Shown here: positions 1 to 64,000 of the stretch, in pieces | How positions within the stretch are numbered: the first letter of the stretch is position 1 | Layout of the letters: each line of letters starts with the position of its first letter | Assembly: GCA_964426185.1 (NCBI GenBank) | Contig: CAYRPF010000006.1 | Coordinates: forward strand, 2,652-66,651 | Reading direction: 5' to 3' | Source of the DNA: an uncultured archaeon | GTDB taxonomy: Archaea; Asgardarchaeota; Lokiarchaeia; Sigyniarchaeales; Promethearchaeaceae | DNA: 64,000 nucleotides | Translations under genes and position numbers: made by a program | Notes under the pieces: model-generated | Seen by the model: the letters and a program-made list of their open reading frames with translations, nothing else | Told to the model about the DNA's origin: nothing | The model's database searches: none

Positions 1-624
1 TTCAACAGTTAAATCTTCCAAAATAGGCTCAATTAGGTAATTTATCTTCATTCCAATATTGGAAAGAACCGCTATTATGATTTTCTCTCCCTTATGAAAT
101 CTAATTTCAATATTTTCTGCTCGGATTAAGTTTAAACCTTTTTTCCACCCCATTCGATTGATAAATAAGTGAATTGCACTAAATAATCCAGAAACTAAAT
201 TCTGATCTATTGAATCCTGATCTGGCTTTCCATAGAATTTAAAATGATATAAACATAGCCCAGAGGGAGAGAATATGTAAATTTCTGGAATTTCAATAGA
301 ATCTGGAAGGATTAGTGGAAGAGAAACATTCTCCTGCGATTCATCAGATAATCGAGTAATAGATTTTGTATCAGAAGATAAGGATTTTTGGCCATTTAAA
401 GGAATAACGGAAAGTGAATTTTCTTGCTCTGTTGCAAATAAAGATTTTATATAGGTAAGATATTCCATATATTCTTTCATTTCTGCAATATTTAGGGTAA
501 TTTCTGCTTGTCTAAGAATAAATTTTGGCTCTTCTCCATCATTTTCAACTGTAGTAATTTCAATGGGAGAAAGTTTTGAATCATGAATTTTCCAATGGGT
601 TATTTTTTGCTTATTTATCTCCAA
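1..624 (-). CDS. Partial CDS (C-terminus runs off the window): hypothetical protein with a longin/roadblock-like alpha-beta domain
   Basis: Absent from the ORF track because it has no stop in the window. My manual minus-strand translation from TTG at 624 stays open to position 1 (208 codons): LEINKQKITHWKIHDSKLSPIEITTVENDGEEPKF...IYIFSPSGLCLYHFKFYGKPDQDSIDQNLVSGLFSAIHLFINRMGWKKGLNLIRAENIEIRFHKGEKIIIAVLSNIGMKINYLIEPILEDLTVE. The strand-strand-helix-strand-strand pattern resembles longin/roadblock (MglB-like) folds. The start codon is uncertain; there are in-frame ATGs downstream. Confidence 0.45.
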   Translation of the reverse strand, partial: MEINKQKITHWKIHDSKLSPIEITTVENDGEEPKFILRQAEITLNIAEMKEYMEYLTYIKSLFATEQENSLSVIPLNGQKSLSSDTKSITRLSDESQENVSLPLILPDSIEIPEIYIFSPSGLCLYHFKFYGKPDQDSIDQNLVSGLFSAIHLFINRMGWKKGLNLIRAENIEIRFHKGEKIIIAVLSNIGMKINYLIEPILEDLTVE

Positions 625-760
625 AACGGCGCCCTCCGAGTTTTTTGTTGCTAATCATTATAAAACAATTTTAACTAATTTATTTTACCCTCTTGATTAA
701 TTCTTCCTTTTCATATTCAAATTAAATCGCTTTTTTTAAGGTTATATTTAATTCAAAAAT

Positions 761-1315
761 ATGGAAAAAAAGAAGATATATAAAATCATTCTTGCAGGAG
801 ATGGAGGTGTAGGAAAATCCAGTTTATTAACCACAAAAATAACTGGACAATTCAGTTACAGTTCCAAAATAACTGTTGGAATTGATTTTTCTTGTTTATT
901 GGTTGAAAATAATCACCACCCCATTTCTTTTATAGTGTACGACTTAGGGGGACAAGAGAGATTTCATTTTCTTCACGATGCCTATTTGCGGGGAACCAAA
1001 GGCGCTTTAGTATTATATGACATTACTCGACCTAAAAGCTTTGAAAATATTTCTCATTGGGTAGAATTATTAATGAAGGAAAATTCGCAAATTCCAATAA
1101 TCTTGGTAGGATCAAAAATTGACCTTGGTCAACCAGAAGATTTGTTAAATTATCAAAAATTATGGAAAAAAAGGGAAAATGTCTTCCCATATTATTCCAA
1201 CATCCGAGCCCATAAGTTTATATCATCAAAAACCCAAATTGGAATTGAAGATTTATTCAATACTTTAAAAGAATTATTCATTACCCCACATGTTTACTTA
1301 ATCGAGCAATGTTAA
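761..1315 (+). CDS. Small GTPase, Ras superfamily, Rab-like
   Basis: G1 GDGGVGKSS, switch I TVGIDF (Rab TIGVDF-like), G3 DLGGQERF, G4 GSKIDL (NKxD variant), G5 SSKT. Length is 184 aa and the final residue is Cys. Confidence 0.9.
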   Translation: MEKKKIYKIILAGDGGVGKSSLLTTKITGQFSYSSKITVGIDFSCLLVENNHHPISFIVYDLGGQERFHFLHDAYLRGTKGALVLYDITRPKSFENISHWVELLMKENSQIPIILVGSKIDLGQPEDLLNYQKLWKKRENVFPYYSNIRAHKFISSKTQIGIEDLFNTLKELFITPHVYLIEQC

Positions 1316-1346
1316 ATAAAAAAAAAGATGGAATACATAACTGTTC

Positions 1347-3344
1347 TCAATCTTCATCTACTAATTTATCGATAAGTGAATCATCTGCCAAAAACGGCAT
1401 GGTTATATACCCTTTTCCTTGATTTCTTTTATTCCATTCACTTGCAGTTTCAATGGCATGAGGATTTCGCGCCCATGCACGACGAGCAATACCACAATGT
1501 ACATCCCAGTCAAGTGCAAGATCTATAATCATATCTACTCGTTCACTTCCATCTAAAACCAGACCGAATCCACCATTAATCACTTTTCCAGTTCCAACTC
1601 CTCCTCCGTTAGAAAGAACGCACATGGTCATTCCTCGCGCAACATTTCCTGCCCAAGAATGATGTGCCATTTCTGACATGATATTGCTTCCATCTTTAAT
1701 ATTTGAAGTTTCTCGGAATGGGCTGTCCGTTCCTGATACATCGTGATGATCCCGTCCAAGCATTACGGGACCAATTTTCCCTTCACGGACTAGTCGGTTG
1801 AATTCATGTGCAATTTTAACTCGACCAAGCCCATCTGCATATAATATTCGGGCTTGAGTCCCTACAACTAAACCATTCTTTTCTGCATCTCGAATCCACA
1901 CATAATTATCACGATCTTGTCCACGTCGATTCGGATCGATACATTTCATAGCAGTTTGATCAGTTTGGATCAAATCACTGTGCTTTCCACTTAAACACAC
2001 CCAACGAAACGGGCCATAACCATAATCAAAGCAAATTGGCCCCATAATATCTTCCACATATGATGGGTAAATAAAACCATTTCTGGGATCGTGATCTTTG
2101 GCAATTGAAGTTGCTCCTGCATCGTATACAGCTTTTAAAAAGGAATTTCCATAATCCCAAAATTTGGTGCCTCTTTGAGTCATAATTTGAATCAGTTCAA
2201 ATTGGCGCTTTAATGATTCATCTACCAATTTTTTAAACTTTTGGCGCTCATTTTTCAGCAATTCTCGACCTTCTTTAAAAGAAACACCTACTGGAGTATA
2301 CCCTCCTTCATAAACAGCATGACAGCTGGTTTGATCAGAGGCTAATTCAACTTTGATGTTGTTATCTACCACATATTGCCACAAATCAACCACATTTCCA
2401 TGATAAGCAATCGAAAGAGATTCCCTTCGGGTTCTATATTCATCAACCCATTGAAATATTTCTTCTAAATTATCTGAGATACGGTTTACCCATCCTTGTT
2501 CATGGCGTGTTTTAATCCGAGAAAGATCTACTTCTGCAGTAACACTTATTGCTCTTGCGATATCTGCTGCCTTCGGTTGAGCACCACTCATTCCACCCAA
2601 ACCTGAACTAATGTATAATACACCAGATAAATCTTCATTTTCCTTTCGATTAAGATATAGTCGACCTGCATTAAGCAAGGTTATGTATGTCCCATGTACA
2701 ATTCCTTGCGGGCCAATATACATCCATCCTCCTGCGGTCATTTGACCATAATTAGCCAAACCTAAGGCTTGAGCGCGGTGAAAATCTGCAGAATTATCAT
2801 ACATACCAATCATTAATCCGTTGGAGAAAATTACTCTGGGAGCATTGCGTTTGCTGGGAAATAATCCTAAAGGATGACCAGACATTACAACCAATGTTTG
2901 ATCTTCCTTTATAATTTCAAGATATTGTTTGATTAATCGATATTGCATCCAATTTTGGCATACTTGTCCTGATTCACCATAAGTAACTAATTCATATGGA
3001 TAAAGAGCGATATCAAAATCTAAATTATTATCTATCATAACTTGGATTGCTCGAGCCTCAAGAATTCCCTTGTATTCATCAATTGGTTTGCCTACAATCG
3101 GACCATGAGGGCGATAACGATATGCATAAATCCGACCTCGTGTCTTTAATTCATACAGAAATTCAGGTGCGAGTTTTTCATGCAATTCTTTAGGAACATA
3201 ACGTAAAGCATTTTTCAATGCAATTTTAGTTTCTTTCGGAGTTAAATTAAATCCACGATTTGGAGCTCTTCGATATTGAGGATCAAATTCGGGATCTGGG
3301 GGGAGTTCTGCGGGTAATTGAATTTTCACAATGTTATTCGACAT
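1347..3344 (-). CDS. hutU: Urocanate hydratase (urocanase), long form
   Basis: Urocanase-like along the full length: GLGGMSGAQPKAA, GGWMYIGPQGIVHGTY, DHHDVSGTDSPFRETSN. At 665 aa it is nearer the long eukaryote-type length than the shorter bacterial forms I recall. Confidence 0.93.
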   Translation of the reverse strand: MSNNIVKIQLPAELPPDPEFDPQYRRAPNRGFNLTPKETKIALKNALRYVPKELHEKLAPEFLYELKTRGRIYAYRYRPHGPIVGKPIDEYKGILEARAIQVMIDNNLDFDIALYPYELVTYGESGQVCQNWMQYRLIKQYLEIIKEDQTLVVMSGHPLGLFPSKRNAPRVIFSNGLMIGMYDNSADFHRAQALGLANYGQMTAGGWMYIGPQGIVHGTYITLLNAGRLYLNRKENEDLSGVLYISSGLGGMSGAQPKAADIARAISVTAEVDLSRIKTRHEQGWVNRISDNLEEIFQWVDEYRTRRESLSIAYHGNVVDLWQYVVDNNIKVELASDQTSCHAVYEGGYTPVGVSFKEGRELLKNERQKFKKLVDESLKRQFELIQIMTQRGTKFWDYGNSFLKAVYDAGATSIAKDHDPRNGFIYPSYVEDIMGPICFDYGYGPFRWVCLSGKHSDLIQTDQTAMKCIDPNRRGQDRDNYVWIRDAEKNGLVVGTQARILYADGLGRVKIAHEFNRLVREGKIGPVMLGRDHHDVSGTDSPFRETSNIKDGSNIMSEMAHHSWAGNVARGMTMCVLSNGGGVGTGKVINGGFGLVLDGSERVDMIIDLALDWDVHCGIARRAWARNPHAIETASEWNKRNQGKGYITMPFLADDSLIDKLVDED

Positions 3345-3456
3345 GATTCTCGTTTAAAAAAGAAGCTATTTCAGAATAAAAAGTTTGTTTCATAAATTCC
3401 CCCTCTTGACCCATTTAAAAAATTTTATAGTATGACCACCCATTATCTATACAGAG

Positions 3457-4995
3457 TTGATAAAGTTGGAAGAATTTCATTACGGAATGGATCAGATGGA
3501 TGTTCCCATTGCACTGAAATTATGTTCGGGAGAAATGAAAGGAATTATCACCGATGAAGTTAAAACGAAAGTTCAACAGTGCCATGCTGCAGTACAACGA
3601 ATTGTTCAAGGGGAAAAGCCTGTATATTCAATAAATACTGGTTTTGGATCTTTGTGCACCACTAAAATTTCGAAAGATGATGCAGGAAAATTGCAAGAAA
3701 ACTTATTGAAATCTCATAGTGTTGGAGTAGGCGCTCCAATCGAGACCGACATTGCAAAAATTATGCTTATTTTAAAGGTTCACGCTCTTTGTCAAGGTTA
3801 TAGTGGAGTATCATTAACTTTGATTGAGCGAATACTCTGGCACATCGATATGAATTATATTCCTAAAGTTCTAGAGCAAGGTTCAGTTGGTGCTTCTGGA
3901 GATTTATGTCCTCTCGCGCATTTATTCCTTCCATTAATCGGACTGGGAGAAATTACTAAAGATGGTGGGAAAAACTATGTGCCAACCCATCAAATTCTAG
4001 AAGAAAATCAAATATCCCCTCTCTCATTAGGAGCAAAAGAAGGATTGGGTTTAATCAATGGGACTCAATTTATTGCAGCACATGCAATTAAAGTGGTCGA
4101 ACGTTTGGAAAATTGCGTGGATCATGCTGATTTAATTGGTGCGTTAAGTTTAGAAGGATATCTTGGTTCGGTGGCACCTTTTGATCCCAGATTGCATAAA
4201 ATACGACCTCATCCAGGTGCTCAAATTGTAGCGCGGCATCTTCGTGAATTAACAGAAGGATCGGAATTTATCGAATATCATAAAGATTGTAATAGGGTGC
4301 AAGATCCCTATTCTTTTCGGTGTATGCCACAAATTCATGGAGCATGCCGAAATGCGCTTAATCATTTAAAGGAAGTTCTTATTCGGGAAATTAATTCGGT
4401 AACTGATAATCCAAATATTTTCCTTGAAGGAGAAAATGGAATAGCAATTTCTGGAGGGGGATTTCACGGAGAACCGCTAGCTTTACCATTAGATTATGTT
4501 GGTTTAGCTGCATCAGAATTGGGAAATATATCTGATCGACGCGTATATCTATTATTGGGTGAAAAAGGAGAATATGGACTTCCACTTTATCTAATTAAGG
4601 GTTCTGGTTTAAATTCTGGCTTTATGATTGCCCAATATGCTACAGCTGCACTTGCCAGTGAAAACAAATCTTTATGTTTTCCAGCTAGTGCAGATTCCAT
4701 TCCTACCAGTAATGGGGTTGAAGATTTAGTGTCTATGGGTTCAATTTCTGCACGGAAAACTCTCAGGATGATCGCAAATCTGGAGCAGATCCTAGGAATT
4801 GAGTTAGTTTGTGCATGTCAAGCAATGGATTTCAGACGACCCTTACAAAGTTCTGAAAAATTGGAATCTTGTCATTCTTATGTTCGAAAATATATCCCCT
4901 TTATTGAAAATGATGAAATTCTTTCACCACACATGCAGAAAGCAGCTGAAATTGTTCGCTCTAAGAAATTGCTTGAAATTTCACAAATCAATTAA
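3457..4995 (+). CDS. hutH: Histidine ammonia-lyase
   Basis: MIO-forming motif GSVGASGDLCPLAHL and the PAL/HAL family pattern (NGTQF, SFRCMPQIHGA, NPNIF). The start is TTG at 3457 per the track, so the N-terminus is uncertain. Confidence 0.93.
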   Translation: MIKLEEFHYGMDQMDVPIALKLCSGEMKGIITDEVKTKVQQCHAAVQRIVQGEKPVYSINTGFGSLCTTKISKDDAGKLQENLLKSHSVGVGAPIETDIAKIMLILKVHALCQGYSGVSLTLIERILWHIDMNYIPKVLEQGSVGASGDLCPLAHLFLPLIGLGEITKDGGKNYVPTHQILEENQISPLSLGAKEGLGLINGTQFIAAHAIKVVERLENCVDHADLIGALSLEGYLGSVAPFDPRLHKIRPHPGAQIVARHLRELTEGSEFIEYHKDCNRVQDPYSFRCMPQIHGACRNALNHLKEVLIREINSVTDNPNIFLEGENGIAISGGGFHGEPLALPLDYVGLAASELGNISDRRVYLLLGEKGEYGLPLYLIKGSGLNSGFMIAQYATAALASENKSLCFPASADSIPTSNGVEDLVSMGSISARKTLRMIANLEQILGIELVCACQAMDFRRPLQSSEKLESCHSYVRKYIPFIENDEILSPHMQKAAEIVRSKKLLEISQIN

Positions 4996-5138
4996 TTTTT
5001 TTTCTCATGATGAAGATCACAAATAGGTGATTGGTAAAATTTTTTTCTAAAATATTCCATTTTCTTGGGCAGATCATTTTAATTTAACCCCTAATTCACC
5101 ATATTACGAATCACTTTCTACTTATTGTGTGATCTATT

Positions 5139-6671
5139 ATGCCATTAGTTGAACTAGTTCCCAATTTTAGTGAAGGTCGGAATAAAGAAGTAATCGACCA
5201 AATACTATACGCCTTAAAATCTGCCGGGTCTGCTAAAGTACTCGATGCCCGCGCGGATCCTGATCATAACCGGCTTGTGGTCACAATGGTAGGTGAACCA
5301 GATGCTTGTTTCAATGCGGCTTTTGCAGGAATTAAAACCGCCTCCCAGTTAATCGATATGGATAAGCACACAGGAGAACATCCCCGAATTGGAGCAACAG
5401 ATGTTGTCCCCTTTGTTCCGGTCTCAGGAATTACAATAGAGGAATGTGCTGAGCTTGCAAAGAAACTTGCGGAAAAAGTTTCCTCCGAGCTAGGGATTCC
5501 CACTTATCTATACGAAGCAGCAGCCACCCAACCTGACCGTGTAAATCTGGCAAATATTCGGAAAGGGCAATATGAAGGATTAAAAGAAGAAATTAAGACC
5601 AATCCCGATCGTAAACCGGATTTTGGGCCTTCAGAATTACCAAAAGCAGGTGCCACGGTCATAGGCGCCCGAGAATTCTTGATTGCATATAATATTTACT
5701 TAAATACTGACAACGTAGAGATTGCCAAACGTATTGGGGTGAATATTCGACATAAAAATGGTGGTTTTCGCTATGTAAAATCGATGGGATTCGATACCAA
5801 ACCTTACGTGCAAGTATCTATGAATTTAACAAATTACAGAGAAACGCCCATGCATATGGTGGTTGAAACTGTTCGTCGTGAGGCTGCACGATATGGTGTG
5901 ATGATTACCGAAACAGAAGTATATGGTATGATTCCAGTGGATGCATTATTGGATTCCGCTGAATTCTATCTCCAACTAAATGATAAGTGGGAACGAAACC
6001 AAGTTATCGAGAAAAAATTAGAAGAAGTCTCACGAAATGAAAGTCAAGCTTTAATAAACTACACTGTACAAGACTTTATTAAAGAATTAGCTTCAGATTC
6101 TCCTGCACCAGGTGGTGGATCAGTTGCTTGCGTAGCAGGGGGTATGGGTGCTGCTCTTGGAGCAATGGTTTCCCGTTTAACTATCGGGAAAAAGGGATAT
6201 GAAGAAGTATCATCCCTGTTCTCGGAAAAATTGAAAGACCTGGATGAATTGCATCATAAATTGACCATGTTAATTGATAAAGATGCCAATGCTTTTAATG
6301 GAGTCATAAAGGCTTTTAAAATGCCGAAGGACACTGAAGAACAAAAAGCTGCGCGCTCTGCAAAAATACAAGAGGAATATAAAAATGCCGCTTTAGTTCC
6401 CTTAGAAACTGTGAAAACATGTAAAGCAGTATTAGATGTACTGTTCGAAATCGGAATAAAAGGTAACAAGAATGCTCTTTCGGACATTGCGGTTGGTGCG
6501 ATGAATACACTTACCGGTTTGAAATCAGCTGCATTAAATGTGGAGATTAACCTACCAGCAATAAAAGATGAGGAATTTAAAACAAATGTTAAAAATGAAC
6601 TTCTTTCTATAATAACAGGGTTGGATGAAAAAGTAAATTATTTAGTGGAAGAAGCCAGGAAAAATTTTTAG
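5139..6671 (+). CDS. ftcD: Bifunctional glutamate formimidoyltransferase / formimidoyl-THF cyclodeaminase (FTCD-like)
   Basis: The N-terminus MPLVELVPNFSEGRN and HPRIGATDVVPFVP are typical of the formiminotransferase domain. The C-terminal roughly 190 aa (SDSPAPGGGSVACVAGGMGAALG) is typical of the cyclodeaminase domain. Confidence 0.88.
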   Translation: MPLVELVPNFSEGRNKEVIDQILYALKSAGSAKVLDARADPDHNRLVVTMVGEPDACFNAAFAGIKTASQLIDMDKHTGEHPRIGATDVVPFVPVSGITIEECAELAKKLAEKVSSELGIPTYLYEAAATQPDRVNLANIRKGQYEGLKEEIKTNPDRKPDFGPSELPKAGATVIGAREFLIAYNIYLNTDNVEIAKRIGVNIRHKNGGFRYVKSMGFDTKPYVQVSMNLTNYRETPMHMVVETVRREAARYGVMITETEVYGMIPVDALLDSAEFYLQLNDKWERNQVIEKKLEEVSRNESQALINYTVQDFIKELASDSPAPGGGSVACVAGGMGAALGAMVSRLTIGKKGYEEVSSLFSEKLKDLDELHHKLTMLIDKDANAFNGVIKAFKMPKDTEEQKAARSAKIQEEYKNAALVPLETVKTCKAVLDVLFEIGIKGNKNALSDIAVGAMNTLTGLKSAALNVEINLPAIKDEEFKTNVKNELLSIITGLDEKVNYLVEEARKNF

Positions 6672-6887
6672 ATGTAAGATTTTTTTTTTAACCACCAATT
6701 CTTATATCTTATTAATTTTTTTTTTACTTTGGGCTAAATCAACTAATCATTATATCATAATCAAGAAAAAAATTCTATTTTTATAGAACGGTCATCTTTT
6801 TAGTAGAAGAACTCTTTAATCCTATAATCACAATATTAAATAGGTTCTAAAAATGTACTAATACTATTAATAAATAAATGTGATTAC

Positions 6888-7109
6888 ATGAGTCGCGATT
6901 TTGAAGATAATTTGAAGTCATTTTCCGAAATTCAACTTCCCCAAGGCTATCATAATATGCCTAGATGTGAATGGTGCAATAAACCTCTTCCAAAACGATA
7001 TATCAGCCACGTAAATTTACAGCAAGACCCTCCAGAACATAAATTCTGTAGTCGTGTTTGCAAAGAAAAGTGGTGTGCTAATGCAGGAAAAAAAAAAAAA
7101 AAGAAATAA
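6888..7109 (+). CDS. Small zinc-binding protein, TRASH/YHS-like Cys motif, poly-Lys tail
   Basis: CEWC-x23-CSRVC spacing (C-x2-C...C-x3-C) resembles a TRASH domain. The C-terminal KKKKKK is encoded by a 15-nt A run at 7088-7102. Confidence 0.5.
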   Translation: MSRDFEDNLKSFSEIQLPQGYHNMPRCEWCNKPLPKRYISHVNLQQDPPEHKFCSRVCKEKWCANAGKKKKKK

Positions 7110-7119
7110 CCCTTATTGG

Positions 7120-8958
7120 TTAATCTTCGAGAATTCGGCGAATATCTTGAATTTTTTTTTCCATTCTATTCCAATCTCCCTCTGATTCAGGTTTTTGATG
7201 TTGAATTGTCTGAGCACGTGATTTTCCTATTCCATCAATAGCTTCTAGTTCTTTTTGAGTAAGAGAAATCAATTTTACCGGTGTTACTAAGCAAACCAAA
7301 GATCTAGCTCCGTGATTAACGACTTTCAAATCATAAAATTGATGCAATGGTATTTTTTTCGGAATAAAACATCGGATAGGGTAGGTTCCAATCTGACGAG
7401 CTAAAGTGCCTTTTCCATCATGTTTTTCGGCATATACACGAAAAAGCTTGCTTCCAAAGGGAAATAGGCGCTGTAACATTGGATAATCGATCTCATCTCG
7501 AATTTTTGCCTTCCAATGAAAATACTTGCTTTGATATTTGTTTAAATGCTTTCGAACCCATCTTTGGGTCGTTTTATTTATGGTGTTGGAGACTAGAAAT
7601 TTGCGTAAATTTATTCTACGAATCAGATAACCTTTTTTTAGCAAATTAAGCAAGAAATCATAATTTTGCTGTAAACTTTTGGCAGTTTCCCCTGGAAGCC
7701 CCATGATGAAGTTTAAACCGGGTAAAAATAACGGTGTTCCATTAACACCTAACCGACTACCATGCAAATTTATGATTTTTATTGCCTGCTCGATTTCTTC
7801 TGCTTTAGCTTTCAAGTTATTGGCGCGAATTACTTCTGGGACTATGGATTCTACTCCAATGGCTGCTATGTTACCTGATGTGCAGTATTCTGTGATAATA
7901 TTGGTTATTTCTTCTGCCTCTTCTGGATATAGTGAGAAATTGAGCGCGTTTACGTTATCAATGTGAAGTGTTTCCAGATTGGGGCATTTTTTTCGTATTT
8001 CGCTCAATAAGGTATAAATTGCTTTAACATTCGGTTGAGGATATTTAGGATGGATGAATTCTCTATGTTGGAATGCGTAAAAATCAGTTTGTGAACCCAG
8101 ACGAAAATGTCTTACACCTATTTCATATAATGAAACCACTTCTTCCACTATATCTTCTATTTTTCGGTGTTGAGTAGGCCCTTTCAAAGGTTCGATACAA
8201 AATCTGCATCCCCCTGTTCGATATCGTGGGCAACCTTGAAATGTTTCGATTTCGCAGATTAAATTTCCGAAAGGTTTTCTATTAAAATTTGGATGTTGTG
8301 GAATGATCCACGATGGGCCTGCTATTGCAAAAGGTTGCAAGGAGTGAATATTTGGTCGTTTGGCTTCTCTTAGGTTTTTAATTATCTGCGATGAAACATT
8401 TGGACGATCAAGAGATTCCAATTGAGAATTGAATTGAGAAATGGAAGAATAACTATGCTTTTTTCTACGAAGGGATTTTAAAAAGGAGCGGTATTGAGTG
8501 AATAAAAGAAAAATCGCCCAATCTGCATCTTCTTCTAAAATTAAATCATAGATACCTTCAAGAAGCTTTATTCCACGACTGGTGCGTCCACCTTCTTCTC
8601 CAATGCCATATTTAGTCGCTGGACCACATAAAATTGATACTGTTTTAGAAAACAGCGTAACCAATTCCCTAATCTCACGATAGCTTATGGGTCTTGCGCC
8701 TAGATATTTACCAGGCACAGTAACTCCCGAGATAACAATCATTAAATCTACAGCATTTTGCTGGTAATTATTTCTATTGTGACGGAATTGGTCGATTGTG
8801 CAATAAATTAATTCCATATGAGTGGATTGTTGCGAAGTAGCTTCTCTAATTGCACCTGCAATATATCGCGGCAAGGGGGCTAAAAAGGGAGGTACCCCTA
8901 AGCATCCAGGTTCATCAATATACCCATCAATGAGCAAGATCTTTAGAGATAGATCCAT
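7120..8958 (-). CDS. Radical SAM domain protein with N-terminal Rossmann/B12-binding-like region and C-terminal helix-hairpin-helix
   Basis: IETFQGCPRYRTGGCRFCIEP is a Cys triad in a radical-SAM context, followed by GVRHFRLGSQTD. The C-terminus has LEAIDGIGKSRAQTI (HhH). I chose the start at Met52 (MDLSLKILLIDGY, ATG at 8958) because the track's longer ORF (to 9111) overlaps the divergent gene. Confidence 0.75.
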   Translation of the reverse strand: MDLSLKILLIDGYIDEPGCLGVPPFLAPLPRYIAGAIREATSQQSTHMELIYCTIDQFRHNRNNYQQNAVDLMIVISGVTVPGKYLGARPISYREIRELVTLFSKTVSILCGPATKYGIGEEGGRTSRGIKLLEGIYDLILEEDADWAIFLLFTQYRSFLKSLRRKKHSYSSISQFNSQLESLDRPNVSSQIIKNLREAKRPNIHSLQPFAIAGPSWIIPQHPNFNRKPFGNLICEIETFQGCPRYRTGGCRFCIEPLKGPTQHRKIEDIVEEVVSLYEIGVRHFRLGSQTDFYAFQHREFIHPKYPQPNVKAIYTLLSEIRKKCPNLETLHIDNVNALNFSLYPEEAEEITNIITEYCTSGNIAAIGVESIVPEVIRANNLKAKAEEIEQAIKIINLHGSRLGVNGTPLFLPGLNFIMGLPGETAKSLQQNYDFLLNLLKKGYLIRRINLRKFLVSNTINKTTQRWVRKHLNKYQSKYFHWKAKIRDEIDYPMLQRLFPFGSKLFRVYAEKHDGKGTLARQIGTYPIRCFIPKKIPLHQFYDLKVVNHGARSLVCLVTPVKLISLTQKELEAIDGIGKSRAQTIQHQKPESEGDWNRMEKKIQDIRRILED

Positions 8959-9061
8959 TTTATCCCCCGCTATCATATTAATTATAATGGAGCTTACTTT
9001 ATGGAAATTATCATTTCGACAAGACTTTTTAGTTTTTCCGTGTTTAGTTCCAACATAGAAA

Positions 9062-10201
9062 ATGAATACGAATTTATCTGGTGCATCTTCAAAAAAACGT
9101 GCGATGATCATTGGAATTGGGGGTCATGCCCATGTATGGCGCAAGGCTATTTCTTCACATCCTGGGTGGGAAATTGGTGCCATCGTTGACACTGATACGG
9201 ATAAATTAGAACATGCTCCCAAATTATGGGGAATTCCGAAAACCGAATGCTTTACCTCGATGGAAGAAGCAATTCAATACGGGCAAGGTCCCTATGATTT
9301 AGCAATTATTGTCACTCCCACTTATACTCATCATGTTCTATCCATGGAAGCATTAGATTTAGGTTTAAATGTTCTGTGTGAGAAAAATATGGCCAGCACC
9401 ATCTCCCAAGCTCGAGAAATGGTTAAGACTGCCTTAAAATATCCCAAACTTTGTACCGCGGTAGGAACTCAAACACGTTTCTTTCCTCACAACTGGTCAC
9501 TTAAAAAAGCCTATCTCGAACGAAAAGATGTTTTGAAAAAAATAACATCGCTAAATTTGACCTATTTGTATAATTGGGGGAAAACACGGCAAGGCTGGCG
9601 CCGATGGTTAAGAGATTTATTTTTGGAAGATATGGCGCCACACCATCTTGATTTACTACGTTATATTACCGAAATGGATGTTGTTCAAGTGCAAGGCGCG
9701 GTAAATTTCAAACCTAGTTTCTCTTATTTTAAAGGATCATCCACAACATTTGCCATTCTCGCTCTAGCTATCCCAGAAAATTATCATAATCCTGATGAAT
9801 GGATTTATGCTACTTATCGAGGTGATTGGCAGAAAAAAGGAGAACTTTATCATCGTTTAGATATGAACTGTGAAAATGGGGAAATTAATCTAATCGAACG
9901 GAATAAGGTAAAAAGTCTGACTATAACTGAATTTGAAGACCCAGAAGGATTTACTTTCCACACAAATCCGGTTCTTATTACATCTGATGTAGAATACAAT
10001 GTCTATAATTATGCATCAGAACTTTATTTGTTGGAAGAATTTTACCAATGTATCGAATCACGGGGTAAATTGCAGCCAAAAACTAATTTTATGGATGCAA
10101 TCAAATCTTTTGCTATCACCCGTGGTATTGTAGACAGTTTTGAGCAAAATCGGGCAATATTCCTACCAGAATATTGGAAAAATCTTCCAATAATTAGATA
10201 G
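9062..10201 (+). CDS. Gfo/Idh/MocA-family NAD(P)-dependent oxidoreductase
   Basis: N-terminal Rossmann MIIGIGGHAHVW and an EKNMA motif (EKPxA equivalent); the size fits. The true start may be the ATG at 9104. Confidence 0.7.
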   Translation: MNTNLSGASSKKRAMIIGIGGHAHVWRKAISSHPGWEIGAIVDTDTDKLEHAPKLWGIPKTECFTSMEEAIQYGQGPYDLAIIVTPTYTHHVLSMEALDLGLNVLCEKNMASTISQAREMVKTALKYPKLCTAVGTQTRFFPHNWSLKKAYLERKDVLKKITSLNLTYLYNWGKTRQGWRRWLRDLFLEDMAPHHLDLLRYITEMDVVQVQGAVNFKPSFSYFKGSSTTFAILALAIPENYHNPDEWIYATYRGDWQKKGELYHRLDMNCENGEINLIERNKVKSLTITEFEDPEGFTFHTNPVLITSDVEYNVYNYASELYLLEEFYQCIESRGKLQPKTNFMDAIKSFAITRGIVDSFEQNRAIFLPEYWKNLPIIR

Positions 10202-10263
10202 ATTCATCCAAAATGAACGAAATTGAAAAAATGGTGGAAATTTATTCCAAATTTAAATTCCCC

Positions 10264-11154
10264 TTAATTATCTTGCACGCCCAGTTGGGTAATTAACTGC
10301 TTTTTTTGCGTCTCGACATCCCGTGAAAGACCGAATGTGTCGGCAAACTGATCAGTTGTAAATAACTCAGAAGATCGACCCTTCTTTCGCGCCTCAACAT
10401 AACCCCGGTCAATTAAAAATTTAACATGCTCATATGCTGTGGAACCACGCAACTTAACCAAAGTCGATTTCATCAAAGGTTGTTTTAAGGCAATAATAGT
10501 TAAGGTTTTCAGAATTGCATCGGGAATTAATCCTCCACTAGCGAATTTTTTCACTTTGGGCGTATATTCTGGCTTAATTTGCAAGCTGTATTTATCTTGA
10601 ATATGGACAATTTCTAACGCAGTTGGGCGCATTAAATAATCCATAGCTAATTCATCTAGTAATTTTTCCAATTCCCTTTTTCGGATATCGGTTTTAGTGC
10701 TTAATTCTTCAACAGAAACAGGTCTACCTGCAACAAAGAGTGCTCCTTCAACCACATTTTTCAAATGGATATAGGCTTCTTCTTCATCGCTCATGGGTGC
10801 AATATCTGCATTTTTTTTTTCAAGAGAATCTTTTTCAGAGCTAATTTCTTTGGTTTCTTGGCCAGATCGTTCATTCAATATCTCACGAATCAAAGTTTCA
10901 CCCGTTTTTACATCCTTAACTGCTTCAGTGTCTTTATCCATGAATTCCGTGTTTTCATTCTCTGTTACAGATTTTGATTCCATCATTTCTGAATCTTTTT
11001 CGATTTCCAAATTATTTAATTCAGAAATTTCTTCATTCCCCACACTTTCTCCAAGTTCATCTTCCAATTCTTCCAAGTCGGAAAGAATTTCCTCGTCCAA
11101 ATCAGAATCATCTTGCTTTTCCAATAGCTCCTTCTGTTCGGGTTTTTTTTCCAT
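10264..11154 (-). CDS. scpB: Segregation and condensation protein B (ScpB) with an acidic N-terminal extension
   Basis: EGALFVAGRPVSVEELS plus tandem winged-helix-like regions; sits directly downstream of scpA and smc. The N-terminal roughly 125 aa are D/E/S-rich. Confidence 0.82.
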   Translation of the reverse strand: MEKKPEQKELLEKQDDSDLDEEILSDLEELEDELGESVGNEEISELNNLEIEKDSEMMESKSVTENENTEFMDKDTEAVKDVKTGETLIREILNERSGQETKEISSEKDSLEKKNADIAPMSDEEEAYIHLKNVVEGALFVAGRPVSVEELSTKTDIRKRELEKLLDELAMDYLMRPTALEIVHIQDKYSLQIKPEYTPKVKKFASGGLIPDAILKTLTIIALKQPLMKSTLVKLRGSTAYEHVKFLIDRGYVEARKKGRSSELFTTDQFADTFGLSRDVETQKKQLITQLGVQDN

Positions 11155-11187
11155 TTTTTTCCCTCGATTTTGATTTATTTGTGAATT

Positions 11188-12336
11188 CTAAAATTCTAAG
11201 CTTGTTTGATCAATGAGTTTAATCATTAAAGGCGCTTCAGTATCCTCTTGGTGCAAAATAATTTTACTTAATGAAGCCAAAAATAACATTTCTTCGAATG
11301 TTTGAATATATTTGACTTTCTTCTCTAATATTTTAAGCGAATTATCTTGATAAATCATATTTTTAAAATAATCCATTGAAACAGTGCGATTTGGTGGATT
11401 TTCCATTCGAATAATTTCAACTAATTGACGATGGCGGCGTTTTAAACGTTCCTCAATGGTTTCTTCACTTCCTGTAATATGCTTTAATATTTCTGCTGGT
11501 AATCGCCCCTTACCACGCTTTTTAACTTCTTTCTCGCGTTTTGCCATTTGCTGTTCTCGACGTATTCGAAGTTTTTCCCTTTTTTGCATTGTTTCAATAA
11601 TTGCGCGGCGCATTGCTCCGAAGAGTTCTTCTGAAGTAGCAATTTTCCGGGCTTCTCGTAGTGGTTGAGCGATAGGTTTTGGAATTTGCCTACGAATCCG
11701 TTCCCGCATTTCAGCTTTCTGGATTTCTTCTTCTTGTTTAATAACTCCAGTAATTTTAGAATGGTATAATTGGGCTGAAGAGTAAATTGCCAAGCCGGAG
11801 ATACGAAAATCGATTAATTCTTCTTCGACCATTTTCGAAACGAAATCTTCAATCAACGATGAAAGATCAAATTTAGTAAAATCCACTGTTTTCGCTAAGT
11901 CGGGGTCTAGGAGACTACGATAAGGTTCTTCCAGCCACCATTTCTTGATTTGAGAGATTTTTTCTAATTCTTCCTCCATTACATCTTTCTCTTCTAAATC
12001 CTCACCAACAGAGATCACTTCTTTTATTTTTGGTTCTGCAGGAGTCCTTTTTTCTTTAGGTTTTTTAGTGGTTTTTTGTGATTTTCTCGTTTGCGATGTT
12101 GTTGTCTTTGATGGTTTAGCGATTTTTGCATTTGTTACCTCTAATGGTTTTTGTTTTGAGATTGTTGAAACTTTTGATTTCGTCGATTTTTTAGATTTGG
12201 TTAATTTTTTTTTAGATTTTGACACACTACTCTTTTTTTTGCTCGACTTTTTACGTGAGGTTCCTTTTCGAGCTGAGGATTTCTTTGAACTAGTCTTTTT
12301 ATTTCTGGGTTTTTGAATTGTTTTTTCTGTTGTCAC
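11188..12336 (-). CDS. scpA: Segregation and condensation protein A (ScpA, kleisin) with a basic N-terminal extension
   Basis: ScpA-like core (FDLSSLIEDFVSKMVEEELIDFRISGLAIYSSAQL; C-terminal winged-helix region). The first roughly 105 aa are K/S/T-rich low complexity. Lies between smc and scpB. Confidence 0.8.
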   Translation of the reverse strand: MTTEKTIQKPRNKKTSSKKSSARKGTSRKKSSKKKSSVSKSKKKLTKSKKSTKSKVSTISKQKPLEVTNAKIAKPSKTTTSQTRKSQKTTKKPKEKRTPAEPKIKEVISVGEDLEEKDVMEEELEKISQIKKWWLEEPYRSLLDPDLAKTVDFTKFDLSSLIEDFVSKMVEEELIDFRISGLAIYSSAQLYHSKITGVIKQEEEIQKAEMRERIRRQIPKPIAQPLREARKIATSEELFGAMRRAIIETMQKREKLRIRREQQMAKREKEVKKRGKGRLPAEILKHITGSEETIEERLKRRHRQLVEIIRMENPPNRTVSMDYFKNMIYQDNSLKILEKKVKYIQTFEEMLFLASLSKIILHQEDTEAPLMIKLIDQTSLEF

Positions 12337-12362
12337 TCACGGTTCCTCCTATTCCTCTAATC

Positions 12363-15300
12363 TTAATTCTGATCGGGAGTATCTTTTACCAACTCCACAT
12401 TCGTATCAAAATCCTCTCTTTCCTTTTCTTCTTCAAGATTAACTGTAAAAATATCGGTAATTCCGTCATTCATTGCAACCCCATAAATCCGATCTGCATT
12501 AGTGATATTTTCTTCTCGATGACTAATGACTAAAAATTGAGATTGTCTGGCATATTCTTTGATTACCATCGAAGTTCGATAAACATTTGGACCATCGAGA
12601 GCTGCATCTATTTCATCCATAATGTAAAATGGAGCGGGATAAAAGTTTTGGATTGCAAAAATAAAAGAAAGGGCAACCAATGTCTTTTCTCCGCCTGATA
12701 AAATGTCCAGCGATGAAATTTTCTTTCCTCTTGGTCTGGCTTCAATGGTTATTCCACCTTCAAAAGGATGGGCTGGATTTTCGAGAATCATTTTAGCGGA
12801 ACCGCCTGGAGATAGTTTTTGAAACACCGAACTAAACACCCGATTAATTTCGTGATATGCCTTCATGAAATTCCGCGTTTTTTCCAACTCAATACGGTCA
12901 ATAGAATCCAAAATAGCTTTACGCTCTCGTTGGAGAGTTTGCCGACGCATATCAATTTCATCCCAGCGTTCTTTGACTTCATCGTATTCTTCAATGGATT
13001 TTAAGTTTACTGGCTCTAAGGCTTTCTTTTCAGTGTTAGCGGTTCCAATTTTCTGATTTAATGTTTCTTCATTTAAATCATCTGTCACTGGTGGTAAGGT
13101 GCCGTAATCTTTTGATTTTTCAAAAAGTTCATCAATTTTTTCTTCTACTACAATTTTACGAGTTTCTAATCCGTTGAATTTGGCATTATTTCGTGATAAA
13201 TCCGCATTCAATTCACCTAGTTCATCTCGGAGCGATTTCTGTTTTTCCCAAGAAGCATTTTTTTGACCTTGAAGATCTGTCAATATTTCAATTTGTTTTA
13301 ATCGCGATTCTTCAAGTTTTGTAATTTTATCGGTTATAGATTTAATTAATTCTTGAAAATCGGCAATTTTATCTCCTAATTCACCCTCTTCGTCCTTAAG
13401 TTGTTCAATTTCGCCTTCCCGGGCCTTCATTTGAACTTGCTTATCCAACTTCTTTTCCAAAGCCTTAATTTGATTGCTAATTTCTTTAGACTGTGCTCTT
13501 AATTCTTTTTCTTTTGATTCTAATGACTGTCGTGCAGTTTGATGTTCGGCAATGAGTTTATTTTTCTCTTCAATTTGACTTTCTAATTCATGAATTTGGT
13601 TCTCCAATTCTTCATTACTCTTAGTATTTTCAGCAATTTTCTCGGTAGATTCGGTAATTTCTATTTCTAATGCTTCAATATCGGAAATTATTTTTTGAAC
13701 ATTTTGCAAATCCTTTATTCGACCGTTGACCTCACCCAGTTTATCCGATTCTAAGTCAATTTGGGCTTGTAGATCGGTTCTCACATCATCAGCCTTAGCT
13801 CTTTTCTCCTTAACTTCGGAAATTTTGGCGAGAATTTCATCAATTTCTTTTTGTACTTTTTCACTTTGAGTAGATAGATCTTGAATATTTTGGTTTTTTG
13901 TCTCAATTTCTACTTGTAATTTCTGCTGTTCTTCAGTTGCATTATCAATATCGTCCAATAGTCGCTTAACATTACTTAAACTATTTAAATCGTCCACAAT
14001 TTGTGCCAATTCTTCTGATTTCTCGTCAATCAGGCTCTGTAAGTCTTTTGAATCTTTCCAAAAATTTTCTGAAGATTGCTTCAATTCAGTTAACTTTTTG
14101 CTAATAGATTCAATTTCCTCTTTAATTTGACTCGCTTTGGTTGATTTTTCCTCAAATTCTTTTCTATTTGTTGAGATTTTAGATTCCAAATCATTAATTT
14201 TCTTTGTTAAGGCAGAGATTTGAGAGTTTGTTTGATTCAATTCTTGTTGTTTTTGCTCTAAATGGGCAGTAATTTTTGTAAATTGAACTGAAGCCTTAGA
14301 ATATCCTTCTGCTTGAGCGGAGATAGCTGTATTGAGATCTTCCAAAGCACGATAATGCTCAGAAGTATCTGCAACAGCCACAGCTTGAAGTGCTACCCTT
14401 ATTGAATCGAATTTATCAGTAAAATCTTGAATAAAACCATCAAAATTCGCCGTGGATTCATTTAATGCTTCATCACTAGCTTCTTGAACCATTTCATTTA
14501 ACTGAATTAAAGGTTGTTCTGCATTTTCAATCAACAATTTTAAAGTATTAACCGCAAAAGAGAGTTGTTCTTGAATTTCTCGGGGTTGATCAGGTGTCAT
14601 TTCAGAAATTTCTTCAATCGACCGAAGCATATCGGTAACATCGAGCACAAATGCTTTAAAAACCTTGCTGGATTCATCAATGGCAACTTGGCTCACATTT
14701 TGAATGTCTGATTTAATATCGCCTGCAGATCGGTCAATATTCAGAATAAGATTAGTGAGATTATCCAGAACAGAGTTTAATTCTACCTGGGTTTCGTTAT
14801 GTTCTGCTTCCTTTTTATCAATGGTTTCCTGCAGTTTTTCCCTTTCCTCTTTCATATGCTCTATTTTTTCACTGAAATTATCAAGTTGAGCTTGTAATTT
14901 AGTTTGTTCAGCGGATAGAGCGGCAATTTCTTTTTGTAGATTATCGTGAATAATTTGAATATGTTGTTGCTGACGTTGGCTGGAATGAAGATCTGTTTCT
15001 GCTGTTTTAAGTTCTACCCCTATTCCAGTAAGTTTCTTTTCTAAGTCTCCTAATTCCCCTTCTAATGCACGCCTTTTTAATTCAAATGACTCTTGCTTGG
15101 TTTGACTGCGTTTTTGTTCCTCGTTGGCAGAGTTTAATTGAGATTTTAAATCTTTGACTTGGTCACCAATTTTTTTTTCTTTAGATCTTAGGATTTTGAT
15201 TTGATCTTCCACAGCTTGCCCTTTAGTTAATTTTTCGTATTCTTTTTGAAGAGTGTTCTTTTTTGATTCCAGATCTTCGATTCGTTTTTTGATTAAATTT

Positions 15301-16826
15301 ATTTCTGCACCAGTTGAAGAGACTGCTGCTTGAATATCTGATTGAGATTTGGCAACCGTGTCTCTTTGTTTTTCTAATTTTAGAATTTCTTCATCTAATT
15401 GTTTTTGGAGGTTTTTTTGTTCAATAATAGATTGCTTAAGTTTGGTAATTTGATCTTGAATAGCTTTTGCTTCGGTATTGGCTTGTTCCATGGCCTGTTC
15501 TATGCTTTCTGCATCTTTTTGTAGTTTTTGTAAATCTTTATCTAATTGAGATTTTCTTTTTTCGTTCTTTTTGATAGATTTCTCAAGAAGCTTAATTTCA
15601 GTAGTTAAAGCTTTACTGTCTTGTTTAATCTTAGAAATTTCTTTGTTTATTTGAGCCTTTTCGGCGTTAATATCAGTGATGATTTGTTCTTCTTCTTTTT
15701 GTTTTACTTTATTTTCTTCAATAAGTCCTGCATTTTCATCAAGTGCTTGTTGTACTCCATCAATTTCTGTCTTAGTGCGTGCTATCAAATCATCAAAAGT
15801 TTGACCTTCTTCTAATTTCTCTTGAAGTTCTTCAAGTTTGATTATATTTTGTTGAAGCCGTTTTAAATTTTCTTCCGTGGCCTTGAGAGTTGCTTCTTTG
15901 GCAGAAAGTTCTGCTTTTTGAGCGGTAATTTCTTCATCTAATTTTGTTTTTTCAGTTTCTTGAACTTCAATATCTTCTTCTAATCCCTTTAAAAATAACG
16001 CTTCTGCTTCAATTTTATCTTTCTGTCGTTGAATTCTGTTTTTTAAGTCTTCAATTACCAATTGGGTAGATTCGATTTCTGCATTAATATCATCCTCTTC
16101 CAAGCGCATTTTATGAATTTTTAGTGCGATTAACTGAGCGTTGAATAAATTTACTTTATTATCTAGTTCTTTCCAACGAAGAGCATCATTTTTTTCTTTT
16201 TCAACTTTTTTCAATTGAGTAGAGACTTCTTTAAATATCGCCTCAAATTGACCTAAATCTTTATCTGCTTTCTCTAGCTCTTTCAATGTCTTATCTTTCA
16301 TTTCGTCATATTTACTTAATCCAATCAACATTTCAATAAATTCACGTCTTGCATTGGAACTCATATGAGTTAATTCTACGATTTTTCCTTGAAGAACAAA
16401 TTGATTAGAGCCATCAGGATCAATATTTGCTTGAGCAAGAGCATTTAAAATGGCCGTTCGGGTACTTGCCTTGCCTTGGATACGGTAACCACTAGTTCCA
16501 CTGCGTTTTATCCATCGCGACACTTTGAATTCATCAGAATCGCTGGGAAAAACCCGATCTTTATTATCAAAAACAATTTCTACTTCTGCACGAGTTGCTG
16601 GTTTAACTTTTTTAGATCCTGCGAAGATTAAATCAGTTAATTTTGTGGCGCGCATGGTAGACTTTGCCAATCGACCGAGAGCAAAACATAAACCATCAAT
16701 TACATTAGATTTTCCATTTCCATTCGGTCCCACAATGCATGTAAACCCTTTAGCAAGATTGACTGATACAGTGCGATTTCCGAAAGATTTGAACCCAGTC
16801 ATCACGACACGTTTTATATAGGTCAT
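12363..16826 (-). CDS. smc: SMC-family chromosome segregation ATPase, unusually long, no recognisable hinge
   Basis: N-terminal Walker A head FTCIVGPNGNGKSNVIDGLCFALG. C-terminal head has signature LSGGEKTLVALSFIFA and Walker B FYIMDEIDAALD. Between them lie about 1200 aa of coiled coil. It forms an operon with scpA and scpB. Confidence 0.9.
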   Translation of the reverse strand: MTYIKRVVMTGFKSFGNRTVSVNLAKGFTCIVGPNGNGKSNVIDGLCFALGRLAKSTMRATKLTDLIFAGSKKVKPATRAEVEIVFDNKDRVFPSDSDEFKVSRWIKRSGTSGYRIQGKASTRTAILNALAQANIDPDGSNQFVLQGKIVELTHMSSNARREFIEMLIGLSKYDEMKDKTLKELEKADKDLGQFEAIFKEVSTQLKKVEKEKNDALRWKELDNKVNLFNAQLIALKIHKMRLEEDDINAEIESTQLVIEDLKNRIQRQKDKIEAEALFLKGLEEDIEVQETEKTKLDEEITAQKAELSAKEATLKATEENLKRLQQNIIKLEELQEKLEEGQTFDDLIARTKTEIDGVQQALDENAGLIEENKVKQKEEEQIITDINAEKAQINKEISKIKQDSKALTTEIKLLEKSIKKNEKRKSQLDKDLQKLQKDAESIEQAMEQANTEAKAIQDQITKLKQSIIEQKNLQKQLDEEILKLEKQRDTVAKSQSDIQAAVSSTGAEINLIKKRIEDLESKKNTLQKEYEKLTKGQAVEDQIKILRSKEKKIGDQVKDLKSQLNSANEEQKRSQTKQESFELKRRALEGELGDLEKKLTGIGVELKTAETDLHSSQRQQQHIQIIHDNLQKEIAALSAEQTKLQAQLDNFSEKIEHMKEEREKLQETIDKKEAEHNETQVELNSVLDNLTNLILNIDRSAGDIKSDIQNVSQVAIDESSKVFKAFVLDVTDMLRSIEEISEMTPDQPREIQEQLSFAVNTLKLLIENAEQPLIQLNEMVQEASDEALNESTANFDGFIQDFTDKFDSIRVALQAVAVADTSEHYRALEDLNTAISAQAEGYSKASVQFTKITAHLEQKQQELNQTNSQISALTKKINDLESKISTNRKEFEEKSTKASQIKEEIESISKKLTELKQSSENFWKDSKDLQSLIDEKSEELAQIVDDLNSLSNVKRLLDDIDNATEEQQKLQVEIETKNQNIQDLSTQSEKVQKEIDEILAKISEVKEKRAKADDVRTDLQAQIDLESDKLGEVNGRIKDLQNVQKIISDIEALEIEITESTEKIAENTKSNEELENQIHELESQIEEKNKLIAEHQTARQSLESKEKELRAQSKEISNQIKALEKKLDKQVQMKAREGEIEQLKDEEGELGDKIADFQELIKSITDKITKLEESRLKQIEILTDLQGQKNASWEKQKSLRDELGELNADLSRNNAKFNGLETRKIVVEEKIDELFEKSKDYGTLPPVTDDLNEETLNQKIGTANTEKKALEPVNLKSIEEYDEVKERWDEIDMRRQTLQRERKAILDSIDRIELEKTRNFMKAYHEINRVFSSVFQKLSPGGSAKMILENPAHPFEGGITIEARPRGKKISSLDILSGGEKTLVALSFIFAIQNFYPAPFYIMDEIDAALDGPNVYRTSMVIKEYARQSQFLVISHREENITNADRIYGVAMNDGITDIFTVNLEEEKEREDFDTNVELVKDTPDQN

Positions 16827-16838
16827 TTGAAATATTAG

Positions 16839-16917
16839 TCTCCTAAATACCTAACATATGAAATCCTTAAAGTATCAATCTCCTAAATACCTAACATATG
16901 AAATCCTTAAAGTATCA
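16839..16917. repeat. Perfect tandem duplication (2 x 39 nt, period 40) in the smc / gelsolin-like divergent intergenic region
   Basis: tctcctaaatacctaacatatgaaatccttaaagtatca occurs at 16839-16877 and again at 16879-16917, separated by 1 nt. Copy 1 ends 13 nt upstream of the smc ATG (16826, minus strand). Confidence 0.95.
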
Positions 16918-16941
16918 TTTACATTATTAACATGATAGATA

Positions 16942-19686
16942 ATGAGCAATTCTTCCAAAATTCTTCTTCCTTATATACTCAAACCAGAAGGAAAGATAGA
17001 ACCACTTGATATAGAAGATATTCCTTCAAAATTAATTTCTGTTAATATTTTGTATTTTTATCACTATGAAAAGAAAAGATTATATATTTGGATTGGTAAA
17101 AATGCAGGAAAGAAATTAAAGCAGACAATACCTACTGCAGAAGAAATAATTTTAAAAAAAAATCCAGATATCACAATTATTCGCCATTTTACGGTAGATG
17201 AAGGAAGCGAAACACATGATTTTTGGCAAGATACCGCTCTTAATCCCGAAAATATTAGAAAAATTCAGCAAAAATGGTCTGAATTCCGATTAGATCAATA
17301 TGCTTTGTTAGATAAACTTCGAATCAATATGACATCTGCTAAAAATACTGGTGATTTTGAAAACGCAATAAATTATATTGAACAAATACTTAAAGTTGCA
17401 GAAGAAATTTATGATTGGGATTTGATCGATGAATTCACACAATTACGTGATCAAATCCTTCGAGTAAAAGATTTGAGATCTCGAAAAGATGAAATCAAGC
17501 GCGAAATTCCCCATAAAATTGCCAAGCTTGATAAATTAATGGCAGAAAATGAGGTTATAAAAGCCCATGATTTAGCCGTTGAAATTCAAGAATATTACTC
17601 AATTTTATTTAATGAACCCATTCCCCGTAAATTTCAAAGATCATTAGACTCAGAAAAAATGTTGTACGATGAATATATTAGAATAAAGAAAGATATTAAT
17701 GATTTACAAGAGCGGTTTAATGAGTTCTTACCGGAAAGAAATTTAAGAACTCTCTATCGCATTGGTAAAAAACTCGTCCAATTAAATGAAAAATTTGACG
17801 ATATTACGATTGATCAGTCAATGATGGAACAAATTTCCTTAATTGAGGCACAATACAAAGAATGGGAAAAATCAGAAAGAGAATATAGAAATAATATAAC
17901 CACCTTAACATCAGCATACCAACGAGCAAAAAGTAACTATGAATTTGATGAGGCTCAGCAACATTTGGAGAAAATAATAGAATTAATTCAAACTTCAGAT
18001 CATAAAAGTGAATTAGAACAATGGGAAACTGAAATATCGAATTTGAAAGAATTAAAAAAACAATGGGAGCTGCAAAAAGAAGAAGCTAAAAAGAAAAAGT
18101 TAGAAAATCGTGATAAAATTAAGCAAATGCAAGCAGAAATTGAACAACAATTACATAATAGAAATTTCCCAGAAACCTTTGCTTCCGTGGAAAAACTCTA
18201 TCTTTTTGCCTCACAAACTCATGACGAAGAAATTGAAAAAGAAATTGCCAATTATCGGAAAGAAATTAATGAAAAAATAACAAACTTAAAGTTGTTAGAT
18301 ATATTATTGAAAAAAATTTCAGAATGGGAAGAATCTTTCCCTGAATTGAAAAAAACCAAGCAGTATGATACAATTTTAAGCGATCTCAATATATTCCTTT
18401 CTGATGAAGCCATAAATTATTCACTCGAACATAAAGCCAGATTATCAGAAATCAAATCGTCCATCGAAGAATTGAAGGAAAAATACTCGAAGAATGTAGC
18501 GCTCTATAATCGCTTATCTACAGAAATCAAAGAGAATGAAAATAAAGAGCAATGGATGGCTTTAACCCGTAATGCTAAACGCATTCAAGAAATCCTTCCT
18601 GAAATTGATAAGGAAAATGAGCACATAAAGTTTCAAGAAATAGAAAATTTAGCCAATCAAAAAATTAAGGAGAAAGAGAAGAAGAAAGAAGAAGAATTGG
18701 CTCAATTATTAAATAAAGCGAAAGAAATCGAAAATATCATCCAGAGTGAAAAAAAAATACTCCCATTGGTGGAGGATTTATCATTAGAAGACATCTTACC
18801 GAATTTATCTACCGATGTCAACGAAATGCTTACTCAAATTGAAAGCGTATTAGATAAGCAGCGCGTTGAGGTTAAGGATGATATGGAAAGTTCAATGCTG
18901 TTAACCAGTGCCTCGGGCGAAACTATGGAGATCACTGCAAAAATACAAGTTTCAATGGAGTCTGCTTCACTTGATAAGGAAACTTTGGAGATCTCCCCGT
19001 TTACGAAATTTAAGGCAAGTTCTGTGTTGGAAAATCCATTCCACGACGCAATTTCTGAGGTGATTATTGAAGATATTATTCCCTATAACTTTGAAATTTC
19101 TGATATAAACGTGGAGGGGGGCGATAATTTCGAAAAACCCGAAGAACAATTACACAAAGACGGCTTCGTCTTAAAATGGAAATTAAATAACATTCCCGCC
19201 CAAAACTCGGTTAAAATTAATTATGAATTACGTAAAAGAGTCTCACGAACTATTCTAATTCCCTTGGAAACGCAATTAAAGGTAATAAAAACCCATACGA
19301 GTATCAAAGATTATTCTCCAGAAGGTTTGTACGATGTAACCATGTTTTTCAAAAACAAATTTGCAAAGTCAGTCATCGGCGTTGTTATTGAAGATATAAT
19401 TCCAACCTTTTATCATTTCCAAATTAAACTTCCTAAGGATGCACTACCTGCTTCTCAAGTAGAACAACCAATTGGAGCACTTATTAAGTGGAATTATCAC
19501 GAAATTCTTGAAAATAAGGAATTGAAACATCAATATCGTCTGTTAAATTTGGCTCAATTTGAAAATTTAAAGATTTTAGTGGATAAATTGACACGTGAAG
19601 CTTATAATACACTTGAAAGAGGCGATATCGATAAATCTTTGGCAACTTATCAAAAAATTGTCAAAAAATTGCGAAAGTTTACCTAA
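16942..19686 (+). CDS. Large coiled-coil protein with an N-terminal gelsolin/villin-like domain and two C-terminal DUF11-like beta-sandwich repeats
   Basis: The N-terminus LYFYHYEKKRLYIWIGKNAGKKLKQTIPTAEEIIL...IIRHFTVDEGSETHDFWQ matches the gelsolin-repeat pattern (hhhWhG..a....aa.....l..... v.EG.Es..F). A K/E-rich coiled coil of about 550 aa follows. The two C-terminal repeats begin VIIEDIIPYNFEISD... and VVIEDIIPTFYHFQI.... Confidence 0.55.
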   Translation: MSNSSKILLPYILKPEGKIEPLDIEDIPSKLISVNILYFYHYEKKRLYIWIGKNAGKKLKQTIPTAEEIILKKNPDITIIRHFTVDEGSETHDFWQDTALNPENIRKIQQKWSEFRLDQYALLDKLRINMTSAKNTGDFENAINYIEQILKVAEEIYDWDLIDEFTQLRDQILRVKDLRSRKDEIKREIPHKIAKLDKLMAENEVIKAHDLAVEIQEYYSILFNEPIPRKFQRSLDSEKMLYDEYIRIKKDINDLQERFNEFLPERNLRTLYRIGKKLVQLNEKFDDITIDQSMMEQISLIEAQYKEWEKSEREYRNNITTLTSAYQRAKSNYEFDEAQQHLEKIIELIQTSDHKSELEQWETEISNLKELKKQWELQKEEAKKKKLENRDKIKQMQAEIEQQLHNRNFPETFASVEKLYLFASQTHDEEIEKEIANYRKEINEKITNLKLLDILLKKISEWEESFPELKKTKQYDTILSDLNIFLSDEAINYSLEHKARLSEIKSSIEELKEKYSKNVALYNRLSTEIKENENKEQWMALTRNAKRIQEILPEIDKENEHIKFQEIENLANQKIKEKEKKKEEELAQLLNKAKEIENIIQSEKKILPLVEDLSLEDILPNLSTDVNEMLTQIESVLDKQRVEVKDDMESSMLLTSASGETMEITAKIQVSMESASLDKETLEISPFTKFKASSVLENPFHDAISEVIIEDIIPYNFEISDINVEGGDNFEKPEEQLHKDGFVLKWKLNNIPAQNSVKINYELRKRVSRTILIPLETQLKVIKTHTSIKDYSPEGLYDVTMFFKNKFAKSVIGVVIEDIIPTFYHFQIKLPKDALPASQVEQPIGALIKWNYHEILENKELKHQYRLLNLAQFENLKILVDKLTREAYNTLERGDIDKSLATYQKIVKKLRKFT

Positions 19687-19729
19687 GTGTAAATTAAAAG
19701 GAATTGAAATGTCAAACATCACTTAGTAT

Positions 19730-19746
19730 ACTCCTTTTTTTGGAGT
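19730..19746 (+). terminator. Short hairpin with a T7 loop downstream of the 914-aa gene
   Basis: ACTCC-TTTTTTT-GGAGT lies about 45 nt after the stop at 19684-19686. Oligo-T tracts are the usual archaeal termination signal. Confidence 0.3.
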
Positions 19747-19954
19747 GATTATAGTTAATTGGGATGCTTTCAGCGATGTCGATGAAGATAAAAGAACCTT
19801 GTTGAAAATCTACTGGCGATTTTTACAGAATATTCAGAAAACTTGATGAATTTTCAAGGAAATGTCGAAATATTTGATAATTTTAAGAGAATTCTTTTAT
19901 CTATGGATCTCGATATGATATAACTAATCCAAATAATCAAATCTCTAATGTTAA

Positions 19955-20260
19955 TTGAATAATGGGGTAGAAGTTGTGAATCAGAAATCGAACAAGCCAG
20001 AAGAAGAAAAATCTCAAGAAGAATCAACTATATCTGAGAAAAGTCAAAAAAAAAAAAAGAATGTACATCAAAACACCTCAGAAGAAAAAATTCTTAAAAA
20101 ATATGAAAAAGAGCTTAAAGAACAAAAAAAATATCTGGTTTCTATTGAAATAACAATTGTCGTTCAAGAAAAACAACAAGATAGGCTATCCCAAGCAATC
20201 CAGCCAATAATTGACAATTATAAATCATTTTTTAAAGCATATATGTGCAGACTGCCATAA
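19955..20260 (+). CDS. Hypothetical K/E-rich small protein (doubtful)
   Basis: The ORF has only a TTG or GTG start and a low-complexity lysine/glutamate-rich N-terminal half. No motif recognised. Confidence 0.25.
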   Translation: MNNGVEVVNQKSNKPEEEKSQEESTISEKSQKKKKNVHQNTSEEKILKKYEKELKEQKKYLVSIEITIVVQEKQQDRLSQAIQPIIDNYKSFFKAYMCRLP

Positions 20261-20473
20261 ACAGCAAAATGTTCTTCTCTACTGTTTGGAAGATGCAATT
20301 GTGTCGATGATGGTATACATATGGTTTGAAATCAACAAATCCACCATTTGTGCTGAGTGATTGAAAAAAATATTTTTGTCTTTTTTGGATTTTAAAAAAG
20401 TATATTTTGCACTTTTTGTTTTTTTTGAAATTTTGTCATTTCGGAAAAATATGTCTTTTTATTTGTTTCAATT

Positions 20474-21595
20474 TCAATTTAATTTTGTCAAATCGCTTAT
20501 GCTTTGTTGCATTTCTGTCTTTTTGAGAATTGATCGTTGAGAAAAATCACTTTTATTATTTAGAGGCAATGTTATATAAAATGTAGTCCCTTTCCCATAT
20601 TGGGTATGAAAAGCAATATGACCGTCATGTTTACGAATAATATGATAACATGAGACCAGACCTAAGCCATTTCCCCTATTTTTAGTAGTTACATTAAAGT
20701 GAAAAAGTTTATTTTGGACTTCTGGGGGAATTCCAGGCCCATTATCTTGTATTGAGACGCATACCATGGGGAATTTCAATTTTAATCTCTTTTGATGTTG
20801 GTTATTTGCCCAGATAAGCCTTTCTTTTTGGTATTTACCATAAAAATTCTCCTGATTTTTAAAAAGTTCCATTTTCACAGAAATTCGGCCCCGATTATTC
20901 ATTGCTTGCTTTGCATTTAGAACTAAATTTTGAATTACTTGCGAAAATTGATTTGGATCTACATCGAGCGGGGGGATATTAAAAGGTATTTCAAAATTAG
21001 CGGCTACGCTTGATCCTGCCAAAATAAACTTGGTAGAATCTTTAACAATCTCCTCCAACGATGCATTCTTTTTAATAGGTTGTCCTCCTTTTCCGAAACT
21101 TAAAAGTTGTTCTGTAAGTCCCGTGGCGCGTTGAGTTGCTTTTAATGCGATATCTAAGTTTTCTTGTAAATTTTGGAATATGTTATAATCAGGATTTTCT
21201 TGAATATCGATTAATGAAATAGACAGAATTCCAGTTAGTGTAGTTAAAATATTATTGAAATCATGAGCAATTCCTTTAATTACTTGGTCACGTTCGTTTT
21301 GATTTAAATCTAATGATTTATTATTCACAGAAGAAGGAATTTCTTCCCTTTTATGTGCTCCAAAAAAGAGTAGAAATCCTAAATTAATAAGAACAAACAA
21401 GATTCCTAATATCAAAACAATTATTTCTAGAGTTTTTAAGTTATTTCTTTGTAAAAATGAAGCGAAAAATAGTATTATGGATAGTCCAACCGCCGAATTA
21501 GTGAGAAGTAAAATCTTGCTTTTAATATCTTGGCGGTTAGACACATGGTTAATGAAGTGAGACATATTTGTATTATCCATTTTAAACATTGCCAT
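20474..21595 (-). CDS. Membrane-anchored sensor histidine kinase (HisKA + HATPase_c)
   Basis: Two N-terminal TM helices; H-box IAHDFNNILTTLTG; N-box QVIQNLVLNAKQAM; G boxes DNGPGIP and GNGLGLVSCYHIIRKHDGHI. Confidence 0.85.
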   Translation of the reverse strand: MAMFKMDNTNMSHFINHVSNRQDIKSKILLLTNSAVGLSIILFFASFLQRNNLKTLEIIVLILGILFVLINLGFLLFFGAHKREEIPSSVNNKSLDLNQNERDQVIKGIAHDFNNILTTLTGILSISLIDIQENPDYNIFQNLQENLDIALKATQRATGLTEQLLSFGKGGQPIKKNASLEEIVKDSTKFILAGSSVAANFEIPFNIPPLDVDPNQFSQVIQNLVLNAKQAMNNRGRISVKMELFKNQENFYGKYQKERLIWANNQHQKRLKLKFPMVCVSIQDNGPGIPPEVQNKLFHFNVTTKNRGNGLGLVSCYHIIRKHDGHIAFHTQYGKGTTFYITLPLNNKSDFSQRSILKKTEMQQSISDLTKLN

Positions 21596-22064
21596 TGCTG
21601 ATTAGCCTTTCATTTCAATTGAATCAATATCAAGATTTACAAAAACGAAGGGAGATTTTAGACAGAAATATTGACACTCTTCTCAAATCAATTTTCCAAT
21701 AATTTTTTTCCCCAAAACGTTTATTGTCGAAGTATTTATAGTTATAATCATATAAAAAAATTTGTAAATTCGATTATAATAAAAAGGATTCTGAATAAAA
21801 CATCAAAAAAAAATTAGTAAAAAATATAAAAATACAAAATGAAATCAAATAATATATAAAATTTGAGAATATAACAAAAAAAAACTATATTATAACTTAT
21901 ATTATTCTAAAAAAAATATTGGAAATTTGGGATATAATTAATTCAATGCTGATTTTATCATAATTGTAAGTTGAAAAAGAATCAGACATACTATATAAAG
22001 CTTTGAATTTTTTCGCAACTTTTTTATACTTCATCTTTCTCAAGTAACTTGAGGGAAACCTCTT

Positions 22065-22298
22065 ATGAATGGGCAAACAGTAAAAAAATTGGCATGGGTA
22101 TTTTTCTCAATCGTCTTAGTCGGTGTTATCGTTGGATTTGTAATTACCGCAATTGATTCCTCATTTTTCTCTCAAGTCCTAAGAAATCTTGACCCAAATG
22201 GAAATCTGAGCGATGTATGGATGCGAATTAATTCCTTCTTCTCCAATTTCTCTTTTTTAGAAAAAGAAACTGGTGGTGGAGGCGGAACTCCGGGTTAA
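22065..22298 (+). CDS. Small single-pass membrane protein, hypothetical
   Basis: One clear TM helix (WVFFSIVLVGVIVGFVITAI) and a Gly-rich C-terminus. No homology recognised. Confidence 0.35.
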   Translation: MNGQTVKKLAWVFFSIVLVGVIVGFVITAIDSSFFSQVLRNLDPNGNLSDVWMRINSFFSNFSFLEKETGGGGGTPG

Positions 22299-22406
22299 TT
22301 ACATTTTTTATTTGTTCTACCAGCATCTTCTGCAAGATCGTTCTTAAAATGCATTGATAATGCTTATTACACCTAAAATCTTTTTTTTTATAAGTAGCTC
22401 AGAGGG

Positions 22407-23534
22407 ATGAAAATTAACTCAAAAATTTCAATTGATAATATAACATTTAAAGAAATACAAATTCTTCTTACATTACATCAGCATCCTTTCGGTACTTTTG
22501 AAGAATTGGCTGAAATAACTCACATTCCAAAAACTACCGTCTATGAAATTATTCAGAAAATTAAACCAGTTTTTTGGGTTGCGGCTATTCCCAATTTAGC
22601 TAATTTGGGCCTTACTACCTATGATGTTTTTTCAGAAGTAAATTCTCTAGTAAATTTAACATTTTTAGAAAAGATCGGTCAAAAACATCCCTATCTCTAC
22701 TACTATGCTAGGATATATGGCAAAATTACAGGTATCTATTTTCAATTTCGCGCACCACTCGAATTAGGAAAAAATCTAGAATTATTGTTCCGCGAATTGA
22801 AATCACAAAATAAAATAAAAAATTTCACTATGCTCCATTTTCCTCATCAATTCTTGATTACTCCATTTAACTTGACTCTTTGGAATCCCGAAAATTTCAC
22901 TTGGAAATTTAATTGGAAAAATTGGTTTCAAATTGCTGAATTTCATAAAGATCCTCAAAAAGAATATCAAAAACAACCTTCTTTTCCAGCATACGATGTG
23001 AAATCATGGATTCAAAGGAGAGATATTGCTTTATTAAATAAACTCATCACTAATGCACGCTGTCCTAATACAAAACTGCGTGAAGAACTTAACAATCAAG
23101 GCTTCCAAATAAGTGATTCGATTATAAGTCGACGTAGGAAGAAATTAGAATTAGAGGCAATTTATGGATATAAAGTCCAAATTGATCCACATTTATTCGA
23201 CGTTGTAAATACGGTTCTGATTTGGGGTTATGGGCCAGAAAAATTTTTAAAATCAATCACAATTCGTCTTGAAAATCATCCCATTCCCTTTTATTCCGTG
23301 TTTAATATTGAAAAGTTTACAATTTATTGGTATTTACATTTGCCAACCCACCAATTATCCGATTTACTTCATATCCTGCAAGAAAATCTTTATGAACTAC
23401 ATTTTATGTATGTTGATTATCCTAAATCCAATGTATTTTCTCTTGATCCTGATGCTTTCGATGAGAAGAAGCATGATTGGAAGAAGAGTTCTGAATTTGT
23501 GATATACGATTTGCTTAAAAAGGTTGAAGATTAA
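22407..23534 (+). CDS. Putative transcription regulator with two winged-helix HTH regions (Lrp/AsnC-like)
   Basis: TFEELAEITHIPKTTVYEIIQKI, plus a second HTH LLNKLITNARCPNTKLREELNNQGFQISDSIISRRRKKLE. Confidence 0.5.
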   Translation: MKINSKISIDNITFKEIQILLTLHQHPFGTFEELAEITHIPKTTVYEIIQKIKPVFWVAAIPNLANLGLTTYDVFSEVNSLVNLTFLEKIGQKHPYLYYYARIYGKITGIYFQFRAPLELGKNLELLFRELKSQNKIKNFTMLHFPHQFLITPFNLTLWNPENFTWKFNWKNWFQIAEFHKDPQKEYQKQPSFPAYDVKSWIQRRDIALLNKLITNARCPNTKLREELNNQGFQISDSIISRRRKKLELEAIYGYKVQIDPHLFDVVNTVLIWGYGPEKFLKSITIRLENHPIPFYSVFNIEKFTIYWYLHLPTHQLSDLLHILQENLYELHFMYVDYPKSNVFSLDPDAFDEKKHDWKKSSEFVIYDLLKKVED

Positions 23535-23682
23535 TAAGGATAATGAAGAATTCTTGTTAGAATAGCGAAGTTCGGAAATGAATGAACTTCGAAAGTGATA
23601 TTTTATAATATAGTCAAAATTCTTTTTCTTGTAAATTATCTTTTCTAGTATTTTTCTGTAAAAAAAATTTTGGCTAATATCT

Positions 23683-25113
23683 ATGACAAAAATTCTTTCA
23701 CCTCTTCCAGAAAATGATATATACCGGGAAATTTCTTCCCAACAAATTTCAGTTTCTGATGTTCCATTAGATCAAAAAGAACATGTAACTCGAAAAAAGA
23801 AGAAATCTTCACAAGAATTCTACCAATATGCTACTAAAGATTTTGATCAGATGAACAATATCGTTTTTTGGAATAGTCTAGGTTTTTTCCTTTTCACATT
23901 TTTGCTTCGGTTTGCCACTAATAAATTGCTAAATGCCTCTGGAACGGAAACAGGATTGGTATTTGCGGCCCAAACTTTTGGGGGGTTATTAATGACACCT
24001 CTGGTGGGATATTTAACCGATCGCATGTCAAAGAAGAAATTGGTATTATTTGGCGCTGTTGGAAGGGGATTCTCGTATATTCTTCTTTATTTCGGATTAG
24101 GAATGAATAACTTGGTATTTTTCGGTGTGGGAACGTTTTTTTTGGGGGTTGCAGTGGTTTATTTTTGGACCCCGCTTAACGCCCTGATTTCACAAAAAAC
24201 CTATAAAACGGTTCGTTCCACAGCTTTTGGTAAACAAGCTGGTATGATAGGTTGGGGAAATCTACTTGGCGCACTTTTCACACTTTTATATTATTATCTC
24301 ATGAATTCTTGTTTTCCAAATAATCCATGGATTCTTTTCCTACCTTTGATCCTATTTTGCGGATTCAATGTATTTGCAGGAATCCGATTCTATTTGCACG
24401 TAGATGAATCTATATATTTTAACGATGAATTAGTTGAGAAATCTAATCTTCTACAACAGACTTATAATGAAAAAGATACTGAAATTGAAAATTTTGTTCC
24501 AGAAATAAAAAATAAACGCACTTTTTATTTGGGTATGGGAGCTCTTCTCATTGCATTCATGATATCCGCCATTAATCAATCTATTGCTTCTCCCTTCCTT
24601 CAGATCTATATCACAGATACATTTTTCCCAATGCAAGATACCTATGAGGTCGGGATTAGTATTATGCTCATATATCTTCCCTCCGAAGTACTCTCTCAGT
24701 TATTTGCTCCGAAAATGGGGGAATTAGGAGATAAAATTAATCCTCAATTGGGGATTACTGTGATCTGTGGTCTTGGAAGTTTAATTACATGGCTGCTAAT
24801 AAATCTTCATTCAATTATATGGTTTGTGCTCATTCTTCTGATTGATACATCTTTAGCATGGGCAAATGGGTTAGTTTTGGCTAACTTGATGAGTAGAATT
24901 TCCAAAAATAATCGAGGAAAGATTTTTTCGGCGCGTCAGTGGGTATCTCTTCTAGGTGCTGCTATAGGTCCGATTTTGGGAGGATTGGCATGGGAATATT
25001 TAAATCATTATGCGCCATTCAGAATCTCTATTTTTGTAGAGCTGGCATTAATCCCCCTCTATTGGATGGCGATAAAATGGTTGAATCCCTTTATGGAAGA
25101 AAAACTTGATTAA
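23683..25113 (+). CDS. MFS transporter
   Basis: About 12 predicted TM segments and MFS motif A-like GYLTDRMSKKKLVLFG. Confidence 0.85.
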   Translation: MTKILSPLPENDIYREISSQQISVSDVPLDQKEHVTRKKKKSSQEFYQYATKDFDQMNNIVFWNSLGFFLFTFLLRFATNKLLNASGTETGLVFAAQTFGGLLMTPLVGYLTDRMSKKKLVLFGAVGRGFSYILLYFGLGMNNLVFFGVGTFFLGVAVVYFWTPLNALISQKTYKTVRSTAFGKQAGMIGWGNLLGALFTLLYYYLMNSCFPNNPWILFLPLILFCGFNVFAGIRFYLHVDESIYFNDELVEKSNLLQQTYNEKDTEIENFVPEIKNKRTFYLGMGALLIAFMISAINQSIASPFLQIYITDTFFPMQDTYEVGISIMLIYLPSEVLSQLFAPKMGELGDKINPQLGITVICGLGSLITWLLINLHSIIWFVLILLIDTSLAWANGLVLANLMSRISKNNRGKIFSARQWVSLLGAAIGPILGGLAWEYLNHYAPFRISIFVELALIPLYWMAIKWLNPFMEEKLD

Positions 25114-25127
25114 ATACCTCAATCTCT

Positions 25128-27485
25128 TTATCGTTCGTGTGTGATATCCCATATAATTTTATTTAATTCTGCAAAATCTCCAATAATTTGATCCTTTTTT
25201 ACATTCCATCCTAAAATCTGATAGATTTTGGTCTGCAAATGCCTGGTTTTCAATTCTTTTAGAATGGTTAGGTTATAATAATTCTCTTTTTTCAAACTGG
25301 AGTTATTTCTCTTTAATAATGATTCGATTTCCAAATTTGCAATTGATTTTACTTTCCTTTCCATATTTTGGGAGTGCATTACCAGTTTTTGATGTAATGG
25401 GTTATGCAAATCAAAATCTGGGAGAAAGAAGGTAAATGGGAGTTTATGAATATCGCGGGCGGATTTTTCAATTCTAACGGCTTTAGTGAGATCGGGAGCA
25501 TTTAAAAAGCCCATTACATAGTATGCTTCATCTATGGAACTAAGTTTCAAAAAATAGTTGGTGGTATCTACAATAACATGTGGATCAAGAAGCAGTGCGG
25601 CTTTTACGTAGGATCCACTTCGCTGATACACCACTTTAATTGGACTGAGATGTCGAGGATTGGTTAGATTATTATGGAAATTAATTCTTTCCCATAAAGA
25701 GCGTATTGCTGCACCTGATTTATGATTTTCTTGAAAAATTTGTTCTAATATTTGATAATAATGCCATCCCTTTGAGTTTTTCTCTTGGATTTTTCTGTAT
25801 CTATGGGAATCACCATCAAGTTCAATTGGAATAAAAGCATAATCAAAATGAGTAAAAGCGAAAGGAATCAAGTGCTTACTTTTTAAAATTGGGAAAATAT
25901 ACCTCGATTCCACTAAGATTTTGCCGAAATGATATATATCTGGATATTTTTTCAATTGACTTTCCAAATCAAAATCCCAATTAGCTTTTGATTCTTTATT
26001 TTGAGGAATTATAACCAATTTTCCAGATGATTCAAATTGGGGCAAAATCGAAAGCAACGAGCGAGGAAAAATGTCCGCTCCTCGATGGGAGAGACGATAG
26101 TACGAATTATTTCCATGAGGTAGGAGAGATTGCAGGTTTTTCTTTTCTTCCTTTTTAATCAACTTTTGAACTTGCAATCGACTATTTTGTCTCTTTATTC
26201 TGGAAGGAATCAAAAAATATCGCTCCTTTAAGTGGAAATTCCAGTTATTTCCTTCTTTATGAGCACTAAATTCAAGATTTTCCAGCTCCAGATTATTTAA
26301 TTCACTTTCAGATCGAATCAATCTGGGAGAATATCTAGCAAAAATGCAAATATGGGGAACAGAGAATATATCGAGGTCGAAAGACCAAATAGATATGCCG
26401 TCAAACTCAGGAAATGTTCGTGTTATTGCGTGATTGCTTCCAGTGATAAACGCATTACTTACTACCAAAGCAATAACACCATTTCTAACCAAAAATTCAC
26501 GGCTTTGAAAAAAAAATAAGGCGCTAATTTCAATATTAGGAACTTGATGAGGCTTCGGTTTAAATCCTAACTTAGATGCTAATTTTTTCACCTTTTCCTT
26601 ATATTTCAGATGTTGCATGCTTTTAATGGTAATCCAAGCTGGATTTCCAATAATCAAATCAAATTTGTGAGTTATTTTATCTACAGAGAAATATTTATTT
26701 TCCCAAAAAAGCACACTTTCATGATAAATTTGAATTTTTTGCCAAGGAAAATCGATTTTTGAAAGATGCAAGGCCAAAATGATATTCATTCTCGCCAAAG
26801 CACAAGCAAGTGGGTTAATATCAAATCCAAAAACATTTTTCGCTGCTTTTTTTTTTTCATCCAGTGAATGTTGAGTATTAAAAATTATAATTTTAAGAAT
26901 TTCGATTAGAAAAACTCCAGTACCGCAAGCGGGATCCATAATCTTCTGGCCAAATTCATAAGTCTCTACAACCATTTTCGAAGCTAAGTCCGGTGGAGTG
27001 TAAAACTCACCCAAGTTGTGGCGAACCTTAGGAGATACTAGTTTTTGATAAAACAAATGAAAAAAATCTCCAAAAATTGGATAAGATTTATGGTTTTGCT
27101 CCGTTGAATTTAGTTTCAATTGATCCGAAATAGGCGTGTTGATATGAAAGTCGGAGAAAAATTCGGTAAACCATCCAAAATAAGAGGAACCGCTAAGCTC
27201 AGGAAAAACCCGGTTAAAATCCAACGATGATTCTAGATTACAAAAGATTTCTTTGATTATAATCACGCAATATAGATGCTTGAAAAATAGATCTTCGGTG
27301 AGATTTTGTGCACTATAGAAGATTAGGAAGGATTTATTCCATATTTCATAATTTTCCTCAAATTTTCTTCTAAAATGTGGATCTATTTTTTTCTTTTCGC
27401 TTAACTCATAGAAAAATTGGTTAAATACTTTAGAATCCTGCCCGAAATTTTCATCTAAAAATTTATCGTTGAGAAAAAGTTCCAC
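25128..27485 (-). CDS. N6-adenine DNA methyltransferase, gamma-class (Eco57I/TaqI-like) with a large C-terminal region
   Basis: GEFYTPPDLA (X motif), MDPACGTGVFL (motif I, AdoMet binding), DLIIGNPAW (motif IV, NPPY/W variant). About 450 aa of putative target-recognition region follow. Confidence 0.72.
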   Translation of the reverse strand: MELFLNDKFLDENFGQDSKVFNQFFYELSEKKKIDPHFRRKFEENYEIWNKSFLIFYSAQNLTEDLFFKHLYCVIIIKEIFCNLESSLDFNRVFPELSGSSYFGWFTEFFSDFHINTPISDQLKLNSTEQNHKSYPIFGDFFHLFYQKLVSPKVRHNLGEFYTPPDLASKMVVETYEFGQKIMDPACGTGVFLIEILKIIIFNTQHSLDEKKKAAKNVFGFDINPLACALARMNIILALHLSKIDFPWQKIQIYHESVLFWENKYFSVDKITHKFDLIIGNPAWITIKSMQHLKYKEKVKKLASKLGFKPKPHQVPNIEISALFFFQSREFLVRNGVIALVVSNAFITGSNHAITRTFPEFDGISIWSFDLDIFSVPHICIFARYSPRLIRSESELNNLELENLEFSAHKEGNNWNFHLKERYFLIPSRIKRQNSRLQVQKLIKKEEKKNLQSLLPHGNNSYYRLSHRGADIFPRSLLSILPQFESSGKLVIIPQNKESKANWDFDLESQLKKYPDIYHFGKILVESRYIFPILKSKHLIPFAFTHFDYAFIPIELDGDSHRYRKIQEKNSKGWHYYQILEQIFQENHKSGAAIRSLWERINFHNNLTNPRHLSPIKVVYQRSGSYVKAALLLDPHVIVDTTNYFLKLSSIDEAYYVMGFLNAPDLTKAVRIEKSARDIHKLPFTFFLPDFDLHNPLHQKLVMHSQNMERKVKSIANLEIESLLKRNNSSLKKENYYNLTILKELKTRHLQTKIYQILGWNVKKDQIIGDFAELNKIIWDITHER

Positions 27486-27550
27486 ATCATAATATTTCCA
27501 AGATAGGAAAAAAAAGTAGCGGTTATTGAATTATTCACATTACAAAAAAA

Positions 27551-28189
27551 TTATTCAACAGGGTAAGGAACTCCGCCTTCCATTTTAAATTTTTGACCAC
27601 AAGCTTCACAAAAAGCGGAATCACTTTTTTTTAATAGAGAAACCATGGATTTAGGCATCACTGCCCCACAATTGGAACAATGAAATTTCGAAGGTTCATC
27701 TTCACCTTTCTCTTTTTCACCTTTTTCTGTTGATGGTTTCTTTGCCTGGTTCATCCCTTTCTTATCTTGTTGAGTTACCTTCTTGGCGATTTCTTCACGT
27801 GTCATTATCAAATCTTTCTCTGACTTGGGAAAGAAGAAGATTTTTAACCGTCGAATGGAGTTTTTATAGATTTCTACGACTGTTGCAAATTTTTGGTATC
27901 TGAAAAAACCGAAAGGAATTATAAAGAATACCCATGCAACAGAAAATAATATTATGACGATAACGAAAAGAATTAACTTCAAAATCCAGAAAATTCCTTT
28001 GAATATAGCTGCAAATCCATCTAGAATTCTATAAAGAAAATACAACAATGTAGCCAGCAAAGCAAAAACTACAATTCCAATAATAACCTTTTCTGGAGTT
28101 TCCATGGCTAAATAATTTTGCCACATACTGCTAAATCCTAACAAATTCACGGTTGAAAGAATGAATTGGATCATTAATATGCACTTCAT
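27551..28189 (-). CDS. Membrane protein with a C-terminal cytoplasmic zinc ribbon, hypothetical
   Basis: Three or four TM helices, then an acidic/basic linker and CSNCG...CEACG. I chose the start at Met28 (ATG 28189) to leave a promoter gap before the divergent gene. The track's ORF extends to 28270. Confidence 0.5.
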   Translation of the reverse strand: MKCILMIQFILSTVNLLGFSSMWQNYLAMETPEKVIIGIVVFALLATLLYFLYRILDGFAAIFKGIFWILKLILFVIVIILFSVAWVFFIIPFGFFRYQKFATVVEIYKNSIRRLKIFFFPKSEKDLIMTREEIAKKVTQQDKKGMNQAKKPSTEKGEKEKGEDEPSKFHCSNCGAVMPKSMVSLLKKSDSAFCEACGQKFKMEGGVPYPVE

Positions 28190-28294
28190 TATGATGATAT
28201 TATTGTTATATAATATTATCTCTTTTATTAGAAATAACTTTAGGCCAAAATTTGGCGTAGGATCTAACACTTTTATTTTATGGAATTTTAGATT

Positions 28295-30394
28295 ATGCTA
28301 ATGGAAAAAAACTTTGATAGATCATCTTCAAGCGATTTAACTTTCCGATTCGGCACTTGCACCAAAGATTGCTACGGAGCTTGCGTATTTTCCGGTTTAT
28401 GGAATGACAACAACATTCACCAGCCACTTAAAAAAACCATCCCTTCTGAAAATCACCCTTTCACTCAAGGAACCTTTTGCCCTAAATTCAGCAACAAGAT
28501 TGGTTCTATCTATCATCCTTCAAGACTAAAACACCCATTGAAACGAATGAACGAAAAACCCTGTCCAATTTCCGATTTTAATACCATTAGCATGGATGAT
28601 GCTTGGGAAATCTTAAATCAAAAATTATTAGATATTTACATTAAGTACGGTCCTGAGAAATTATTAGCCGCTTTTTATTCTGGAAACACCGGTTTACTCT
28701 CACAATATTCCCCATTACGTTTTTTTCATCAAATAAATGCTTTGGTTACCAATGGTGGGATATGCAATGAGGGGGGTTGCGCCGGGTTGAGTCAACTCTT
28801 CGGCACTTATTCACTCTCCCACCCTCTTCAAATCTTACGCCCCGAAAGCGATTTGATAGTTATTTGGAATTCAGATTTGACTAATAACAATAACCATGCC
28901 CATTTATTAGTTAGAAAAGCTCAACAGCGCGGCGCCAAATTGGTTGTAATCGATTCCCGTCGTACCAAAATTGCAGAACAAGCTGATTATTTTTACCAAA
29001 TCTCTCTGAATACGTCTCATTTGTTTAGTTTGGCGATAATTAGAGAAATATTGCAGAAGAAAGCAGAAAATAAAGAATTTCTAAACAAATATGTAAAAGA
29101 TTGGGAAGTTATTAAAAGTTTAATTGAAAATCTTGAATTTATTAACTTATTAAAGATCCTTGGTTTGACTCAAAATGATCTTGAAGAGATAACATCACTG
29201 CTTATCGAAAATATGGAACACAGTCTTTTTATGATTGGATATGGAACTCAAAAAGATCGTTTTGGGGGTTACTATGTTCAAATAATCGCTTTACTTCAAA
29301 TAATTTTAGGAAATATTGGAAAAGCGGGCGCTGGAATCATTTATTCTTTAAGCGATCATAAACGTGAGATTAAAGACAAAATAATTAGCAAAATCGCCCC
29401 ACAATCTAGCAATTATTTTGCAAACGAGGATGAATCTTTAAATATTATAAAATTGGCAGATATTCTAAAAAATAGGGATATAAAACTGCTTTTTATCTAC
29501 AACTTCAACCCTGCCAGTAGTTTACCAAATCAAACATTTCTGCGGGAGCAGTTGAAAAGAGAAGATCTATATGTCGTTGTGTTGGATTGTTTTCCCAACG
29601 AAACCATGGCATTTGCTGATTTAGTTTTTCCTATGAAAATGTCTGTGGAAACAAATGATTTAGTTTCCTCATATTACATGCCGGGACTTTCAATTACTCA
29701 AGCAGGACCTTGTCCTTATCCCGATTGCAATTCTTCTCATGAATTTTTCAATCAGTTGGGGATAGATATCGGTCATCAATTGAGTTGGAGCAAAGGAATT
29801 TTAAATTTATTCAAAACAAATTCAAAAGAGCTAGTAGAAGAATGTTTGCATGTTCTCTCATCAGAGCAGCAAACTAACATTTTGAATCATGGTTATACCT
29901 TATTTTTCAAACCCGAAGATATTTTCTATAAGGATATGAGTTTCGCCACTCGTTCGGGGAAAATTGAATTGGATTCCATTAAATCTTATTTATCAGAATT
30001 TCATTTAGCTACTATAAAAAAAATTCAGAAAGAACCTGATGAACTTTTCTTATATACTCCCCATCACCCCCGTTTTCTTCATTCTCAATTGGGAGAAATC
30101 AATCAAAAATTCCACGCCGATTTTTCCAAAGCTTTCATGAATCCAGGCGATATCGATAAATTCAAGTTGCAATTGGGTGAAAATGTGAAAATTTACAACA
30201 AGATAGGGGAAGGGATATATGAAGTTGCAAAAATGGATTCTTTGACAGAGGGAATGGTATTAATCTATTCTGGGGGTCCAAATCGTCATCCTTTAACGCC
30301 TAATGCGAATTTTTTTACCGATCCCCAACCAGAACTATTGGGACATTCTGGGTCCTATTTTATGGGCACGATAAGGCTTAAATCTCTTAAGTAA
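28295..30394 (+). CDS. Molybdopterin-dependent oxidoreductase (MopB/DMSO-reductase superfamily)
   Basis: N-terminal Cys cluster CTKDCYGAC...C; KLVVIDSRRTKIAEQADYF (the vvDPRrT..a..AD pattern); C-terminal molybdopterin-dinucleotide-binding barrel (MNPGDIDKFKLQLGENVKIYN). Confidence 0.78.
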   Translation: MLMEKNFDRSSSSDLTFRFGTCTKDCYGACVFSGLWNDNNIHQPLKKTIPSENHPFTQGTFCPKFSNKIGSIYHPSRLKHPLKRMNEKPCPISDFNTISMDDAWEILNQKLLDIYIKYGPEKLLAAFYSGNTGLLSQYSPLRFFHQINALVTNGGICNEGGCAGLSQLFGTYSLSHPLQILRPESDLIVIWNSDLTNNNNHAHLLVRKAQQRGAKLVVIDSRRTKIAEQADYFYQISLNTSHLFSLAIIREILQKKAENKEFLNKYVKDWEVIKSLIENLEFINLLKILGLTQNDLEEITSLLIENMEHSLFMIGYGTQKDRFGGYYVQIIALLQIILGNIGKAGAGIIYSLSDHKREIKDKIISKIAPQSSNYFANEDESLNIIKLADILKNRDIKLLFIYNFNPASSLPNQTFLREQLKREDLYVVVLDCFPNETMAFADLVFPMKMSVETNDLVSSYYMPGLSITQAGPCPYPDCNSSHEFFNQLGIDIGHQLSWSKGILNLFKTNSKELVEECLHVLSSEQQTNILNHGYTLFFKPEDIFYKDMSFATRSGKIELDSIKSYLSEFHLATIKKIQKEPDELFLYTPHHPRFLHSQLGEINQKFHADFSKAFMNPGDIDKFKLQLGENVKIYNKIGEGIYEVAKMDSLTEGMVLIYSGGPNRHPLTPNANFFTDPQPELLGHSGSYFMGTIRLKSLK

Positions 30395-30415
30395 TACTTT
30401 TTTCCTTTCTTTTAT

Positions 30416-30988
30416 TTAGTGAAATTTACTGTCGATTTTTCCCAGAGCAGATTTCCACTCTTTGATTTTTTCGGAGATTTCCTCATATAGTATCCTTTCT
30501 TCTTGGGTAAGGTAACGCTCAGATTGACTTTTACCCGTTTGAACGGCTAGTCGATTTATTTTAGCTAACCGAACTCTAATTAAATCATTTACATCGCTTA
30601 ATAACTGCTTAAATTCTTGACGAGGGACTTTTCCTTGTTCATATAATGAATTTATAATCTCCAATTGTTCCCTTGCTTGAGTGTAAATAAAGTCTTCAGC
30701 AATTTTTCCCAATTCTGGATTTGTTGATTCTTGGAAATTAATTTTCTGAATTCCTTTTCGATCTAATTGGCTTGAATCATCAAATTTAACTACCCCTTCT
30801 TCTACCAAGATTCGAGCGATGTATTGTTCTATCGTCATTGGATGGCCCAATTTAAACGGACCAATAAATTTTCCCAAAATAGAGAAAGAAGGGAATTCTT
30901 TGATTACAATAACATCTACTTTTTGGTGAATGTATTCATTTTGATCTCGTTTTAATTTGTTTTTAATTGAAAATGGGCACATAAACAA
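30416..30988 (-). CDS. GINS complex subunit-like (beta-rich domain first, then helical domain: Gins23-type order)
   Basis: ILGKFIGPFKLGHPMTIEQYIARILVEEGVV (B-domain pattern), then the helical region with VRLAKINRLA and LTQEERILYEEI, which match GINS/Sld5-family patterns. Confidence 0.55.
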   Translation of the reverse strand: MFMCPFSIKNKLKRDQNEYIHQKVDVIVIKEFPSFSILGKFIGPFKLGHPMTIEQYIARILVEEGVVKFDDSSQLDRKGIQKINFQESTNPELGKIAEDFIYTQAREQLEIINSLYEQGKVPRQEFKQLLSDVNDLIRVRLAKINRLAVQTGKSQSERYLTQEERILYEEISEKIKEWKSALGKIDSKFH

Positions 30989-31078
30989 GAAATTTAAGCA
31001 CTATTTCTTTAAAAAATGCGTTGTTGGAAGATCAATAAAAAGAAAAAGAAAAAAAGGATTATAATCAATGTAATAATC

Positions 31079-34000
31079 ATGAATTTTTTGGATTTTTGGA
31101 AAGTATTCAGTATTCCTACCACTTTAAATGCTTGGACAATTGGTTTATTAATTTTCTTTGTGGGCAGTGTTATTTTGGGCTATATTATGATGGCATCTCA
31201 AGTAAAAATAGTTAAGAAAGAATTTTGGAAGGGAACAGATACCTTAAAATGTTTTATTTTTGGGTTTTTCTTTGGAAGTGCTTTAACCGTTATTGGAACT
31301 ACAATTATTACCTTCATTTTTGATTTAAACGATTTAGGATATCATGATCAAGCCATTCTACTAATCCTTCCAATGGTATTTTGCTTAATTTTTGTTAGCA
31401 TATATCCTCTTATTGAATTTTTATTTATGGCTCATTTTTCACATTATATATCCACTACACCTTTCCAAAAACCATTTGAATCTCTGATTAAAAAATTTCG
31501 AAAACCTTGGAGTTATATTATCGCGGTTATTTTATATTTCGTCGTTATGGTACTTCCAATTATTATTATGGTTGCGGGATTTCAAATTAAATTCATTATC
31601 GCTTGGTTAAGTTGGCAGTTAATATATCCCATGATTATCATTCTTTACTATGCATCCGTTGGTTATATCATAGCCTTTGGAATTTTTACTATTAGTATTC
31701 CATATTTACCGCGATCAACTTTTCTTCATCATGATAAGAGTAAACGAGCTGTGCAAGAATTTTTCCGAGATCCTGGTACTTATTTTACCTATTTCACCTT
31801 ATTTTATTCTTATATTTATTTCATTTACCGAACCTATGCTACTCTCACGAGATTTGATCTAAATTATGTTGCTTATTATCCTCCATGGTATAACGTTGAT
31901 TGGTCTATTCCTATTTCGTTAGCATTTGCAGTTACTGCATATTATCATCGATATTGGAAAAGAAAAGTTAAATCCTCCACACAATCTATTTTATTTTCCA
32001 CTTTTTTAATCGCGGCAATGGGAGTAAACATTATGTTGAATTACTTAATTTCCCGTCCATTTGTATTTCAAGAATTATTCGAAAAATGGGTTGTTACTGC
32101 TGAACTTTATGATGTACGCGGTTTCAACATATTGGGAAATCCCGTTGGAGTTTATACGGAGTTAAATTTGATTGGTGTGATCGAAGAATTGATGCTTTTC
32201 GTGATTATCTCTTATTTTTTCTTCATTCAAAAAAATCATAAAGCTATTCGTGATACATTCTTTGGAACGGTGACTTCTTCCGAAGAAAAATTCAATCCTA
32301 TTCCTGCATTCAACATGATTCGTTTTCAAGACGAATTTGAACAGCAATTTGCGTACGAATCTTTAGAACGAATGTACACGCGGATTCCTAATAAGCGTGG
32401 CTATGATTTCATTCAAAACAGATTTAGATTACCTCTTTTTGATGCACTTTCAGATCGTTCTCATAGATTTGGATATTATTGGAGTCAAAAACTTCTCACA
32501 AAAATAATGTCTGTTTATCCTATGAGGATAGCACCATTAGTCGAAAATGGATTACAATCTCCCAACAGCGACTTAATTTCTTCGATTTTTCAATGTTTCA
32601 CCCCTGAAACTTATCTATGTTTGAAAAAAATCGATGAAAAATTAATTCTATTTCACCTTAACGGTAGAAATTTAATTCTTAAACAACAAGCTCTAAAGAT
32701 TTTGCTGTTAAAATACACCAATGAAGAAGATTCTCAACTATCTCCATCAGATGAGCTATTAGAAGCTGCTCAACGGCTTCTTCTATTTCCTGATTATAAT
32801 ATCCAGAGTATGACTCTTCGTCTATTAGCGAACTTCCCAGAACAGGTTGATCATTCTATCTTTCTTTCCCGATTGAATGATCCCATTCCAGTTATTCAAA
32901 ATTCTGTAGCGCATATTGCAGGCGAAATTGCTAAGGATGAGATCAACTCATTAAGTATTCCAAAATTAATTGAAATGGCTTCGGATATTAATCCTAATAT
33001 TCGTGTAAAAGTTTTAGACACATTAGCAAAAATGGGGAATTTTGAAAAAAACAACATCCCAATTGAAATCTTCAAAGATAATATGTTTGATCCAAATGAT
33101 AAGATTCGACAAGTCTCCTTTCATGGATTGAGGGCTTATCTTCAAGAAAAACCCTACGCAATTTCAGTTAATTATTTATTGGAAATAACAGAAAATACTG
33201 AAATTGAAACCCAAAAATACCTTATCACTTTATTCCCCCCAATTTGGAAGCAAAATCCTTCTAAAATTTTGTCAATTTTGAAAAAATATTTAAAAATGCC
33301 TGAGCACAGCCTTTCTCGTTTAGCTCAAGAGCAAATTCTTAAAATGGCTCAACAAGATCCGCGATTTCTGGTGTCCGAATTGATATATGAATCTGAAACT
33401 GAAAGTATTTTGACGCGTGGGAAAATTGCCCAAACAATTCTTCAAATCTGTTTAAAATTTCCTAAGCAAACTATCCCTCTTTTGATTAAAAACCTCTCTT
33501 CTACAAATACTAATGCAAAAATTAATGCTGCTCGTGTATTAACAGATTTTTCCAAAAATCATACTCTTAACATCCCATTAAAAACTTTAGTTAATATTTG
33601 GAGAAATGAACCATCAGAAAACATAAAAAATGAATTAATTCCATTAATTAAGTATGTTGGGTTAAAAGAGCCTAATAAAATTGCACAATTCATTGAAGAT
33701 TTTAGTAAAATTTATGCTAAATCAAGTAAAGCTTTAAAACTATCCATTGCAAAAATGTTTTCCATTTTATCGGCTAAGAATCCAAACCTCATTCCTTTGA
33801 AATTGGTTGAGAAGATGGTCGAAGATCCAGAATCTTCCATCCGAGAACAAGGCTATAATATTTTAAGTAAAATTGAAGACAAAAATTTGAAAAAAAGGAT
33901 TAATATTTTGAAAAAGGGGTTGAAAGAAGAAGATCTGAACATTAAGAAAAATGTAATTCAAGATTTAATGAAATTGGCTTTGCACTTAAACGACTCCAAG

Positions 34001-34516
34001 CTATTTACCAACATTCTCAAATTACTCGATGATTCAAATAAATGGACTAGAAAAGCAGTGTGGGATGCTCTTGCATTGTTGGAAAACCAGTCGAAAAATG
34101 TATTAGATGTAAAGAAGATCTTGAGCAATATTGATCTAAATACTGAAGTAGAAGAAGTTATTTATTCCTTTTTAAAATGGGCAGGAATGTTAAGTAAAAA
34201 TGAATTTGAGCAAATATTTCCTTATATATTGAAATTAATGGAACATGAAAAGGAATCAATTCGGACTGCTGCAATTTCAACTTTAGTCAGATTATCGGAA
34301 AATTTAAAATCCGATCAGATAATTCCACGGTTGCTAAGTTATCTTTCAGATGAAACTCCAGTTAGACTGGAAGAATCGGTGGTTTTAGCACTAAACCGGA
34401 TTGCAAAATATGAGAAAAAAGAAATTAAAGAGCGAGTGATTAGATTATTAAGTATTCGAGCTCACAACACACAGAATAAAATTTTCCAACATGTTTTAGC
34501 AGATTTAAAAAAATAG
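31079..34516 (+). CDS. Polytopic membrane protein fused to a long HEAT/ARM-repeat solenoid
   Basis: The first roughly 390 aa hold about 10 hydrophobic helices. The remaining roughly 750 aa show repeated HEAT-like units (DINPNIRVKVLDTLAKMG, DPNDKIRQVSFHGLRAY, DPESSIREQGYNILSKI, DSNKWTRKAVWDALALL, HEKESIRTAAISTLVRLS). Start taken at ATG 31079 (MNFLDFW) rather than the poly-K leader at 31016. Confidence 0.7.
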   Translation: MNFLDFWKVFSIPTTLNAWTIGLLIFFVGSVILGYIMMASQVKIVKKEFWKGTDTLKCFIFGFFFGSALTVIGTTIITFIFDLNDLGYHDQAILLILPMVFCLIFVSIYPLIEFLFMAHFSHYISTTPFQKPFESLIKKFRKPWSYIIAVILYFVVMVLPIIIMVAGFQIKFIIAWLSWQLIYPMIIILYYASVGYIIAFGIFTISIPYLPRSTFLHHDKSKRAVQEFFRDPGTYFTYFTLFYSYIYFIYRTYATLTRFDLNYVAYYPPWYNVDWSIPISLAFAVTAYYHRYWKRKVKSSTQSILFSTFLIAAMGVNIMLNYLISRPFVFQELFEKWVVTAELYDVRGFNILGNPVGVYTELNLIGVIEELMLFVIISYFFFIQKNHKAIRDTFFGTVTSSEEKFNPIPAFNMIRFQDEFEQQFAYESLERMYTRIPNKRGYDFIQNRFRLPLFDALSDRSHRFGYYWSQKLLTKIMSVYPMRIAPLVENGLQSPNSDLISSIFQCFTPETYLCLKKIDEKLILFHLNGRNLILKQQALKILLLKYTNEEDSQLSPSDELLEAAQRLLLFPDYNIQSMTLRLLANFPEQVDHSIFLSRLNDPIPVIQNSVAHIAGEIAKDEINSLSIPKLIEMASDINPNIRVKVLDTLAKMGNFEKNNIPIEIFKDNMFDPNDKIRQVSFHGLRAYLQEKPYAISVNYLLEITENTEIETQKYLITLFPPIWKQNPSKILSILKKYLKMPEHSLSRLAQEQILKMAQQDPRFLVSELIYESETESILTRGKIAQTILQICLKFPKQTIPLLIKNLSSTNTNAKINAARVLTDFSKNHTLNIPLKTLVNIWRNEPSENIKNELIPLIKYVGLKEPNKIAQFIEDFSKIYAKSSKALKLSIAKMFSILSAKNPNLIPLKLVEKMVEDPESSIREQGYNILSKIEDKNLKKRINILKKGLKEEDLNIKKNVIQDLMKLALHLNDSKLFTNILKLLDDSNKWTRKAVWDALALLENQSKNVLDVKKILSNIDLNTEVEEVIYSFLKWAGMLSKNEFEQIFPYILKLMEHEKESIRTAAISTLVRLSENLKSDQIIPRLLSYLSDETPVRLEESVVLALNRIAKYEKKEIKERVIRLLSIRAHNTQNKIFQHVLADLKK

Positions 34517-34520
34517 GAGA

Positions 34521-36119
34521 TCATTTAAGTGAAGAAAGTAATGAAGAATATTTCTGCTTCATCTTTATATTGATCAATTCTTTGTCAAATAGATTTTTTA
34601 TTCCTACTTCAATATTTTTTCGATAATCTACTGTTTTTTCTAAAGTAAATTCGAAATTACTTCGCAGTTTCATGTCATCATCCAAAATTTCAGAAATATC
34701 CTTTTCAAACTGAAAAAACGCATCAGAAAATGGTTTTCTAGAGAGATTTGGACCGATTATCGAGGGAAGGATGATTTCAAATCGCTCCTCAAAATCATCA
34801 TCTTCTATGAGAGCGATTCCAATTGGAATATAAAATTTACTTGTTGGATTACGAATATTAGTGATCTCATCATTAATCTGCCATTTTCTAATTTCATTTT
34901 CAGTTTGCATACATTCTTTCATTTTTTCATCAATAATGGATAAAATTTCCTGTTCGAGTGTTGATAATTCATCTAAATTCTTTTGAATTATCCTAATTTT
35001 TTCAGAGTGCTCTTGTTTTAAATTTTGAATTTTCTGCTCTTGTTCTTCTTTTTTCATCTGTAATTCTTGAGCAAGTAATGCAACTTTTTCTTCCGCGGAT
35101 AGATTAGTTTTCTCCAATTCCTCGCGAATATGATTTATTTTATTTGAAATCAAATCAAGTTCATTATTTGATTTATCTAATATTTCTCTAAGAAATGCAA
35201 CGTTTTGAAAGGCATCAACCACTACATCTCCAATTTTTCTGGTTTTTAAAGTATCTAACTGGAGAAATTCGCTATTATGCTTGTTTGCATCTTCAAATAA
35301 TAGATCAATTCTAATAAATAGCTTGCCTATCCGTTCAATAATTGATTTCTGTTCTTGAAGAATCCATTGATCAATATTATTTCTTGCTTCATCCATTTTG
35401 GCTTTAATGCTTACATCATCAATTTGATCCAGATTTTTTATCTTCTTTTTATAAAAATCATCTACATCTTTCAATTGTACTTTTAAATCTAATTTCCATT
35501 TCTCGATAGGTTCAGTTACTAAATCTATCAAAGTTTTCCAACGATGTTTGGTTCCTCTAATGAAATTTAACAATTCAATCCATTCTTGTGCATAATCTAA
35601 AGCATCATCAAACGAGTATTGGCTTTCTAATTGTTCAATTTTCGAAAGATCTACCGGCTTCACATATTTCATCATTTTTCCTAATCCATTTAGAATTTCA
35701 GGAGGAAATAAACCAGGTATTTTCTTTATGAGATATTCATTATCGGAAACATCGGTTTGCTGTTCAGAAATCTCTATTGTTTCTTGAAATTTAATAATTG
35801 ATTTTGCCTTTTTTAAGCGTTCTAAATATTCCAAATCTTTATTACGTAGAATGTGACCTACTTGGGCACTTCTGGGAGCATTTGGAATTTTATTTTCAAA
35901 AAACAACACTCCAACATTATCTATTACTAATTTAGCATTTGGTTCGGATTGAATAAACATGATGGGCCAAAGTATTTCTGAGATTTTAACAATATGTTCT
36001 TTCTCTAAATTTAATCTATTTAAAATTGTGATGAAATTTATAGCAAGAGTTTCATTTAAACTTAACTCAAGGTGCGTTTTTTCTTCTAGGGTAAAGGGAA
36101 ATTTGTTAACCATATACAC
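34521..36119 (-). CDS. Hypothetical protein: N-terminal alpha/beta region, central coiled coil, acidic C-terminal domain
   Basis: Long intact ORF with protein-like composition. There are heptad-like K/E/Q-rich stretches (aa about 300-400). No motif recognised. Confidence 0.6.
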   Translation of the reverse strand: MYMVNKFPFTLEEKTHLELSLNETLAINFITILNRLNLEKEHIVKISEILWPIMFIQSEPNAKLVIDNVGVLFFENKIPNAPRSAQVGHILRNKDLEYLERLKKAKSIIKFQETIEISEQQTDVSDNEYLIKKIPGLFPPEILNGLGKMMKYVKPVDLSKIEQLESQYSFDDALDYAQEWIELLNFIRGTKHRWKTLIDLVTEPIEKWKLDLKVQLKDVDDFYKKKIKNLDQIDDVSIKAKMDEARNNIDQWILQEQKSIIERIGKLFIRIDLLFEDANKHNSEFLQLDTLKTRKIGDVVVDAFQNVAFLREILDKSNNELDLISNKINHIREELEKTNLSAEEKVALLAQELQMKKEEQEQKIQNLKQEHSEKIRIIQKNLDELSTLEQEILSIIDEKMKECMQTENEIRKWQINDEITNIRNPTSKFYIPIGIALIEDDDFEERFEIILPSIIGPNLSRKPFSDAFFQFEKDISEILDDDMKLRSNFEFTLEKTVDYRKNIEVGIKNLFDKELINIKMKQKYSSLLSSLK

Positions 36120-36197
36120 TCGCTCTGATACTTGATAATACTATATTCTATTTCTTACCAAAAAATATATATTTATTCTTATCCACAAAAAAGATCA

Positions 36198-37043
36198 ATG
36201 AAAGAATCACAAGAAAGTATCGAAGTTATGGTTGAATGCCCAAATTGCAAAAAAACCAAACTAATCACAGTTCCAAAATATCTCTTTTCAAATAAAAAAA
36301 TGGGAACTTTGAAAGTTCAAGTTCATTCTGGGATTTGCTGTGAGCATGAATTTATTGCTTTTGTATCCAATAATGGAAAAGTACGGGGTTATGAATCAAT
36401 TGATATGGCTTTAGATCTTTCCAAAGTTGAGAAAGCAGCTGTTGAAGGTAAAATTTTCTTACGAGATCTAATTGCTACATATGGTGACTATGCAATAAGT
36501 TCATGTTTACATGCAATATTATGTAATTTTCCCATCATTTTTCTCCGTTCATCTTTAGAAAAGAGTAAAACCGCATTAATCTCCCATCTATTGAATGAAT
36601 TTTTGCCAGATGTATATAAACAAACATTGGTTCAAGTTTCCACGATTATAGAGTCGGAATACCAAGAAAGTCATATTGGTGACTGTTTGGTAATTAGTCC
36701 TGGGGGTGTAGTTGCCCATTCTCCATGGCAAGACATTCCCTTAAAGTTAGAGAAGGAACTACTCACGGATGCTTTAGGAATCTTAGATGACGAATCTCAA
36801 ACAGTAGTTATGCAACAAGAATTAGGCAAAATTTTCGAACATGCGGAATTTATCATAAAAAAGATAGAAAAAAAGGAGATATATGAAGAAGACTTAATGA
36901 AAGATTTTAAGAAAGAATTTAAAAAACCTCTTAATGAGGCATATTTGAACTTATTAAAACAAGTGATTGAATATCGTTATAAGAAGGATGTTTCTCGTAT
37001 AAAAATACGCAGTTTTGACACCTTAAAAGAAGGTTTATGGTAA
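36198..37043 (+). CDS. Hypothetical protein with an N-terminal zinc ribbon
   Basis: CPNCKK...x...CCEH four-Cys/His arrangement in the first 60 aa; the rest is unrecognised. Start taken at ATG 36198 (MKESQESIEV). Confidence 0.55.
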   Translation: MKESQESIEVMVECPNCKKTKLITVPKYLFSNKKMGTLKVQVHSGICCEHEFIAFVSNNGKVRGYESIDMALDLSKVEKAAVEGKIFLRDLIATYGDYAISSCLHAILCNFPIIFLRSSLEKSKTALISHLLNEFLPDVYKQTLVQVSTIIESEYQESHIGDCLVISPGGVVAHSPWQDIPLKLEKELLTDALGILDDESQTVVMQQELGKIFEHAEFIIKKIEKKEIYEEDLMKDFKKEFKKPLNEAYLNLLKQVIEYRYKKDVSRIKIRSFDTLKEGLW

Positions 37044-37089
37044 TAAACACTTTAAAAGAAGATTTTTCTGTTTTTTTTAACTATATTAA

Positions 37090-38076
37090 TTGTGGAAACC
37101 CGTGAATCAACCTTCAAAAACTAATGAAGAAGTTACTTCTTCCGAAAAAATCGAACAAGCAATTCAATTAGGAATGAAAGAATTAAAAGAAACATATAAA
37201 CATCCAAATACACCTCTAATTCAAGATCAGAGGGCAGAAATTTTAGCTCAATTGGGTGTTCTCTTATGGAAAAAAGATGATTTTAGGGAAGCACGAAAAT
37301 ATTTTCTTATGGCATTAACCGAGTACGAATCGCTTAAAGACCAATTCAAAATTGCAAATGTAAAGAGTAGTTTAGGTTCTCTGTTTATCCAAATGGGTGA
37401 ATATTCTTTGGCTCTTAGAAATAATTTAGAAGCATTGGAATATTGGAACACTAAAAATTTCCTAAATGAACGGATAGCGACTTTACAAAATGTGGGTATT
37501 TGTTATCTTCAAATGAAAGAAGATATAAAAGCTGCAGATTATCTCTTAAAAGCCTTACAGATGGCCGTTTATCTTGAAGATGAAAGCCAATTTGCAAATA
37601 CAATTCAAGTTTTATTAGAATATTATGAAAAACAACAAAGATATGACATGTTGCTAGAATTAAAACGCAAAGCTTTAGACTTTTGGACTACTTTAAACCT
37701 TCCATTACGACAATTTAAGACCCTTATTGATTTAGGTGTGATTTGTCAAATTTTAAACGAATTTAAGACTGCGTTGAATTACTTTAAACAAGCTTATAAT
37801 ATTGCCTATAATATGGCTGATTTAGAAAAAATGTATCTTGCAGAAGGATTTATCGGTGAATGTTATGTAAAACTCGGGGATATCTCCCAAGCGAGAAAAA
37901 TTTATCTTCAAACATTCAAATTGGCTGTCTACTTAAATGTATTTTCCGATCATCAAGAAGCAGTAGATTCTATGCGACTTTTACTCCTTACATTGGGTTT
38001 TTCTCGCAAAGAACTCGATCATGAAGAAAAAAAAGCATTGTTTGAAGCTCAAAAAGATCATCCCAAAAAAGTTTAA
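37090..38076 (+). CDS. TPR-repeat protein
   Basis: Successive 34-aa helical hairpins carry the TPR signature (e.g. LGVLLWKKDDFREARKYFLMAL, LGSLFIQMGEYSLALRNNLEAL, VGICYLQMKEDIKAADYLLKAL, IGECYVKLGDISQARKIYLQTF). The start codon is non-ATG and uncertain. Confidence 0.75.
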   Translation: MWKPVNQPSKTNEEVTSSEKIEQAIQLGMKELKETYKHPNTPLIQDQRAEILAQLGVLLWKKDDFREARKYFLMALTEYESLKDQFKIANVKSSLGSLFIQMGEYSLALRNNLEALEYWNTKNFLNERIATLQNVGICYLQMKEDIKAADYLLKALQMAVYLEDESQFANTIQVLLEYYEKQQRYDMLLELKRKALDFWTTLNLPLRQFKTLIDLGVICQILNEFKTALNYFKQAYNIAYNMADLEKMYLAEGFIGECYVKLGDISQARKIYLQTFKLAVYLNVFSDHQEAVDSMRLLLLTLGFSRKELDHEEKKALFEAQKDHPKKV

Positions 38077-38116
38077 ATGTGTTATCTCTCCATAATTCAA
38101 TAAAAAGGGGATTAAA

Positions 38117-39229
38117 ATGAAAAAAATCGCCGAATTGTGGGAACCCTATGGGGATCCTGATGAAAAAACAGTGAAATGTAATGTTTGTGCACACTATTGT
38201 TTAATTAAACCCAATAAGCGAGGTTTTTGCCAGACTCGGATAAATCTTGATGGAACTCTATATACACTTGATTACGGCGCACTAATTTCTCCTGGTAGTA
38301 ATGATCCTATTGAGAAAAAACCGTTGTATCACTTTTGGCCCGGAACTCGTGCATTTTCAATCGCAACTATAGGTTGTAATTTTAGATGTATGCAATGCCA
38401 AAACTGGGAAATATCTCAATCTTATCCTTCTGAAGACGGAAAGAAAGCTCTTTTTACTCAAAAAGATCAACGAGATTTTGGTGTAAGATCTTTTTTATTG
38501 ACGGAAATGACACCCGAAGAAGTAATTTCCCGTGTACAGAAGAGTAACTCGACAAGTATTGCCTATACTTATAATGAACCTACAATTTGGTTCGAATTTG
38601 TTAGAGATACCTCTCTTTTGGCGCATCAAGCCGGTATTCAAAATGTCTTGGTATCAAATGGCTATTCATCCCCCGAGGCTAATAGTTATTTTGTTAAATT
38701 TATTGATGCCGCAAATATTGATATAAAATCAATCAATGATTCCTTCTATAAGAAAATCGTGGGAGTTCCTTCAGTCAAATCGGTATTAGATACATGTATA
38801 TACTTTAAAAATCATGGTGTTCATCTTGAAATAACAAATCTTATCATTCCGAATGAGAATGATTCTCTTGCAGACATTCGCAATCTCATATCATGGGTGT
38901 TGGAAAACTTGGGTCCAAATGTACCATTGCATTTCTCAGCTTATACACCAAGATATCGAATGAATAATCCATCCACTTCCTCTAAAATATTAGACTTTGC
39001 TTGGACAGAAGCAAAAAAGGTAGGATTAAATTATGTTTATCTGGGAAATGTGCTTTCTGATAAAGGGAGTAATACTTATTGTCCAAATTGTGGTGAACTA
39101 ATCATAGAAAGGCGCGGATATTATACAAAAGCGCCAGGATTATCATCTCAAAATACATGTAAAAAATGTGGGGAAAAAATATCGATTGTGGGTGAATTTG
39201 CAAAATCACCTCACCATTCATTTTTCTGA
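38117..39229 (+). CDS. amrS: AmmeMemoRadiSam-system-type radical SAM enzyme (PflA-like activase fold) with a C-terminal zinc ribbon
   Basis: N-terminal CNVCAHYCLIKPNKRGFCQTR, IEKKPLYHF, and the canonical radical SAM triad GCNFRCMQCQNWEIS. The C-terminus has CPNCG...CKKCG. Confidence 0.8.
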   Translation: MKKIAELWEPYGDPDEKTVKCNVCAHYCLIKPNKRGFCQTRINLDGTLYTLDYGALISPGSNDPIEKKPLYHFWPGTRAFSIATIGCNFRCMQCQNWEISQSYPSEDGKKALFTQKDQRDFGVRSFLLTEMTPEEVISRVQKSNSTSIAYTYNEPTIWFEFVRDTSLLAHQAGIQNVLVSNGYSSPEANSYFVKFIDAANIDIKSINDSFYKKIVGVPSVKSVLDTCIYFKNHGVHLEITNLIIPNENDSLADIRNLISWVLENLGPNVPLHFSAYTPRYRMNNPSTSSKILDFAWTEAKKVGLNYVYLGNVLSDKGSNTYCPNCGELIIERRGYYTKAPGLSSQNTCKKCGEKISIVGEFAKSPHHSFF

Positions 39230-39339
39230 ATTCCCTCGACAAATTGCTTATTTCAATAATACGTTCTATAATGTTTTTATTTTTTTTATGCTTGACCTTT
39301 TTGATATAGATTCGAAAATCTTATAGGTAGAATTTAGGA

Positions 39340-42054
39340 ATGACACCACACACGTTGCGGAAATGCGCGAAAATTGGTTTACTGGGGATTCTTATGGTGT
39401 TTCTTCTCCTTCCCTTAATAATTCAAGGAGGATCTCCCACTCCCACAACCGATAATATGATAAGTTCAGATTCTGGTTTTGAATCAACAACTATTATGGA
39501 CCAAAGTAGTTCAGATTATACTACTTTGCCATACTTGCGAAATTCAACACCCTATTTAACATGGGTTGACTCGTTGGTCAATAATGCCACCCTTCCCGAT
39601 AATCCTTCCGAACCCGAATTACCCTTATATTTTGCTCAATCAGATAGATCGGGTGAAACAATTACAGATAATAAACATTACTTTGAAGACGCTGTAATTT
39701 TTTTAAATGGGTTAGCAAGCATGCTTGATTATTCCAATGAAGAAATCTTGGCTTATTTCAATCAATTAAAAGATTATAAATTTTGGGATAGTGAAAGCGG
39801 AGAGCAGGGCTTTTATTCTTACATAGATTCTCAGTCTTTTGAGAATTCATCTGTAAAGGCATTGAAGGGAAATGCTCAATATATTCTATCCCTCAACAAA
39901 TTATTAGAAAATACTGCGACTAATTCTGAAGCGACAAATTTAATTCAAGCCCAGTGGACCGTACTCAACGACATATTTTATGATTCTAAGCATTATCTCT
40001 ACAATCACACTGATTCTGATGGTCAAAAATACATGGAAGATCAATTTTTGGCAGCATTATCTGGGTATTTAATTAATAAATATAATTTACCAAATGCTGC
40101 TTCTGCAAAAACAAGAGCTGATGATGTAATGAAACTATTGATCGATGAGCATGATTCTGGAAATTACTTCATTTTCAAAAATAATGCCTTCGATTACAAG
40201 CGTAACTTTGATTTAAGCGCCTCTTCTTCAGTAATGGATTTAAAAACTAATGCTTATGGGATTTTAGCTTTGCTAGAATGGTTTCTTGCCGATGAATTGG
40301 TTGAGAATAGCAATTATTTGAGAGTAGAGAAAGCAGAAGCTATTTTCAACAATTTCTATCATCACCTTTGGAGTAATTCATATTCTCTTTTTATGAATAC
40401 AATGTGGAAACCGGGAGCCAATATAGTAGTGCTTGATGATACAATCGATGTGGTTGCAAATTCAATTATGTTACTTGCAGTAGAGCGATTATATCAAATT
40501 ACTGGGAATTTTTCATACTTTGAAATTGCTATGAAAATGTTCAACGGTTTAGAAAAGAACATGCGCGATTCGGCTTATGGAACTTATTATACATCAGTAA
40601 ATGCTACTTCTGGGCAATATAATGATATAAAATCCTTAAAAACTCATGCAAATATAATCAATGCTTACAATGAACTAAATGATTTTGGTCAACAATCTTC
40701 ATTAACCTTAGATTTAAATCAAACCGAGTTTATCAAGGGTGAGGCTAATCCATTAAATGTATCTGCTGAATATTTCTTGGATTTTACTTTATCTTCTGGT
40801 GATTTCACAAAACAAAAAATCTATGATATATTTAATGCAACCTTTTCATTTGTATTTCGTGCTCCAAATGGAACAATAATTGAATCCCAAGAAATCTCCG
40901 GAAATAATTCTGGTAAATGCTTTGTTCTTTTCAATTTCGAAGATAATATGGAATTTGGTGAATATCATGTCTCTCTTCGAGTGAATTATACTGGAATTTC
41001 GACTCAGTTTGCGTCTAGTGTCTTCAACTTGCAACCTGGCATTGAAATCGTTAATTTAACTTTACAATCTTCAAAAATTCGATGTGGTGAGAATTTTAAT
41101 GTTTCATTCCAAATCGATTCAGAAAAAATTACCAATATAACGGCTGATATTCAAATTGAAGGCGATTGGATCAATAACCAAACGATTTTCAATCAATTAA
41201 TTCAAGCTGAGACTTTAAATAATTATAGTTTCACAGTTATTGTTGATCAAGTTGCTGAATTTGGTAATTCAAATATAATTATCAAAATTCTCAATAATTC
41301 TCTGGAGTACGCAGAATCCTCAATTGAATATATGATCTATAGTTCGATTGAAATCATTTCCGTTCAACAGGTTGCCACCGTATTTCGTGCACGAAATTTT
41401 ACAACTATTGTATCAGTTGAAAATAAAATGGGGTTTGCGGAATCCATAATAATGGAATTATCAGGAGACAATATATCACCGATAAATTTGAGCCTTAATT
41501 TAGCCGCTTATCAAATAGAAACTGTTGAACTAACCTCTTTTGTTCAATTAGATACCTCTCTTGGGGATTTATCCTATGATTTCCAAATTTCTCGAAAATC
41601 CGATAATTCAGAGATTAAAACATATTCGCTTTCATCGAAAGTTAAAAACCCATTGGAATTTCTCTACATTACTCCCCCAGAGAAAGCATACCAGTGGCGT
41701 CAGAATAGCATTATATGTTCAATTCAAAATAACATGGATGACCCCCAAGGAATTCAAGTATATCTTAATGATCAATTAGTTTCCTCACTCTCTTCAGTAG
41801 CACCTGGGGAAAATATTCTCAGTATTCCAATTTCTAAAACCTTGCGAAATCCTTATGAACTTGGAATCAAATCGTTTAGAATTGAAATTTATGATAGTAA
41901 TGGTTTGCTACTTTACCAAGATACCATTACTACTCAAGTTGAGCCTTCATTGGGGAGTATCTTACTCGGATATGTTCTACCATTAGCAATTCCTATTATC
42001 GGAATTGTCATTGTAAAGCATATGGCTTTAGAAAATAAAAAAAGATTAATGTAA
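39340..42054 (+). CDS. Large type-I surface protein: signal peptide, helical-repeat (alpha/alpha-barrel-like) ectodomain, Ig-like repeats, C-terminal TM anchor
   Basis: N-terminal hydrophobic signal (IGLLGILMVFLLLPLIIQG); C-terminal TM (ILLGYVLPLAIPIIGIVIV) plus a basic tail. Many N-x-S/T sequons. Recurrent helical hairpin motifs lie in aa about 110-450, followed by a beta-rich part. Confidence 0.7.
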   Translation: MTPHTLRKCAKIGLLGILMVFLLLPLIIQGGSPTPTTDNMISSDSGFESTTIMDQSSSDYTTLPYLRNSTPYLTWVDSLVNNATLPDNPSEPELPLYFAQSDRSGETITDNKHYFEDAVIFLNGLASMLDYSNEEILAYFNQLKDYKFWDSESGEQGFYSYIDSQSFENSSVKALKGNAQYILSLNKLLENTATNSEATNLIQAQWTVLNDIFYDSKHYLYNHTDSDGQKYMEDQFLAALSGYLINKYNLPNAASAKTRADDVMKLLIDEHDSGNYFIFKNNAFDYKRNFDLSASSSVMDLKTNAYGILALLEWFLADELVENSNYLRVEKAEAIFNNFYHHLWSNSYSLFMNTMWKPGANIVVLDDTIDVVANSIMLLAVERLYQITGNFSYFEIAMKMFNGLEKNMRDSAYGTYYTSVNATSGQYNDIKSLKTHANIINAYNELNDFGQQSSLTLDLNQTEFIKGEANPLNVSAEYFLDFTLSSGDFTKQKIYDIFNATFSFVFRAPNGTIIESQEISGNNSGKCFVLFNFEDNMEFGEYHVSLRVNYTGISTQFASSVFNLQPGIEIVNLTLQSSKIRCGENFNVSFQIDSEKITNITADIQIEGDWINNQTIFNQLIQAETLNNYSFTVIVDQVAEFGNSNIIIKILNNSLEYAESSIEYMIYSSIEIISVQQVATVFRARNFTTIVSVENKMGFAESIIMELSGDNISPINLSLNLAAYQIETVELTSFVQLDTSLGDLSYDFQISRKSDNSEIKTYSLSSKVKNPLEFLYITPPEKAYQWRQNSIICSIQNNMDDPQGIQVYLNDQLVSSLSSVAPGENILSIPISKTLRNPYELGIKSFRIEIYDSNGLLLYQDTITTQVEPSLGSILLGYVLPLAIPIIGIVIVKHMALENKKRLM

Positions 42055-42072
42055 ACTTAACTATATAAAAAC

Positions 42073-43815
42073 GTGAAAAAAATGAATAGACAACAAAAAT
42101 TATTGACATTATTTGTAAGCTTGGCAATTTGTGGGATAATTTTTCCAACATTAATTGGTGGTCATTCCTTTAATCCAAGTTATTCTCCATTAGCAGCAGC
42201 TGACGATGACATTTTCATAACTTCAGACGATGTTACTATTGATCGGACTACTATAAAACGTGTTCTTCAATCGGTAAATATAACCTATAATAATTCTGGA
42301 CCTCAATTGGATTCATCTGGATTTCAAGCCAACTTAACCTTTGTAGATGATTCTAGTCTTCTTTTATCCATGACAAACACCAGTAGTGCTCCTGATATTT
42401 GGTCTCTTGAATTTACACCCGATGCAGTAAATATAACTGGTGTTGTTCAAGTTTTTATCTTACCTACTGATGTAATTGGTGGTTTTACAAATGAAGTTCC
42501 TGATGCATCTTTCACAATTGAAAACAACTTACCTCATGTTTCAGTGCAAATGAATAAGAATGAATACTATCGAAATGAAACTATTTCTCTCAATTTTTAT
42601 CCATCTGATATTGAACAAGCCGTTGAAGAACTAAATTGGACCATTAGTTTATACCGTTCAGGATCTGGTTCTCCGATTGAAGTTTTTGTGGAAAATGCTT
42701 CGATATTTGAATATTCATATGTGATTTCAAATGATACTCAGTTAGGAACCTATTATATTAATGCCACTAGCTGGGATGCAGATGAACGTAACATTGATTT
42801 ATACTATTTTGAAATTTTGAATAATATTCCTGTTATCGATGCTATTCAATTAGAAATCGACGAAAGTTTATATGATGATGTAGAATCAACAGCAATCTCT
42901 GTTCTTCGAGGAGAAAATTTCATCTTACGCCTTAATGCAACAGATATAGATGGTAATTTCGAAAATTTCCGATTAACTATTACTGCAAATGATCCTTTAT
43001 CTGGGGACGCTATTTTCTTTGGAGATTATAATGATATTTTACCGAATCTAACAGGAAATTCTTGGTTATTTGAAAAAGATATTGTATTTCCTATTACCAT
43101 AAATATTGGAATCACAGAGATGAATGTTGAATTACGTGAATATGCTTCCGATAATGAAACATTATTGGATAAAACCAACCAAATTATAACATTTCAGCTC
43201 CAAAACAATGCTCCTGAAGTGAACCATGTATTCATAAATGGAATTTATGCAGAACCTTTATCATTTACTGCTAGTGAGGTTTTAAATTTCACCTTTGATG
43301 TTGTAGATTCTGAAGATGAAAGTTTAATTGCTAAAAATCGTGAGAATCATAAAGAGATTTACGCCTATATTACTCTTATTTTCACTCATGATGCTTCAGG
43401 AATTCAAAAAGAATATACCATGCCATATCAATATGAAGAAAATGCTCTTTTCCAGTTAAATACTTTCGAATTAGAAGCGGGAACGTGGTCAGTTCAAGTT
43501 ATTCTTCAAGATACTGATGGATTAACCTCCGAGATTTCTGATCCTATTCTATTTGAAATAGAATCAGCAAAAAGCGTCAATCCGATGATGTGGTTGATGT
43601 TCGCTATTGGAATTATTCTGGGTGGTGTGGTTATCTTTGCGGCAACCTATGCTACCTTGAAAATTAGAGTTATGCAGCAATCACGAATCTCCAGTAGTAA
43701 TGAAGCGGAACTTCCTGAAGTAAGTGAAGAGAATGTTTCTCCAGCTGATAAAAACACAAAAGCCAAATCAAAGCCCGATACTAAAAAGGATAAGAAATTG
43801 GTTCGGAAGCTCTAA
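42073..43815 (+). CDS. Type-I surface protein with Ig/cadherin-like beta repeats and a C-terminal TM anchor
   Basis: Signal-like N-terminus (LLTLFVSLAICGIIFPTLIGG); repeated beta-rich modules with N-x-S/T sequons; C-terminal TM (MMWLMFAIGIILGGVVIFAATYA) and a Lys-rich cytoplasmic tail. Confidence 0.7.
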   Translation: MKKMNRQQKLLTLFVSLAICGIIFPTLIGGHSFNPSYSPLAAADDDIFITSDDVTIDRTTIKRVLQSVNITYNNSGPQLDSSGFQANLTFVDDSSLLLSMTNTSSAPDIWSLEFTPDAVNITGVVQVFILPTDVIGGFTNEVPDASFTIENNLPHVSVQMNKNEYYRNETISLNFYPSDIEQAVEELNWTISLYRSGSGSPIEVFVENASIFEYSYVISNDTQLGTYYINATSWDADERNIDLYYFEILNNIPVIDAIQLEIDESLYDDVESTAISVLRGENFILRLNATDIDGNFENFRLTITANDPLSGDAIFFGDYNDILPNLTGNSWLFEKDIVFPITINIGITEMNVELREYASDNETLLDKTNQIITFQLQNNAPEVNHVFINGIYAEPLSFTASEVLNFTFDVVDSEDESLIAKNRENHKEIYAYITLIFTHDASGIQKEYTMPYQYEENALFQLNTFELEAGTWSVQVILQDTDGLTSEISDPILFEIESAKSVNPMMWLMFAIGIILGGVVIFAATYATLKIRVMQQSRISSSNEAELPEVSEENVSPADKNTKAKSKPDTKKDKKLVRKL

Positions 43816-43879
43816 GATTTTTTTAATTTTTAGGTAAGATTTTTCTTTCTTTTTCAATGTTCTTTCTTCTTCTCCTAAA

Positions 43880-43984
43880 TTCTCATTTCATCATTTTCTA
43901 ATGATATTGTGTGGTTTGTAATACTACATTGCATCAAAGTGGTGATAAATAGCACAATATTACAGTGAAATGATGAAATGAGAA
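43880..43984. repeat. Long imperfect inverted repeat (17 bp + 8 bp stems) between convergent genes; candidate bidirectional terminator or small structured RNA
   Basis: ttctcatttcatcattt (43880-43896) pairs perfectly with aaatgatgaaatgagaa (43968-43984). Inner atattgtg (43904-43911) pairs with cacaatat (43953-43960). There are 7x7-nt internal loops and a 41-nt apical region. Confidence 0.8.
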
Positions 43985-44023
43985 AAATTACGGGATGCAT
44001 TCAGAAAAATGCAATTTTGGGTG

Positions 44024-44230
44024 TTAAATTAAATATCTGAATATATACTTGATGATTTTCTGACCGTTGGAAAAATATTCATCTGTATGTTCTTTAGCTA
44101 TTTTTGGAATTATTTGTTCCCAAGTATAATCCAACACATCCGAAACACTATGAATTTGCCGTGATAATTGGGAAATTTCATTTACTAATCTTTCTGGGGC
44201 AATTTTTGCTCTTTTTGCTAATTCGGTCAT
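44024..44230 (-). CDS. Small hypothetical protein at the 3' end of the acyltransferase/activase operon
   Basis: 68-aa ORF, same strand, 30 nt downstream of the activase gene. No motif recognised. Confidence 0.3.
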   Translation of the reverse strand: MTELAKRAKIAPERLVNEISQLSRQIHSVSDVLDYTWEQIIPKIAKEHTDEYFSNGQKIIKYIFRYLI

Positions 44231-44260
44231 TAATAATCACTCTTTAACAAATTGTGTAAA

Positions 44261-45388
44261 TTAATATACCGCCCATTTACCGCATCGATCTCCCCAACGA
44301 GCAACCAATTCTTTCTTCTTCTTTCCGTCTTTTTCATCTGTGTTGTGCATATAAACGGATACAACTTCACATCGATTAGGACAACCTTGACATTGAAAAG
44401 TTTTAGTTTCAAAATCGAAATGTAATAAACCAAATCCACGAAATTGTGTTTTCCAACTACCAGTCATTTTACGCGTGCGTTCTGCTTCTTCTTTCACTAA
44501 TAATGCTGCACCATATGCTCCCATCATAATGTTTAATCCATCTTTGGGAACAATAACTTTCTTATGAAGTTCTTCTTCGAATGCTTTAATTAAACCTTCA
44601 TTAAATGCCACACCACCTTGAAATAATATTGGTTCCTCAATTTCCTTTCCTTTACCAACATTATTAAGGTAATTTCGAACCAAAGCATCGCATAATCCCC
44701 GAATGATGCTTTCTTTTGTATATCCCATTTGAGCTTTGTGAATCATGTCTGATTCAGCAAAAACTCCGCATCGTCCTGCAATAGTGACATTTTCTTTAGC
44801 ACGTAGAGCATAATCACCGAATTTTTCTATAGGAATTCCTAATCTGGTAGCTTGATGATCTAAAAAACTCCCAGTTCCAGCAGCACAAACAGAATTCATA
44901 GCAAAATCTGCAACAATTCCATCTCGGAGAATAATAATTTTTGAATCTTGCCCTCCAATCTCTAAAATGGTACGAACTTCAGGATAATAATGACTGGCGG
45001 CTACAGCATGGGCAATAATTTCAGTTTTTGCAATATCTCCACCTACTACACTTTTTATCAGATAGCGCGCCGAACCGGTGGTACCCACTCCAATAATGCG
45101 AATTTTTTCTAATATCCCACGTTCTTCTAGTTTTTTTTTTAATTGAGTCAACCCTTTTTTGGAAGATTCGATTGGACTACCTTGATTTCGTAACCAGAGG
45201 CGTTCTACGATATTTTCTTGTTCATCTAATAAGAGTATTTTGATAGATACCGATCCAATATCGATCCCCATATATACATTTCGGATCTTTTGAAATTTCC
45301 CTTGTTTATTGATTTGTATTTTGGATACTTCTGAATCAATTTGGACAGTAGTCGCAAGGTTAGTTTTTTCTAGCTCTGGTTTTTCCAT
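44261..45388 (-). CDS. BadF/BadG/BcrA/BcrD-type ATPase: activase of BCR/HAD-family radical enzymes (HgdC-like)
   Basis: ASKHA-fold motifs GIDIGSVSIKILLLD, EIGGQDSKIIIL, CAAGTGSFLD, FQGGVAFN. There is an extra C-terminal Cys cluster CQGCPNRCEV...C. The start overlaps the upstream stop (TAATG at 45386-45390). Confidence 0.88.
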   Translation of the reverse strand: MEKPELEKTNLATTVQIDSEVSKIQINKQGKFQKIRNVYMGIDIGSVSIKILLLDEQENIVERLWLRNQGSPIESSKKGLTQLKKKLEERGILEKIRIIGVGTTGSARYLIKSVVGGDIAKTEIIAHAVAASHYYPEVRTILEIGGQDSKIIILRDGIVADFAMNSVCAAGTGSFLDHQATRLGIPIEKFGDYALRAKENVTIAGRCGVFAESDMIHKAQMGYTKESIIRGLCDALVRNYLNNVGKGKEIEEPILFQGGVAFNEGLIKAFEEELHKKVIVPKDGLNIMMGAYGAALLVKEEAERTRKMTGSWKTQFRGFGLLHFDFETKTFQCQGCPNRCEVVSVYMHNTDEKDGKKKKELVARWGDRCGKWAVY

Positions 45389-46677
45389 TAATTATCACTA
45401 TCTTCCTTACTATTTTTTTCTGTGGCTTTCGTATTAAAAATCTCCGATAATAAAATATTGAAGTTATTGGCAATTGGGGTGAGTAATTCATCAAATAATG
45501 GATTTTTTTTAGCTTTTGAGAGGTGTTGATCATAAATTTTTCCAATTTCATGAGGTTCTTGGTATTTCCCTTTGAAGCGTGGATTTTCTTGGCGATTGGA
45601 TTTCATTAAATCGATAAAACTTTCTAAACGTGTGCGCATCCCTTCGTATCCTGTATGTTCATCAATGCTATAGAACTGAATTGGTAAATAAAATGGATCA
45701 GGACTTTGCCCTTCTAGAATCCCACGCGCAGTGTTTTCAGGCATGCAAGTAAAAGGATATAAATGAATAAAACCATCAAATCCCAGTTGCTGGGCTTCAA
45801 TATAATGTCCTACTACCCACATGGCTTCTCCTCCAATATCTAAAGGAATGTAAGGTTTTGAAAAACGTTCTAACTTTTTTCGTTCTAAATTAATGTGCAA
45901 CTTATGAAGAATCCAGTCATATAAGCTATTTGCTAAATGGACTTCAATCCCTTCTTCTCCAAATTTCCGAACAATATCCATATTTACGAAAGGTTCCATG
46001 ACTATATGATTTTCTCCCGTTACTACAATCCGTAAAGGTTCAATATCCCTTTTAATTGGAATTTTTCGGAATTCTTCTTGGATAATTTGGCTGAAATTAT
46101 GAAGTTTATATAAATCCCACTCCTCATCCAGTCGATCCATTAATATTTTCACAGTTTGGGTTGTATTTCCTTTATGAATTTCTCTACATCGTACTAAGCC
46201 CTCTAAACGAGTTATATCTGCAATATGGCTCATTTTTGATAGGGCTAAGCGGGTACAGTTGATTATGTCAAAATATTTCATGAGTGGATCTGTTATGTTT
46301 GTCAATTGAAGCAGAGTTTTCGTCCATTTGAAATTAAGCAGGTTATCTTGTTGTATAGGAATGATTTCTACATCGTATCCTAAATCTTTTAAGATTTTTT
46401 CTTGAATTGGGGCATAAAATCCAAGCCGACACGGACCACAATCGATTGACATCACAAAAGTATGAATATCGTGATTTTTAATCATGTTAATGAATTCACC
46501 TAATGTCACCTTGAAAGGAAAGCAGACGAATTCCGGTGAAACTTTGGCTCCCATTTTTATTACGTCACGGGTTACAGGTGGTGGTGGAAACACTGTCACT
46601 CCTGGTAATTTCTCAAATAGTGCTCGAAATGCAATTCGACTCCAGCCCATAGAAGGAAAACTTATTAATTTGCCCAT
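45388..46677 (-). CDS. DUF2229 / HgdB-like subunit (CoA-enzyme-activase-associated domain), paralog 2
   Basis: FPPPPVTRDVIKMGAKVSPEFVCFPFKVTLGEF and DCGPCRLGFYAPIQE match the pattern I associate with the uncharacterised domain fused to CoA-substrate-specific enzyme activases. Confidence 0.7.
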   Translation of the reverse strand: MGKLISFPSMGWSRIAFRALFEKLPGVTVFPPPPVTRDVIKMGAKVSPEFVCFPFKVTLGEFINMIKNHDIHTFVMSIDCGPCRLGFYAPIQEKILKDLGYDVEIIPIQQDNLLNFKWTKTLLQLTNITDPLMKYFDIINCTRLALSKMSHIADITRLEGLVRCREIHKGNTTQTVKILMDRLDEEWDLYKLHNFSQIIQEEFRKIPIKRDIEPLRIVVTGENHIVMEPFVNMDIVRKFGEEGIEVHLANSLYDWILHKLHINLERKKLERFSKPYIPLDIGGEAMWVVGHYIEAQQLGFDGFIHLYPFTCMPENTARGILEGQSPDPFYLPIQFYSIDEHTGYEGMRTRLESFIDLMKSNRQENPRFKGKYQEPHEIGKIYDQHLSKAKKNPLFDELLTPIANNFNILLSEIFNTKATEKNSKEDSDN

Positions 46678-46692
46678 TAGAATTTCTCCGTT

Positions 46693-55894: not shown

Positions 55895-56706
55895 AGTGTA
55901 AAATCAACCTCTTTCAATAATGAAGAATTTTCCACGCAGCTAACACATTCACGACAAGCCTCAAACCCATTTTTCATAATAGAATTAATAATCAAAGCGG
56001 GATCTCCTGAACATGTTATTGTTCCATCCATCATTATATGGGCACGTGTGATATGGCCGAGAAATTTTAAAATATAACCTAAATGTGTAATGATTAAACC
56101 AGATTTACCTTGTTTCGATGGAATTTTATCACGATCGAGCAATTCTCTCATAATTTTTGCAATTAATTCAACGTTTTCCACATCTACACCTGAATCTGGT
56201 TCATCAAACAAGAGTAAATCTGGCTTTAAAACCATCATTTGGAGGATTTCTGAGCGTTTAACTTCACCTCCGCTAAATCCCAGATTTACATCTCGATTTA
56301 TGTATTCTGGGGAAAATTTAAGCCTAGTTGCGAGTTGCTGTATGTCGGAAGATAATTCATCGGTGCATTCTGTGTTATTTCCTCTTTTTTCGCTGCAAAC
56401 CGTTAGTAATTTAGAAAGTTTAAGCCCATTAATCGCGGGAGGGTGTTGAAAAAGAACACCGATCCCCATTTGGATTCGTTCATTTGTAGGTAAATTGGTT
56501 ATATCTTTATCTTTAAAGAAGATGTGACCGTTAACCACCTTATAATTTTTAAATCCTAAAATAGTTTTTATCAAAGTTGTTTTTCCAGCTCCATTTGGTC
56601 CGAGTAAAACATGAACTTCTCCTTTTTCGATATTTAAATTAAAATCTTTTAAAATTAGTTTGCCTCTTACTTCAACGGCTAACTTTTCTATTCGCAACCA
56701 CGACAT
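55891..56706 (-). CDS. sufC: Fe-S cluster assembly ATPase SufC
   Basis: Walker A GPNGAGKTT, signature FSGGEVKRSEILQM, Walker B LLLFDEPDSGVD, H-loop ITH. Confidence 0.9.
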   Translation of the reverse strand: MSWLRIEKLAVEVRGKLILKDFNLNIEKGEVHVLLGPNGAGKTTLIKTILGFKNYKVVNGHIFFKDKDITNLPTNERIQMGIGVLFQHPPAINGLKLSKLLTVCSEKRGNNTECTDELSSDIQQLATRLKFSPEYINRDVNLGFSGGEVKRSEILQMMVLKPDLLLFDEPDSGVDVENVELIAKIMRELLDRDKIPSKQGKSGLIITHLGYILKFLGHITRAHIMMDGTITCSGDPALIINSIMKNGFEACRECVSCVENSSLLKEVDFTL

Positions 56707-56945
56707 TTAAATTCATTTTAAATAAGTTCGCGTTCAGTATAAAAATTATGATTATGGAAATTTGACCAAGTAAAATTATATCCTTATTCTAATAAATTAT
56801 GTCGGCGATTATCCTATTAAAGGTATATTCCTTTCTTAACAATGAACTTCAAATAAGAATTCGAGTTACATTAATACATTGGAAAAAAACTCCATTTTCC
56901 CAGAATGCCGACTTTATTCGGCGCAAATAAAAGGAGGGAGATTAT

Positions 56946-59549
56946 ATGGTTCAATCAATACCACCCAAAAATAACGACATTTTATTTTCATTGCAGAAAA
57001 TATTCCCCCGACATGTAAAAAATGCAAGGGGATCACTGAAACCCTTTAATCCCGATAAAATGGTTGAAAGCTTAAATAAAGAAACAGGATTAGATTGGAA
57101 TGAATGCATCGAAGTGGTCAAAGATTCACTCAAAAGAATTACAATTTTAGGACTGGTTACCATCCAAACTTCCATGATTCGTGAAATTATGTGTTTAGAC
57201 TTGTTAGCTCGAGGCCATGAACGAGAGCGTAATATTTATGCCAAACTGATTAATCGGAGTGTCATCAAATTTCAGTTAGATCCTAAATTTATGGAAAAAT
57301 ACAAAGGAAAACAACCAGAGTGGGGTCCTTTAGGCTATATTACCTACAAACGGACTTATGCACGTTATATTGTAGCTGAAAACCGCACCGAGGAATTCTA
57401 TGAAACTGTTCAGCGTGTAGTCGAAGGTGTTTATAGCATTCAGAAAGAACATTGTTACAATTTAGGTCTACCTTGGGATCCAGAAAAAGCTCAGAAATCT
57501 GCTCAGCGCATGTTTGAAAAGATATGGAATTTTCGATTTTTACCTCCAGGTCGAGGTTTATGGATGATGGGTACCGAATTCATTGATAAACATGGTTCCA
57601 TGGCTTTAAATAACTGCGGTTTTGTATCCACGGAAGATATTGTTATTAAAAAGACCAAAGCTTTCGAATGGTTGATGGATGCACTGATGCTGGGTGTGGG
57701 GGTAGGATTTGACACTAAGGGTGCTGGAAAACTCGTGATCCAAAATCCTAAGAATGAGACATTTTTATTTGAGGTCCCAGATAGTCGAGAAGGTTGGGTT
57801 CAAGCCCTTAGACATTTATTAACCGCTTATTTTGAGGGTGAAGCAATGCCAATTTTCGACTTTTCCAAAGTCCGTCCAGCTGGTACTCCTATCCGTGGAT
57901 TCGGAGGTGTAGCTTCTGGACCTGAACCATTGAAGGAAATGCTGGATAGTCAAAAAGAATTATTAGATAAACGTATTGGAAAAACTCTTTCATCTGTAGA
58001 TATAGTAGATATGATGAATTTAATCGGAAAATGTGTGGTGGCTGGAAATGTGCGCAGATCTGCAGAAATTGCCTTAGGAGAAATTGATGATGAAGAGTAT
58101 ATCAGTTGCAAACAGGATCAAAAAGCTTTATATCATCACCGATGGGCTTCTAACAACAGTATCATCGGCCGTAAGGGAATGAATTACGATAAAATTATTG
58201 ATTCTATAGCAAAAAATGGAGAACCTGGAATTATTTGGTTGGAAAACTCACAAGCATTCAGTAGAATGGGAAGAGCTCCTGATTATAAAGATAAAAAAGC
58301 TGTTGGTGTGAACCCATGTGGAGAACAGACTTTGGAATCATTTGAACTTTGCTGCTTAGTTGAAACATTTCCTTCTTTGCATGAATCCTATGAAGAATTT
58401 GAAGAAACATTAAAATATGCCTATCTTTATGCAAAATCCGTAACCTTAGTTAATGTACACTGGAATGAGACTAATGCGGTAATGGGAAAAAACAGAAGGA
58501 TTGGAACCAGTCAAACTGGAATTATTGACGCATTCGCTCGTCATGGCCGTCGTACTATCTTGGAGTGGTCGGATAAGGGTTATCAATTTTTACGTAAATT
58601 GGATGAGCAATATTCAGATTTCTTCTGCGTGCCTCAATCGATCAAAATTACAACGGTAAAACCAAGTGGCACTGTTAGTTTACTGCCCGGTGTGGCACCT
58701 GGGATTCATTACCCTCATTCTGAGTACTATATCCGCCGTATTCGGATTTCTAAAGAGTCTACTTTGATAGACCTTTTAAGAGAAGCGAATTATCACATAG
58801 AACCCGATGCATATTCAGATAATAGTTTTGTTGTTGAATTTCCAATTCATGAGAAGAATTTTCTTCGAGCAAAAAAGGATGTTTCAATTTGGGAGCAATT
58901 GGCTAATGCCATAGATTATCAACATTATTGGAGCGATAATCAAGTTTCTATTACCGTTACATTCAAAAAAGAAGAAGTCAAAGATCTCAAATATGCCTTA
59001 CAATTCGTGGAAGATAAAGTAAAAGGATTAAGCTTGCTTCCACTCACTGATTCGGGTTATAAACAAATGCCATATGAGGAGATTACTAAAGAAGAATTTG
59101 AAAAGCGAGTTGCAAAAATAAAACCCATTAAAACATGGATTACTCATGAAAAGTCCGTTGGAACAATTTATTGCGATGGCGACAGCTGCCATCAAGTAGA
59201 CGAAGCAGCAGTTCTCCGAGAAATGGAGAACCTTTTAAATGAACGAATTCCTGCGGTAGAAAATATTTCTTCCGAATCTTTTGGATTTAATGTAAAAAAT
59301 GGAGTAATTCTTGAAGTTGGGCTCTACAATAAACACCTTAAAGCATTACCAAGTAATTTTTCTCATTTGGTTAATTTAAGGAGGTTAAATTTGAAAAATT
59401 GCGGATTAACTCGACTTCCGGATGGAATTGTCGAATTCCGTGATTTAGATTTTCTTGATCTTACTGGTAATTCGTTTGCTTCATTAACACAAGAACAGCA
59501 ACAATGGTTGGATAATTTACAAAGAAATGGTTGTAAAATACTCATGTAA
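56946..59549 (+). CDS. nrdJ: Class II (adenosylcobalamin-dependent) ribonucleotide reductase, monomeric RTPR-like, with a C-terminal LRR extension
   Basis: Catalytic region NPCGEQTLESFELCCL. The C-terminal redox pair CDGDSC (C-x4-C, at 59172-59189) has the spacing I recall for L. leichmannii RTPR. About 119 extra residues follow, with LxxLxLxxN repeats (LVNLRRLNLKNCGLTRLPDGIVEFRDLDFLDLTGNSFASL). Confidence 0.85.
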   Translation: MVQSIPPKNNDILFSLQKIFPRHVKNARGSLKPFNPDKMVESLNKETGLDWNECIEVVKDSLKRITILGLVTIQTSMIREIMCLDLLARGHERERNIYAKLINRSVIKFQLDPKFMEKYKGKQPEWGPLGYITYKRTYARYIVAENRTEEFYETVQRVVEGVYSIQKEHCYNLGLPWDPEKAQKSAQRMFEKIWNFRFLPPGRGLWMMGTEFIDKHGSMALNNCGFVSTEDIVIKKTKAFEWLMDALMLGVGVGFDTKGAGKLVIQNPKNETFLFEVPDSREGWVQALRHLLTAYFEGEAMPIFDFSKVRPAGTPIRGFGGVASGPEPLKEMLDSQKELLDKRIGKTLSSVDIVDMMNLIGKCVVAGNVRRSAEIALGEIDDEEYISCKQDQKALYHHRWASNNSIIGRKGMNYDKIIDSIAKNGEPGIIWLENSQAFSRMGRAPDYKDKKAVGVNPCGEQTLESFELCCLVETFPSLHESYEEFEETLKYAYLYAKSVTLVNVHWNETNAVMGKNRRIGTSQTGIIDAFARHGRRTILEWSDKGYQFLRKLDEQYSDFFCVPQSIKITTVKPSGTVSLLPGVAPGIHYPHSEYYIRRIRISKESTLIDLLREANYHIEPDAYSDNSFVVEFPIHEKNFLRAKKDVSIWEQLANAIDYQHYWSDNQVSITVTFKKEEVKDLKYALQFVEDKVKGLSLLPLTDSGYKQMPYEEITKEEFEKRVAKIKPIKTWITHEKSVGTIYCDGDSCHQVDEAAVLREMENLLNERIPAVENISSESFGFNVKNGVILEVGLYNKHLKALPSNFSHLVNLRRLNLKNCGLTRLPDGIVEFRDLDFLDLTGNSFASLTQEQQQWLDNLQRNGCKILM

Positions 59550-59868
59550 TAGATTTAAATCTATTGTTTTCATATTTTTTATTTATTAACACCATCATTT
59601 TTAAATGAGAGAAGGATGGAATCTGGGATTTTCTGAATTTAACATTTTTCTTTATCTTTGCTTTTTAATATGTAAGTTCACTGTTATTAATTAGAAGAAG
59701 CCGAGTGATTAATCCAGTATCCATAATCAACACTGATATCCCAGGAAAGTGATACCAATTGATTAATAAAAACCGGACTAAAACTGGGAATTTGTTACCC
59801 CAATTACTCTCGTTTACTTCCTTAATTATTCATCACATATCTCACAAACAACCAAAATTAAAAGAAAT

Positions 59869-59944
59869 CCCCAAATTTCAACCCCAAACCTAAAACCCCA
59901 CAAAATGCGTGTCAACGCGCCCCCCTCCCCTTTTAGGAGGGGGG
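59869..59944. other. C-tract island (CCCC x3, then CCCCCCTCCCC) ending in a 9-bp GC hairpin, within the 590-bp spacer upstream of clpB
   Basis: ccccaaatttcaaccccaaacctaaaaccccacaaaatgcgtgtcaacgcgcccccctccccttttaggagggggg. cccccctcc (59920-59928) pairs with ggagggggg (59936-59944). gcgt/acgc forms a mini-hairpin at 59907-59918. Confidence 0.7.
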
Positions 59945-60138
59945 TTAACTACTTTTCTGAGATTATTTTCATTTATCTTATTCCATCCTTTGTGTGCTCA
60001 TTAAAATAAAAATATAGTAAAATATTATTACAAATTTAATGACAACTTTAAGTTAACTTTAAATATGAATGATGCTTTATATAGATTAGAGAAATAATTT
60101 GCCAATTATAGATAAAAAATTGAAACAGGTGAAATATA

Positions 60139-62724
60139 ATGGAACTAAACAGATTTACAATCAAATTACAAGAAGCTTTAATGAAAGCAAAATCATTAGC
60201 CGAATCAAATCATAATCAACAGATAGAAATAGAGCATATATTTAAAGCATTATTAATGGATCCAAACGAAATTGGATCAGTAATTTTACAAAAACTTGGA
60301 ATCAATCCTCAACAGATAAGAAAAAGTATTGATGATGAAATATCACGCATTCCCCAAGTTACAGGAACTACAAGCGAGGTTTATCTATCACGTGATTTGA
60401 GCAATTTAATCAATGATGCAATGTCGGAAATGGATAATCTCGGTGATCAATATCTAAGCGGTGAACACATCTTTTTAGCGTTGGTTAAAGATAAAGATTA
60501 TCACTTGTCAGGATTATTTAAACAAAATGGTTTAACTTATGAAAGAATATTACAAGCACTTTCTGAAATTCGAGGGAATACTAGTATTGATTCTCAAAAC
60601 CCAGAAGGAACTTACAATGTTTTAGCAAAATACACTAAAAATCTCAATGATCTGGCTAGACAAGGAAAATTAGATCCTGTAATAGGACGTGATGAAGAAA
60701 TTCGGCGTGTAATCACCATTCTCTCACGACGAACGAAGAACAATCCCGTACTTATAGGAGATGCAGGAACCGGAAAAACTGCAATTGTGGAAGGTATCGC
60801 ACAACGTATTCATAATGGTGATGTTCCGAATTCTTTGAAAGATAAGGTTGTTATTGCACTAGACTTAGGACAGTTAGTAGCTGGCGCAAAATATCGCGGT
60901 GAATTCGAAGAACGACTAAAGGCTGTACTAAAAGAAATCACAAAAAACAATGGAAAATATATCCTTTTCATTGATGAATTACATACTCTCGTGGGGGCTG
61001 GCGCTGCCGAAGGAGCGATGGATGCTTCTAATATGCTAAAACCGGCCTTGGCACGAGGAGAATTAAGATGTATTGGTGCTACCACTGTAAAGGAATATCG
61101 TAAGTATATTGAAAAGGATACTGCTTTAACTCGACGATTTCAACCAGTTTTCGTAAGCGAACCCTCTGTCGAGCAAACCATTACAATCTTACGTGGGTTA
61201 AAGGAGAAATATGAAGTTCATCACGGAATTCACATTAAAGATGAAGCACTTATTGCCGCTGCCACTTTGTCTCACCGGTACATTACAGATCGCTTCTTAC
61301 CCGATAAGGCTATTGACTTAATCGATGAAGCAGCTTCTCGTCTTCGAATTGAATTGGATTCCATGCCGTTAGAGATGGATAATATTCATCGACAGATCAT
61401 CCAATTAGAGATTGAAAAAGAAGCATTAAAAAAGGAAACTGATGAAGCAGGCCAAAAACAAAGACAAGCTTGTGAAGATAAAATTAAAGAACTTAAACAA
61501 CACTATGAGATGCTGAAGAAGCAATGGGAAGAAGAGAAAAAAATTATAGATGCGATTTCTACTATCAATAAACGGATAGAAGAATCTAAGATAGAAGAAG
61601 AACGAGCCACTCGGGAAGGTGATTTAGAAAAAGCTGCCAAATTTCGATATGGTGTCCGGTTAGAACTGCAAAAAGAAAAGGAAAGGTTAACTCAAAAATT
61701 AAATGAACTCTCCAAAGAAAAGCGCATGCTCCGTCAAGAAGTTACTGCAGAGGACATTGCTCAGATAATCTCCCAGTGGACAAATATTCCCATATCTCGA
61801 TTATTGGAAGGTGAAAGAACCAAACTGCTTCAAATGGAAGATCGCCTAAGAAAAAGGGTTGTGGGACAAGATAACGCAATTTCAGCTTTAGCAAGCGCCA
61901 TTCGACGAGCTCGCTCTGGAATTCAAGATCCCAATCGTCCAATTGGTTCATTCATCTTTTTAGGACCAACCGGTGTGGGAAAAACAGAAACCGCGAAGGC
62001 TTTAGCAGAGTTTCTGTTCGATAGCGAAGATGCATTAATTCGGATCGATATGTCAGAATACATGGAGAAACACAGTGTGTCGCGCTTAATTGGGGCACCT
62101 CCAGGTTATGTAGGATATGATGAAGGTGGGCAGCTTACTGAGGCAGTACGTAGACGACCATATTCCGTAATTCTATTCGATGAAATCGAGAAGGCTCATT
62201 TAGAAGTTTTCAATGTTTTGCTCCAAGTTTTGGATGATGGAAGGTTAACCGATGGAAAAGGCCGAACAGTGGACTTCAAGAATACGGTATTAATCATGAC
62301 TAGCAATATCGGTAGCACTTTAATTGCCGAAAAGAGCAAATCTGGAACAAAGTTAACTCAAGAAGAGATTCATGATTTGTTAAAGCAGTATTTCAGACCA
62401 GAATTTCTCAACCGAGTAGACGATATAGTTACATTTAATTCCTTGACACCAGAGCATATAAAGGTGATTGTTGAAATTCAAATAAGCGAATTGAATAAAA
62501 TATTGAGCAACCGTTCTATCACAGTCAAATTGACTCCGAAAGCTGAAGAGAAACTTGCAGAGATTGGATTTGATCCTGAATATGGAGCAAGACCATTAAA
62601 ACGTACCATTCAACGATATATTCAAGATCCTTTGGCTGTGGCTATTTTAGAAGGACGGGTGCAAGAAGGACAAGAAATTTTGGTTGAAGTTGACAAGCAC
62701 GGCGAATTTCAAATAGCCAGTTAA
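60139..62724 (+). CDS. clpB: ClpB-type AAA+ disaggregase
   Basis: Clp N-domain, two AAA+ modules ([13 protein letters not shown]; [13 protein letters not shown]), a long coiled-coil middle domain between them, and the sensor/GARPLKR motif. Confidence 0.93.
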
Positions 62725-62987
62725 AAAATTGAAAGTTTACAGAACAAATCCTTCTTCTCTTCTTTCTGGGAAAGCACTTTTTTTCTCATTTTTTTAATTT
62801 GTTATCAGAATGGTTGTTGAACTCCCATCATCTTTTGAACCTGATAACTTTCCTTATTTTCATAGTGATTCTTGCAGCTTTTAGCCAAATCGATCAAATT
62901 TTGCAAGTTCCAACAATGACGCCGGCTGAATATCTAGCATTTCATCCTTGGTTAGCCATCAAGGTGGATGAATTAGAATCTATTCGC

Positions 62988-64000
62988 CTAATTGGGATCT
63001 TGAGATAGGATCTCTCGTGATAGGGGTAAAAATTCTTGTTTTCGTGCATTGTGATCTTTAATGTGCCCTAGAATAATTTCTACGGCTTCTTTTTTGCACT
63101 TACCACAAAGCATCCCACCTCGGCATCGTTGATATCTATCTTGGAGCTTTGCATCATCTTTTTGGAAATGTATCTCCAATAATTTATACACCATACACTT
63201 TTCGGGAATACCACCCAGTTTTTCTTGCTCTTCCTTATTTTTACGACCTCCCGTGTAAGCACCCATAATTTTCTTTCGAATTGATTTAGGGTCATCTCCT
63301 AAATTAAAATAACTATTTGGGCGGGATTTACTCATTTTTTTATTTATATCGTCCAATCCAGGAAGTAATTTATGATAAGTGGCTGAGGGTTTGAAAAAAG
63401 GTCTTTTCTCTTCTTTTCTCGTTTCAGGATTGATTTCTAAACGACTAAAATACTTGGTTAAATCTCGGACTAACCGTAAATGGGGATCTTGATCAATACC
63501 CACTGGAACTACAGTAGGTTGAATGGCATCACGCAATTGAGGCATGAAAATATCCCCCACCTGCACTAACGCGGCCATGTAAAGTGCAAAATCTCGTTCT
63601 CCATAAATTGCGCGCATCATATTATTAGTCACGTATCGACCTGCCCTAAACGGCATTTCCTTAACTCGAGGTTCTCGAGATTGAAGCCAAATATATGCCC
63701 GCTTTGGATCTAATCCCAATGTAAGAACGTCTGCTAAATTATCCACTGCGTATTCAAAGCTTTTCTTATACGGCATACCATTATCTACGAAAGATTCAAT
63801 ATCTGCAATAGCATAATAAACAAATCCCCCCATTTTCTGAAATTCTACAATTTCTGAAGCGGTGGTTAAGGTCCCCAAATGAAAATGGCCACTTGGTTTT
63901 ATTCCACTCATGACAGCCCAAGGTTTCTGATGTTGTATTGCTTGAACAATTTGATTAAAATCTCTATGACCGTAAATGATTTTTCTTCTTAGAAAACGGT
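62988..64000 (-). CDS. trpS: Tryptophanyl-tRNA synthetase (N-terminus runs off the window), with a C-terminal four-Cys motif
   Basis: Class I motifs PSGHFHLGTL (HIGH) and KMSKS, plus GIDQDPHLRLVRD. The frame stays open upstream of the track's Met to position 63998 (RFLRRKIIYGHRDFNQIVQAIQHQKPWAV-MSG...), so the gene is 5'-truncated by the window. Confidence 0.82.
   Translation of the reverse strand, partial: RFLRRKIIYGHRDFNQIVQAIQHQKPWAVMSGIKPSGHFHLGTLTTASEIVEFQKMGGFVYYAIADIESFVDNGMPYKKSFEYAVDNLADVLTLGLDPKRAYIWLQSREPRVKEMPFRAGRYVTNNMMRAIYGERDFALYMAALVQVGDIFMPQLRDAIQPTVVPVGIDQDPHLRLVRDLTKYFSRLEINPETRKEEKRPFFKPSATYHKLLPGLDDINKKMSKSRPNSYFNLGDDPKSIRKKIMGAYTGGRKNKEEQEKLGGIPEKCMVYKLLEIHFQKDDAKLQDRYQRCRGGMLCGKCKKEAVEIILGHIKDHNARKQEFLPLSREILSQDPN

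Follow-up and report, generated by a model that had tools for sequence, protein, structure and literature searches.

A hinge-less, extra-long Smc in the Smc-ScpAB operon of Lokiarchaeia and related Asgard archaea

Within a 64,000-nucleotide stretch of DNA from an uncultured Lokiarchaeia archaeon related closely to Ca. Harpocratesius (contig CAYRPF010000006.1; hereafter the window), we find an SMC protein of 1487 residues that has canonical ATPase heads, lies in an operon with scpA and scpB, and has a long helical insert where the hinge is expected. We conclude that this hinge-less, extra-long Smc is a real new variant of Smc-ScpAB, while the role that we assign to its apex is one we infer. The SMC hinge serves as the constitutive dimer interface, as a DNA-binding site and as the DNA entry gate of cohesin (review PMC10512200), and it is treated as a defining part of the SMC; here a true Smc-ScpAB orthologue does without one and has arms about 60% longer. 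The protein amounts to a natural experiment on which activities (dimerisation, DNA entrapment, loop extrusion, arm-length tuning) need a hinge. Both cultured Asgard archaea share the trait, which makes it accessible to laboratory tests. In the literature that we searched, itself incomplete, we found no paper describing hinge loss in Asgard SMC.

The smc gene, its operon and its family

The features referred to below, in window coordinates, are as follows (aa, residues of the Smc translation unless a gene length is given).

12363-16826, minus strand: smc gene, 1487 aa, from the open reading frame and its translation; canonical heads, no hinge
16302-16826, minus strand: ATPase head, N-terminal half (aa 1-175), containing Walker A (GPNGNGKS, aa 33-40)
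15327-16301, minus strand: proximal N-arm, aa 176-500, aligning collinearly with its canonical SMC counterpart
13929-15326, minus strand: all-helical insert, 466 aa, aa 501-966, made up of the apex module and the distal arm extensions that flank it
14334-14768, minus strand: apex module, 145 aa, aa 687-831, a conserved acidic helical hairpin and proposed dimerisation interface
14583-14603, minus strand: hairpin turn, aa 742-748, EMTPDQP, the sole non-helical central stretch in both AlphaFold2 models
12957-13928, minus strand: proximal C-arm, aa 967-1290, likewise aligning collinearly with its canonical SMC counterpart
12363-12956, minus strand: ATPase head, C-terminal half (aa 1291-1487), containing the signature motif (LSGGEKT, aa 1376) and Walker B (aa 1403)
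11188-12336, minus strand: scpA-like gene for a kleisin of 382 aa, beginning 26 nt after smc
10264-11154, minus strand: scpB gene, 296 aa, beginning 33 nt after scpA

A preliminary description of the window, made from the letters alone, had identified the head motifs, and we recovered all of them: GPNGNGKS at residue 33, LSGGEKT at 1376 and MDEIDAALD at 1403. The stretch it had singled out, 14262-14774, does correspond to residues 685-855 of the minus-strand reading frame at 12363-16826, and the excess length of about 300 residues that it had reported agrees with the 1160-1200 residues of canonical relatives. The protein matches Pfam SMC_N (E=3.4e-45) and scores above the cut-off of TIGR02168 (583 bits; cut-off 567.35) and below that of the archaeal-type model TIGR02169 (635.7 bits; cut-off 729.4), whose match is broken into four stretches because the hinge is missing. 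When the heads were compared with PDB sequences, the match to Pyrococcus Smc (5xei) had E=7e-124, those to SMC1-4 E=1e-46 to 1e-49, that to Rad50 E of about 1e-8, and those to SMC5 and SMC6 E=5e-7 to 1e-3.

The smc-scpA-scpB arrangement that had been proposed also holds. ScpB is recognised by PF04079 (E=2.7e-34) and TIGR00281 (102.7 bits; cut-off 89.2); the scpA-like middle gene alone gives no Pfam match, and a kleisin profile made from seven orthologues matches the ScpA N-domain structure 6ivh (E=2.3e-5). The order of smc, then the kleisin gene, then scpB is kept in six further genomes, including those of MK-D1 and L. ossiferum. The kleisin has an N-terminal extension of about 100-128 residues, polybasic, with a net charge of +34 over the first 100 residues. 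Such an extension is present in all seven hinge-less operons; it is not basic in two of them (L006 and L010, net -2 and -5, respectively) and is zinc-finger-like in two operons. ScpB likewise begins with an extension, of 130 residues, polyacidic and with a net charge of -30 (range -30 to -68 over the seven operons). Both extensions are absent from the canonical Asgard operon L013. The nearby genes encode a radical SAM protein, an oxidoreductase, a domain-less 914-aa reading frame, a HEAT-repeat protein, a methylase, RNR and ClpB, with no evident link to the operon.

The hinge-less family comprises more than 115 full-length homologues of 1460-1505 residues, including those of Promethearchaeum syntrophicum MK-D1 and Ca. 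Lokiarchaeum ossiferum, and its best-conserved part is the N-terminal head half (residues 1-175). The version found in Sigynarchaeota has 1296 residues. Other Asgard lineages (Odinarchaeia and some other Asgard MAGs) retain a hinge-bearing SMC, which in L013 occupies the same type of operon. On synteny and similarity, we take the 1487-residue protein to be an orthologue of the prokaryotic Smc of Smc-ScpAB. An inventory of MK-D1 (Supplementary Table 3 of a preprint) lists one condensin/cohesin-type SMC, namely that of the smc-scpAB cluster, and a separate SMC5/6-type complex that has its own kleisin and kite and is encoded at a different locus.

The central region and the absent hinge

The preliminary description had found no recognisable hinge in the centre of the protein, and each approach that we applied (Pfam, our own hinge HMM, profile-profile comparison and structure prediction) leads to the same result. 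The Pfam scan gave no PF06470 match in the 1487-residue SMC even at E<=1; in four of the nearest canonical SMCs, used as a positive control, the same scan found PF06470 at E=1e-26 to 1e-36. An HMM built from 86 hinge segments matches nearly all SMCs of 1100-1200 residues and none of 120 members of the hinge-less family, even at i-E<10. Comparison by hhalign of an apex HMM (residues 660-860) with the hinge profile gave a probability of only 0.6%, and no GRxTFLPL-like strand occurs in the centre. Nor does the protein carry a zinc hook of the Rad50 style: its only cysteines are C30 and C47, both in the N-terminal head as had been noted, there is no CxxC, and PF04423 is unmatched in the Pfam scan.

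The extent of the replacement is defined by a reference profile of 20 canonical archaeal SMCs. Positions 1-500 of this profile align to residues 1-500 (E=2e-119) and positions 680-1177 to residues 967-1469 (E=1.5e-111), and the profile passes over its own hinge positions, about 500-680; residues 501-966 match it weakly, in coiled-coil parts alone. Since a collinear profile skips precisely the hinge positions, we conclude that a hinge of about 190 residues is replaced by a helical insert of 466 residues.

AlphaFold2 monomer models of the centre, covering residues 560-960 (pLDDT 84.6) and 670-850 (pLDDT 76.4), contain helices only, reverse direction at residues 742-748, and show a plain antiparallel two-helix hairpin without strands and without a hinge fold. 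The midpoint given earlier, about residue 743, thus falls exactly in the hairpin turn. Only three prolines (P745, P748 and P772) occur between residues 138 and 1244; two of them lie in the turn, which itself differs in length and sequence among family members. The predicted hairpin, together with the canonical profile that skips the hinge, indicates that a hinge is missing and that the arms are extended. The centre had been described as Gly-poor, apparently all-helical and non-heptad: residues 685-855 contain three glycines and the models are helical, but the third term is too strong, the heptad signal being weakened and not lost (0.35-0.49 against 0.5-0.7 in the arms). Of the two possibilities raised there, one a new module for the apex or for dimerisation and the other a simple helical fold-back on lengthened arms, our findings agree with a combination. 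Foldseek with the modelled centre returned the MukB elbow, Rad50 (7zr1), a chemoreceptor and Smc arm fragments (5xg2, 5nnv), all coiled-coil hairpins with no hinge among them, and a PDB sequence search with the centre brought up nothing beyond keratin, dynein or designed coiled coils (E>0.02). We rejected PF27241 and PF24161, both listed for the hinge-less family in precomputed annotation, as families specific to the centre; they also occur in hinge-bearing Thermococcus SMCs and are therefore generic, and we found no mention of either in the literature searched.

It could be argued that a very divergent hinge lies in the centre and is overlooked by sequence methods, as the Freyarchaeota SMC P0129 has neither a PF06470 nor an HMM match and yet TIGR02169 aligns straight across its hinge region. 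In the 1487-residue SMC, however, the canonical profile breaks exactly at the hinge, neither AlphaFold2 model contains a strand, and the three glycines in 171 residues, the lack of a GRxTFLPL-like strand and the hhalign result all speak against a cryptic hinge, which we regard as highly improbable. We found nothing in favour of a mis-assembled, frameshifted or fused reading frame, and we see next to no chance of one: the full-length homologues are independent and are spread over many assemblies, two of them closed genomes of cultured strains, the smc gene has no tandem repeats, and the region has no competing reading frames (those on the opposite strand in the apex-centred stretch 14000-15000 encode 48 and 61 aa only). 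The protein might instead be a paralogous SMC-like protein, acting for example in repair or defence, with a canonical hinge-bearing Smc encoded elsewhere. Asgard archaea do have more than one SMC, the second cluster of MK-D1 being SMC5/6-related; hinge-bearing SMCs labelled Promethearchaeota or Odinarchaeia exist; and the TIGR02169 score is below its cut-off. Against this, the gene lies in an scpA-scpB operon, in the exact place that a hinge-bearing SMC has in another Asgard genome, the protein is collinear with canonical SMC over 1000 residues (E of about 1e-119 and 1e-111), no nuclease or defence genes are adjacent, and the published tally for MK-D1 comprises a single SMC of the condensin/cohesin type and a single one of the SMC5/6 type. 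The preliminary description had itself pointed to a separate canonical smc as the mark of a paralogue, and the MK-D1 table lists no second SMC of the condensin/cohesin type. We therefore consider paralogy very unlikely.

The apex module and its possible roles

Conservation within the insert peaks around the turn. Expressed as the fraction of the top residue in blocks of 30 residues, it is 0.59-0.83 in the apex, exceeding 0.75 on both flanks of the turn, and 0.53-0.65 in the adjacent arms. Residues K705, Q709, D729, S791 and D796 are invariant in 117 aligned sequences; in the most divergent family members, Q709 and D729 alone persist. Because so few apex residues are invariant, an interface at the apex, if real, would rest on the hydrophobic pattern and not on specific residues. 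The net charge of the apex is -19 (family mean -15.8 +/- 2.2), compared with +3.3 for canonical hinges. Hydrophobic columns number 2.7-3.0 per heptad in the apex and about 1.75 in the arms, and the third and fourth heptad positions are hydrophobic in the apex (0.59/0.36 and 0.51/0.41, compared with 0.27/0.17 in the arms). An HMM of residues 660-860 matches the Sigynarchaeota protein P0125 (E=4e-32) and no canonical SMC; in Sigynarchaeota the apex is recognisable as a unit despite arms that are about 95 residues shorter per strand. Conservation, acidity, the extra hydrophobic stripe and this occurrence as a unit support the view that the apex is a distinct functional module. With about three conserved hydrophobic positions per heptad, its pattern fits a multi-helix bundle, probably a dimer of hairpins. 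The pLDDT of the monomer model is lower in the apex (57-75) than in the arms (>90), as would fit a partner missing from the model. Foldseek with the apex alone found nothing below E=1, only generic hairpins and no specific structural relative. A profile search with the apex alignment in a set of 5.8 billion proteins returned just four short fragments, with every known full-length member missing from the results, and is uninformative on family size or other architectures.

We lean towards a mechanism in which the protein is an Smc orthologue with its hinge replaced, and in which the apex hairpins pair as a constitutive dimer interface. The canonical arm halves (residues 176-500 and 967-1290) are kept and lengthened by about 185 and 135 residues of coiled coil, respectively, and the chain reverses tightly at residues 742-748, giving each rod strand a length of about 555 residues. 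At 0.15 nm per residue the rod would, by a rough estimate, extend for ~80 nm, compared with ~50 nm in canonical SMC. The final 55-85 residues on either side of the turn form a conserved, strongly acidic hairpin whose hydrophobic face is wider than a two-stranded coiled coil requires, and two apex hairpins would presumably associate laterally as a four-helix bundle. This bundle would take the place of the hinge as the constitutive interface of the dimer, with the tripartite SMC-SMC-kleisin ring still closed and with ATP-driven head engagement and the binding of ScpA and ScpB as in other Smc-ScpAB complexes. Being acidic, the apex is probably not DNA-binding, unlike many hinges. The apex would accordingly lack DNA binding of the hinge type, and we speculate that the role in DNA contact has shifted from the apex to the N-tail of the kleisin, which is polybasic in most operons. 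There are arguments against an apex dimer. In the AlphaFold2 prediction the hairpin appears self-contained and requires no partner; two hairpins of about -19 each would repel one another unless counter-ions or a basic partner intervene; and the hydrophobic surplus could serve an intramolecular fold or some other binding partner.

A possible but less probable explanation is that the apex is a simple, non-dimerising fold-back, and that the two subunits are joined only by the ATP-engaged heads and the kleisin. The acidic tip might then be a docking or regulatory site, perhaps an autoinhibitory DNA mimic that binds the polybasic N-tail of ScpA; it might also bind another partner, or touch the heads after folding at the elbow. 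AlphaFold2 gives a complete two-helix hairpin as a monomer, like charges disfavour contact between apices, and the -19 of the apex faces a kleisin tail of +34 over its first 100 residues, the extensions accompanying hinge loss in seven of seven operons. However, the hydrophobic surplus exceeds what a charged docking site needs, and the apex is still conserved in L006 and L010, where the kleisin extension is non-basic (-2 and -5). The arm tips of Rad50 and of RecN are joined. The same is true of characterised SMC and SMC-like proteins, whose arms meet at the tip through a hinge, a zinc hook or a coiled-coil interface (PMC10512200), which again argues against an apex that does not dimerise.

A bolder version of the apex-dimer model, which we offer tentatively and think unlikely to be correct in full, is that the whole Smc-ScpAB complex has been rebuilt in Lokiarchaeia and their relatives: an acidic four-helix-bundle apex on arms of ~80 nm would have arisen, the kleisin and ScpB extensions would have been co-acquired, and the DNA contacts would have moved to the base. 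The acidic apex, or the ScpB tail, would then act as an intramolecular DNA mimic for the basic kleisin tail. If true, this would mean that the SMC ring can be closed and controlled independently of a hinge in the prokaryotes closest to eukaryotes, and that a hinge was still present in the Asgard lineage that gave rise to eukaryotic SMC1-4.

Comparison with other SMC and SMC-like proteins

Canonical Smc-ScpAB (Pyrococcus, Thermococcus, B. subtilis; 5xei, 4i99) shares with the present complex the ABC-type heads, the collinear proximal arms and an operon containing ScpA and ScpB. The long antiparallel coiled-coil arm of the Smc type is also present, as judged by pLDDT (>90 in the arms), Foldseek matches to arms and the heptad pattern. 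The canonical protein differs in having a PF06470 hinge in place of the 466-residue helical insert, in a rod strand that is about 1.6 times longer here, in hinges that are slightly basic on average whereas the apex is acidic, and in ScpA and ScpB proteins without the long charged N-terminal extensions.

Rad50/SbcC resembles the hinge-less Smc in its head, its long helical fold-back and its lack of a globular hinge, but has a CxxC hook and an Mre11/SbcD partner in place of ScpA and ScpB. We rejected a Rad50-like identity: the Rad50 NCBIfam models score 22-102 bits (cut-offs 700-1087) and no nuclease is adjacent. An SMC5/6-type identity was rejected in view of the ScpB-type kite and of head matches to SMC5 and SMC6 that reach only E=5e-7 to 1e-3. 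RecN models (TIGR00634) score 19-22 bits (cut-offs >400), and a MukB or JetC type is contradicted by the absence of MukB and JetC Pfam matches and by the ScpA and ScpB partners. ASRP (NF045487; 153 bits, cut-off 300) and arcadin-4/Rkd4 (NF053563; 36 bits, cut-off 860), also rejected, are archaeal, with SMC-like heads and no canonical hinge, but are much shorter and unlinked to ScpAB. ClsN/coalescin is another archaeal, SMC-related protein with an SMC-like head and no canonical hinge; it too is much shorter and unlinked to ScpAB. Among the structures retrieved, the best analogues of the proposed apex dimer are the hairpin dimerisation modules of the chemoreceptor 2ch7, the histidine-kinase DHp domain and the RecN interface, in which two antiparallel helical hairpins form a four-helix bundle; the resemblance is generic (E>1 with the apex alone) and is one of analogy, not homology.

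Sussfeld et al. (2025, PMC12153180) describe a cluster of hinge-less SMC proteins in marine Actinobacteria, with SMC-type heads and coiled coil and with neither hinge nor zinc hook, and see in it a new type of SMC biology. Compared by description only, that cluster is bacterial, comes from ocean metagenomes only and has an unknown genomic context, whereas the Asgard family is archaeal, has a defined place in an scpAB operon, consists of far longer proteins and is represented in cultured organisms. Because the two belong to different domains of life and differ in length, it is unlikely that their hinge loss has a common origin.

In current scenarios, SMC1-4 derive from the Asgard condensin/cohesin-type SMC (10.1101/2024.01.07.573240, PMC8665677). 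We observe that this SMC is hinge-less in Lokiarchaeia and Sigynarchaeota and hinge-bearing in Odinarchaeia and some other Asgard MAGs. Given that the hinge varies among Asgard lineages, its status may be of use as a discrete character for tracing the lineage that donated SMC1-4.

The smc gene and its family

The segment at 14262-14774 corresponds by codon arithmetic to residues 685-855 of the SMC protein, as the preliminary description had it, and lies within a single long open reading frame:

12363-16826, minus strand, smc, encoding a 1487-residue SMC protein

The head motifs quoted earlier are all present (GPNGNGKS at residue 33, LSGGEKT at 1376 and MDEIDAALD at 1403), there are no cysteines besides C30 and C47, and the centre is indeed poor in glycine, with three across residues 685-855; the only prolines in residues 138-1244 are P745, P748 and P772. 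The gene contains no tandem repeats, the opposite strand holds only two ORFs within 14000-15000 (48 and 61 residues), and the G+C content of the window is ~34%.

A homologue search yielded upwards of 115 full-length proteins, 1460-1505 residues long and 41-100% identical, every one Asgard by label (Promethearchaeota, Lokiarchaeia, Ca. Lokiarchaeum ossiferum and Harpocratesius, and in the case of some MAGs Thor- or Hodarchaeota). The Lokiarchaeia-type Asgard Ca. Harpocratesius repetitus holds the gene's closest genomic relative (79% identity). Both cultured Asgard archaea carry an orthologue in a closed genome, Promethearchaeum syntrophicum MK-D1 (1493 residues, 61% identity) and Ca. L. ossiferum (1505 residues, 63%), and we consider it unlikely that the protein is an artefact. 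In a search with the heads, the family forms its own block at ≥62% identity, followed by a gap and then by canonical SMCs at ≤48%; the excess of ~300 residues over relatives of 1160-1200 residues holds. A 57%-identical copy lies on a 4 kb contig binned as 'Bacillota bacterium' (DAITAL010000089.1), in all likelihood Asgard DNA placed in the wrong bin.

Absence of the hinge

A Pfam scan matched SMC_N in the protein (E=3.4e-45) and gave no SMC_hinge (PF06470) match even at E≤1. In four of the nearest canonical archaeal SMCs the identical scan did recover PF06470, with E-values of 1e-26 to 1e-36, and was therefore sensitive enough. In precomputed domain lists PF06470 is absent from all of the more than 115 homologues and present in canonical SMCs. 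An HMM built from the 86 sequences that bear a hinge among the head search's 150 best representatives matches nearly all proteins of 1100-1200 residues and none of 120 family members, even at i-E<10; when the centre was compared with the hinge, profile against profile, the probability was 0.6%. A sequence search of the PDB matched the heads of Pyrococcus Smc at E=7e-124 and gave no meaningful match with the centre.

We also aligned the protein to a profile of 20 hinge-bearing archaeal SMCs (1180 positions). Profile positions 1-500 are collinear with residues 1-500 (E=2e-119) and positions 680-1177 with residues 967-1469 (E=1.5e-111), while the hinge positions are left out and residues 501-966 match, weakly, only coiled-coil parts of the profile. 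Therefore a ~190-residue hinge has been replaced by a 466-residue insert, which accounts for the extra ~300 residues. Within the C-terminal arm, residues 880-961 (13944-14189, minus strand) weakly resemble residues 970-1051 (13674-13919, minus strand), with 28% identity over 82 residues, E=5e-6 and 34.7 bits, against 23.9 bits for the best of 20 shuffles; this is only a hint that part of the arm extension may have come from local duplication of adjacent arm.

Hinge models can miss real hinges, as one protein from the head search illustrates: P0129, the 1162-residue SMC of Freyarchaeota (Ca. Freyrarchaeum guaymaensis), matches neither PF06470 nor our hinge HMM, aligns to TIGR02169 in one stretch across the hinge region, has strand-like motifs (GLTRITVFP) in its centre and probably carries a very divergent hinge. 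A cryptic hinge of this sort is unlikely in the protein studied here, whose centre has no counterpart among the hinge positions of the profile and is modelled without strands. The Pfam, HMM, profile-alignment and AlphaFold2 results thus confirm the earlier observation of an SMC without a recognizable hinge, and we hold with high confidence that the hinge is missing.

The AlphaFold2 model of residues 560-960, made from a 117-sequence alignment (mean pLDDT 84.6), comprises helices 561-741, 748-767, 770-818 and 822-959 and a loop at 742-747, with pLDDT exceeding 90 along the arms and dropping to 57-75 near the tip. A second model, of residues 670-850, is a two-helix hairpin (671-742 and 749-849, pLDDT 76.4). 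Both models being helical hairpins, the chain is predicted to reverse at EMTPDQ(P), the midpoint named in the preliminary description. Foldseek against the PDB retrieved antiparallel coiled-coil hairpins with the long model (MukB elbow 6h2x, Rad50 7zr1, chemoreceptor 2ch7) together with Smc arm fragments (5xg2, 5nnv), and with the apex alone nothing below E=1; neither search returned a hinge structure.

The apex (residues 687-831) stands out from the arms. In an alignment of 119 full-length homologues the top-residue fraction is 0.59-0.83 over residues 661-840 versus 0.53-0.65 in the flanking arms, and the 117-sequence alignment shows no variation at K705, Q709, D729, S791 and D796. Family-averaged hydrophobicity rises from 0.21-0.30 to 0.32-0.41 at the apex, and charge density and heptad score both fall. 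In the arms two heptad positions are hydrophobic (0.78 and 0.6, the third being at 0.27), in the apex helices three to four (0.81, 0.71, 0.59, 0.36; 0.82, 0.67, 0.51, 0.41); there are 2.7-3.0 conserved hydrophobic columns per heptad at the apex versus 1.75 in the arms. This is the pattern of a bundle with more than two helices. The module is strongly acidic: the net charge of residues 687-831 is -19 (family mean -15.8, sd 2.2), and that of 86 canonical hinge segments averages +3.3. An HMM of residues 660-860 matches no canonical SMC and finds the module in a Sigynarchaeota SMC of 1296 residues (P0125) at its residues 566-760 (E=4e-32), where the arm is ~95 residues shorter on each strand and the module is acidic too (-16).

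Operon, partner proteins and proposed working

A 382-residue gene begins 26 nt after smc, and scpB a further 33 nt on. The latter matches PF04079 (E=2.7e-34) and exceeds the TIGR00281 cut-off; the middle gene has no Pfam match, and its 7-sequence profile matches the N-domain of ScpA (6ivh, E=2.3e-5), so that the smc-scpA-scpB operon reported earlier is borne out. Six other genomes keep smc, the kleisin gene and scpB in this order. An Asgard MAG, GCA_048939465.1, has a hinge-bearing SMC of 1187 residues in the same type of operon (ScpA 237 and ScpB 193 residues; Roadblock/LC7 genes nearby), which places the hinge-less protein in the orthologous slot. We therefore think it unlikely to be an unrelated paralogue; in MK-D1, genes 810-808 are listed as a condensin/cohesin-related cluster, with one such SMC counted besides a separate SMC5/6-related cluster, genes 495-497 (preprint 10.1101/2024.01.07.573240).

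Both partner proteins are extended at the N terminus:

10765-11154, minus strand, ScpB N-terminal extension, residues 1-130, polyacidic
11953-12336, minus strand, ScpA N-terminal extension, residues 1-128, polybasic (+34 in the first 100 residues)

All seven hinge-less operons (the one in the window and those at loci L001, L004, L006, L007, L010 and L011 of other genomes) have the ScpB extension, of 127-205 residues and net charge -30 to -68, and the kleisin extension, of 81-128 residues. The latter is polybasic in five of the seven (+9 to +27 ahead of a conserved SLLDP motif); in the Promethearchaeia MAGs of L006 and L010 it is non-basic and has a CPYCGK...HKC motif instead. Because the extensions occur in every hinge-less operon and neither is found in the hinge-bearing operon of GCA_048939465.1, we suggest that they co-evolved with hinge loss. 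The kleisin N termini of L006 and L010 (10454-10530 in each) open with MPKCPYCGKTFKRLSQHKCPKK, whose CxxC...HxC pattern resembles a small zinc finger.

From these observations, the protein is a genuine Smc-ScpAB-type Smc, with coiled-coil arms that extend as far as a helical turn and no hinge; the helical models and the conserved apex support the earlier interpretation of a novel apex or dimerization module, or a helical fold-back with longer arms. We hypothesize that two conserved apex hairpins would pack into a four-helix bundle, a permanent dimer interface in the hinge's stead, on a rod of an estimated ~555 residues per strand and ~80 nm (at ~0.15 nm per residue), with presumably nothing changed in the engagement of the heads, the bridging by ScpA or the binding of ScpB. 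DNA binding by the acidic apex is unlikely, and the basic kleisin tail might, speculatively, substitute for it. This apex-dimer mechanism specifically we judge somewhat probable. Its main rival, in which the apex does not dimerize and instead provides a site for docking or regulation, with the basic kleisin tail as one conceivable partner, is possible if rather doubtful: opposite charges on apex and tail are consistent with it, and the bundle-like hydrophobic pattern is consistent with the apex dimer.

Two neighbouring genes deserve mention. A 914-residue ORF divergent from smc (16942-19686, plus strand) has no Pfam domain and only faint TPR matches; Ca. Harpocratesius has an ORF alike in length and position relative to smc (L001:3117-5861, also 914 residues), and the other loci have no such ORF. 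A 1166-residue HEAT-repeat protein is encoded ~14 kb from the operon (31016-34516, plus strand). In eukaryotes condensin and cohesin have HEAT-repeat 'hawk' subunits, but we see no link between this gene and the operon, and its presence is probably a coincidence.

Related systems

The hinge-less SMC is a variant of a known machine, not a new kind of system: in its working it resembles canonical Smc-ScpAB, its ancestor, but it lacks the hinge, and in architecture it is similar to Rad50/SbcC but has neither zinc hook nor nuclease partner. Its scores on models of ASRP, arcadin-4, RecN and Rad50 are far under the cut-offs. The feature is real and conserved, and apparently without earlier description: in the literature searched we found no account of hinge loss in Asgard SMCs. 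According to a 2024 review, the chromosome biology of Asgard archaea is unstudied (PMC11344861). The sole published 'hinge-less SMC' that we found, a marine actinobacterial metagenome cluster (PMC12153180), is bacterial with genomic context unknown, whereas the present family is archaeal and sits in an scpAB operon.

The head search also returned, from outside the window, a second hinge-less class of ~946-991 residues (P0139, P0143, P0151, P0153, P0158, P0165, P0173, P0201, P0208, P0221, P0247 and P0250), one cluster of which is named SMC of Nanoarchaeota (DPANN); we found no paper on it. The N-terminal heads are 44-46% identical to the SMC studied here, and the proteins score ~526 bits on SMC models versus ~103 bits on Rad50 models. 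At the exact midpoint of each protein stands CP[LTVFIK]C, so that, judged by motif and model scores, the class would amount to an SMC chassis with a Rad50-style zinc hook.

Follow-up and report, generated by a model that had tools for sequence, protein, structure and literature searches.

A long-form Asgard gelsolin protein with TPR-like repeats and a conserved beta module is a probable actin-binding scaffold

Introduction

The gelsolins, profilins and lokiactin of Asgard archaea are central to ideas on the origin of the eukaryotic cytoskeleton. The gelsolins characterized so far are small forms only (ProGel, 1DGelX and 2DGel), and the 'domain X' of 1DGelX has been a black box. ProGel binds rabbit actin very weakly, with a Kd of 337 uM (PMC7444086). 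1DGelX was described from Thorarchaeota SMTZ1-83 (Akil et al. 2020; PMC7444086) and has been counted in Loki genomes too (PMC9433394). The Thor protein is 35% identical to ProGel, co-migrates with actin and shows Ca2+-independent severing with a Kd of 7.7 uM, and the assignment of its domain X as a coiled coil is an I-TASSER prediction (PMC7444086).

What, then, is encoded by a gene from an uncultured Promethearchaeaceae archaeon whose product was predicted to fuse a single gelsolin-like domain to about 550 aa of coiled coil and two DUF11-like beta-sandwich repeats, and so perhaps to tether actin filaments to another structure? The gene lies in a stretch of 64,000 nucleotides (GenBank assembly GCA_964426185.1, contig CAYRPF010000006.1, positions 2,652 to 66,651), which is called the window here. 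We asked whether the head is truly a gelsolin domain, what the regions behind it are, and what such a protein might do for its host.

Results

The open reading frame at 16942..19686 on the plus strand is real and conserved. It is present in the ORF listing as a complete gene, from ATG to stop, for a protein of 914 aa, and its closest relative, the syntenic orthologue in Ca. Harpocratesius repetitus (JAIZWK010000001.1), is also 914 aa long and 57% identical. The N-terminal string quoted in the original prediction is found at aa 32-96, and the motifs VIIEDIIPYNF and VVIEDIIPTFY are both there. The protein contains no Cys. Neither a TM segment nor a signal peptide is evident from hydropathy (maximum KD(19) = 1.17; no hydropathy window >1.6), and on this basis the protein is predicted to be cytoplasmic. 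Family members in the databases, where named at all, are always annotated as 'hypothetical protein'. A tRNA scan of the window found nothing.

When Pfam, NCBIfam and PDB sequences were searched directly with the 914-aa protein, its N-terminal part and its C-terminal part, only weak TPR matches and IpaD noise came back. A word-indexed homologue search yielded 2 matches only for the full-length query, its result being swamped by helical low-complexity candidates, and zero matches for the N-terminal query. The N-domain family was recovered only by an exhaustive HMMER search, which gave 76 representatives that carry the domain at the N terminus in almost every case. The resulting gelsolin-head family profile comprises 72 members and 123 positions, and includes a conserved helix that follows the gelsolin domain and leads into the first central repeat (aa 102-124, 17245..17313, plus strand; AF2 pLDDT about 90).

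Three kinds of comparison, namely profile-sequence, profile-profile and structural, give good support to the conclusion that aa ~6-100 (16957..17241, plus strand) adopt the gelsolin fold and form a domain of the gelsolin superfamily. When the family profile is compared with PDB sequences, almost all matches are gelsolin-family chains, including villin (E 4.9e-8), adseverin (2.4e-5) and Loki 2DGel (1.6e-3). The profile also matches Thor ProGel (7c2f_B) at 4e-6, with profile positions 7-100 aligned to chain residues 5-93, end to end, and hhalign of the head against ProGel reports a probability of 96.2% with an E of 2.4e-9. The gelsolin-like N terminus, first recognized from the sequence alone, lies far beyond chance once the family profile is used. 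The same relationship is faint at the level of single sequences: the window protein alone aligns with ProGel at 30% identity over 66 aa (E 0.44).

The AF2 model of the head agrees with these results. It has a pLDDT of 92.4 and a pTM of 0.84, and its topology is b-b-a-b-b-A-b-a, with strands at residues 8-13, 19-21, 36-41, 46-51 and 81-86, a long helix at 57-73 and a short helix at 92-98. The long helix packs on one side of a mixed central beta-sheet and the short helix on the other. Foldseek finds 106 matches in the PDB at E<=1e-3; all 50 of the matches listed belong to the gelsolin superfamily with a probability of 1.0, and no Sec23/24 structure is among these 50. The model does move the start of the domain, which had been placed at about aa 30, to a first strand at about aa 6-8. 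The N-domain HMM matches the window protein at aa 5-121 only, and no second gelsolin copy was found. Taken together, the data support a head that is closest to Asgard ProGel and 2DGel and to eukaryotic gelsolin, villin and adseverin.

Pfam profiles recognize this family poorly. PF00626, the profile by which the prediction was to be checked, does not match the window protein at E<=10, and among the relatives it gives sub-threshold matches in 7 of 72 (best E 1.3e-3), as with relative P0013 at 16.6 bits against a gathering threshold of 21 bits. The Pfam families Gelsolin, MPK1_gelsolin_C and DUF7904 match weakly in 7-14 of the 72 members.

Signature residues of gelsolin domains are nevertheless kept. 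The WxG signature is W50-I-G52, part of the 'DWG' motif that tells gelsolin from cofilin (10.1101/768580; PMC9433394), and 68-72 of the 72 members keep each of the four residues W50, G52, E90 and F94 (W50 in 72/72, G52 in 68/72). The polar position upstream of WxG is N35, a column occupied by N in 41 members, D in 13 and S in 10. A canonical Type-II Ca2+ site consists of an Asp in a strand and a Glu at the start of the long helix. In alignments to villin and gelsolin, the corresponding residues of the window protein are N35 and L59, and the Glu is absent throughout the family, the column being L, V, I or M in 72/72 members. In Thor ProGel, too, the aligned residue is not a Glu, as we read the hhalign alignment.

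The central region had been taken for a coiled coil of about 550 aa, and this assignment does not hold. Self-comparison by hhalign reveals offsets of 66/130/200/270/400 residues with E values from 9e-13 to 1e-7, and repeat alignment resolves aa ~116-584 (17287..18693, plus strand) into seven tandem units of ~63-74 aa with bounds at aa 116-181, 182-248, 249-313, 314-387, 388-454, 455-521 and 522-584. There is no continuous heptad register, the best register shifting every ~30-60 residues; a 3.5-residue periodicity is not dominant; and prolines occur at irregular spacing (aa 190, 226, 228, 264, 410, 467 and 553). The repeat profile picks out the helix A/turn/helix B signature of PDB TPR proteins, each match covering 18 residues at only 5-7 bits, and Pfam TPR_8 matches aa 134-154 at E 0.0041 (17.6 bits, below the 25.7-bit cutoff). 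The period of ~66 aa differs from the 34 of TPR. The region is thus seven predicted helical repeats with a TPR-like core, and not a coiled coil.

The C-terminal part, aa ~604-914, is a conserved module comprising a duplicated beta unit and a helical hairpin, with an all-beta part that is confidently modelled. No other part of the 914-aa protein is as well conserved as this module, which is found also without any gelsolin head. The module begins with a linker (aa 604-690, 18751..19011, plus strand) defined by alignments and AF2 as a strand, a helix, a beta-hairpin (RVEVK...LLTSASGE) and a variable loop; in model numbering these are E6-11, H23-37, E44-53 and E58-66, with a low-confidence loop at 70-86. 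Two beta repeats follow, the first at aa 661-763 (18922..19230, plus strand; AF2 pLDDT above 90), which contains NPF.D...IIEDIIPYNFE and YELR.RVSRT, and the second at aa 772-867 (19255..19542, plus strand), which contains VVIEDIIPTFY and is likewise seen in the AF2 model. That these two repeats are a true duplication, as their paired motifs had suggested, is established by hhalign (probability 95.5%, E 1.5e-8). Invariant columns recorded for the first repeat are, in model numbering, D108, P111, E115, G138, W143, Y158, R163, S165, R166 and T167. The protein ends in the helical hairpin at aa 870-913 (19549..19683, plus strand; AF2 H267-289 and H293-310, model numbering), where Pfam TPR_6 matches weakly at aa 892-909 (E 0.095).

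The module has no relative of solved structure. Foldseek against the PDB gives nothing at E<=1e-3, with TM values of 0.1-0.24 and rmsd of about 16-31 A, and the sub-significant matches (PCSK9, aminopeptidase N and AP2-mu) have TM below 0.25. Against a viral library there are marginal matches only, one of them a Tupanvirus DUF11 protein at E 8e-3. Arrestin/Vps26 and mu-homology-domain identities were weighed too but abandoned, as no such structure reaches a meaningful score, and the sole match of the module profile to PDB sequences, a G-gamma chain at E 0.024, is spurious. Membership in DUF11/CARDB also fails: PF01345 does not match the window protein at E<=10, its matches in 2 of 24 relatives are sub-threshold (E 5.7e-3 or weaker), and no curated threshold is reached. 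The resemblance lies in a tandem beta repeat of ~100 aa and in the motif order '...N.f....vvIeD.iP..y......G.l.W.l......Y.l'.

The arrangement of head, repeats and module recurs in Loki, Thor, Hod and other Asgard lineages, either fused or split into adjacent genes. In some paralogues the repeats and the C-terminal module are kept, but the place of the gelsolin head is taken by an unrelated domain or by a tail rich in Lys. Across 19 loci, the commonest neighbour is a gene for a TPR+longin or longin-only protein. It adjoins 11 of them, including that of the cultured Ca. Lokiarchaeum ossiferum (CP104013, about 3.742-3.747 Mb), and it does so in distant Asgard lineages and next to long as well as short forms, in many cases with an overlap or a gap of only tens of bases. 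The remaining 8 loci have no longin neighbour, and 3 of these (L007, L014 and L017) are contigs under 9 kb. A Ras-family GTPase is encoded nearby in 4 loci. The identity of the neighbour is marginal: its C-terminal ~130 aa match, by profile against the PDB, BET5 at 1.2e-3, MON1 at 0.076 and CCZ1 at 0.26, which makes it a putative longin-domain protein at E about 1e-3.

Downstream of the H. repetitus orthologue the TPR+longin partner gene is intact, whereas the window retains a relic. Specifically, tblastn and frame translation locate the last ~55 codons of a decayed TPR+longin gene, with two in-frame stops, at 19759..19923 on the plus strand. The 693-aa protein of locus L001 matches the window with 57% identity over 30 aa at 19831-19920, and the frame reads LGCFQRCR*R*KNLVENLL...NFQGNVEIFDNFKRILLSMDLDMI*. 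The longin-gene partnership, the fusion and fission pattern and this decayed gene just downstream had all escaped the first reading of the sequence.

That reading had drawn attention to the opposite flank, where a gene for a 1487-aa SMC protein lies 115 bp upstream in divergent orientation. The divergent neighbour and its 115-bp spacer are confirmed, but its significance does not extend past the closest relative: the adjacency occurs at 2 of the 19 loci only, those of the window and of Ca. H. repetitus, which are closely related genomes. The SMC adjacency is incidental.

Discussion

The likeness drawn earlier to the one-domain-plus-X form of Asgard gelsolin was apt. Like 1DGelX, the window protein has one N-terminal ProGel-like gelsolin domain that lacks canonical Ca2+ sites, followed by a helical extension. 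Relatives of ~347-355 aa carry the same N-domain family, 32-39% identical to ProGel, and the same type of TPR-like repeat behind it; matched to the published description by size and ProGel identity, these ~350-aa proteins are probably the 1DGelX class. The window protein, compared with Thor 1DGelX by description, is best read as a long-form relative of that class. It differs in being 914 aa rather than about 350 aa long, in having an X that consists of seven TPR-like repeats where the published X is a predicted coiled coil, and in carrying an extra conserved beta module of ~310 aa, known here from sequence and models.

Other comparisons place the head more broadly. It shares the gelsolin fold and WxG with Thor ProGel (PDB 7C2F chain B) and with the Loki, Heimdall and Thor 2DGel proteins (7WHG, 7WHF and 7C2G), and superposes on ProGel with a Foldseek TM of 0.73 (normalised to ProGel). 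However, ProGel is a stand-alone domain of about 94 aa, 2DGel has two domains and binds Ca2+, and pairwise identities of either to the window protein are only about 20-30%. Eukaryotic gelsolin, villin, adseverin and CapG (PF00626) share the fold, W-x-G, the long helix and the E-x-x-x-F ending, and repeats of this type are the top Foldseek and HMMER-PDB matches of the head, but these proteins have 3-6 domains instead of one, and their Type-II Ca2+ Glu is a Leu here. By analogy only, the overall plan of an N-terminal actin-binding head, a helical-repeat rod or platform and a C-terminal interaction domain is reminiscent of alpha-actinin/spectrin and of filamin, the latter with C-terminal beta-sandwich repeats. 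The domains concerned (CH, spectrin repeats and Ig-filamin repeats) are unrelated, and no homology is claimed. The neighbour, in turn, can be likened by profile match, at marginal significance, to longin-domain GEF subunits (TRAPP Bet5/Sybindin and Mon1-Ccz1), although its longin domain is fused to TPR repeats or stands alone.

We consider it probable that the window protein is a cytoplasmic, modular actin-binding scaffold of the Asgard single-gelsolin-domain ('1DGelX-like') family. The gelsolin head would bind host actin (lokiactin) without Ca2+ control, as Thor 1DGelX does in vitro, and the helical repeats could serve as a spacer or interaction platform. Gene adjacency suggests that the C-terminal module may bind the longin-domain partner or one of that partner's paralogues, and thereby the 914-aa protein would couple actin filaments to a longin-based complex resembling small-GTPase regulators. 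The tether idea of the original prediction is still the best working model. Because the adjacent partner gene has decayed, the window copy would need a partner encoded elsewhere, or would act alone as an actin regulator or tether.

Would such a head have to bind actin at all? Gelsolin-fold domains of Sec23 and Sec24 do not, and the head here could likewise be a protein-protein interaction module. The protein as a whole would then belong, as a subunit, to a longin/TPR/small-GTPase complex that has nothing to do with actin. The conserved longin-domain and TPR neighbours, with Ras-like GTPases at some loci, and the missing canonical Ca2+ site are consistent with this reading, and since paralogues replace the head while keeping repeats and module, the head is exchangeable. 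We nonetheless regard it as unlikely. In both sequence and structure the head comes nearest to gelsolin domains that do bind actin and to Asgard ProGel/2DGel, with no Sec23/24 among the 50 structural matches listed. Moreover, actin severing in vitro has been shown for Thor 1DGelX (PMC7444086), whose class probably falls within this family.

The opposite reading is that actin is the whole story, with the protein a stand-alone regulator that severs, caps or bundles filaments, its repeats and module adding only side-binding or oligomerisation and its longin neighbourhood a coincidence. In the proposal of Akil et al., 1DGelX owes F-actin side binding to its domain X (PMC7444086). The 8 loci that lack the neighbour, and the window, where the partner gene was lost and the 914-aa gene stayed intact, would also fit. 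We find this improbable, because no other neighbour is as conserved as the longin or TPR+longin gene over such distant lineages, with long and short forms alike, and because the most conserved part of the protein is a module that occurs also where the gelsolin head does not.

The 115-bp spacer shared with Ca. H. repetitus might have suggested a chromosome-associated coiled-coil protein acting together with the divergent SMC-ScpA-ScpB operon. This is very improbable, and an SMC-linked function is rejected because the synteny is confined to the closest relative; moreover, the middle of the 914-aa protein does not form one continuous coiled coil, and no DNA-binding domain was detected in it. Finally, a surface protein or adhesin with DUF11/CARDB-like repeats, to which the motif order, the weak PF01345 matches in relatives and the marginal Tupanvirus match could point, is scarcely credible and is rejected for want of a signal peptide or TM segment, with the unmatched DUF11 profile, the lack of a significant PDB fold match and a gelsolin domain of cytoplasmic type also against it.

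Returning to the actin-binding scaffold, its recurrent longin-gene adjacency may point to a connection of actin with regulators of the trafficking type. A bolder proposal, which we offer as possible but doubtful, is that Asgard archaea possess a previously undescribed multi-part module in which gelsolin-headed scaffolds, encoded beside TPR+longin or longin-only proteins and sometimes Ras-like GTPases, physically join actin filaments to a GTPase-regulator platform that is longin-based. Such a module would foreshadow, in prokaryotes, the connection of the actin cytoskeleton to the membrane-trafficking machinery of eukaryotes, and the coupling would be made by the C-terminal module, as a new fold family.

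For the family itself, the analysis resolves X, as it occurs in the window protein and its ~350-aa relatives, as a predicted TPR-like repeat array, reveals a long form with an additional, highly conserved beta module that lacks a relative of solved structure, documents gene fusion and fission between head, repeats and module, and finds that, in Loki, Thor, Hod and other lineages, the gene most often next door is one for a putative longin-domain protein. If the proposed coupling is true, these genes would offer a directly testable handle on whether a wiring between actin and trafficking-type regulators predates eukaryogenesis. If it is false, they still define a new architecture within a family of actin regulators.

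A gelsolin-type domain at the N-terminus of a 914-residue Asgard protein

The open reading frame (ORF) at positions 16942-19686 (+) runs from ATG to stop and encodes 914 amino acids, among them every sequence string quoted in the original prediction. The key insight of that prediction, a gelsolin-like head on a long multidomain Asgard protein, is confirmed by profile searches, hhalign, AlphaFold2 modeling and Foldseek comparison. As a single sequence, the window protein has no match to the Pfam Gelsolin family at E ≤ 10, the profile originally proposed for comparison, and none in NCBIfam or PDB; a word-indexed homologue search with residues 1-125 likewise found nothing. An exhaustive HMMER search with a two-sequence alignment of residues 1-130 recovered 76 cluster representatives (E ≤ 1e-3), of which 25 reached E ≤ 1e-10. 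Nearly all have the domain at the N-terminus, in proteins that range from 81 to 1417 amino acids.

A trimmed 72-sequence alignment served for what we count as four independent tests of domain identity. When the family profile was searched against all PDB sequences, 13 of the 14 chains matched were members of the gelsolin superfamily, including villin (4.9e-8), adseverin (2.4e-5), Loki 2DGel (1.6e-3), Heimdall 2DGel and gelsolin. Thor ProGel (7c2f_B) matched at 4e-6, with profile positions 7-100 aligned to chain residues 5-93 of 94, and comparison of the profile with the ProGel sequence by hhalign gave 96.2% probability (E 2.4e-9, 86 columns). The AlphaFold2 model (pLDDT 92.4, pTM 0.84) has the order strand-strand-helix-strand-strand-long helix-strand-short helix, followed by a long exit helix. 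Foldseek comparison of this model with PDB yielded 106 matches at E ≤ 1e-3, and all 50 of the matches listed are gelsolin-family domains with probability 1.0. These include adseverin A3, villin D6, gelsolin G1-G6, CapG, fragmin and 2DGel, and the TM score to ProGel is 0.73 when normalized to the target. The gelsolin fold is set apart from cofilin by a WxG signature (10.1101/768580; PMC9433394), which in the window protein is W50-I-G52; the tryptophan is invariant and the glycine is present in 68 of 72 family members. The closing E-x-x-x-F (E90 and F94) is also kept in 68 of 72. We are close to certain that the head adopts a gelsolin fold.

The alignment column that corresponds to the Type-II Ca2+-binding glutamate of villin and gelsolin is hydrophobic in all 72 members, and our reading of the hhalign alignment is that ProGel also lacks a glutamate there. 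Because of these substitutions, the gelsolin heads of this family are predicted to be Ca2+-independent, a property that experiments have established for 1DGelX (PMC7444086). Scans of individual members give only sub-threshold Pfam matches (Gelsolin in 7 of 72, MPK1_gelsolin_C in 14 and DUF7904 in 14), and thus the domain is overlooked by current annotation pipelines. All named cluster members are annotated as 'hypothetical protein'.

Helical repeats and a duplicated beta module

The remainder of the original description stood only in part: its C-terminal duplication is real, and its coiled coil and DUF11 assignment are not upheld. In the region described as 550 residues of coiled coil, the best heptad register shifts every 30-60 residues, prolines intervene at irregular spacing, and no dominant 3.5-residue periodicity was found. 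Profile self-comparison of seven orthologues instead reveals off-diagonal alignments offset by about 66, 130, 200, 270 and 400 residues (E 9e-13 to 1e-7), which define seven repeats of 63-74 amino acids across residues 116-584. The core consensus, n-k-n-F-d-k-A-i-e-l-l-e-k-i-i-e-i, matches the TPR helix A/turn/helix B signature in PDB entries such as consensus TPRs, a kinesin-light-chain-like TPR (1e-4), SPAG1 and PP5, each over 18 residues at 5-7 bits. Pfam TPR_8 matches residues 134-154 below threshold (E 0.004). On the basis of the self-comparison and these short matches, we describe the central region as an array of TPR-like helical repeats whose period is about 66 residues.

Conservation is highest in the C-terminal ~310 residues, where relatives are 26-44% identical across Asgard metagenomes and the invariant motifs include NPFDD, IEDIIPYNFE, YDLRRRVSRT and KTH. 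An AlphaFold2 model of this C-terminal module from 24 sequences (pLDDT 90.9, pTM 0.85) begins with a strand and helix, continues through a beta-hairpin and about 15 more strands, and ends in two long helices. Self-comparison of the module profile aligns residues 661-763 with 772-867 (95.5%, E 1.5e-8), an internal duplication that bears out the two repeats noticed earlier. The DUF11 assignment of these repeats is not supported, since the window protein has no such match, 2 of 24 relatives match only at E 5.7e-3 or weaker, and Foldseek comparison of the model with PDB gives nothing at E ≤ 1e-3 (TM 0.1-0.24). A viral structure library yielded only marginal matches, among which is a Tupanvirus 'DUF11 domain-containing protein' (8e-3). 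We thus describe the module as a beta structure that is predicted with confidence and has no solved relative in PDB. A distant Ig/DUF11-like origin is possible for each half. The protein has no transmembrane segment, signal peptide or cysteine, and is thus soluble and cytoplasmic.

A probable long-form relative of 1DGelX

Three Asgard gelsolin architectures have been described by Akil et al.: ProGel, 1DGelX and 2DGel (PMC7444086). 1DGelX joins one gelsolin domain to a 'domain X', whose nature was unknown and which was predicted to be a coiled coil (PMC7444086). Two to three 1DGelX genes are reported in Loki genomes (PMC9433394), and eight gelsolin-like proteins in Ca. Lokiarchaeum ossiferum (PMC9834061). 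Members of our N-domain family with ~347-355 residues share 32-39% identity with ProGel across the gelsolin core, agree with 1DGelX in implied size, and have an extension built from the same TPR-like repeat as the window protein. They therefore probably represent the 1DGelX class, of which the window protein would be a long-form relative. The gene is a new architecture among Asgard single-domain gelsolins. Full-text literature searches turned up no account of domain X as a set of repeats, of the C-terminal module or of the longin neighborhood described below.

For Thor 1DGelX, Akil et al. measured a Kd of 7.7 uM with rabbit actin and found Ca2+-independent severing of filaments (PMC7444086). 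By analogy, the head of the window protein would bind actin as ProGel and 1DGelX do, a prediction that we consider likely. One of the two main rival readings, that the head has a gelsolin fold and is not an actin binder, as in Sec23/24, seems improbable to us.

Distribution and gene organization

The C-terminal module occurs in at least 17 N-domain representatives (643-1417 amino acids), which makes the head-repeats-module architecture a family trait. A genome scan recovered 15 loci, all Asgard, from Ca. Harpocratesius repetitus, several Promethearchaeota MAGs, Thor-, Hod- and Hermodarchaeota, and the cultured Ca. Lokiarchaeum ossiferum, whose orthologue has 847 residues. ORF analysis distinguishes three arrangements. 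Fused genes are present in the window and at loci L005, L007 (two in tandem), L008, L009, L011, L012, L015 and L018. At L006, L013, L014 and L016, a 297-434-residue gelsolin plus helical ORF lies immediately upstream of a helical plus C-module ORF. A second C-module gene lacking the gelsolin head lies directly downstream at L009, L011 and L015. In head-less paralogues the same repeats follow either a Lys-rich tail or a ~100-residue domain of unrelated type; the family is therefore modular, and its head exchangeable.

The closest relative is a 57% identical, 914-residue 'hypothetical protein' from the Lokiarchaeota MAG Ca. H. repetitus, where the gene order is the same (scpB, kleisin-position ORF, and smc divergent from the gene) and DNA identity is about 71% across the locus. 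GC content is ~32% around the gene, within an AT-rich window. The smc gene (12363-16826 (-), 1487 amino acids) lies 115 bp away, an adjacency that among 19 loci is unique to these two and therefore incidental. Its product is unusually long and retains the SMC_N head halves, with no Pfam SMC_hinge match at E ≤ 1e-3. The kleisin (ScpA)-position ORF (11188-12336 (-)) has a Lys/Ser-rich N-terminus and no match in a Pfam scan; ScpB (10264-11154 (-)) is normal.

A recurrent longin-like neighbor

Unbiased clustering of flanking ORFs over 19 loci revealed one outstanding neighbor family, present at 11. It takes the form of a 549-693-residue protein in which TPR_12 scores above the Pfam threshold and which ends in a conserved domain of ~130 residues, or of a 138-146-residue protein that comprises this domain by itself. 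The gene is directly up- or downstream, sometimes overlapping, and members occur at L004, L005, L009, L011, L012, L018, L019, L020 and L021. The best PDB matches of the domain profile are to longins (TRAPP Bet5, 1.2e-3 over ~95 of 132 positions; Mon1, 0.076; Ccz1, 0.26), a marginal but coherent assignment. The ~350-residue gelsolin-repeat genes are also partnered, in clusters of a gelsolin-repeat gene, a repeat-only paralogue and a longin-like gene. In the loci examined the partner family is Asgard-specific, and extra longin-like paralogues flank L004 and L019.

In Ca. H. repetitus, an intact 693-residue partner follows the orthologue (10821-12902 of its locus, L001). In the 787-bp spacer downstream of the window gene, all that is left of the TPR plus longin gene is a pseudogene relic of its final ~55 codons, interrupted by two in-frame stops (19759-19923 (+)); about 2 kb has thus been deleted in this genome. 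No other clear longin ORF was found in the window. A partial ORF off the window start (1-624 (-)) has a weak longin-like profile match (E 1e-4), and positions 37090-38076 (+) encode a bona fide 328-residue TPR protein (TPR_12, 4e-22), which shows weak similarity to the TPR portion of the partner family and has no longin domain. Elsewhere in the window are a 1166-residue HEAT-repeat protein (31016-34516 (+)) with a weak Condensin2nSMC match (E 5e-4) and a class II (B12-dependent) ribonucleotide reductase-like protein (56946-59549 (+)) with leucine-rich-repeat matches at its C-terminus, an unusual combination.

At four of the 19 loci, a Ras-family (Ras/Rab-like) small GTPase is encoded no more than a few kb away from the C-module gene (L004 10980-11525, L012 12839-13366, L006 4364-5320 and L019 13419-13967), and the two proteins scanned match Pfam Ras at 6e-30 and 1.8e-38. 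At L020, a 203-residue, 2DGel-sized protein with a weak Pfam Gelsolin match (11936-12547) is encoded ~5 kb downstream of a short gelsolin-repeat, repeat and longin cluster, and gelsolin-family genes may cluster. Large uncharacterized proteins of about 575-1240 residues, with no Pfam match on record, are conserved upstream of gelsolin-repeat genes at three loci (L020 2530-5895, L021 545-4267 and L011 1322-6912).

Possible role of the tripartite protein

The analysis shows which domains the protein has, in what order and how well conserved they are, along with the fused and split gene arrangements and the neighboring genes; its role is inferred. The explanation we favor, with moderate confidence as a whole, would combine an actin-binding head with helical repeats that serve as a spacer or platform, and either the C-terminal module or the repeats would engage the longin-domain partner. 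The window protein might then link actin filaments with a longin-based complex akin to GTPase regulators, a putative coupling that we hold tentatively. The other main rival, a stand-alone actin regulator in a coincidental neighborhood, also seems improbable to us. The window gene adds an uncharacterized, conserved beta module to the Asgard single-domain gelsolins, and its genomic link to longin-domain proteins is potentially important.
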